Origin: Massalongia carnosa | Taxonomy: Eukaryota | Assembly: GCA_965645245.1 (NCBI GenBank) | Contig: OZ287067.1 | Span: 3,100,001-3,164,000, forward strand | Reading direction: 5' to 3' | DNA: 64,000 bases | In this document: positions 1-64,000 of the stretch, piece after piece | How positions within the stretch are numbered: the first letter of the stretch is position 1 | Layout of the letters: each line of letters opens with the position of its first letter | The notes under the pieces: model-generated | The model's input: only the letters and a program-made list of their open reading frames with translations | Database searches by the model: none | Told to the model about the DNA's origin: nothing | Made by a program: the position numbers and the translations under genes

Positions 1-535
1 CCTGGATGTGTGACAGCCGCGCTGCGTACATAGGGAGACAAACCGAAATTATGTCAGAGATCAGCTTTTCTCCTAATCGAGTGCCTTGGCCTCTGGATGC
101 TGGTTCGAGTGAAGGTTGTCTTCGATTGGCTGCGTTTCGGGAGAAGATATCGCGCCGCGAACACTGTCGTTCCGAGATCATCAAAAAGATCATCGATTTG
201 TCAAACGCTATGCCGCTAAATCTTCCATTCCGTGACTTATACCCACGAAAGTCCATCCCACCGGCTCAATGCCGTCAGATTTGTTAAAAAATTAAAACCT
301 ACTGGGTATCACTGGATTGCCATGGCTTACTGCTTTGCAATAGAGCACATGGTCTACGATCCTCCTCCAGCATATACCGATTGACAAGGTCACCCAACTT
401 CCACTTAGCGAAAATACCCTCTCCGATAGTCCACCTTTTCATGGAATTCACGCTCGCCTGCTCAGCTTCGGCCGCGATATAATCTGTAAGCTGTCTGAAG
501 ATCCTCGAATTCGGGAAACAGCTGTTCTAACCCTT

Positions 536-2171
536 TTATGTAGCTAAGGGATTACGTTGGAACCAAATATGATTAAGCAAGTCAGACGCTCGTGGACGGT
601 CTGAAGGGCGATATTGCATTACCGATTTTAAGAGCGCACCGAGAGCATCGATATCCGCTTTGGAGAAATATTGTCTTTTGTTGTCTTCAAAGTATGTCTC
701 GTGTAGCCAGTTACATAGAGTAATTTGCTCGGACTCGAGGACCTCTAGAAGTCGGAATTAGATATCTCATTTTGAGCTGCAAACTCGAAAGAAAAATAGG
801 CTGATGTTGATGGCTCCATAGCAAGCCTAATGCCAAAGAGCCATGAAACCAGAAGTCGAAATTCACGTACCAGTAGCTCTCGTGGGAGGAACGTCTTCTT
901 TCCATTCTTCTGGTAAATCTCCAAACATTGAAACCCATTCTCGTATGAGATCATCTTTTTTCGGCATGAAGTTATCGAAAGGAGGGTATCCCACGACCAG
1001 TTCGAATATCTTTACCATTTATTAGTAGAAATCTTAAAATGATATACATAAGGCGTAATACTGTACAGCCTAAGCTCCATATATCTGCTCGCAGGTCCCA
1101 ATGAGAAGTTAAGACAGCTTCAGGGGCTCGAAAGACTAGAGGGCAGCGAATTTGGCGTTGTTGTCCAAGCAGAAATGCTTCCCCGAAGTCGACAAGCTTC
1201 ACCTGACAGCTCTTGAAATCTCGTGCCACGGAAGGAGATGATATTGGGAGGACGAGGTATTTGGGGACTTCCGCGGTCAAAGAATACCCGGATAAGGCTA
1301 CTACATCGCTGATTTTGGGCTTGCCTAGAGTACGTAGGAGATCTGTGTCGGATTGATATGACGTCGTTGTGTTTGCGAAGAGGATATTACCCGGATGCAG
1401 ATCTAAGGGTGCGCGCTAATTAGCATCCAAAAGGCGAGTAAAAGGCCTCTAATAAGAGCTCAATCACAACTCACCCCCGTGTGCGATACCGTTGTCATGG
1501 ATATAAGCAAGTGCTTGTATAGTCTGCCTTGAAGCCTCCCAAGCTATTTTGCCAGGCAATCTACTACTCGAATATAACTCGGCTTCGGACAGAACACTTG
1601 GCCCAAGTGGCTCAAGAACGAGGCACTGGTGGGTACCATTGGGGCCTTCGTGTTCAAAATGGTCTAATAGCTGTATGATATGCTTCTTTCCGGGATGGCT
1701 GGCCGGTCCATACGATAAGTGCTCGAGGATTTGAACCTCGTGGTCATCATGCCATAGTTCCGACACTGATATCTTAATAGCGACGTGGCGGGATAGCCTA
1801 TTTTGTGATCAGCTTAAACTGTTCTGCGAAACCTTACGTATTTGGATAGCGCCAGCATATGCTCACAATAGGTCTGTTGCAAGCCAAACAGTTGCGTAAG
1901 CACCCCAGCCCAATTTATGTATAGTCTTGTATCTCCCGTTTTTGAATGTATCTCCCAGATGTGTTGGGTGGTATCCCCCTTTCCGATACCGCTCCAATGG
2001 TTCGGCATCCACTTCGCAGTAGACAGCTCCAGTCCACTTCGCTACAGACTCTTTTGGGTATGAATTAGAAGCCATCTGCTTTCGAATCCAAGTGGACCTC
2101 ACAGTCGGTCTCGAGTATAGTGATCGTGTTGATGGCAGCACGCGCCACTTGAAAAGGGACAAATACGACAT
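536..2171 (-). CDS. SRPK/CMGC-like serine/threonine protein kinase (4 introns)
   Basis: Spliced translation gives YRKGGYHP, KLGWGAYATVWLA, VAIK, HGDLHPGN, DFG, RAPE, DIWSLGC and YRPSDRP; GT-AG introns; TAA at 536-538; appears intact. Confidence 0.9.
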
Positions 2172-3200
2172 ACAATCTGCACCTGAAAAAGCATGGGTAA
2201 ATTCATAGTTGTGTTGTTAGAGAATGTAGACTTAGAATGGCATTCCGTAAGTCGATTGATTCTGTCGGATAATATATAACCCGTGCACCGAAAGCGAAAT
2301 GCTTGGTCTAAGTGTATCAGGCGCGAGCCGTCAGCGCCATATTCCGAACTTCACGAGACTAAACACGCCTGGTAGGGTCGTCAACATTGATTTCCTTACT
2401 TTGATCTGGAAATCAACCCCAGGCAGAGTCACGCATGGTTTGCTTGGGCAATTTCTAGTAATAATAGGACAATGCCAGGGCGCGTCCCTGCAGTCAGGTT
2501 CCTTCAGCGAATCAAAAATCCAGCGAAACGCCAACTGATCCAGAGCCTCACGCTGGTTGTATGGAACACGCCCGACTGCGAGCATTTCACAGATGTGTTG
2601 ATCAAGTAAACATACCTATCTCGCCTCAAGATTGTCACAAAGTCGATCGTCAGGAATCCGAGACATACTAGTCATTCTGACAACAGACCACATATTACCC
2701 TACGAATGAAGACCGCTCGGCAGATCGCAGAAAAGTCAGGTCAAACAGTCCACGTCTATTATAACGAACAGACCAAGCAGTACGAGGCCTTTCGGCTATA
2801 TTCTGAACGGAAGGATGACTCGAATAAAGACGAACCTAAGGAAGAGTGAATACAAAGGAGGTCAATAGCGTATCTTGAAGTGGAGCAATTACTTTATATA
2901 CGTATTCATGTGGTTCCCAGGACACAGGGGTGGCAGAATTAGGGACATCGGTGAGGCAATGGCCTGGATTTACTTGGCTTGGGGCGGGAAGGCACACTTG
3001 TTTAATCCTTCGACTTGAGATCCATACAATGAATCCCTCGCTGTCTTCCGTGCTGGTTTTCCTCTTTGATTAACGCCACGTAGATGCTGCACTCGGCTTC
3101 AATCCGCAAATATATTGCGATCGAAGACATGGTCTCAAATCATTTGCAATAAACGAATCATACTTGGCAAATATATTCCCCATCCATTTGATATAACCGA

Positions 3201-6200
3201 TTATGTAGCCGGAGATGGAACCTGTGGAGCTTCATAAGTAAAATCAGAAGCTAACTCCGTTGAACCGTTTAGGTTTTCCGTTTTCGCTCCTGCCGTTGCG
3301 TTTGTAGGCCTTTGCTGTGCCTGCAAATGCTGTCTTTGTTGCCGGCTTGGCGTCTGGGTATTTTTTCTTTGTATGGGAGTGGTATCTCCCTTTCTAGTGC
3401 CATCCATTGACGGGTTATCTTCCGGGTACATCTCATGATTTGATGACCCAAATCTGTTGAGCCGTTGATACTTGCCCCTTTCCACAGGTTTTCGTCCGTC
3501 CCGTACCTGTTGTGCTCGAAGTGCTGCACCATCGTCGCTCTCTTCAGTCATCACTCGGCGCTTCCGCTGTCGATATTCTCGTACATCATCCTCATTCACA
3601 CCACCATCTTGCCCTTCCCCATTTGCTTTATCCTCCTGCACAACCTCTTGGGCTTCGTCCGCTTGCCTACCACCTTGGACCTTATCATTATGCGCTGCAT
3701 CCTCATATGCTCCATCCTTATACGCTCCATTCCCGCGGGCTCCATCTTCTTGCTCGTTCTCTTGCGTTTGATGCTCATGCCTCCGTTCTTGCACTCCATG
3801 CTCTTGGCCCCTCTCTTGGGCCTCAGGCTCATGGGCTACCTCCGTTAGCCTCTCCTCTTGGCCCTCCACTTGTGCTCTATCCTGTTTTGGTCTGTGTTCT
3901 TTTGCTGGACTATTTTCGCCTTTGGGTGTTGAAACACTCACTTGAGTACCACCTTTTGGGACTGCGTCTATTGAACAGTTCTCCGCTTGTACTTCAGGTA
4001 CATTTTGATTGGCATCTATTCCTCCATACTCGAGCTCTAAGGAAGATGGCAATTCAAGATCTGCCAGTTCTTCTTGGCCTCGTCTTTGTAAATCACCTAT
4101 GTCTCGCTCGTCTCGCTCCAGGATTGTCTCTGACTCATTTAGCTCACTCCTAAATATCTCTGGCTTCACGCTCTTTTGCTCTCGTTTCTGCTGCAATTCA
4201 TCCCTCTTTAAGTCTTTATAGCGTTCCTCTTGCTTGTGCAGCTCGCTGATGTCTACCGTAAGCTTTTCTCGTTGTTCATTTTGCCTCAATTCTTGTTTCC
4301 CGAGATCAATTGCGTACTCCGCAAGCTTTTGTCGCTGTTCTTTTTGCCTTTGCTCTTGGTTCACGAGCTCTTCTGCGACCGCTGCGACAGCGCTTCGTCG
4401 TTCCTCCTGTTTTTGCTCTTGTAAAACTAGCTCCCTTGCGTCCGCCGCGAGTGTTCGTCGTTGTTCCTCCTGCCTTTGTTGTCGATTGAATTGCTCATTT
4501 TCTTCCCTCGCAAGAATTTGACGTTGTTCCTCTCGCTTTTGCTCTTGCTCTCTAAGGGCACTGGCGTCCCCCGTAAGCTTTTGATACATCTGTTGGTGCT
4601 CTTGCTCGCTTTCTTTCAGCGCGCTTGCGTCGGAGATAAGCTTTTGTCTTCGTCGCTCTTGCTCTTGTGCTTGTTCTTGCTCTTGTTCTCTGACTGCGAC
4701 GGCGTTCCTTGCAAGCCTCTGCCGGCGTTGTTCTTGTTCTTGCTCTTGCTTTTCGAGCGTGCTTACATCGGACAAGAGCTTTTGTCGTTGCTGGTCCTTT
4801 TCTTGATCCTCTTCTTCGAATACGCTTGCATCTCTTATAAGCTTCTGCCAGTACTGTTCTTGTCCTTGTTCTTGCTTTTCAAGTATGTTTGTATGAGACA
4901 AGAGGTTCTGTCGTCGCTGTCCTTGCTCTTGCTCTTGTTTTGTAAGTGCGCTTGCATCGGACACGAGCTTTTGCCGTTTTTGTCCCAGTCTTTGCTCCTC
5001 TTCTACGAGAGCATTTGCGTCCCCGTCAAGCTTCTGCCGATATTGCTCTTGCTCATACTTCTTTTTTTCAAGCACGCCTGCTTCCAATAAAAGCTTTTGT
5101 TGTTGCATCGTTGTTTCTTGTGTAAGAGCATCTTCTGGTTGGAACGGAGGTCCTTGTTCCTCTCCCTCTCCATCCTGCATCATTGTGTCTTCTGTTTGTT
5201 CCCCGTCAACCTCCATATGCTCAGCACCTCGTGTTGGGTCTTCTCTTGGCGAACAAGCCGATTGAGTCAGACGGAAAGCCGGGGATAATAGTTCTCCTGT
5301 CGCTGTAATGAGATTCTATTGTGGGTTGGAGTCGTCCAGCATCCCATAGAACTTCAAGTACGTGGATCTTAGCCTGAAGTAGGACGTGATCCCCTCGGAT
5401 TGTTCATACCTGTTGTCATGTAAATGAGTAATAAACAGAAATTTGCGGTCTTCTTCGTAATTTTGAGCATATGGCATTCCGCATCTGTCTTTTCTAATTT
5501 CCCCTGGACCATCCGTGACGAGCGCAGGCTTTTCGTTTCCTCTGACTATCGGCGGGTCTGCTGACTTTGGAAACTGCTTTAAGGCGGTGATCTCGGACGA
5601 CTCAAATCCTAAATGATTGGCTAGATCAGCCATCTCGCGCAACCTCGTTGTGTCTAACATAGCCCTTGGCTTTGCCAAAAGGTCCCTCCCGCTGGGCTTT
5701 TTGGGAATTTCGCGGTAGTAGCGCATAGCGAAGGCGCATAATTGTCGATATCCCAGGTCAATTCGACGAGCGGCGTTTGCTGGTACAGACTCGAACGTGG
5801 TCTCGTTTTCCTGCACCAGTGCCGAGTCTACGCTCTGATCCATACCGGTATATATCTTATTCATTGCCGAGGACAGCGTTTCTCGCGGACCTAGGCATAC
5901 CAGCCATTTTGAACATTCGGCCCATGCCTCAAGGCATTTGACATTCTCAAAGAATTCGAACAGAGAAGGAACCAGACCTTTGAATGACTGTAGCCTAATC
6001 CAGATCCCCTCGCGTTCTTGTTGGCTTAAATGGCAAAAGAGTTCCCCGCCCAGCATTTTACCACGGAGAATTTTGGCTTCCAGTCTTGATGCCCATGGCG
6101 CGGTGAGCTGTAACGCTTCCACGGTGGCTTGGTCTACCTTGGCCATCGCGGCCTGGTCTTGCTGAAGCAGGTCAGACCAGAATTGCTTGGTGTAGCGAAG

Positions 6201-6523
6201 ATAATGGATGATTTCCTAGCAATCAATGAGCGCATCCATACGGTCGGCGACGGAACGTTTACCTCATCGCATCTAATCGCGAAAATCTTATGTAGGGTAC
6301 TAATTCTCATCCCAGTTAAGAGCGCAGGTATCTCCAAGAAAGCATCAAAGGCAAGGGTGAACTCCCTATGCCGGAATAGTTGTTTTAAATTTCCGGCTCT
6401 ATGTGGAGAGAGAAGAGTCCACCATCGCATTTCCAAACTGGACTGCTTCTGGAACCGATAGTTGCGTATCTTCCTATAGACCTCACCGTCCGAGGGTTTC
6501 GCTTCGTTCGCGTACTCTTCCAT
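3201..6523 (-). pseudogene. DUF3723 Starship-associated protein with long coiled-coil repeat tail; in-frame TAG at 5316-5318, N-terminus apparently missing
   Basis: Motifs EEYANEAKPSDGEVYRKIR, RWW, CDE|EIIHYL, VDQATVEALQLTAPWAS, LVPSLFEFFEN, GYRQLCAFAMR. ORFs 5316-6146 and 3201-5216 are in the same frame, separated by one stop plus 33 sense codons. Intron ~6217-6262. Confidence 0.85.
4210..5102 (-). repeat. ~14 degenerate 63-nt (21-aa) coding repeats, consensus RQKLxxDAxxLxxQEQEQxxx
   Basis: Visible in the translation of ORF 3201-5216, e.g. RQKLVSDASALTKQEQEQGQR and RQKLLSDVSTLEKQEQEQEQR. Confidence 0.9.
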
Positions 6524-6812
6524 GCTGACAAAGATTGAGGATCAGAGTAGAAGGGAATGTAAGGCTTCTGGATCGCACCGTGTTCCCTGGGGAAAGTCTC
6601 CTAAGTCCATCGTTCCAAGAGCTTTAAATACCTTGAATTAAACTGATCCAATACTGGCTCATTCACAGGGGGGTCCACAATTGGAGCTAGGTGCCAGAAT
6701 TGGAAGAGGTGGCTGCACCGCCATTGTCCTAGGAGATCTGTCCTGAGCTGACTATCCCAGGACCATTAACACCACTTGACCCAGGACTGGCTCATCCTGG
6801 ATGCCTCTTCGC

Positions 6813-6832
6813 CCCAGGAGAATTCTCCTGGG
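6813..6832. repeat. perfect 20-bp palindrome CCCAGGAGAATTCTCCTGGG
   Basis: Equals its own reverse complement. Confidence 0.9.
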
Positions 6833-6914
6833 ACAAACTTCCTAGGAGAAGCGGAATTAGGCAGCGAACCGCTCCAATGTGCTGTGCCAGAATTGAAGGG
6901 TAAGGTGCCTGAGT

Positions 6915-6980
6915 TGGAGCAGGGAGCCAGAACTGGAGCAGGGTGTTAGAACTGGAGCAGGGCGTCAGAATTGGAGCCAG
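6915..6980 (+). repeat. 19-bp tandem repeat x3.5 (TGGAGCAGGGnnnnAGAAY)
   Basis: tggagcagggagccagaac / tggagcagggtgttagaac / tggagcagggcgtcagaat / tggagccag. Confidence 0.85.
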
Positions 6981-7194
6981 GTAACACTAGGTGTAGAAGC
7001 AGGACTGCAGGCGATATTGCCAACCAGCTAAGAAATAGAGAAGAACTGTATAGCGGCGAATAGAATTCTAAGTCAAGCACAGCTAAGGAACTACCCAAAC
7101 AGCTAGGCGTCGTCACCCCAACTGTTCATAGGAAATTGCAAAAAACCTTTATAGTACACCCTTCTCGCAAATGATGCGATATCAAAAGAGATGC

Positions 7195-8061
7195 TTACCA
7201 TCCTTGTAGTGCATTCCTCTTTTGCCAAGCAGCATGAAGCGAATCTGTTTCTGTAGGTGAGTAGATATTGATCACTCGTGTGACAACCTGAGGACTATCC
7301 GGCCAATCGCATCTTGGTCCTTCTGAAGGCGTTTTGTGTATAAGTGAGACATCGGTCATGTACTGAGGTCCAAACATGCATATGCTGAAAGTGTCATTAG
7401 CCTTGTAGGCGGCGACATTACCCGTCTCGTATCTAACAGAGTCCAATTCTACTTTCACGATTGCGATCCGAGTGACGTCTTTAAGCACGAGCTGAAAGAT
7501 AGACATGGCAGCAGCCCTGTCTATGGTAGCATGACCTAGCTGGCTTTGAGGTGCCTCTTGTGCCAAAGTCGTAATTGGAATGGATATCTCAACACCAGCT
7601 GCGAGCCCTTCAATGGTGGCAATGGGCGTCGTATCCCAAAAGTTTGGAAGTTCAGCTGCTTCCGTGACCGTCATCTTAGTAGAACGCGTTATACTCAATA
7701 AGGCCTGTTTGGTCCAGGGGACGAGGTTGCCGTAATCGAAAGGTGGCCGAATCATGATTTTGAAAGGGACCACCTTTTTCCAGTGCATGGTGGCAGATTC
7801 TCGCATGAGTGCTTCAACTTGGCGGAAGTCAAGGCCTCGTCCCATCATGGTGATTCCTCCCATGTCCTCATTCTATTTCATGTGCTCGAACACGTCCCAA
7901 AGCAAGCTCAGATATGCTCTCTTTTCCCTATCTGATAGCCAGAAGCCGACCGCCCTCCGCAGTGCGAACAAATTGGCGCCCGAGAGGCAGCGCATGAGTA
8001 TGGTTCGACATTCAGGTATATCCTGGAACACCCTCCTAAACTTGGGCAACTCCATAGTCAT
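7195..8061 (-). pseudogene. hypothetical protein interrupted by in-frame TAG (7873-7875)
   Basis: ORFs 7873-8061 and 7195-7863 are in frame (ATG AAA TAG AAT GAG GAC ATG). Confidence 0.6.
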
Positions 8062-8468
8062 GCCTACATTTTCACCCCACTAATATATCAACTTTAGACA
8101 CTGATTCTGAAGACTTGAAAACTTTAGGTAAGATCTCTGTGATTTATCACGCAATTTCAGTAAACAATTTAATGAAACGTTGAAACAGGAAGAGCGACGC
8201 GGCTTTTGAAATCAGAGTCAAGAGCCATATCTGGATGGGAGCCGAATTCGGATGCAATTCTTTTAACGTGGCAGAGCTTCCATCCCCAATGACTTGAGGA
8301 TCGCTTGCTCTTGGAACATCTAGTTCTTAGTCGCAAAATCCTTCTTCTCCGGGACTAGGTTGTTTGGCTCTCGCAAATCGCTCACGGGAAGCATGGCCGC
8401 ATTGATCTTTCTCTGAATGCAGGGAATCTGGCTGTGCCAAGATTGGAATGCTATCAATAGAGAGCTGG

Positions 8469-11400
8469 TTATTTCACTGACCTAGAGTGTGGATCATTCT
8501 TTCCTTCGTCCACGTAGTCGAAAGCATCTACCAGCAGTGTTGAACCCGGAGCGGCATTCCGAATTTCATCGTCGGTGGCCAGCTCTATCTTGAACTGGTG
8601 GGTCTTCAGCTTGCTTGGGCTAGAGAGGATATCGAAGAGGGGTGCCAGCTTAGGTACATAGCTCCATAGGTGTGGGCGAAGCTCGGCGAGAGCTTCAACG
8701 AAGAGAGCCCGAGCGTCACATGGGATTTCGGTTTGGAAGCTACCGCAGATCAGTCGATGCCAATCAAACCTCATCATCGACACTTACGAAGATCCCGAAA
8801 TGCTCTGAGAAGCAGGCAGTATTCGAATATGATGCGGCACCAGAGCGAGAAGAGCGAGAGATGAGAACCGATTTTGGATGGAAGACCAGATAGCCCCCTC
8901 CTGTCTCCACCTCCTCAGGTTGCGCTGAACTTCCCAAAATGCGGATCTTTCGGCAGGATTGGGGGATGAGTCCCATCCTTTCATCTTTGGATATATCTTA
9001 ACCACCGTAGCTTTGACAGATCTAGTTACTGCGCAGCCGTTCTGGGACACCATGTGTCCAGCTCGGTCTTGGAAAAGGTGCGTCCCTTCATTGATTAGTG
9101 AGGTAAAATAAGCGCGCACGAAGCGTTGAAGGATGACATTGATGAGTCCGAGACGTTCTGTCCAAACGCCTACCGTGTACAGGTGGCTTGATAGATCAAA
9201 TGGTGCCTGGATAACTTCTTCTGGTGCCAGCACGCGGTAGTGAGCGACAGCGCCCTTTAAGGCGACGAAATGTTCAGGACAAGCGAACGCCGCCACCATT
9301 TCGAGGAGACGAGAGGCCCGCGTGTATCCCACTGGGGCTTCGCTTCTTTGGAGACGGCAGTCGGCAAAGCGCTCTAGGTACTTCATCCATGGGCACGAAG
9401 GGGACGACTTGAAGATGGTTGAGATGTTGGCCTTTATGGTCGCGAGATCCAGTCGCCAAGTGCTATCCTCATCCCCATCAGAGTCGCTTTCATCAACGCG
9501 AGCAGTTTGAGCTTCGACCTCTTCAATCTGCAATTTCCTCCGTTTCGCTCGTGTGGAGTCGAGATTGAATGCGTAGTAGCGAGGCGCAACACCAACCTGC
9601 CACGACCTTGAGGTGTCCGGATATAACACGCTCTTCAGCATGGTCTGCTCGCTAGCTTCGTGAAGAGACCTCGCCAATAATAATTCGGCGTAAAAAACCC
9701 TTAAGATATGCGCCTCGATTGGCGCTCCGTCGACGACCTCGCCTTGGCTGAGGCGTCTCGCATTCTCCAGAAGGTATATCCCGCAATCCGAGCCATTTGT
9801 CTGTTGATGTGAACTCTATAAAATCATCAGCTGACTGAACGTGTGAAGGGGAAAGTGTACTTACGCCTTCAAAGGGAGAATTCCAGCCGGAATAGTCTTG
9901 ACCGAAGTACTCACCGACCCGCTTCATTTGCGCCTCCACGAATTCACAACAATCACGCAGGTGATACCCAGGCAGTGAGCTGTAGTAGCTTATAGTTCGG
10001 ATCGGAATATCCACCACGATCAGGATCCAATGATCGCAGGGGTTATGCGGAATGATTATGCGTGTATGTTTCCGTCCGATTGGCCACACGGGCCCGTCCA
10101 GCATCTCCTTTCTCTTTTCGGCGTCATTGATATCGAATTCTGTATGCTTACTGTGTAGGACTGTCGTAGATTCGCCCCACCCGAAAAGCGATAAAACACA
10201 CATGAGTGGGGACGTCGAAAGCCAATGCGAGGGGAGAAAGGGACTCAAGTCTTCTCTCACTTCTTCCTTCGTTCTGGTCCTGAACTGCACATCGGAATAA
10301 TCGCCGATGGAGATCAGTTTAAGCTCAGCCTCTTCGATCACTTCATCGACAGTCTGCACTTTTGGCTGAAAGGCGAAGGCACAGGAGAGACGCTGGGAAC
10401 CGTGTCCCGCCTCATCTTCCCGCAAGGAAGGTTCGCGTGCGGCAAGGTCTCGCACCCAGTAGTCGCAGTCCATTTCGAATATATGATCGACCACGGGCTT
10501 GAAAAATGCCCTCGGAGGAGGTTTGTTGTTGACGTATATCACCTTCACCCTTCCGACGTACCGCCGGAATCAGCTTGTTCTTGAGCTCGTACCTCGGACC
10601 GTCGATGGCCAATGATGTACCAATGACCAGGAGGACATCCGGCGTTGACTCCGCATCTTCGTCAATGATCCTCGCTTTTGCCTCGCTTAGAGGATCGTCA
10701 ATATCGTGGAAGAGGACAATGTTAGGTCGCAAATGTCCAACATGGATTTTCGTTCTCCCTCCCCTTCTCCGCCGTTCTTCTACCTTTGACGCGCATTCAG
10801 GACATGATACGATCTCCCCGGAAGCAAGAGCGGTCTCGCGCACGCCATCCCAGCTTGTGAAATGGCTGCAATAAGAGCACCTGAAGGAGTCAAGGTTGCC
10901 ATGCAGCTGGACCACGTCGCAGTCTTTGGACTCGATATCAGCATTCAAACCAGCCCTTGCCTCCAGTCCATCCAGATTCTGGGTATAACATCTTTGCAGC
11001 TTTCCGGATCTTTGAATGACTTGGAGGAATCGATGCGTATCCGTCTGAATCAGATCTTCGGATTTCGTTTTGTTCCTGATTTCGATCAAGCACTTATACA
11101 ATTCTTTGCGTCTTTCTTCATCATCGAGCACTTCTCTCTCGAAAAGACCTCGATTCGATTCGTCTTGTGAAGGCCAGTCTCAGATCGAAAGTCCTGGATG
11201 ATTGTTATTTAAAGATGGTCAAAAGTATAGATCAATACTCACGGGTATACCACAATTAGTACTTATCCCGGCGCCCGCGAACACGATGATTCGACGAGCC
11301 TCGTTCATAACACTGGCGACCTTCTGCAGCTCTTGCTCCACATCGTTCGTGATGTCTCTCGGTGTTAGTAGGTATCGCCAGAGTGAATAGTATAGGGGAA

Positions 11401-11890
11401 AATACCTAGCGGGTTTATCACTGGAGCGGATTCGGTGCATCCTCTCTCGGTATCGTCCATCGACATATCTGGTGAGACAGCTTGCGAATCTTCTTGGGTG
11501 GATGCTCTAGGACCCGCCGTCGAGGAATTTATACCATTTGGGTTTGCTTGATTACTAGCAGTCGTAATGAAGCCAGTTTTATTTTGCGGATGCACAGTTC
11601 GAGTGGAGACCAGCCCTGCTTTGTTGTTTGGCGGAGTCGTGTTAAGCGTAGTGTTTGGCTGTGGATGAGCCGCTGGAGGCTGTAAGACCTTTTCGGTTTC
11701 TCGCCCTTTCCCGGAGAGTCGCCGAATCTCCGTCTGAAGGACGTCAATGATCTTGCGGTTTATATTATCGTCTTCTTCAGGATTTGATTCCTTTAGCAAA
11801 CTCCTGAGAGAGCGTTCAAACTAGGAAGAAACTTAGCAGTCTTTCGAAGGATATGCCGGACAGCCTCACCTTAAGAGTTCGAGCATCCAT
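8469..11890 (-). pseudogene. Sirtuin (Hst3/Hst4-like) - Ulp1/C48 cysteine protease - unknown C-terminal domain fusion, two frameshifts
   Basis: Sir2 motifs GAGIS, GIP|DFRS, YTQNLDGLE, QLHG, CSYC/CPEC, RPNIVLF, IGTSL, VIYVNN. These are followed in the same frame by C48 motifs WL, HW, D and, after intron 9816-9864, QQTNGSDCG, which reads in frame into ORF 8784-9677 and, via an intron, into 8469. Frameshifts at ~11135 (extra AG) and ~10546. Confidence 0.8.
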
Positions 11891-12455
11891 TGTAGATGTT
11901 GAGATGTCTGTAAATGGTCATTTCCTGAGAGAATCCGAACATCTGCGAACATTTTCGGCAGACCAAGAGTCTATGTCTTGTCGACTTAGGATCTAAATTT
12001 GCGGTAGCATCCACAATCGGCTCCAGACATTGGCATCCATAACAGGGGCCTCTTTCGAACAGCAGCATCCAAAAGCGAACCCCTGGTCCTATACTCGTCG
12101 TTGGCGCAATTTAACACTATCGATTTGCTCATCCTGCAGCGAGAAGCCAAGGGGAAAGCGAAGAAGGCGAAACGTTCCGGACTACATGAACCGCCAACAA
12201 GAAATGGTGATCCGGTTGACCGATTTTTCAAAATAGAGGCTGAAATTTAAAATACAAGTAGAATATTAGAGATGGCCAAGGGTTATTATTTTCAACGTAA
12301 AGCCGGTGTAAGCAAGGCTGTGAAATGCATAACAGCTAACCCAACCGTCTACACCCACGCTATTCAGAGGTTCAACCATAGGCGTGGCTTTCAATGTGCT
12401 CCGTAGGCCATCCGTAAACGCTGGCCGAGAAAAGCAAAATAGCTTCAGACCTTAT

Positions 12456-15165
12456 CTATTGAACGATATCAGTGTTCGAGACATCCTGTGAAATCTCCAA
12501 GCACCCTTTCATATCAAGGTCTGCAAACTCATTGCTGATTCTGATATCTGGAACGTAGTTTCTGGCGTAGGCGATCTCATCTTCGCTGATTCCAAGCTCG
12601 TCCTTTGGAATCCAGACAACAGGGCTGCGATGATCAGCAGCCTCATGCTTGTACCCACGCCGATCTGTTACATTGAGCTCGTTCCGTGCTAGCTCGTCAA
12701 CACTTTCTTGGAGATCTTGGGGGACTTCCTTGGAAGGTCTCATCCAGCCATAGCAGGTGTACCTTAGGTGTCGTAAATGATCGAGCGCAGGTGCTGAGGA
12801 ATGATTCCCTTTCGATTCTCCTCCTTCATCCTCCCTGTCTTTCGGGAAGGCAGGCAGATATTTGAGAATTGAGGAGAAGATGTTTCCCAGAAGCACTTGG
12901 TAAATGACCGTCAATGCTGTGGCAATCATCATAACCACGGCCTGACCAATGCCGGTAAAGACACCCTGATCATCGCGAATAGACAGGAAAAGGCCTATCA
13001 GGCTAATTCCATCACGTAGACCCCTGTAAAGAGTTGCTTCAGAGCAGTCGGATAAAGTTGACCTCCAGTATCGTACGGGAAAGCCGACACGTAGAGCAGG
13101 TTGTAACGGAATACGAACCAAAACAAGCTGAAGGTGGCGACGCTGAACGGGAGTATCAGAGGAGCGACGATGGAGTACGTGAGGCCTAAATTATCAGCAG
13201 AGGCGTCGACAAAGATGCAAGTGTCTTACCAATACATGCGAGGTTCGTGTAAAGAGGGTAGAATGTACCCCATCGAATCTCCGGTAAACCCATCTGTCTC
13301 TCCCACTTCTGCCTCGGTGTGCGATCCGTCCACGGGGCGATGATAAGCCAGTTAATTAGACCTCCGGCTTGCAGGAAGGCTCCTGCACTCACCGAAAGGC
13401 CTTGTAAAGTGAGGTAGGAGAAAAAGTAGTTGCTCGCCTTGGGAAGGTTTCTGGCCAACAATGCGGGTGCAGATTTCGGGCCATGGAGGAGTTCTTGAGC
13501 GATGGCCGTAATACTGGATGAAAGCAACACCGTGAGAAAATTTTGCTTGAAGAGAAAAACGAAATAGTATTTCTGCAGCGACAGCTCGACCGTCGTCTCC
13601 GTTGACAGACCTTGCCAACACGTGATGATGCGCAGGACCAGCGGCAGCAATGCGTTCAGTGCTACTAACATCAACTGCGGCAGCACACCTTGAATAATCC
13701 CACTCAGCCACGCCGGAGCGCCAGATACCCAGTGAAGCCACGACACGGAGTCTCCGAGGGTAGTAATCTGGGACAGGAAACCCGTGAACGCAACGGGTAT
13801 CGCCCACGCTATGAGAAGAAGCGATGGCGATCCACACCAACCCATTCCGTATATATCGATTCCACCATCGTTGAGTCAGAGTGCTCCATCTCAATTCCCG
13901 TACGGAAACGTTGATGTGTCGGGCGGATGAATGCAGAGGGTTGGCGCTCAGGAGGGTTTGACAGGCCATATACGCGGCGGATTGAGTGTTGAATCGTATA
14001 AAGGCGGATTTCATTCGTGGATACCTGCTTGATTCTCTCCCATTCGACTCGACCTCGGCCAGCTCCATTGATTCTGCCCTGATCTCTTCGTTCATTCGTG
14101 CCAGCTCGCCTAAGCAGTGGTGGATGGTATCAACCTTTTTTCCGATGAGAGGAAATGCTGGCATCCATGCGCATCCTTGTCGTGGAATATACATATGATC
14201 ACGGTCCTTCTCCTTCAGGTAGCGCCTCCACAATGGTCCCTCCTTTTCTGTATCCGCCCCACTCGATTGTGCAACCTCGTGGCTCTTACGTTGACGGAAC
14301 GACTTCGTTGCCGATGATATGAGGTTGGTCTCTGCGACTTCTAGTGTGGTGGCGAGCTTTTTTCGCTCTTGGATCTTCTCCGACAGAATGGAGAGATCTC
14401 GATTGATCCAGACGGAATGGACTCCACCGGGAAATATAGCGTACACATCCTCCAATACTGGAAGGCCCTCCTCGGGAATGTCGGTCACAAGAATCGTGTT
14501 GGCGGCCTCTGAGAGACGGTGCGCAGGTGAGACCAGGTATGAATTACGGACGTGAATGTAGAAAAGTAGTTCCACGTAAATGGTGTAACATATGAACACG
14601 ATCACAAGCAAGGCCATGAACAGATGGGCCCAGTAAAATGCAGTGTGATCGAGCCCGATATTCGCCCAGCTGTACCTGTCGAGACCTTGGGTTCCACCTG
14701 CAATATCATTGCCACCAAGTAGGTTCAGGGGAACAAGGCATGGTATGATGACGACCGATAGGCTGGTGAAGATGGTGAGGAGAGTGCGAATATATCGAAT
14801 GAAGAAGAAAGCGTCTAAGCCCGAGTGCTGTAAGATGATTGTGTCGGGAAGCTGGAACATACGTGGGATCCAGGATATGGTACCTGAAGGACGTTGAATT
14901 GTGCGTTGTCCTTCAGGCACAAGATAAGTTCGAGGTTGACTGTCATACCGACTCAGTATTTTTGTGCTTGGAAAGTGACTGGGGCTCACTAGATTTGTTT
15001 GAGCCTATCCTTGAGAAGAACAAATACACAGACTTCGGTAGCAAATATGGCCACCGATGTTACGAGCGATGCCAGAAAGTTTCGGAGGGAGAGCCCTTGA
15101 GCGTGTCTTGCTGCTTCTGGTGAAGCGTAGAGCGCAGTGCCAGCACTGTCGAGCGGGGATGCCAT
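12456..15165 (-). pseudogene. CSC1/OSCA (DUF221, RSN1-like) calcium-permeable channel, frameshifted
   Basis: YQPRTYLVP, GLDAFFFIRY, GLDRYSWANI, TILVTDIP, SAFIRFN, LPKASNYFFSY, DTGGQLYP motifs; frameshifts at ~13820 and ~13003. Confidence 0.88.
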
Positions 15166-15795
15166 TGTCGTCGTTCAACCAGCGCTCTCGATATTTTTTT
15201 TCCAGATGGTATTGTTCGCGCAGCCTTCGGTGGAGCAAGATTAATTTTAAGGATTTCATGTTGAGGTCCAATTCTTGCTCCCCCAGCTTCATGTGCATCC
15301 CATAGTGGCTCCCTTCTGCTCCGGTTTTGCTGCATTCTCCGTGCTCAGGATCATAATGGTAACCCACTGTCCGGTCATAGGCTCCAGTTCAAGCACGAAT
15401 CCGAATTTTCCACGGCCGCGATTTGCGCGGCCATTTCTCCACTTCCCATCATCGAGCGCAAACTGATCTGGTCACAGTGCAAAATCTTCTACCGTCAGTA
15501 TTTCTCCGCAAAAAGGCCGAACATCTTGAGAGAAGTCCAGGGCTGTCGCAAACACTGGGATGGAGGTTTATCTTAAAGCTTTCAAGCTTTAATGCGGCGC
15601 CTAACAGCTGTAGGATTTGAGTCGCGGTTTCTGAATTCTGACAATTGTCAGACGAGTCTTTGTCCAACATTCTTCTAGTCAGAGAAGGAGCCGCGTAAAT
15701 TCAAAGAAAACGGCGCAGAAGCCATCAATGCCAAGGAGAATGAATGATGTCCAATATGCCTTAGTACGAAGCATCCTGATTACTCTTTGCGTTAC

Positions 15796-16776
15796 TCACC
15801 AATCCCCCTCAATTACCTTGATCATATCGTCAGCTGCATTAGTCTCTTCAACTTCATCATCTGTATCCCAGCCTGCTTCATCCTCAAAGTCACTGGCGAA
15901 CCCTTCGTTTGATGTATCTGAATCCCCGTAAAAGGCAGAGGATGGATCGGAGGGATCGCTCGTGACTTACTTCATTAGCTTTGTAATCCTATTCTTGACC
16001 AAAGACTTACGAGAAAGTTGGTTCATGGCGGTCGACAAGTCAAACGCCGTGTCACCACGGGACTTGGGCAGCCGTCCCACTCTAAATCGCCTAAAAGCAG
16101 GCATGATAATTTGTTCATACCAGTCTTCATTCGTAACAAGGTCCTCCCATAGCCATTGACCGACTATCTCTCTTTCAGTGACCTGCCAAAGACAAACATA
16201 GTGATCGACGTAGTATTGATTCGATTTCCCGTACGGATCTGGTATCTCATAATGATCCATCTCAGCGGCAACATCGAGGACAGGTAAATAGTCTCTTAAA
16301 CGAGTATTGGGATCTATAACGGTGAGAGTCTGGACACCTCTGTAATTTCGTTGGGACCTGAAAGTTGCTAAGTCTTGAATGGCCGCTGGTGAGATTGTGA
16401 ACGAGATGTACGGTGTTGGGGTCCATTCTTTGTGATTCAGGTGCGTAGTCAAGGAGGTCTTCCGAGACTCGATAGTGTCAAGGCGTTGAAGTGGCGCTCT
16501 CGACGTCATGCATCCGGTTTCGTCTGGCTGGCTTCCTGAACAGCGATCCCAGACTCTAAGCAGCGGTCTATCAAAGGATTGGGAGCGACCGGTACTCCAT
16601 GAGTGTAGCTGCTCTTCCGTTACAAAAACGGTCTTTGACTCAGGACTTAGAAGAGTTGAGGTTTTGGGGTTATTAATGACAGCCATCATCGAGGGGATAT
16701 GTTCGCGCTCCGGCTGATGGTTCTGGCAATTGATTTCACTCGTTTTGTTTCGATAATTTGCATGCTGCAGGTACAC
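15796..16776 (-). CDS. hypothetical protein, possible ADP-ribosyltransferase-like fold with acidic tail
   Basis: 269-aa ORF with LLRVWD and TPYISFT; probable intron near 15960-16010, then an acidic exon ending EGDW-stop. Confidence 0.55.
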
Positions 16777-18037
16777 AGATGTTCAGCACAACGGTCTTCG
16801 TCCGAGCTTAAGCTTACTGCGCGAGAGCCGTGCTCCTGGGTAGTCACAGACGTTGTGATCCGGTATCACCAAGGCGTGCCGTCAAGCCCAGATTGAGGCG
16901 GTCTGCGTTATCTCTAGGATTCTCGTCGATTAAGGGTCTTGGCGCGACTGCTCTAGCTGACGTGGCCTGATCCGGGTTACCCGGACCCCTGCGCCAATCA
17001 TGGCTGCCCATGATCAGTGATTCAATTGCCTAGAAAAATGCCAAGCCCAATCTATTTCACCATGGATTTGCACATACCCCGACTGCACCGCGCCGGCCTT
17101 CTTGACATGCATAACTTGCACCTCGAACGGTCTTTGAACATCCACAATCCACGTCCTCGATTGACCAGCGTTGTGACAGCCACGAATCGGAACGCAGGGC
17201 TGGTATGGACTGTGGTCTAATGCTGCTCATCATGCCTTTCAGCAGCATCCCAATTGAACTTGTCTTTCCCATTCCTTGCGGGTGACGTTTGAAGTCCGTC
17301 AAGTTCGAGCTGGAAATCTATGAAAGCAACAGAATACAACTGTATAGCCAAGAAAGAGCTGCGGAAGATCGGATGGAATTACAACCTGTGAAGATATGGG
17401 GAAAGATTCAAGAAACTGCTGCACTTTGCAATCCGGAAAGGGCACAGAAACATCATCAAACTCCTTCTCAACACTGGCGTGGACGTTTCGGCTACAACCT
17501 GCTACAAAAGGACCGTACTACATTACGCTGCGATTGGAAAGCATGCAGATGTGTTTTAACTACTCTGGGAAGCGGGTATCAATGCCTCTCGGAAAGGATT
17601 GTTTGGGATGACAGCGTCCGGCTACACTGTCTCATCCACAATGGTTGATACCCGAGAATACGTCCGCGTCAGCGTCCCTCGAACGGCCATGAGGTGTGAA
17701 ACATGACGCCGCGATGTGGTTTCCCCTTTGGACCACGCTTTTCCGCGGATTGCCTTCCCCACCCCCAATCCATGATCTCAATTTCTCTAGCAAGAGGTCA
17801 ATTCAACCACGATGTCTTCTTTACAGAGTACCGCAAACGCCAGAGACGCACCAAACACGATTCGTAAGGAAGTACCGCTATGTGCCTGGCCGTTCGAAGG
17901 AATCTCACAAGGGGGTCCGTTTATGGATGCTTCCACAAGCATCCAAAGACTGACGCACTGGTCAAAATACCACAAAAGGCAACGACGGCCCCGAAATTAT
18001 TTGACACAGACGATTCTCTTGACCCTTCAACCACAAG

Positions 18038-18920
18038 ATGAAGAAATCCTGTCATATTGCTGTTTTGGCCCTTGCGGCTCTGGTAGCTGCAAGTCCGTTC
18101 AACTGCCCGGCGGCCGCAACTGTGACTGTGACTCTCGGGGACGGACATTCGACACCTGCTTCAAGTTCCATTCCAGTCACGAGTGCTCCAAACCCTGTAA
18201 GCACCACAGGCACCGATGGCTCAGCCAATTACATGACGATTTCGATCACGAATGTGTACGGAAGTCAATTATCTGTCCTTTCTTTCCAACGCTGGCGGCC
18301 CCGCCCCGGTAGGAAATCCGTCAGCGACCGTCCTCCCCGACAACTCGCCTACCCAATACGCTTTCCCAACTGGATGGGCAGGAAGGATATACGTTGGACC
18401 CAACACCGACTATCGCAGCAGTAAGATCGAAGGCAGTCTTACAGGTCCACCTGATATCGACGTCAGCTATGTCGATGGCTACTCTGTCCCCATCACATGC
18501 TCTTCTGAGGGCACAGCGGTTTCTGGTTGCAACATCGATCTATTCAAACAGCCAGGCATCACATGTAACAGTCAAGTCGACGGCCCTGTCTGCCTCAACC
18601 CCGCTCAGAACATCGCGGATGGACCCGCTCCTCCTTTTTTCAAAGCTTGCGCAGGGGCTGCCTACACTTATCCTAATGATAACAAGGCCAACGTAAGCAA
18701 CCTCAAGAGTAACGTGGTTTCTTGTTGCATCGGGACGTCTTGCCAAGCACCCTCAAGGCAACTAGTTCAAGGAGGAAATCCAATGGACATACAGATCAGG
18801 AATGATGAATCACGGGCAGAAAAAACACATGGCTCCTCACCGTTGACACTTCCGCTGGCACATAAACTTGTTCACCATCATCACTCGCCCCGATCCCATG
18901 TCCACAGAAAGGTTCACTAG
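18038..18920 (+). pseudogene. secreted thaumatin-like (PR-5) protein, frameshift at ~18272
   Basis: Signal peptide MKKSCHIAVLALAALVAA and S/T linker in one frame; TGWAGRI, DVSYVDGYSVPITC, CAGAAYTYPND in another, with no intron signals between; His-rich tail. Confidence 0.8.
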
Positions 18921-19442
18921 GCAAATCAAGTATTTCATGCAGAGTATTGTAGCTGCTCCTATTTTTCGAGCGATATACGCCTCTATTACGAACCGTGTCA
19001 CAGCGAGAGACATCTCGGTTTTATGACCGACGGCAATATATAGTCGCCATCTGGCTTAGATAGAGCTTCAATTCAATACTTCATACATCGAAAATACTTG
19101 GAAATCGGATTCATATTTTCCTTTACAAAGCATGAGCCCGTTATACGAGAATCACACAGTCATAGTGTTATTGCACCAACCTCGGAACTTTTGGCCGGCA
19201 ACCGATCTTGCAGTGCAAGTCCATTCCGCGTAAAGTTGTAAAAATTGGAGACTCGCTAAGGAGGGATCCTATTTTGACTCCCTCATTGAGCATCCAGAAA
19301 CCACCGACTGCTCTGGGGGAGCCAATTGTGGATCTGTGGAAGCCAGGGGTCGTGCAGACCGTAATTATATCAAGGCAACAGGTTCGCTCCACTTCCGTAC
19401 GAAATTCAAGTTTTACTGCCCTGAAAATCTGAAAATCTGAAA

Positions 19443-20004
19443 ATGCACTCCTCAAAAACATTGCTCTACGGTACCATCCTCGTTGCTCACATGTTCACAG
19501 CTCTGGCAGCTCCCAGTATGGCAAATCCCCCACACGATGCGGAGGGCAAAAGCAGTCCGAAGAGTAATGATCCTTTTGCTGACGAAGCTAAAGGTTCGGA
19601 AATCCAAGTCAAAGGCGAGATTGACGAGCAATTGGAGAAACGACAGGTATGAATCTGCCGGCCCTTTGAAAAATAAGGCTAAGTATAGCAGGACAAAGTC
19701 TTCCAAGATCGGAGCTTCCGTTTATAGCGAAAGGGACTGCAACGGGTATATAGGGACGGTGGACGATCTCACGCAATCTCCCGGGAAAACATGGCTTCCC
19801 ACGGAGGATGGCGTGGCGTACAGCTTTGAACTACTCTACCGGGGCCTCGAGGGCCAAGAGCAGCTCGACATCTCCACCAAGGATTCCAGTAACGGAGACC
19901 GATGCGGCGATTTCATTGACAGTTATTTCGCGGGCACCTCTACCTCTTGCAACAATTGGGGAAACATTGGCTGCGTGAGATTTTGGATTAATCCTGGGCT
20001 TTGA
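19443..20004 (+). CDS. small secreted Cys-containing protein with LEKR (Kex2) pro-peptide
   Basis: Signal peptide MHSSKTLLYGTILVAHMFTALA, LEKR site, GTATGA donor at ~19647, 4-Cys mature part. An intact frame needs a non-preferred AAG acceptor; otherwise frameshifted. Confidence 0.6.
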
Positions 20005-21064
20005 GTGAGAGGTGATTGTTGTTGCAGGACCTTTGAAGGAAGCGCATCTGGTCTGTGAAATTTGTTAACAAGGTATTCATTCTACAGCAGTATTTAGTGT
20101 AATACACTCGAAATGTCCTTTAGTTCTTGAATACTTGGTGGATTAGCAGACAAAATTATGACTGAGACCGAGGCATCATCCATTCTCTCAACTTCCAAGA
20201 CTTGTAACCGTCTTGACCAATTCTTAAGGCTGGTAAAAGGGGACATCTGTGCCCGCAACCCTCTCATCTTCTCTTCGCACAGAGTGAGATCCTCGTACTC
20301 TGGAAGAAGTACCAGGATTACAGGCCATGTGGGACGGGATGATGAGAATTATAGAAAAGTGCCGGGCCTAACTTGCCGAAACTGCCGAAGCACGTCCCTT
20401 TCGAGCCGATTTAACTTCATTAGTAGTGCTCCGCAAATCTTGCTCGCTCCTCAAGAGAAAGCTCTCCCTCGCCCTGCATACCATCCTCGTGCTTCAGATC
20501 CTTTTGATCATGCATGGACTAAACATGAATGCTTTTGTCTTCAAATCAGGGTCGGAAATCGAAGTACGATTTCCAGTCCCAGAACTGAATGCTCAGGGTC
20601 TGGAGTCAGATGCTAAGACCAGTCTTCCTTCGTGGGCGCCCATGCTTTGGGTAATGAGCAAAGCTTCTGGCACAGCAGAGGCTGAGAGCTCTCTCTCTTG
20701 GCCCTACTCCGTGGTCGAACTTCTGACCGAATTACATAGTACCACAGCAATCACAAGGATGAGAATCCCACCTCGATTTGTCAGCTGCAGGAGACGGGAT
20801 TTAACGCCGCACCAATCCTTGACAGGACCTTATTTTTGCTTATTTCTACATGAGATGTTGCCGCATCTATGTCGGAGCTTGCCATCGTCCCTCTTGCGAA
20901 GTTTCCTTGACGTGTTGATCTCCTTCGGTGACAGGTGTTGCCTCATTGACTCGCTATCGAACCTCGCTTTGTTGGCGATGTTCTATGTATTCGTGAGCTT
21001 TCAAGTGAGGCGGATAAAATGAGGATTTCTATTTGGCAGGGATCTGCTCTTCGCCCCGTCTTAA

Positions 21065-22024
21065 TTAGATCGGAGCGCAAACGCTTTGTAAGAACGTTAC
21101 AGTTTCCGTTAAAGAAAACTCCAGCAAAGTACGACTAATAGCATTACAAGAACCAGTGCAGTCTGTCTCAAGTGCTTGAAGGGCGTGAATCTCAAAAATC
21201 CCTAATCTCCCCTTCGCTCGCCGCTGGCTATCTCGCCCTTGGCTTTCCCTGAATTGACTCCCTGGCTCGGACCGTCTTCTCTCTTTGGGAAAGGAGTAAT
21301 GGGTGTTTTCACCACCCACTGCCGATTGACTTGCTCTGTTAAATCTTTCAGTGTCGATCTCATTTGCTTCGAAATAGGGATGCAACGCTTCAACGTGTTG
21401 GCCCAGTTGGTCTATCTGTCTTTCGCCAACGTTAATACTTTTCGCTGATTTGCTTTATCGAGGTACCTTGAATTCTCCACCATCCTATACAAACATTAGC
21501 AATGTCGAGACCGCAGTATTCTCTCCATACAATGCCTTGATCTCTTTGTATTCCGATTCCATCTCCCCTGCTCTAACGCTGGGATCTTGACTTCCGAGCG
21601 AACCCTGCCGGTTGGCATGGTCGATGCACGCCGGGGTAGAGACTCGATCTGCATGCGGATTGACGGCCGAAAGATCCTGAAAGATGGTCGTCAGTCGAGG
21701 ATTGGGTTCCAAGATGCCATGACTAACGAAATAATCTAAGGACGAGAACAAGGTCGGGTCTTCACAGCCAGTCGCGTAGTTGCTGTTAATGAAGTCGTTC
21801 CATCCATTTTCGGGGTACTGTTCATCGAAAAAACTAGCCATTGCAGAAAATGCTTGCAAGTATGGTGCATTGATATCCACGCATCGCGGTTTCCTTTTAA
21901 ATCTCGATACAACCGTGTATCCACTTCTGGCGCAGGAAGGAGCCATTAATGGAGCATTGGATGTGAACCAGTCATATCGCTGGAGCTCGGAGAATTTTAC
22001 CCCGCAAATTGGCTCAGCCCGCAT
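21065..22024 (-). pseudogene. degraded hypothetical gene
   Basis: Protein-like 179-aa ORF 21485-22024 followed by broken same-strand ORFs; no family recognised. Confidence 0.3.
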
Positions 22025-22667
22025 AAGCCCTATGCACAGCAGCAGTTGTGCCGCGAATCCTCCTAGCAGGGGTGATGACTTGCATAAGCCACGCGGAATT
22101 ACCGAGCGCTAAAGCTTACTGACCTTAGGGTAGCCAATCATCCTGCTCAAGCAGTCTCTATGATATTAGTCAAGATTCCTTATTGCGAAAGCAAAGAGCG
22201 ATACCAAGGCAGTGCAGGATGAGGACATGGATTGAGATCCATCCGTACAGTCCCATCCTCTTGCTGTGAAAAGTCCCGCCGCAAGCGTGACTTGAGTGTA
22301 CTTGACGGCGGTCCGAGCGCTTGGATGACTTCAGTGCTCCTTGCGTCCCTTCATTCATGAACCATTTAGATGGAAATGTAATCCCGAGGTACCTGAAGCA
22401 TTGCACAAGGGCGGTCACCTAAAATAGCACTGGGCATCGTTGAGGTTTCGGTGGCTCAGCGATGGACTGGTCTGGTAACATTGTTTCAGGTTTTGTTTCA
22501 GGGTTCGAACAATGTATAAAGTACAGCTTCTTCGATCGCTTGTCCCAAACGATCCAGGTGCTCGAATCACTCAAAGTGGTCACTACATTCTCATATTCCC
22601 GTCACCAAATTCTCACATTCCCGTCACCACATCCTCACATTCCCGTCCAACCTTCGCTCTGATAATA

Positions 22668-23449
22668 ATGGCAACGCAAGGTGGAAGCGCACTGTTTCAA
22701 TTTTCCAGAGCGGTATGAGAAGTCCCACGGCTTGAATGGACAAACATTGACATTTGCAACAGCCTGGCCAAGCCATCTGCCAGACGTGCGGGGTTGAGCT
22801 GGCTTCCCACGAGAAACTCCGCTGGAAGAAGAAGGCGCTCGAAAATGAGAATGCCATATTGCACCAACGGCTTTTCGAAGCTGGTCAAGCCAATTAGTCC
22901 AACGAGGTCCGCATGAGGCTCTTCAATACCCAAAGCGAAGAAGTCGCAAAACTGAAAGAGACCGTGAGCAACTAGCAAAGAGCATTTGCAACTCAGCAGG
23001 AGGCATTGGAGTCGGAGAAAAGGGAGCGCGCTCTTAATATACAATCCCTAAATCACGAGTCCAGCTGTCACAAAGCAACCGAGAGGTCGCTGGAGCAAGA
23101 GCGTGCCCATATTCGGGACTTCATTGGATTTCTGGATACTCTTGAGGTTCCGAGGAGAGCGGATCTCAACGACAACGCAAGCATTGGCACAATTTGGCTC
23201 CAAGGGAATGGCATGAAAGGGGCACTCGAACAACTAGAGGCGAAGACAAAAAGCTTAGAGCAGGAGCTCTATAACACCAGAGACGACCTCCAGCACAAGC
23301 GACTTTTGCTGGAAGAGCTATCACGCAACTTCGAGGTCGCGCCCGAAAGCACGTCCATGTCTCCGACTTCTGAGAGCAGTGGAGAAGAGAATGAGAAAAT
23401 GTTGCTGCTGTCTGAAGCCCGTGAGCCGCGAAAACGAGTGCGTAGTTGA
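22668..23449 (+). pseudogene. coiled-coil hypothetical protein with two in-frame TAG stops
   Basis: The frame of ORF 23006-23449 extends upstream (CQTC...KKALENENAILHQRL) through TAG at 22973 and 22895. Confidence 0.55.
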
Positions 23450-23791
23450 GGGATAGAGCAGCGGATATCGTTCTTGTATTTAATTCTTAGTCAACTTCAC
23501 TCCGAGTTATTTTTCTGCGTACTTAGATAGTTCCATCAGTATGAAATCTTGTCATCGCAAGCTCCTTGGCTGCAAATCTTTTGCTGTGGACAGTGTTCCT
23601 TATGTTTGAAGTGATGGCAAAAGAAGTTGCCCTCCCGTCGCCAAAAGCGGATCCATCAAAAGCATCGAATTATGGATGACTGTCCGTACTATTAAATCCC
23701 GTATGGCGTCCCCTTCTTCTTCCGATCGACATTTTGTCATTCCATCCATCGAATCTGGCTTGCTTCTATTAAAACTTGGTCGACCGTGCGT

Positions 23792-25304
23792 ATGGCTTCT
23801 TCCGAACAACTGGCGTGGTTGCAGGTAGTTGGCATAAACGATCTCAGGCTTCTCGACCCTGGTCGCATGAGCCAGTTGGTAAGGGAACTGAAAAATCCCT
23901 CGAATCAACGACCTTCTTCCCTATTGTTCGTGGGACGACAAGTCAAGGATCTTGCTCTTCGGGAACTTTTCCCCGACAACAACTTCAAGAAACACTGTTG
24001 CGACGGTGTGGCGACCTTGCGAATCGACAACGCAAGCACTTACTCCGATCATCCTATCTTTTTTGCGGAGAGTAGCCCAAGTCAAGCGATACCCTTGGCA
24101 GCCGAGGATCCTCAAGTCTGTGAGACCGAGTCATTTCCCATCCAGTGGGCCGAAGATACGACTGTGCAACACCTCTACAACGTCTTGCACGCCCGCCTCT
24201 TCTGTCTCTTCGCCGATGTCGTCTGCGTGTTTGCTGATGACTTTGCCGACTTCGAACAAACCGTCCAATTGCTGAAGTCATGGGCCGCGGCAGGCAGCGG
24301 GTCCGTTCATTTCGACAAGATTCGACCGAGAGTTGTTATCGTTAGACGTGGAGACGCAGCCAGTCCCAGTCCCACCTATGATCTTCTCAGGATAGACGAT
24401 CTCCAGCAGGGCCTCCACAATAGAACTCTGAAAGAATTCTTCTCTTCGATCAAAGTGCTCCACCTGGCCACTGAGCAGCTGTCTCCCCTGGCACGTTTTC
24501 GACGGCTCAAGGAGCTCCTTTGGAGGGAGATGGACGAGATGCGCCAAGCGCGACAAGAACTCGGCTGTCTATATTCTGCTGAGCACATCACTCGGTTTTT
24601 TCGCATGGCTGTAGCCCACACGGCAGTCTCAATGAGTCGGCCGTTCGATTTCATATTGGCGAGCCGGAGGGGCAACGACGTCGAGCCAGATTTCGTTCAC
24701 CACTTGTCCAGATTTATGCGATCCGGAGAGGACCGCCAGGTTCCACGGGACGCACTGATGACTTTCGTTGCTTCAAGTATCATGTTGGACGCATATCCCC
24801 CAAAGATGCATGGTAAGACAATCCTGGCTTTGGCGAATATGGATGCTCAACATCTGACTAAAATCCGCAGTTTTCGATCCAGGGATGCTTTATGACGTTC
24901 AATATCGGCATCTTTGCCTTCAGTCCCTTACTGAGACGTACGATGACCGCGATCTCGTTCAGCACCAGGACACCTTCGTTCGCAGCCAGTTGATTGAACT
25001 TCATTCCTCTATGATCGCATCCGGGAAGCCCATCCTACAGATGCACCGAGAGAAGACGGCTTCTCTCGATATTGATTGGGTGCAGATGAAGAGCAATGAA
25101 ACCTGCTTTGGTTGTATTCGACGAATGCCTGAGATCACTCTTTCTTGTGGACACGCCATATGCGAGGTTTGCGTTCGAAACATCGGCGATGAAACCTCGG
25201 CCTTTGACTCTCAATATCGGATTGACGAGAAGTACAGTCTTAGGGCCCAGTGGCTTGCCTGTGAAATGGAGAGATTTCCATACATAACATGTATGCAGAC
25301 GTGA
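23792..25304 (+). pseudogene. Starship-associated patatin-like phospholipase, N-terminal half only (catalytic patatin domain absent)
   Basis: QRPSSLLFVG, ARLFCLFADVVCVFADDF, PFDFILASR, LDAYPPKMH|FDP, KSNETCFGC-RRMPE-LSCGHAICEVC; coding ends after QYRIDE with no DGGG/GxSxG. Confidence 0.8.
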
Positions 25305-25479
25305 AGCTTGAGAGTATTCCACAAGTGCAACGTATTCAACTCGTCTGTCTATGAGTTTACATACAATAAACTCTCAACCCCCTCTGTAGAGGTCAGTGAA
25401 CCACCTTTTGGGCTCTAAGCTACTGAAAGGTAGTCTTATATTGCTAGCTCTCTGGCTGCAGACGCGGAACCGTCACGTA

Positions 25480-28432
25480 CTATGATGGAAGCATAATAGG
25501 CTGCGGGTCGGACTCGTTGAGCAGTCTCGGGTCGATTGATAAGGGAAGGTCGGAGTTGACTGACGACGCCGGCGTCGGGTTATCGAGTGCGGTCTCGTCC
25601 GAGGTCCAATCAATGATCGAAAGCGGGCTTTCAGAGCCTGTGAAAGATGCTGCCGACGAACTTCGCTTCTCCTGATTTGCTATTGAGTCGATCGAAGGAA
25701 GAGAGTAACTTTGACTGAGGCCATCTTTATCTTCCATTCTCACTGGTCCCGTAGGAACGATAAGGTCGAGTGTCTCGAGCATTGGCGAGTCCATTGTTTC
25801 ATTGACATGCTTGTAAGGACTTTCCCCGTTCAGGAGGTCACAATGGTTCTCCAGCTTGACGTTCGCGCTGAGGAAAGCCTTCACATTCAGAGAAGACTGA
25901 CGTGTCAAGCGACGCCTTTTGATCGGATCGAGCTTGATGCGCTCAACGCAATGTACATCCTGACAGTGACACTGAAGATCTTGAATCGAGTCGAAAGAAA
26001 GTGCACAGCGTGGATCAGGACATGGGACAACCTTGCTCTCACCCTGTTCCATGGACCGGTTGTACCTATCTTCTAAATGCAAGAAATGTTCTTGCAGGTG
26101 CTCTTTCCAGCTCTGTTTAACGAAGAATTGATGGAAACGTTTCGTTGGTGAGAGCTTCAAATCGAAGAAACAGAAGAGACACTGCCCAGCAGTAGCAAGG
26201 GTTCGGCGGAAGATAAGTGGATTGCATTGAACTGGGAGCGTCTCGAGGTCGGTGAGATGGCGTTGACAATGCTCAAACCATCCGGCCCCACTGGTGATCC
26301 ATTCGTCGCACTGAAAACAGAGCTCGGCAAAGCCGTATTTCCTTTCAAGGTCGCCCTTGTGGCAACGGTAAATATGTTCCCACCTATCGCCAATACTGAT
26401 GCTGTAGAATCGAAGGGTGTCTGGTCAGCGAGTCCGCAACAACCGAGCATTTGGGAAATGAGAAAGGAGAAGACGAACCGATCCATATCCCTCGCACATT
26501 TGGGTACAGGGCAACGACCGTTTTCAGGCCGTAAGCTTGGACGATACGCCACCCGCGGATTCTCTATGCACAATGTGATCATGTCCTGAAGTGCGCTGCG
26601 GCCCTGCACACTGCGGAGGGGAACGTTGAGGAAGAGCAAAGATGCCAGCCGATCACGTGGCGGATCCAAACGGCGAATCCGGTTGAAGTAGCTTGGCAGA
26701 CTTGCGACTTGAGGTGCTTCATCCTCCGTGTTTGAGGCAATCTTGCGTGGTTGAATCTGCTGCCACTTGCTGAGCTCCTCGGACACGAGCTGGCGTTTCC
26801 GCCAATACAGTTCCTCTCGTCGAGCCCGAGTGGGCTGGGCTTCATCTTCTAACGTGATGCCCCGAAGCTTCTCCCCCAGTATTTCGATCTCCTTGTTAAT
26901 GGAGATGAAGTCGGCACAATTATCCAGGTTGGCTTCCACTTTTGCGGGTAGCGATTGCAACAGCTGAGGATGGTGATGGAGCGATAGCCCACGAAATCCT
27001 TCAAGATGGACAGTGCGACGTTTCTTGTTCCAGTAGCTGGCCATCCCGTCCACAGTGCTCAGCTCAGGCGCGTATGAGCCAAAGAAAGTGTCTGCGTTGT
27101 TATGGCCGGCGAATTTCATCCTTTCGGCGATCGAGTAGCCATTATCTTTAGCCGAGTCAGTGTTTCTCAACGGTTGTGTTTCGTCCACAAAAACTTACCA
27201 TCGGCTTTGACAAGGGCTTCTCTTCGAATATCATGTATCCCGATGTTTTCCTCGTACCCGGCCCGATGTCCCAGATCCACCGTCCGATTGCTGAAGGAGC
27301 TCGCTCCATGGATCTTTCCGGTGGGTCCATCCGCAGACACTATCTGGAAGAAAGGTACACGAAGTATATCCTTCCTGATTCGAAGGTGGTGCAAGGACCC
27401 ATCCGGAGGTGGTGGAATCGCCTCGATCTCTTCGAAAGACCCATAGTCCTGGAAGGCGTGATCCGCGAGGGCGATTGCCAACAAAGGTAGCACTGGGTTC
27501 GCAAACAGCGGCTCCATGTCCTCATACATGCCATGCTGTGGCCTAGAATCACACCGGAACAGTCAGCAAGGATTGCCCCTAATCATGTTTCCGAAGCTTT
27601 GGACAGCGGAGTAACCTTTTGTGTGGTGTCTGTGAAAAGCCTTTTGCGTCCCTTGTGACTCGCACACCAATCTCCGCCTCTCCTTTTTCATTCTTAAATA
27701 CGGCGAAATCGATTGTCTGCTCGCAGCGTAAGCGCGATGCCCGACAGCTTTCTTAGTCAATAGTGCCTTAGAGGATCACTCCACTCACCTCGTATAGTAG
27801 TCCACGGCCGGAGCCTCTGCGCATGTTGGATTCAAAATACTCGCCCACTCGCGCCGACGAGTAGATGAACAGCATATAGGCAGCGTGGTCCTGTGCGAGG
27901 ATCCGTCCATGTCTGTATTGATGCCAATCTTTCGGCCACATATGCTTGATGACAATGGCGAAGTGGTTCACCGTCATGAAGTGCCGAGTTCGCCGAGTCG
28001 CTTCCAATCGGCGCCAAAGTCTGTCCGCTTCTGAAGCATGGTATACATAGACGGCTCCTTCTTACCGGCACTGCAGCCGCGCACAACACCCTCTATGAAG
28101 TGCTTTGCCGTTTTTATAGTGTGAGGACTGGCACCAGGGTTCCTTCTAACGTACCTAGTCCACCGAGACAAGACACCGTCAGTAAGGGTCGTACAATATT
28201 TCGTAGTGGTGGGGGAAGACATGAAGACTCACTCATCCCAGAGGACCAGCATCCGGTTATAGTTGATTTCAGTGCCAGACTCGAGGTGCTTGGACACCTT
28301 GTCGCTATTGATATTGACCTCGATCAAGGACTCCAGACCATTCGTTTCCGCATCATCAAAGAACTGCGCTGCAGTCCTCTTTTTCTGTATTATTGGAGTC
28401 GAGGTTGGGGAATGCCCTGGCTACCGAGACGT
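25480..28432 (-). pseudogene. DUF3435 tyrosine recombinase (Starship captain), inactivated
   Basis: Spliced translation contains SSARVGE (R), DAKG (K), NPVLPLLAIALAD, HDIRRE (HxxR), AGH...SY (H,Y) and C-terminal Cys/His zinc-finger-like motifs; 5 GT-AG introns. Start context ACG TCT CGG TAG (28432-28421) and a frameshift at ~28000. Confidence 0.92.
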
Positions 28433-28719
28433 ATAGAGCGAAGAGAGGCAGAGGCTGTGATATGTGGAGTGGATATGAGATGACAACGGACACAATGGCG
28501 TATTTGGTACACAGATGAGTTGCCACAGGCCGCAGGCAATTAGAAGTCAAGGGGAAGACCAAGAGCGAAAGAGCAAGATGGCAAGAGCAGAAGATAACAT
28601 GGTGGGCGGTTGATGGAGCCATAACCGGCTCCTCTCTAATCAGCATCCAAAACGAGCTGAATGGACTCTCTCGTTTAAACTTATCAGAAAGCATTACCAG
28701 CTAAAGAGAAGGAAGTGGC

Positions 28720-28836
28720 TGAGGGGGAGCACGGGGGAGCAACGAGGGAGCAGGGGAGAGCAATGAGGGAGCAGGGGAGAGCAATGAGGGAGCAGGGGAG
28801 AGCAGCGAGGGAGCATGGGGGAGCAGAGGGAGAGCA
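28720..28836 (+). repeat. 21-bp purine-rich tandem repeat x~5.5 (GAGGGAGCAGGGGAGAGCAAT) upstream of captain
   Basis: Directly visible; two perfect copies plus degenerate ones. Confidence 0.9.
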
Positions 28837-29070
28837 CATCGACGAAACGGGCGTTAGCGGGAGAGCAAAGCGGCGGCACCTTAGTCAGCGAACGGTCACG
28901 TGTTGGCTTGGGTTCGGGGAAGATATATATCTTTATATCTATATAGCTAACTATAGAAAGAATATCATACATACTTCTAACAGAACATGCTTTCAAAAAC
29001 TCCCGCCAACTCCCCCTTTCGTAAAAACTCTAATAAATCTGTGCAATCATAACGCCTGTCCAGCCCGAGC

Positions 29071-30027
29071 CTACGGCGGCAGCCCAAGATTCCGGATCCA
29101 AGCATCCGCATACTCCCCCTCCCTCGCCGCCTTCTCCTTCTTCTCCATATTTCTCCACAGCTTCACGTTCAGCGCTTGTCTCTCAACACACCACTCCCCC
29201 AACATCCTCTCCATCTCCAGCCTGAGGCCGAACCGGTCCAGCGCCTCCTCCAACACCATCTCCCTCGTCAGCTCCTCCTCGCCCACGTCCCCTTTCTCCC
29301 ACGCAAACACCCACTCCTCCACGAACTGGCGATAGAACTCCCGGCCGGCGATCTTCTTGCGGTCATTGGCATTCATGTCGGCGACACCACGTGCAAATGC
29401 CGCTTTTCGCACTAACCGCCCGCCGGCGAGGAAGGCGAACATGTCCGCTATGCGATCCCAGCCGCGCGCGAATTCCGCGGCGTCCAAGCCCAAGAATGCC
29501 AGCACGATGGCCGGGTCGCGTGTCAGGAGGAGCATGCTGCCAGGGCGGTTGAGGGCCTCAATTTCGGCAATGTGCACATGCAGGCCACGGGCGTTGGCGG
29601 TGAGCCCGACGTGGCGAATCGCGGTGCCGAGGATGTTCCACAGGTCGCCATGGGCGGTGTGGCAGCTTTGCCAGGCGAAGGCAGCGGCGCTGTCGCAGCG
29701 CTGCACGTCCAGCTGCACAAAGAGGGTCCCGTCCACGTCATCCGGGTGCGTCACGGCAAAGGACGTGAGGGGGCCGGCGGTGTGGAATTTGACGGCCGAA
29801 AGCGTGGACGCGAGGGAGAGGATCGTGGGTGGGTCGCGGGGGTCGCGGGGGAGAGCAACGAGGATGTCGATGTCCCCGTGAGAGGACTTTTCGGGGGCGT
29901 CGGCAGGGCTGACGACGTGGGTATAGAGGGTTAGAAGGAGGGAAAGGTATTTCTCGCGGAGCTCGTGGTAGGTTGAGGGGGCAAGGCGTGGGGTGAGGAG
30001 TTCCGAGGTGAAGACTTTACCGCCTAT
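29071..30027 (-). pseudogene. Pol-beta-type nucleotidyltransferase-like fungal protein; start codon reads ATA
   Basis: Open frame of 318 codons plus stop, beginning ATA GGC GGT AAA GTC TTC ([M]GGKVF), with KSSHGDIDILV, FVQLDV and HGDLWNILG; no ATG near the start. Confidence 0.65.
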
Positions 30028-30400
30028 GGTTTCTTCGTGGGTAGAATTATTATATAGGTAGTTGTTCGTTTGGAGTTTGGGGGAGCTTCACGAAATAATT
30101 ACTTCCACAGTCAACCCATAGCGATGGATTTTATAGTATTTCCAAGTACCCTAGGCCACGAATGAACAATCAGTGAAGCGCAGAGGGGATGACTCACAGA
30201 GTACTTTGGTAAGGTATGAAGGTACTCTGTACCTTGTAGGCACTGCATACAGAGTGGCAGAACAATTGCCTGAGCTCCATCTTTAGTAACAAGCACGTGC
30301 TAGACTCACTAATTGGTTGGCTTCACCGCTAACGGCTTCCAGAGTAGTGGCAAATTACGCGAAACCCCCAGCATTATGGAGAAACTCTCTCATCGCGCAA

Positions 30401-31678
30401 ATGACCAGCTCGGACGGAATCGGTCCAGAAGGAAGCAAACTGGTGATGTACGAGGATCTAGCTGAGATAGAAAAGCAGTTTGAAGACGTGGAAGTGAACC
30501 TCTGTATGTCGAAAGGGTCTCACCTACTCTACAAATCCTTAACGTGATATCTGGTGGAATCTGCATCTCCACTCGAGAACCCTCTGATCCCCTCGTTGGT
30601 TTATCGTGAGCTGACTGCTGGGGCATCACAACGCAGTGCGCCACAACTATATTCTTACCCAGCCCATTTATGCAGAGCGGGCCAAACTTGTTCGGAGGAT
30701 TCCGTACTTCTGGGCCATTGTCATCGAAGAAGCCCCAGAAGAAATTGACCGTCGCATCCAGCCCTGCGATACCGCGGTGTTGAGTTCTCTTCAAAGAGTT
30801 GAAGTAACGCGCTTTGAAATTTCGCCCGAGGCTCCCGAGGCCGGTGAGCCAAGAAGTGTAAAAATCGCCTTTTTCTTCGGTGAGAATGCATGGTTCGAAG
30901 ACCGGGTTCTTGAGAAATGTTTCTGGTACCGTACGGGGAAAGATGGATGGACAGGACTCGTCAGTGATCCTGTACAGATTCATTGGAAGGAGGGAAAAGA
31001 TCTGACAGAGGGTCTGCTGGACGAAGCCGTGAATGTGTTTAAGACCGATGCAGAAATTAAGAGATATCCGGACCAAGTTCAAAGTAGCTTAAGCAAGGGG
31101 CAAAGCAAGCAGAATCAATTGTCTGAAATGATACGAGTTCACAAATCTCTCGTTCAAAGGCTGGTGAATCATTTGAGAAATACGCCACAAGACGCTGTGA
31201 GCTTTTTCGCCTGGTTTGGATATCGAGGTAGAGATATCAGCGCAGGAGTATCGGCAGAAGCGATGAGGAAGGAGGTGCGAAAGAGAAAGCTTTTCAAGGA
31301 CGAGGGAACCTCCACATCGGGAGACGACATCGTGGTAGATAACTACGAGGACGAGCCCAAGGATTCCGAGGCCATTGCTACCAGCGAATTTGAGGGAAGG
31401 GAGCTCGACTTTGAGATTTTCCCAGCGGGAGAAGAGTTGGCAGTTGCTATCAGTGAAGATCTCTACCCAGGTGCAATAAAGTATTTCAGTGAGTTTTGGA
31501 GCTCCCGATCTAACCAACTCTTATAGCCGGAACTGATGAATCCCCAGCTCAGGCCCAAGAAAAGGACGCAACAGAGTCTGATGAGGAAGAAGAGGCCAGT
31601 TCAGGTAGTGGTAATGGTAGTGAAAGCACGTCGCCTGGAGATGAGCCTGCCGTAAAGCGATTGAAGACAGCTGCATGA
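30401..31678 (+). CDS. NAP-family histone chaperone (Vps75-like), 2 introns
   Basis: PIYAERAKLV-RIPYFW, FFFGENAWF, SDPVQIHWK, SFFAWFGY, EDLYPGAIKYF, acidic tail. Confidence 0.88.
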
Positions 31679-34304
31679 ATGTCGCACGCAAGGTAGATGA
31701 TGACTAATTCAGGCCTGAAAAGCTTATCGGAAAATATGCGAGTTTGCAAATGGACGAGCAAGCTCTCTAGAGTACAATCTCGATGGAGTCTCAGAATTTG
31801 TCAGCAAAGTAGTTGTCGTGATGTATGAAGTTACAGAGTATTCTGATGTCATCTGCCGTCGCATCGAGCGCTCTATTCGGCCTCTCCATGTTGTAATGTG
31901 ATCTTGAAAGCACAAGCTTGTCGAACGCTTCAGACATGTACATGACATTGAGCTGTCAGGTGTACACGATGCAGCAGAGGCTCCTATCATTGTGATGAGC
32001 CCAATGTTGCTGGGGATATATATCGCTATAGAGCACTCAGAGCTCAATCTATCCCTTTCTCTTCGTTGCATATGCCACTCCTGCCTCTGCCTTTATGGCT
32101 TATGCAAGTGTAGGTGAACTTTCCCTGATTGCCTTCTTTATTTAGTCCTTATAACCTCGAAGCAAGTGTCCCCGCAGTGTACTTTTATTAAGATGATATT
32201 GGCAGTTGCTTGATGCTCGCTTGCATAATGGCTGTCATAGTTTGCGCTGTACAGTGGTGCTTCGTCTTCTTGCTCTTTGGGCTGGGAATGAAAGACATCT
32301 GACCTGCTGCATAACCGCTCCAGTCAGAAGGACCCCGCGCCTGTCGGTGTTAATCAGTTATCTGCCACTAAAGGCAAAGCTGCTCTAACCAAGATCATGC
32401 ACGGGCAATGCAGCCGTGATGGTGGCTGAGAAGCATGGATACATGCAAACGGTTGTCCTCCTAGCAAGGCAGGCCGGCAAGTTCAATTCAGACTGTCTTC
32501 ACCATTAGCTGATGTCAGTTTGCGCCGTTGATACCCATGTCGGATGTACAGTCAGAGAACCGCATGCCGAATCCGGCTTTTTTCGCCAATATGGGTGTCA
32601 GAGGTAGTTGCTTCAGGGGATATCGAGAAATTTATGCTATGAATGGTTAGGTCTAATGATGCTACTCGTTTGACTTTAAGCATCCACATTCTTCTTACCC
32701 TCATATTATCTCGAACGAACTAGGTATGTAATACTTTATACTGCTTCAGCATCTAAGTTAGAGATTCTACCATCGATTAGGGATCCTAGAACCTAGAGTC
32801 AGGTTACAGTTATCCTCCAGGGCGTCTGTAGAGAGCTCTCACTTTTTGCCAAAGTCTCGCAGACATTTATATATCAGCGACACCTCAAGATTCTGTCAAA
32901 AATTTACAATCTCTCGTCTGTCGGTAGCATTTTACAACCATGACTAACTTTCGATAACCCTCCAGACAACGCATGCATAAGTAGATAGGTAGCCAGACAA
33001 CGAGTAGACTACCGTTCAGGCTTTAAGCTGCTAGGTGCCTTAAGTATTTAGTGAAGTCAAATCATCCAGGGTAGGGTAGCGAAGGAAGAAATCCAAGCGG
33101 ATATAGAAGAAGAGGCTACACGTTATGAAGGTAATGTATGTTTTCCACCAATCCCTTTCGAGAGAGGCAGGATGGTGAGCTGTCCAGCTGGGGCTCAAGA
33201 GGCCAAGCTGCCATTCACGATGTTGTCAGTGATCAAATCAAACGCCGGATAGACAATACCACTGCCGATGAACGGTACCTGTGTCCAATTTGAATCAAGT
33301 TTCCTATTTGCACCTAACGCCCTGCTCCTGAACACCGGCAGTTCATACCCTATAGTCAGCATCCGAAAGTGCTGCACGTTCTCAGTCTCCCATTGTATTG
33401 CTCAGCACATCCTAGTTGTATGTGAGCAAGCTTACGGGATGTCAGCATGATATTGTCGTCACTGGACTGTGTTACTGATTATCCATCCAATCTGTAACTC
33501 TGTGTCAGATATACTTTCAAATCGTGCAAGTCCGACCTTATCCGAATACTGCATTGCATCGCATTAAAAGTAACCCGCATGAGTGCGGGGAAGTAAATGC
33601 CGCAACGTTTCCGAAAAAGGCCATTTGATCTCAACCCTGAGAGTTCCATTTCCTCTTCAGAGAGTGATTTGTACGGATTAGGGTCTGCTGCGATGTCGAT
33701 TGCCATTAGGGTAAGTGGATAAGGTTAGACGTTAGGGTTGCGGGCGAGCGGGTGGGTGCGGGATCGGAATCGAAATCGGAATCGGAATCTAAAAAGGCCT
33801 AAAACCTAATTCTTTTCGGAACTGCCGCCGTCATTTGTGCGATGGTTTGCTTTCGATCTGCAGCGATAGGGAAGATATCCTCCTTTGCACGCCGAAAGCG
33901 CCTAATTCAATGCAGCATAGTTCACGTACAGATTTGGTCTGATTGCAGCTTGTGAATTAAATTCTTAAGCCGAATGAGTATGTAGACCGCCCAACTATAG
34001 GGCATCCCTCTGAGCAGGGTTCTGAAAGTAAAAGCATGGATAAAGGTAGCCCTTCGTACCGGACGATGAGAGCCTCTTTCATCTGGGAGAAGCTATCAAA
34101 AGGTAAATAACGACTCCATATGACTTCTTGGTTGGTTGACCTTTCAGATCGGCAGGATGAAGTCCCTACACTAAAGGGCCCATAGCTGAAGGAAAACCGA
34201 AAAACTCATTGGGCATCTCGAATGTAACCTTCGAAGGCGAGAGGGAAATGATTGCAGCGAACTGTTTACGGACCCTAGGTTTCAGTCCTGCGGCTTCGTA
34301 GGCA

Positions 34305-34320
34305 GGGGGGGGGGGGGGGG
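34305..34320 (+). repeat. poly-G tract (~16 nt)
   Basis: Directly visible. Confidence 0.8.
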
Positions 34321-37300
34321 TTTGCCTGTATTGGTGCCAGCGGCGTAAACCGAAAAACATGTAGGTGTCGTTGAGGAGCCTGTATGTGCCAAGGGAGCGC
34401 TGCAAACTTTCCAGCGTTGTCAAGCAAAGACCTCAATACAGGAAAGTTAACGTTCGATCACATACAAAGTGCAGTAAAGCTATTCACTAAAGAAATATTT
34501 GGGGGTCACATCCAAGTTTTGTTTCGTAGAAACGGTTGAATTTGTCAATGCGGACGGAAATTGCTCGCTCGGAGTAAGAAAAGTCGAGTGCACATTCTTA
34601 TCAAGAAAAATGATCGAAAGCTCTGAATAGCTTTTAAGCTTTTAATCTAAAGATACAAAAAGGTAGATTAATTGACAGTTGTGTTGAAGCACCAGTGAAA
34701 TGGCGACAATGAGAAGAGCAGAGAGACGGAGCTCGTTGGATAGTGAAAGTGCAGCCTATGTGCAGCAAAAACCTACCTGTTACCTCCGGGATTGTTGCTG
34801 CCGGTGTCCTTTGTAACTCAAGACATGGGTGGTTATATGCGTTCAGCAACGATAGAAATTAAAAGACAAATATAGGCATTTCTTCTGCATATTTGATTTA
34901 TCAGTGATCCATATACTTTTCAGCCCGTTCTCAGCACTCCGTCTTCGTGCGAGTAAGGTTATTACTAGTAGTCAAGATCGAACAGAAATATCAAATGCCC
35001 ATTTGCTCGCATTACAGGTGCAGCGGCAATAAGAGCGGGTAGGGCGTGGGGTAACAAGAGATTGCCTAAACCATTTTTCTTAGTCTTCTTCTTTGGGGGC
35101 CATTTGGGATGCAGCAAAGGAGAGCCTCTCGCCATCCGATCGGAGACTGGATACGTCAAAGACGAGTCATTTTGATGACGAGGATGTTCGATGACCTTCG
35201 TAGGACAACAAAGGTTAAGAGCATTCAAGAGGCAAGCCAAAGGTTAATAAATACACAACTACGAATTAGACTAGACTGTATCCAAGATTTCCAAAACTGC
35301 CACCCCTTCGGTTTTCCCGGAGCATTCTTTGCAAGGCATTCCGTACAACTCCCCTTCTGGCGGCGTCGGCTGCCTCTGATCCCTAGTAGACGAGAGAGCG
35401 AAATGAAGCGGCAGCTACTTTCTCACTCGCTTCGGATCCGAGCCATCAAGATTAAAACTCGAAAGGAACAATCCCCGCTTCTCCAATTTTTGCCACAGAG
35501 TACCGAGTCCTGATAGCCTAATACGCATGTTCGGAGCCCGGACACTTGATCATTTAGCTTTCACCTTGAAGATGGATCGAGGAGACGTGCTGTTCAGGCA
35601 GGGTGCGGAGCATTACTGCTCATCACGAATTGCCCTGTAGTCTATGCTCTGTACTCTGTACGTACGATTTCTGTATGTGGTAGTGTAAACTGGCTCCCAG
35701 CGCAAGAGTTGCCTTATTCAGTTCTGCGGGGAAGCGAGGACCGAGCGTAGTTACAGAGTCAAGGAGTACGTTCCAGAGGATTAGCAAAGGTACGTGACCC
35801 AGCAGCCCCCGATGGCAGAGGCAACCTCTTATGCTTCGAGTTAGGCATGTAGAGTAAGAATAATTCACACCAAGAGAGGTACTTTGTGCTCTGTACAGAT
35901 GATTCACAACTGATAGAAGTTTCACGTTAGTAAGACTGCAAAGATCTGGTGCTCGTTCTTAGTGTAAAAGTCGGGCCTGATTGGTCGTCATTGGTAGTCA
36001 TTGGTGAACCACCCGCTTGCCTTGAACAATGTTTGCAACAGATACGGATACTCTGTACAGTACATAACATTACTATGTACTTCGTACCTACATATCTACC
36101 AAGGTTCGTACCTACGAAACATCGCATCCCCTTCACTAGCAATCGCTACTCAAGCGACTTTTGTCGACACGGCCGCTTTGATACTTCTTTAGCACAACGT
36201 CTAGTTACAGAGTAAATTCGGGATATGTGAGGAGACAGCTCCATCGATGCCTCTAGACAGACTGCCGAGTACGTCACTACGAATTTTCATACTAATAAAA
36301 AGCCGAACGGAACATGCCGAAGAGCGGCAAAGGCACTCGATGCCCAAAGGTAACGTTAGCCATCATATGCACCTACGGAGGAAGAGCAACATAAGGTAGT
36401 TCGCTGTGCTACGGCTTCGCACGAGGAACAAAAAAAACCTCCATGCTCCAACTCCATATCCCCGACCCGCACAAAGTTGATATCTGACTTCCAACGTGCC
36501 ATCATTCAGGGCTTTTTGACAGTAGTACATAGTTCATAGGTACCTACATATGCAACTAATCAACCCAATTCGAAATTCTCCATATCGTGCCTAGCCTTTC
36601 CACTTCAGCATGAAAGATGTTGCACCATGAACTTGTATGACCCGGACTATTGTTACTTCGGAGTTGTGCACTGTGGTTATACACGATGCTGTAACTACCA
36701 AAAGCCACGATATGTCATACTAGCATTACCGTGTCGTTATGCATAGAAGATCACGTCGGTGACATGCGATTCGATGGAGATACCGAAGATCGCCCCGTTG
36801 AGTCAAGCCTGCATAAAGTCGGCTGGGAGGGCTGGGTGGTTGACGAGGATGCGCAGTGCCAGCGTATGCATGGGTGATCATTGCAATCGGTGTGGGTTCT
36901 CGTTTTTGAGACAAGGTCATCCGCATCCTCGACGATTGGGTCCCGGGTACGAGTCCCTTGAATCTTGATTGTTCGGAGGTTTCCCATTCCAGATCAACAA
37001 GCGCACCCGTCAAACTTACCATCAAATTCCTTCTCCAATCCGATTGGGAACGACACGAAGGAGTCTGGCGATTCGCTCTTCATCGCGGACCAGGGCAATC
37101 GAACCAACAATGTAGTTCGCCTACGCAACCAATCCAACTCATAAACGCCAAATGCCTCCAACGCCTTTAAAGATACCTTTCTTTCAATGGAACACTCGCT
37201 CCAGAGCCGAATTGACGATAGCGCCAGTCTCGATCGGCCACGGCACATCAAGACGCAAAGCTGCAACAATTAAACTTCCGACTTGGGCTTGTCTTTCGCT

Positions 37301-39318
37301 AAATGCCGCTTCTATTTCCGATCTAACGCAAATATGAACTAACAAATTTGGGAAAACCAAGGCAAAGGGTAGAGAAGAGGGACAGAAGGCATCCTGACTA
37401 AAAGCGCGGCGCTCATCCGTTGAGGTTGCATAGGGACATCTTTACGAAGTCGGTCTCGGTGGATCAAGGTCAACAAAGAGTGCTTGATGAATGCGCTCCA
37501 AGCTTCATCATCCCGTTGCATCTTCGTCACTTCATTACCGGTCAACGGCACTCAAACGGCTCTCGCATAATCTCGTAAAAGTTACTTACCCGGTTTCTGC
37601 GAGCGCCGTGTGACGGAGTTGGCTTCTGTCTTTATCTCATTTTTTCCATCACCGCTGATGGTGTTATTGCCAGGACAGGCAGTGAGCATATTGCCCTGAT
37701 TCATTGTGCATTAGCGTCAGGGTTCCGAGGTAAGTAGGTAAATATCATTCGAATCATTAATCATTCCCAAAGGGCGTCTACCATGGAACATTGCTAAGCC
37801 CCGGCTAGTTAGATTTACCCCACGATCCGACGCCTTCGCACCTTGATTTCCCTTCCCCTTTTCCAACGAAGGAACGGTAAACGACTGTCGACTAACCACG
37901 ACTAATGAAATCAGGGCGCGCACTAGAGGCTGATGTGCTTTCCATCGAATCACCACATCACTTTTCTCGGCTTCTAGCGGACTGACAGTTAATTAAGCCG
38001 GCGCAGCGTGTCACCGGGTAGCGTGCACGCGTTGGAAAGCTCTCTCTGACTCCCATTTCTAATCTGACCTGACTGATCGTGGATGGAATTGTGCGCTGTG
38101 GTTCATCACAAAAGGCAGCCAGCAAAAACTTGAATGCTTGTTCGAACACTGGAGAGGACTTCTACCCTTGATGTATCTGCAGGACCGGTCTACGCTAGCA
38201 TTGCTGTTGAACTCGCCTGCACCTTTGACTTTGTTGCCTGGCAGCGTGATAGCAGCAGATGGTCAAAGCTGGCTGAAAGGAGCGGCGCAAACGCGAGAGA
38301 CGGGCACTCCTGGTAATATGTCCGAGGCAGGACAGTGCAGGGCCTGGCAACAGATGCGGGATCCACGTAGCTGCATACTGTACGATGCAAGTAAGGTAAG
38401 TCAGGGTATGGCGTTCTGTACTCCGTATCTGTACAGATTAGTCTGTACAGAGTACTCTGAACAAACTATAGAAGAAGACAGAAGTGGGTTAGAGGGAGTT
38501 AGGGTGGGTAAGGTACCTAGGTCGGGGTAGGCAAGGCAAGGCGAGGCAAAAGCGAGGCAAGGTGATAATTCCCGTCATGTAAGTACCTATATTGTACCTA
38601 CTTCGTACCCAGGTACCTGCTATTGCCTGAGATGTATGTACCTACGTATGTACTCTGTACTCTGTACGTGGGATGGGTACGGGTAGTTTGTACCTGCAAA
38701 ACGGAGAATTTCCCAACGGTCGAGCTTCTTTTCTTACCTTGTTCGTCCACTATTCGTGCACCTCATCTGCAATTTCCTCCCCTGCCTGATGTTACCTCCT
38801 GCACTGGCCTTTTACTTCACGATCAGGTAGGTATTTACCTATCTGCCTAGCTGCTCACCCCCAGGCCCTAATGGGCTTTTGTTTACAAATGCGTTGGCGC
38901 ACTTTGGGCGTCACAGCATTTAATCCAGCGTTGCATCTCATGTGATATCGACCCGGCTATCACGTCTTTGCAACCTAACGGCAATTCATATATCAAAAAC
39001 ACCCCCCCACCGGATAATTTCCAACCATTCAGCAAACTTTTTCCAAGCATCCATCCTCCCCCTGAAGAGAACTTGATTTCAAGGCGCCGCGGCTAAACGA
39101 AAAAGTTGAGAGAACGAACGGCTGCATTCCTCTTGTGGGCCCCTTCTCGTCGCTGTTCTGGTGTTCTCATAACGAACAAGGACTCAACAACGTTAGCCAA
39201 AACCTGCTCCAAAGAGTACGCGGACGTAAATAAAAGAATGTGGTAGACCCCATGCGCTGATCTGGAAACACTTGCGCTGGTATTCGGAGACTTTTGCTCC
39301 CATACGTTGCATCATCCT

Positions 39319-42300
39319 ATGCCGCGAACCTACCTTGGTCCATTTGGTGAATATCTGCCTGTCCTTGATGATAACGAGCCGTATGGTTCTGATCATCTGT
39401 TGCAAGAGCTAGGCTCCAATATGACGACCTACCAACTCCCCCCCCCAACCATTTCTACCAGATTGCAGTTTGGCTCCGACCTGCCTTCCGGTTTCACCGA
39501 GCCCAATCGGTATGACACGACCAGTCACGCCCGAAGGCATCATGAAACAAGCCAGAGACTTTCGTACGACGAACAACACAGGCGAACCTACCATGAACCT
39601 CTCCCCTCTGTGAGTCAGTTACTTACGCCAGGATCGCAATCGAGCATCCCTGCTTCCCCGTTCTCCCCTCAACAAAGCCCAGATCCTTCGGAAGCAGGAT
39701 CTACCCATCCATCGGCATTACGAAACAGTCTATCCAGCCGATCAGCACACGTGGAGTATGGGTTTCAAGGTGGTTATGAGACCTTTAATTCACCGTCGCA
39801 GAACCGAGAGAATATTGACCCAAGGACGACCAATTTCCATGCTATTCAGCCAGCCGGCCTGTATCGACCTATGTATTCGAATCCCTCGGTGACCAATACC
39901 CAGCTCTACACCTCTTATCCGGACTCGGTCCGATCGCAGCCATCTCAATCTCGACAAAGTGCTCCACTGACTTCTCCGATTCAGTTCTACCAGACCCAGC
40001 CTGCAAGTTACGACTTATCGCCTAGCACTCCTTCAGAGCTTGGTTCGAGTGTGCGGGAACCAGCAAATGTTGTCAAACCCTTGCCTCGGGTGGTTGGAGA
40101 GCGAATCGTTCCGGGCGAAGGTCCCTGTTGGGTATACGAAGATGGCTCCACCTGCAAGAAGGTTATCGACGGCGAAGCAGTCAACGCCCAGTGGGGTATT
40201 ACGAAAGCCGGGAAGCCTCGGAAGCGGCTTGCAATCGCATGTACCACATGCCGAGAGAAGAAAATCAAATGTGATCCTGGAGACCCAAAGTGTGTACAGT
40301 GCGAGAAATATGGAAGAGAGTGCCGATTTACGACGGCGTAAGTTGTTCCTCCCATTATAGATCTGCGTTCATGCTTTTCACTGCCTACTGCTTCTCCTAT
40401 TGCTCCTGTGATTGTTCCTCTGAGCCTGTTTCCAAAATCTTCGATCTTTTCAACGCCAGCGGCTAAAAGATTCCTCCGTATCTGGCCGATATTTCTTTCA
40501 CATATGCTCTCATCGAACTGATGTTCGTCGTAGACATCGTGGTCAGCATACCAGTCCAGACTCACCTTCTTACGATGACCAGGCGTGTATTACACCAATA
40601 AACTCCCATGACGACCATCCTTCGCATTCTACTCGCAAAATCGATTCCGTGCACATCGATAAAGCAAAAGCTTCAGTTAGCCTCCGAAGCAAACCGTCTG
40701 TCGACCTTGATACGGCTCAAGATCTATCAGCCATAGCGTTCACTTCAGGTACTAGTAGGTCTGTCATGAAGAGACGACGCCCAAATACCTCCGATGCATC
40801 CACGCAAAAAGAGCCTCAAGAGAAATCTACTAGACGAGAAACCACGATTCCGCATACACCAAAACTTGTCAAGATGGGTCCATGGGAGGCGATTCCTGGG
40901 CACATCAACCTTCATTCTTTTAACTGGGGGAACGATCCGTATGAAGTCGATGCAGACCTCACCATGCATTACATCGAGACATACTTCGTCCATATTAACG
41001 CAGCCACTTATCGCATCTTCCCTCGTCAGCTGTTTCTTCGATGGCTGAAAGGCAAGACTACGAAATCGCCAGATGACTTGATGATCCTGTACACCATGCT
41101 CGCAATGGGGTCGGTTTTTTCATCCAGAGCTGAGCGGAAACACGAGGGATCCTTATTCAGTAAGATTGCACGGTATGCGGTGAAGAAGAATCATGGCAAT
41201 TATAGCATACAGCTCGTTCAGAGTCGTCTGCTACTTGCCTTCTACCATTTTGCGGCGGGAGAGAGCCACAAGGCCTGGGACTATGGGGGAATGGGTTTTC
41301 GAGTTGCTTCCGGTCTGAAGCTTAACCTTGAGGAGGGTGTGACAGACATCCGAGATGATGACGTTATGGACTATGGGCTGAATCGGCATGCATTGGCAGA
41401 GTGTCGTCGGAGAACGTTTTGGTCCGCGTACATGATGGACGTGAGTTCCCCCCGATAATTACCTACTTTTAGCTATACTTACAGTTAGTAGCGTTTCAGC
41501 GGCTTTTGCTCCGCTCATCTTTGTGCCATTCATGACGAAGAAACATTCGTTCGCCTTCCTTGTAAGGAAGAAGTTTATGATAGTCAGGAACCGGTCAAGA
41601 CCCCATACTTTGACAACGAGCTCACTGATCAGAGGTTGTGCCAAGACTCGATTCCGTCCGAATTAGGACCGATGGCATACTATGCGCAAATTTCGTCGAT
41701 ATGGGGAGAAGTACTGGCTAATATCTATCGGTCACCCCATCAATCGGTTGAGAGGTACTCCGCAGATCACGAAGCCTTCCATATAACTACCCACCAGCGA
41801 CTTTCATCCTGGAAAGCTAGCCTGCCGGATTATCTGTCGTACAACACCCACAACACCAAAGCGAGCATTAACAGCGGCTATGTCGGAACATTTATCAGCT
41901 TACATACCATATATCATGCCACTGTGATAAAACTGAACCGAGACATACGCCATGCTCATCTACCCGCTGCCAGCGTCACTCGAGCCATCCAAGAAGCTTC
42001 TCAGCATGCCCTAAAGCTCCTTGGAATAATGCAAACCCTGTCCAATGCCGAGCGACGGAAAATCTTCACATCCACGCCATCACAACCCCACCAGCAGCAA
42101 CTCAAAATCCCCTTTTCCACCCCCTTTGCCGGCTACGCCATCCTTATCGCTGTTGATACCCTCAGCGCTGGCGGCTCTCTAGAACCAGGTTCTCTCACCA
42201 ATACATTTCGGATAATGAATGGCGGCTTAAAGGTTATCGAAGAGTTGGGCCAGTTCTGGGCCAGCGCCAGAGCCCAGCGCAAGGCCATCAGAAGGCGAAT

Positions 42301-42532
42301 CGAGCAGCTTGTTGAAAGCGCGACGGCGGATGAGGCCACGGGGAAGAAAGTGTGGATCGCGCGAACGCCCCTGGATAAGACTTTTGGTGGCGATCTAGAT
42401 GCCTTTTACAATGATTCCGTGCAGCAACCAGCCGGAAGGATGAAGTATTTAGCCAACCTTGGGCTCGACGCGCGAGACGACGAGATTCTGATGGTAGGCG
42501 GTGAAAGTCGACCTGGCGGTTGGTGGGAGTGA
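39319..42532 (+). CDS. Zn(II)2Cys6 fungal transcription factor with fungal-specific TF (middle homology) domain
   Basis: ACTTCREKKIKCDPGDPKCVQC...C and ECRRRTFWSAYMMD|RF; introns 40338-40533 and 41441-41491 keep the frame. Start may be 39319 or 39421. Confidence 0.92.
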
Positions 42533-45500
42533 GTATCTTTTGGTTTTTCTCCAGATAACAGCTGTCGTTGGTGGTGACTTGGTATGCCTTGAAGTGCTGG
42601 GCCTCAAGAAATGTCCCCACCCCCCCTCCCAGCCTTACCCAAATGCGTCCCACTGGTGCGCTACTTTTTTCAAACAGCGGATACCTATTTGACGGGAAGA
42701 GCATGGAAAAACGGAGGAGTTTTGGTGTTTGGGCTGGAGTCATTTTGCTTCATCTCACCCAGGCAAACGCTCTACGCATTTATTTCATGAGTGTTGATGG
42801 TTTCTGTCTCATTATGCTGCGGGCTTTATTTTCTGTCTGTTATGGTCCCTAGATGTGTTGATAGGGATTTTTCACAATTAGGCAATCACTCGCAGGAAAG
42901 CCGGGTACGTGTTAGATTCCCATTGGGTTTTTGATAGAAGATTTTGGATCACTTGTGTCCGAACTTGTCTGGATGACATGTTTGAGAGAACAGGCCAGTC
43001 TGAGCAAGGGTCAAGGAAGTGCTCTTTTAATGAGTTAACTATCGATCCTGCTTACGAAATCAAACATTATCAACTTCTTAAAGGAAACCTTATCCTTTCT
43101 TGATATTAATATCCATCAAGCAAACTATCCCTAATCTATCTACCAAACGCCAACTTCTCATGATACATTCGTCCCGAAACTTGAGAAGTTTTCTTAATTT
43201 TATCTTGAGGAAAGTGGATTTTGTAATTCGATAAACTTAAAATGCGTCCTGGAGAATTTTGTGTTTTCGTTGCCGGTCTTCTCACCTAGTTAGTCCGTGC
43301 CACCTCGGACCTGAGGTTTCGAGAACGGCTAAGTAGCTCAGCAAGAGATGATTATCTGTTGTCTCTTTGCGGGAGATGACAGTCTTATTTCCAGTAACTA
43401 CACATCTTCAAAACATTACTTATCTGCCATGAATCTGCTCGGCTTACGGTCCGTGGACGGCTTCTTCATCATGTTTTTAATAACGTGCTTGTTTATCGAT
43501 TATTTCTATCATCTGTTAAATCAGCGATAATCGGTGAAAGTTAAAATATTGAAATCGTTGCTGAAGTAACAGATAGAAGTGATATTGAAGTAACATGAAG
43601 TATCAATGAGCTTTTGCAAAACTATAGGAAAAGTGATGCCGGAATGCGCTAAATCCAAACAAGGTTAATTTCGGTAGATTCGTTGAACGGACCGATTTGA
43701 CGCGATTTTTAAAAGCATTGATACGAGTACATGAAAAGCGCGCAAAACGTTCAGCTTTCGCGACCCACAACAAGCGTCAAGAAACACAGATTTTATAAAA
43801 TTAAATCAAGTGCGACAATGATGTATGTACGTCCGAGACAAGATGTGTGTTTTTAATCCTGTTTGCATTTCGCATTTCGCATTTCACATTGCCTATTCCA
43901 TATTTCATTGCCTCTTTTAAATCGGAGCTCTCAGCTGCACTTAGATATGCCTTTTGAGAAGAGGAGTAGTAATCCATTTGGTTTATGGTCTCTTCTAGGT
44001 GAAGCTATTGGCTAGATGTATATCTCGTCACTCGTAAAGAGTGTGAACGCAATTCCACCCATCCGGAAGACCTTTTCCCGACCAAGCTATTGATTGCCTC
44101 GAATTAATCATTCAGTTTCTGATTTACTGCCTTGCTAAGGGTGCGCTCCCTGTTGTCAGGCATTACCTACACTGCCGCACGTGTGCATGCTTGCAAGGCT
44201 TCATACTCAGCCTTGCCGTTCTGTATGTTCCCATTGACATAACCCCGAATGCTAGGTGAATGATCTTCGTCTTGACCCAGGAGTTTAAAAGGACTCATCC
44301 AACGGCACTATTCCATGCAGTCGAAACGAATCCACTTGCTACAAGAACAACCTGATGACGCGAAAAAGACATTTTTCTACTTTGTTCGCAAAAGTCCATA
44401 CATGAAATCATCATCCCAAGCCGCAGCAGGTCAGCTTGGCAGGATGCCATCAACAAAGTTATAAATAACGGCCAATATCCCTGGAGGTTCACGAGCTGGA
44501 CGTCCAACCACATATTATCAATGGAATGGCCGTGTAAGGAAATCCCATCCCCGCATTATCCCCCAAACCTTTGATATTGGCATCGCTTTGTATCCAACCC
44601 CATTTTGCTTGCTTTGCTAGTAGTTGCGGCTTGTTTGATGTGAGCGTCTTGATGTTTTAGGCCGTCTACACTGGAATGCGAGGAGTCTACCGTCACCCCT
44701 TCTCGCGGCCCGTAGAACTTCACCATCCGCCACGACTACGACTTTGCTAATGGCTTGCTGTAAGACAGCGGCAAAGGCGACTACGTCAACGTGGAGCTCC
44801 CGGATGCTAAGTACGCCTTCGTCACGTTGCTCGAGCGCCGTTACGCCGAGGATTTCTGGGAGTACTTGACGCAGCGGATCGTCAACGATGGGGGAGCCGC
44901 TGCCGCCGCGTGGTTCATGCGCTGTGGCCGAAGTGTATGGTGAGCTTTGGGATTGGACGGACGAGGACGTGAGATGGGAGGCTAGGAAATAACTTGTTGT
45001 TTGGGGCCTAGATAAGGCTTTACAGCTGGTGCTAGGGGAAACGCTCTTGGAGTTTATAGGGAATCGCATACCTCAGTGTTACTAAATACTGGTCTGAGAC
45101 CGCTTCACGCCGCGAAGCAAATCGGATTCGGTGAAGCTGGAGAAAGCAGTACCTAACCCAGATCCTTTCTTTCCCCTTTCCTGATTCTGCTGTTCTTGCA
45201 TTTTTCACCCCACACTCGCTCTTTCCCACCCCTTTCTCGTTATTGTACATTCTTCCTCAACTCATTCCGTCTCGATCATTCCCTCCATTCAAACCTCAAG
45301 CAGCCTTTCCATGAACGGGAATACACTCATAGTTACCTGCTTAAAACCAAAGAAAGAAGAAAGGAAAATGCAAGAATTCTCGATTCCCATATATATTTCT
45401 GTTCTTGTGTCGATCTTCCCCTAGAGCAAGAAATCAGAAATGTCAAAAAACGACTCGGTATCTATCTAAAATCAAGAAGAAAATAATTTAAGCATCAATT

Positions 45501-46596
45501 ATTCTTTCGTTCTCAGAAATCAAAAGAGCAAAAGCCAAAACCACCAAAGTGAACCAAGGAAGACGGAAAAGAAGACGTAGATAGATAGATTTAAGTCACT
45601 CTACGGGAAAAATCCTCTCACATCTTACTCGCTTCCTTTTCTAAGTCCATCCACTCATCATCACGCCTCCAAAACAACAAATCCACCCAAAGGACACTGT
45701 AAACGAAAAACAATCAATCGAATGGACATAGTTAGTCTTTCTTCGCTGTATATCCAGCATTTCTGTAGGAAAAAAAAACAGGGGGAAAAAAATCTCGCCA
45801 GCTGTGAAAGGAGTTAGTTCCCCTCCCCCCTCATCGATCTATAACCAGCGGTAACGGGTGCAGGGGGTGCCGATGACTTGACATATACTAAAACTTGGAC
45901 TGGTGGAACGTGTTGAGTACTAAACCTATATAAATACATATACTTAGATCGTCTAGAGGGGAGGGCGTGGATCGATCAGTCGTCCGCCACAATATTCTCC
46001 TCCTTCCCCCGGCCCCTTACCTGCTAGGATATGAAGGTACACATAATATGTAGCACATAAAAAAGCCCAAAGACATTTAGTACATAAATATCTGTTCACC
46101 CCACTCTTCCCAAATCCCGGTTTTATACTCTTTTAACTCAATTCCATCCAAACGATTTTCTGTGGAAATCTCCAGCTCTCATTTTCTTCTTCTTCTTCTT
46201 CTTTTGCAAAACGCTTCGTTTTCGTCATAAACATCTGCCTGCTCGTGCGCAAGGTCTGCTCGAGGCAGGTTCATTCACTTTCTCCCGTACCTTTGCTATG
46301 TTACAGACATGGGCCTATGGGTCTCGCCCCCCACCTTTCCTGGCCTCTTCGCCATCTGCATTCATTTCTTCGAGGCGTTTTTTTGATCTTTAAGAAAGCC
46401 TGCTGGAGTCCATTTTCCCCTTCTTTTTCGCTCTTTCTTATTAAGCATGATTCTGTCGTTCTTTCGAATCTATAATTCCATCATTCTCAATCCTCCTCAC
46501 CTTGAGTAAACCCATTCACAAATAGTTTTACCGTTCTTCAACTCTCAATCTCCATCTCAACCCCATCAAAAAAAAAAAAAAACACTACAAGAGAAA

Positions 46597-47181
46597 ATGG
46601 TCAACCCCTCCCGCTCCACCAACCGCACCCGTCGCGGCCAGCAGCGCCGAGTCTCAAGCCGGAGCCCCGAGCCCCTCCTGCTCGATCCAGAATCGGGCGA
46701 GCCCTACTACTGCCAACACCAGCGCCCGGAGAACCCCTACCGAAGCCGGAGTCCGTCGCCAATGACACGCTTAGAGAACGAGTACGCCGGCCTCGACTAC
46801 CCCGCCTCCAAAGAAACTGGCGGGAACGGCGGCTGGCCGAATGGGCCCTATCGCCAACGCCGGCGGCAGGAAGACCTGCATCGAGAACGGAGCCCGTCGC
46901 CGATGTCATGCTTTGAGAGCGAGCACGCCGCCGCCGCTACCACCACCGCCGACCCCGTTCGTGGGGTTAGTGCCAGAGATGAGGAGTGGGGATTTGTTGA
47001 GCATGAGGCGAAAAGGCACTGGTATCGGGTAGGGGGGAGGGATAGAGGGGGTCGTAATGATGGGAATATGGATCGGAGGGAGGAGGGGAGGGAGGAGGGG
47101 AGGGAGGGAGAGCGAAAGGAGAAGAGAAAGGAGAGGAGCAAGGAGAAGAAGAGCAGGGGAATATATAAAGGGGTTGAGTAA
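46597..47181 (+). CDS. hypothetical low-complexity R/S/E-rich protein
   Basis: 194-aa ATG ORF after an A-rich leader; internal duplication RSPSPM(T/S)xxExExA. Confidence 0.45.
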   Translation: MVNPSRSTNRTRRGQQRRVSSRSPEPLLLDPESGEPYYCQHQRPENPYRSRSPSPMTRLENEYAGLDYPASKETGGNGGWPNGPYRQRRRQEDLHRERSPSPMSCFESEHAAAATTTADPVRGVSARDEEWGFVEHEAKRHWYRVGGRDRGGRNDGNMDRREEGREEGREGERKEKRKERSKEKKSRGIYKGVE

Positions 47182-47444
47182 GGAGTCGTTGAATGCTCTT
47201 TTAGGGTTTGGATCTGTGGTTTATATATATCTGGGGAAGTGCGAGTCTAGTTTTTCAAGATTTTTTGGGCTTAGGAGATTGAATAAGTTGGTGGTGAGGT
47301 TAAATTTGTGATGTTAGAGAGTAGTAAACGGGTCTCTAACAAGTTTCCATTTCCAATGCTGCAAACTAAAAGGCGCCCTGCCGCTTTGAGTGTAAAAGGA
47401 AAAAAGGGGGGGAAGAAGGTGAACAAAAGCAGTGACTCACCAGT

Positions 47445-47720
47445 TCATCGTCCTCCTCGAACCCATCCCCAGATGCCCCCCTCATACCCTGCAATCGTCC
47501 GGTTCTTCTTCCTCTCGATACGCTCAAGCTCCGTCGTTTCCTTGATACAAGCCTTGCACAGCGTGTCCAGTGTTTCCGTGTCTTCGCGTGACCTTTGCTC
47601 GCGGACGCAAAGGGCTTGGTCCTTGGGAGATGGGTGCTCGGTGACGCGAATTTCGCAGACGCGCCATTCATGGTGAGAGAGATGGCGGCATTTGTGCTGC
47701 AGGAGGAGGATATAGCACAT
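47445..47720 (-). CDS. small Cys/His-rich putative zinc-binding protein
   Basis: MC-x8-CRH...C...C...CKAC pattern seen in small fungal proteins. Confidence 0.5.
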   Translation of the reverse strand: MCYILLLQHKCRHLSHHEWRVCEIRVTEHPSPKDQALCVREQRSREDTETLDTLCKACIKETTELERIERKKNRTIAGYEGGIWGWVRGGR

Positions 47721-48603
47721 GGTGGCCGTTTGCTGAGATTTGTTTTTGGAGGGGATTTAGATAAGGTGTGGTGGGCGGAAGCAGAATGAGCTGAGGTTTG
47801 GAGTACCTGCGATGGGGAGGATTTATAGGCCATGGGGCCAGTGGGTTGGTAGGTGGGCTTGGGTTCTTCATGGTGGGAAGGGGGGGATAAAGAGAAAGAA
47901 ATAGGGTTGTTTGATCAAGGAAGTCGTTTATGAAGAAGCTTTGTTGGATAGCTTGATCAAGGAAACAAAGGGGTTTGTTAGGATAAACAAGAGAAAACTA
48001 TACGAAAATAATAAGAATGAGGGGAGTAAACGTGCGCCTTTTCATAGTTCTGAAGTCGTCTATGGTGTAGCTGTCCTATTGACATGGGGGAAGCGTTAAC
48101 CATGAATGGCACATACCTATGCCACCCGTCATTTTTCACAGGTCCGGGAAACAAATAAGGAAGCACAGCCTATATGCCTTGTAGCATACGCCAATAGCGT
48201 GATATTTGCTTTGACCCTTGTTGGGAGACATGAAGTAGAGTTGAAAAGCTAAAGTCTAAAGACGTAATGACCATAAAAGTGAATCACAGAGCCTGCGGAG
48301 ACAAGGCGACTGGTAGAAAACCAGCAAAATGACCACTTGTAATAAGGGAGGATAGTTGCTCCTAAACACTTATAGCAAGTCCAGAGCTGGAACAAAATTC
48401 TGAAAAGGTTGGAAACCATAAGCGCAACTATGATTGAGAGATCTCTAAACCCTATAAGATTCTTTCAACGTTAGGTAGAAATGAATCAACCTTTACTCTT
48501 GGATAGAACCAGGAGATATACAACCCGAAAGATGACGTTGAGTCTATCACCCTACAAGACCAGAAATCCCAATTAAACCTAGTGTCATCGACATAGGAGC
48601 ACG

Positions 48604-49512
48604 TCAAGGCCCGACGGAAACGGGAAAGGAGCTATATTCAGGGGCCCCCAACTCGATTATGCTAAGCTCGCCGACCCACTCCGAGACTGGACTTCCGTCA
48701 GAGCTTGTTGGCGCTCCTGTCTCGGCTAAATCGCGAAGCACGATGGGATCAAAATACAACGGAACATCATGCCTCCCAATCACGGGGAAGGTTTTCGCCA
48801 AGCGCTGACTCATGAATAAGAAATGGGCTGCCACGACCACCTTTGCGGAGAACCTGCGCCCTTCTTTTGTATTGATAATCAAAGGCAGCTTCACTTCTCT
48901 GGGCATGCCCTGAGCTAAAAGACGGTTTTCTTCAATGGTCCAAGTAATCCTATTGGGCTTCGGGCGAGTGCCATGCACTTTGAGGCTACTCTCTTGTGGG
49001 ATGGCCACCTCCTGCGAGTGGCTTGCACCTATCGAAGGGCCTCCCGGGATGATAGTTAAATCCGAGTGAGCTTCCGAGCGGTATGCAACTGTGCCATATG
49101 ATACCGGGCCTTGGTGGAAGGTCGGATGAAACTTAACAACCGAGGGATTTTTGGCGGAAACACCAGGCCCAGCCTTAGGGGCATCCTCGAATGTAATCTT
49201 GATATCGACAGCGCGGATACGATCCAGGAAACCTTCAAGGACACGCTGGAAGGAAAAGTGGAAGGTGAGAAGGAATGCAGAGTGGTTGTTGAAGGTGCCA
49301 AGACGGAGCGGACGTTCAATCGCGGCTACGACGGTCGTTCTGCGCACTTCTGCCACGATCCTCTCACGGGGAATAGACTGATTCTCTTCATCATCACCCT
49401 CGTCTCTCTCGTTCGGAGAGCTGAGCACAGGATCGATGGATTCGTCAAGCTCGAAGCTGATGGGCCGAAAGAAGTCATCGAGTATGATGTTGCTCGACTC
49501 ATTTGACGTCAT
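48604..49512 (-). CDS. beta-rich hypothetical protein, candidate pore-forming/effector partner of adjacent CHAT protease
   Basis: Intact intronless 302-aa ORF with acidic N-terminus, alternating beta patterns, WTIEEN...GMP and PLYFDP; divergent from the CHAT gene. Confidence 0.75.
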   Translation of the reverse strand: MTSNESSNIILDDFFRPISFELDESIDPVLSSPNERDEGDDEENQSIPRERIVAEVRRTTVVAAIERPLRLGTFNNHSAFLLTFHFSFQRVLEGFLDRIRAVDIKITFEDAPKAGPGVSAKNPSVVKFHPTFHQGPVSYGTVAYRSEAHSDLTIIPGGPSIGASHSQEVAIPQESSLKVHGTRPKPNRITWTIEENRLLAQGMPREVKLPLIINTKEGRRFSAKVVVAAHFLFMSQRLAKTFPVIGRHDVPLYFDPIVLRDLAETGAPTSSDGSPVSEWVGELSIIELGAPEYSSFPVSVGP

Positions 49513-49999
49513 GACCAGCTTATATACCGACTCTTCTGGCTACTTGAACACCGCTTGATAATTCCTTGGTTTCATGTCAGTCAGACGGTTCGTGAAGTTC
49601 TCATGATCCGAGATGGATCAGCCCTTACTTCACACAACTAGTCGAGCGGCGGACAATGATCAATCGACCTATCAGGCTATTTTGATGAGCGAGAGGAATC
49701 AGCTTCGAGGAGCCTCCAGTGCTTCAAGGCGCGGCTGTTGCGATCTGAAAAATTCAGGTATAATCAAACAAGGAAGAGGCGCTGCGCTACACACGGTGTA
49801 AGACCGACTTTTTGTTACTTATAAGAGAGTCCCCAAAGATGGAGCAACTCTTTCAGGTGCTCGGCATACAGGAACCCCCACCTTGAACAATTAGTTATGC
49901 AAGGACGGAGATCTTACAAATCAAAGCGTGCAATAGAGTTTTCATCCACTTCGGGCCGTTGCTCTAGATTTTTAGAACCAACGTCAATGAGACGCCTCC

Positions 50000-64000: not shown

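Follow-up and report, generated by a model that had tools for sequence, protein, structure and literature searches.

The question raised by this locus is whether a gene in which a sirtuin appears to run into a Ulp1-like protease is a single protein-coding unit, how it arose, and what such a protein would do for the Starship that carries it. We analysed a window of 64,000 nucleotides from Massalongia carnosa (contig OZ287067.1, positions 3,100,001 to 3,164,000), in which the original prediction had placed a sirtuin-Ulp1 fusion as Starship cargo. The gene has six exons and encodes an Hst3-derived sirtuin, a C48 domain of the Ulp1/SENP fold and a helical tail, as follows.

8469..11890, minus strand: sirtuin-C48-tail fusion pseudogene, ATG at 11890 and stop at 8469
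11890-11870, 11820-11406, 11355-11243, 11193-9865, 9815-8788 and 8739-8469, minus strand: the exons
11869-11821, 11405-11356, 11242-11194, 9864-9816 and 8787-8740, minus strand: the five introns, all canonical GT-AG, 48-50 bp
11406..11890, minus strand: low-complexity N-terminal arm of ~150 aa (exons 1-2), which varies across the fusion family
10460..11330, minus strand: Hst3-type sirtuin domain (PF02146, motifs and tree), with GAGIS, DFRS, TQNLD, QLHG containing the catalytic His (codon 10903-10901), a CxxC...CxxC zinc ribbon, GTSL, IYVN and DCD
9640..10350, minus strand: C48 (Ulp1/SENP-fold) domain with intron 4 inside (PF02902, fold match and SENP1 alignment)
10032-10030, 9981-9979 and 9785-9783, minus strand: C48 catalytic His, Ser at the third triad position, and Cys, the last with the oxyanion Gln
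9380..9640, minus strand: disordered linker carrying a basic stretch (KRRK) and an acidic run (pLDDT < 50 at model residues 230-291)
8469..9380, minus strand: all-helical tail domain of ~300 aa without a Pfam family

Both enzymatic domains were recovered by profile search, the sirtuin with PF02146 (E 1.2e-23, within 10415-11179) and the protease with PF02902 (E 1.1e-4). The latter match lies in an ORF at 9655-10569 that also contains the sirtuin C-terminal motif KVIYVNN...DCDYWV. The fusion stands where it had been predicted. As also predicted, the C48 motif is split by splicing, its Cys half being downstream of intron 4. Reading through the two breaks described below, with X at each, gave a protein of 1057 aa with 88% identity to the annotated full-length proteins P0037 and P0067. 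Intact SIR2+C48 architectures were found in other fungi as single proteins, in Alectoria, Dirinaria (88% identical) and Acarospora (73%), together with a Psora model, and both catalytic His positions were covered by one gene in 34 of 43 loci. The uninterrupted ORF at the junction and the full-length annotated relatives rule out two separate genes.

The predicted pair of frameshifts in the sirtuin part was also real.

11145..11156, minus strand: frameshift 1, a 5-bp tandem duplication near 11150, missing from relatives and RNA contigs
10543..10548, minus strand: frameshift 2, a 2-bp deletion near 10545, immediately ahead of KVIYVN

Owing to these lesions, translation of the spliced gene ends after 218 aa. 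They are not assembly errors, because a contig from another study (X4) spans 8200-12200 with five substitutions and no gaps relative to the window. A candidate third frameshift near 11400 was rejected, as the site is intron 2. The copy in the window is a pseudogene, unable to make the fusion protein, and both copies of the gene in this genome are dead.

The sirtuin part is Hst3-derived, as judged from its place in the phylogeny. Fusion sirtuins formed one clade (support 100/100) nested in the Pezizomycotina Hst3 clade (100/99) and separate from the Hst3 and Hst4 of the same genome. The Hst3 clade comprised 35 rows (14 fusion, 20 Hst3 and one unlabelled), where the Hst3 labels are database names; the genome's Hst4, the one row so labelled, fell outside. 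Of the predicted Hst3/Hst4-type identity, the Hst3 origin was therefore retained and an Hst4 origin is not favoured. The closest non-fused relatives are Hst3-named proteins (31-37% identity), which share the NAD, zinc and catalytic motifs, and a PDB sequence search returned generic sirtuins only. The NAD-binding, zinc-ribbon and catalytic His motifs were present in 7/7 unbroken loci and also in the pieces of the window copy. The fusion differs from fungal Hst3, a class Ic sirtuin, in its long stem branch (1.84), in having C48 and a helical tail where Hst3 has a low-complexity C-terminus, and in being mobile, multi-copy and mostly broken; in the same species, the host's Hst3 is encoded separately. 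Given the long stem, the substrate of the fusion sirtuin may have changed. The M. carnosa genome has its own Hst3 and Hst4, and its ordinary loci, six for sirtuins and three for C48, stand separately, which rules out a common non-mobile host gene in this genome; a settled host form of the fusion was not found among the loci read.

The C48 domain scored above the PF02902 cut-off. Its model matched Ulp1 in Foldseek (E 1e-7), and Ulp1/SENP proteases were its best structural matches (Z 16-17, rmsd 2.5-3.5; 1euv_A, Z 16.9, rmsd 3.4 over 201 residues), while viral CE-clan proteases scored Z 8.6-10.5. Since the NEDD8 protease, at Z 15.4, came close to the SENPs, the substrate cannot be read from the fold. 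The fusion domain shares its fold with the family C48 proteases Ulp1/SENP and NEDP1/SENP8 (Z 15-17), but has ~20% identity to them and is joined to a sirtuin. The His, oxyanion Gln and Cys aligned in register with SENP1 and were present in 7/7 unbroken loci. An intact His-Asp-Cys triad, as originally predicted, was not found: in a gap-free alignment, the Asp of SENP1 'YYDS' falls 17 residues past the His, where the window codon 9981-9979 is AGC (Ser), and the 39 loci covering this position have Ser (30) or Asn (9) and never Asp. Among 23 proteins, the residue was Ser in 13, Asn in nine and Asp in one; the sirtuin-less relatives P0105 and P0117 retain Asp. The SUMO-contact motif of Ulp1, WLND, reads WLST in the fusion.

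The KRRK stretch of the linker resembles a nuclear localisation signal and may act as one, and inspection of the alignment by eye gave no prominent conserved Gly-Gly site in the linkers. For the tail, searched as part of a larger model, no fold was assigned (best Z 5.3, within background). An Atlas search with the tail gave no usable match, one with C48 and tail gave a weak CE-clan lead only (0.76), and the single-sequence fold of P0037 was unusable (pLDDT 36). The same tail occurs behind C48 domains without a sirtuin; the fusion arose by the joining of an Hst3 copy to an older C48-tail module.

The gene lies in a bounded 49.0-kb element, which bears out its description as Starship cargo.

1..28922, minus strand: in-window part of the Starship (G000:C1:3079922-3128922)
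28922, minus strand: element 5' end CTTCCCCGAACCC, preceded by a TA tract
20 kb left of the window: element 3' end ...GTTCGGGGTG
25483..28370, minus strand: captain, tyrosine-recombinase-like (DUF3435 and motifs), the first gene from the 5' end, ~550 bp inside
12459..15004, minus strand: RSN1/CSC1-type membrane channel gene immediately upstream of the fusion, kept in the cassette (PF13967, PF14703, PF02714, PF12621; 28/33 loci)
7198..8050, minus strand: unknown gene immediately downstream of the fusion, kept in the cassette
5319..6541, minus strand: DUF3723 gene of a Starship auxiliary family (PF12520, E 2.7e-73)
3204..5315, minus strand: long coiled-coil-like ORF after DUF3723, in the conserved cassette
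18237..18920, plus strand: thaumatin-like small protein gene, frequent in the cassette (PF00314, E 0.0012, below cut-off; 14/51 loci)

Terminal inverted repeats, CCCCGAAC at 28919 and GTTCGGGG at C1:3079931, both abut TA tracts. The DUF3435 match of the captain covers one exon at E 0.0011, below the Pfam cut-off; the motifs SARVGE, HDIRR, FAGH and FFGSY, presumably catalytic, are present, and its C-terminal domain matched four of ten loci, all DUF3435-positive. Relative to a sister element with identical ends, the captain has a 156-bp deletion at 27998 and is probably broken by it. The captain of the sister element is 91% identical and that element has no fusion gene, so the fusion is not needed for transposition. 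DUF3723 was found near the fusion in 23 of the 30 loci having at least 4 kb downstream, and in none of four host-type sirtuin loci; a ferric reductase accompanied DUF3723 at L027/L039. DUF3723, FRE, PLP and NLR are listed as Starship auxiliary genes in PMC11162782. A SET-domain neighbour, hinted at by P0018, was absent from the element and from all 51 loci. No captains or element ends were seen within 10 kb of the fusion in other loci, as expected from the fusion-captain distance of 13.5 kb here; co-location of the two is established for the M. carnosa genome alone. The fusion constitutes a mobile family in a conserved Starship cassette of lichen-forming fungi.

Most copies of this family are decayed: 36 of 43 loci were broken or partial and seven, in 4 of 27 distinct groups, were unbroken. 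Because most are riddled with stops, the gene gives its element no shield from RIP-type damage. Purifying selection acts on the sirtuin, C48 and tail. In six pairs of four distinct intact copies, dN/dS was 0.09-0.12 for SIR2, 0.17-0.23 for C48 (~1.5-2 times the SIR2 value) and 0.15-0.26 for the tail, with dS up to 1.5. Catalytic motifs were retained across copies 55-90% diverged, and spliced RNA contigs from related copies were obtained in 2/2 RNA runs. Between genera, the sirtuin core was 80-92% identical, against 61-65% for the Hst3 cores of those genera. In ~20 Teloschistales proteomes we found Hst3 matches only; since 90% clustering can hide fusion members, a patchy distribution is only suggested.

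No description of a SIR2+C48 fusion was found in the literature searched, in agreement with the original view that the combined architecture is uncharacterised. Each half is known separately as Starship cargo and the fusion appears to be new; among the rows listed from Table S7 of PMC11162782, at least 16 have Peptidase_C48 and at least two SIR2, and none has both. A local epigenetic role has been proposed for the Sir2/Sir5 of Swordfish in Zymoseptoria tritici, a Sir5 duplicate according to PMC11231334, and for a Cryphonectria sirtuin near Starships (PMC11848846); the main texts of both papers make no mention of Ulp1, SUMO or C48. Kaonashi (KIU)/VANC of plant Vandal MULEs, compared here by C48 only, is likewise transposon-encoded with a captured Ulp1 domain and a tie to anti-silencing, but belongs to a DDE transposon and pairs Ulp1 with the DNA-binding VANC rather than a deacetylase; the role of its Ulp1 domain is given as unknown (PMC13317346). 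The lichen-fungal Tangerine Starship of Xanthoria has short terminal inverted repeats, a captain and DUF3723 in common with the present element, whereas neither a sirtuin nor Ulp1 or C48 is named as cargo in the main text (PMC13486527).

Our best reading, to which we assign a probability of about 0.4, is that the fusion is a dual chromatin eraser serving the element. The product of intact copies would be a bifunctional nuclear enzyme. Its sirtuin would carry out NAD+-driven lysine deacetylation, most probably of H3K56ac as for Hst3, and its C48 domain, which retains His, Cys and Gln and has Ser/Asn at the third position, would act on chromatin or repair proteins close by and strip them of a ubiquitin-like modifier, more probably SUMO than NEDD8 or ubiquitin, with the tail perhaps aiming the enzyme. 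The target would be a replication-coupled genome-maintenance pathway resting on H3K56ac and SUMO/cullin signalling, and the gain to the element might be excision, repair or escape from silencing. This pathway limits transposon mobility in yeast (RTT109, RTT101, RTT107). Loss of H3K56ac promotes silencing and loss of SUMO tends to work against it, so no single direction follows from the two activities. Hst3/4 are given as the enzymes that remove H3K56ac in PMC11433216. It seems rather unlikely that the fusion is a dedicated counter-defence enzyme of giant fungal transposons that in one polypeptide erases H3K56ac and a ubiquitin-like mark, disarms the transposition-limiting pathway, is aimed by the helical domain and has spread horizontally among three lichen-fungal orders.

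The loss of the triad Asp almost family-wide, while sirtuin-less relatives retain it, and the higher dN/dS of C48 would suit a protein in which the sirtuin is the sole enzyme and C48 a weakened or dead reader of a SUMO or ubiquitin-like tag that brings the deacetylase to tagged chromatin. We regard this as possible but doubtful, as a pure binder need not retain the His, Gln and Cys that are invariant in unbroken copies, and Cys-His-Asn triads work in papain-fold proteases. The altered SUMO-contact motif, the disordered linker right after C48 and the fold shared with viral CE-clan proteases are consistent with self-processing, in which C48 cuts a polyprotein or another element protein and frees the sirtuin or tail; with SENP/Ulp1 far nearer in fold and no prominent Gly-Gly site in the linkers, this is very unlikely.

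Selection and expression bear on two further alternatives. Purifying selection and the RNA from related copies could also reflect cargo that benefits the host, an extra Hst3-type regulator of DNA-damage tolerance, secondary metabolism or stress response unrelated to transposition; the sister element lacking the gene, the channel and thaumatin-like neighbours, and the Starship-borne Sir5-type sirtuin of Zymoseptoria tied to climate adaptation (PMC11231334) agree with this. Such a role is nonetheless unlikely, in that most copies are broken and tolerated, both M. carnosa copies are dead, and the gene stays beside DUF3723 with no settled host copy among the loci read. That the fusion is a chance product spreading as a neutral passenger with its Starship would fit the many broken loci and the sister element that does without it, but is largely refuted by the low dN/dS in all three parts and by the motifs retained in diverged copies, and is highly improbable.

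How Starships withstand silencing and repair by their hosts is little understood, and the fusion family offers a concrete candidate for assay, a single cargo protein, conserved and expressed, that combines two known enzyme folds of predicted activity and for which intact orthologues exist. Why many transposons carry Ulp1 domains becomes testable in fungi, here with a second activity of predictable substrate. Should the gene prove to be ordinary host-benefit cargo, its significance would fall to that of a new domain architecture. The 3' end motif of the element occurred 22 times in the genome and a control pattern not at all. Because the flanks were unrelated at 5/5 further 3' ends read, elements with this motif probably inserted independently. 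The ends of the element mark out a lineage of Starships that targets TA tracts and has at least 22 end motifs in this one genome.

A sirtuin and a C48 (Ulp1/SENP-fold) domain are joined in one gene, which the original prediction had placed on a Starship. Its features and those of the elements are as follows; C1 is the contig of the Massalongia carnosa genome (G000) that holds the window, and other coordinates count along the window.

11890 (ATG) to 8469 (stop), minus strand: fusion gene with five GT-AG introns, each of 48-50 bp
about 28370 to 25483, minus strand, as the fusion: captain gene
28922, just upstream of the captain: 5' end of the 49-kb element, TA tract, then CTTCCCCGAACCC
G000:C1:3079922, 49.0 kb downstream of the 5' end: 3' end of the 49-kb element, inverted GTTCGGGGTG, then another TA tract
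G000:C1:3067484-3079910 (L012-L013), left of the window: second element, about 12.4 kb, meeting the 49-kb element head to tail in a single TA tract

Pfam detected SIR2 (E 1.2e-23, within 10415-11179) and Peptidase_C48 (E 1.1e-4, within 9655-10569), and the frame of the latter also encodes the final sirtuin motifs. The spliced gene has 3177 nt. The two predicted frameshifts stem from duplication of 5 bp near 11150 and loss of 2 bp near 10545, and translation ends after 218 aa. They are real, because a single contig from another study (run X4) covers 8200-12200 with 5 substitutions and no gaps, and contigs of run X3, probably the source study, match exactly. The window copy is dead. The frameshift-bridged protein (1057 aa, X at the breaks) is 88% identical to the full-length fusions of Alectoria (P0037) and Dirinaria (P0067) and 73% to that of Acarospora (P0081).

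The junction ORF was matched by five longer proteins, all with SIR2 and three also with a recorded C48, and the C48-tail region by 19 proteins. Annotated full-length fusions, mostly from metagenome-assembled genomes, occur in Lecanorales, Caliciales and Acarosporales. A scan of metagenome contigs gave 80 loci, of which 43 (L014-L056) belong to the fusion family; both catalytic His positions are covered in 34 of these, and the two large exons are free of stops and frame breaks in seven. At 97% identity the 43 loci fall into 27 groups, four of them unbroken. All three parts are under selection: over the 6 pairs formed by 4 distinct unbroken copies (dS 0.35-1.5), dN/dS is 0.09-0.12 in the sirtuin, 0.17-0.23 in C48 and 0.15-0.26 in the tail. 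In both RNA runs, contigs of related copies have intron 3 spliced out and lack both frameshifts, and one polyA contig spans the junction over 10215-10667, from the sirtuin interior into C48. Since these contigs come from relatives, they represent spliced RNA of the family, neither expression of the window copy nor a full-length transcript.

The closest non-fused sirtuins are Hst3-named proteins (31-37% identity). In a 52-row sirtuin tree, which included only one, long-branched Hst4 row, the 14 fusion rows formed a single clade (100/100, stem 1.84) nested in the Pezizomycotina Hst3 clade (100/99), separate from the genome's own Hst3 and Hst4. The fusion sirtuin is of Hst3 origin. The genome has six sirtuin and three C48 ordinary loci. 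C48 and tail occur without a sirtuin in P0105, P0117 and, by alignment, P0114 (tail identity 26-31%), and the fusion would have arisen by joining of an Hst3 copy to this older module.

The predicted model of C48 and tail (mean pLDDT 67), in which the tail is all-helical, matched Ulp1/SENP (Foldseek E 1e-7; 1euv_A, Z 16.9, rmsd 3.4 over 201 residues). The His-Asp-Cys triad originally proposed did not hold: SENP1 HW...YYDS aligns without gaps with HW...YYSS of the fusion, so that the Asp of YYDS, the third triad residue of Ulp1/SENP, is Ser in the window copy. Of 39 family loci covering the position, 30 have Ser and 9 have Asn, and one of 23 proteins has Asp; the sirtuin-less P0105 and P0117 retain Asp. 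The domain thus adopts the expected fold and retains most of the catalytic site, but lacks one defining feature, and is a putative protease. The other observations of the original prediction stood, and its interpretation holds in part.

The fusion sits in a Starship with a captain on the same strand, ends at TA tracts and a sister element. This sister (C1:888086-928442, 40 kb, L106-L110) shares those ends, its captain is 91% identical, and it lacks window 375-25367, hence the fusion; its cargo comprises HET, an OTT_1508-like deaminase, zf-MYND and APH, and a further 5' end lies at 928473, back to back in the opposite direction. The window captain lacks 156 bp that the sister's has and is probably broken. 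The 12.4-kb element has the same ends, starting directly after the TA tract at the 49-kb element's 3' end, keeps nothing but remnants of the captain's 5' region, and carries a kinase, an ankyrin-repeat gene and DUF6594. The 3' motif CCTAAGTTCGGGGTG was found at 22 sites on 11 contigs, adjoining TA tracts (control pattern, 0); at five of five further sites read, the motif adjoins a TA tract and the flanks are unrelated. It greatly outnumbers close captains, of which there are 2 copies, and this excess suggests many non-autonomous or decayed derivatives targeting TA microsatellites. The genome also holds 69 DUF3435 matches at about 20 loci and is rich in captains of other lineages. A second fusion copy (C1:1.02-1.05 Mb) has many stops and is split by a 16.6-kb insertion; C-to-T and G-to-A changes dominate (292 of the main-block differences), the pattern that RIP would give.

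RSN1/CSC1 lies beside the fusion in 28 of 33 related loci with at least 3 kb upstream, and DUF3723 in 23 of 30 with at least 4 kb downstream, these loci not being independent of each other; the figure for host-type sirtuin loci is 0 of 4. L027 and L039 have a different setting, with a ferric reductase and DUF3723, and L039:15620-16231 holds a C-5 cytosine DNA methylase fragment, 4.5 kb from the fusion, a second chromatin-type gene there. The fused sirtuin cores of the window, Alectoria, Dirinaria and Psora are 80-92% identical, while the own Hst3 cores of these fungi share 61-65%, which is a sign of horizontal movement, although metagenome-assembled records could mix fungi.

We favour, at a probability of about 40%, that intact copies are nuclear two-mark erasers: the sirtuin would strip H3K56 acetylation, C48 would cleave a ubiquitin-like mark off chromatin or repair proteins, the tail would aim the enzyme, and the element would benefit. 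Yeast Ty1 is reportedly restrained by RTT109, RTT101 and RTT107 (H3K56ac, cullin and SUMO-scaffold genes). H3K56 is given as a target of Hst3/Hst4 in a passage of PMC11433216, and an excerpt of PMC13317346 describes a plant Vandal anti-silencing protein with a Ulp1 domain of unknown role. The lost Asp, the numerous RIP-damaged copies and the sister element, which manages without the fusion, count against the two-mark eraser. C48 may instead serve as a reader only, which we hold to be rather unlikely; His, Gln and Cys are present in every unbroken copy. Cargo of benefit to the host is improbable, a self-processing protease is very improbable, and with all three parts under selection, a mere passenger is scarcely credible. 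The boldest reading, in which Starships use the fusion as a counter-defence enzyme dedicated to both marks, is likewise improbable.

Sirtuin and C48 are each known separately as Starship cargo. Sirtuins in or near Starships appear in passages of PMC11231334 and PMC11848846, which contain no Ulp1, SUMO or C48; the main text of PMC13486527, whose cargo genes are in its supplement, names no sirtuin, Ulp1 or C48. Among the rows listed from the PMC11162782 supplement, at least 16 have Peptidase_C48 and at least two SIR2, none both. In the literature searched, mainly outside subscription journals, we found no description of the fusion as a conserved and transcribed family that apparently moves horizontally, and nothing on Sir2 with Peptidase_C48 in fungal transposable elements or a SUMO protease as Starship cargo; Starship with Ulp1 gave an unrelated match only, and the matches for a fungal sirtuin-Ulp1 architecture, as listed, concern bacterial conflict systems.

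Other cargo of the 49-kb element at G000:C1:3080001-3100000 (L010-L011) includes an NFX1/ZNFX1-like AAA helicase with RZ zinc finger, a RecQ-like helicase, a nested hAT transposase, a PhyH-like gene and DUF7924. A gene facing the captain (23696-25304) has a weak RING finger and no detected patatin domain, and is similar to patatin-like genes of Starships in their N-terminal part. A DUF7587 gene (15970-16782) within the element was not found beside the fusion in related loci. The annotated Psora testacea protein P0018 carries the same helical tail with a SET domain; the loci read have no SET gene near the fusion, and the gene model of P0018 may have merged a tail remnant with an adjacent methyltransferase. 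Outside the element lie a 1162-aa CHAT-domain ORF (50489-53977) and a DDE_1 transposase fragment (54697-55521).
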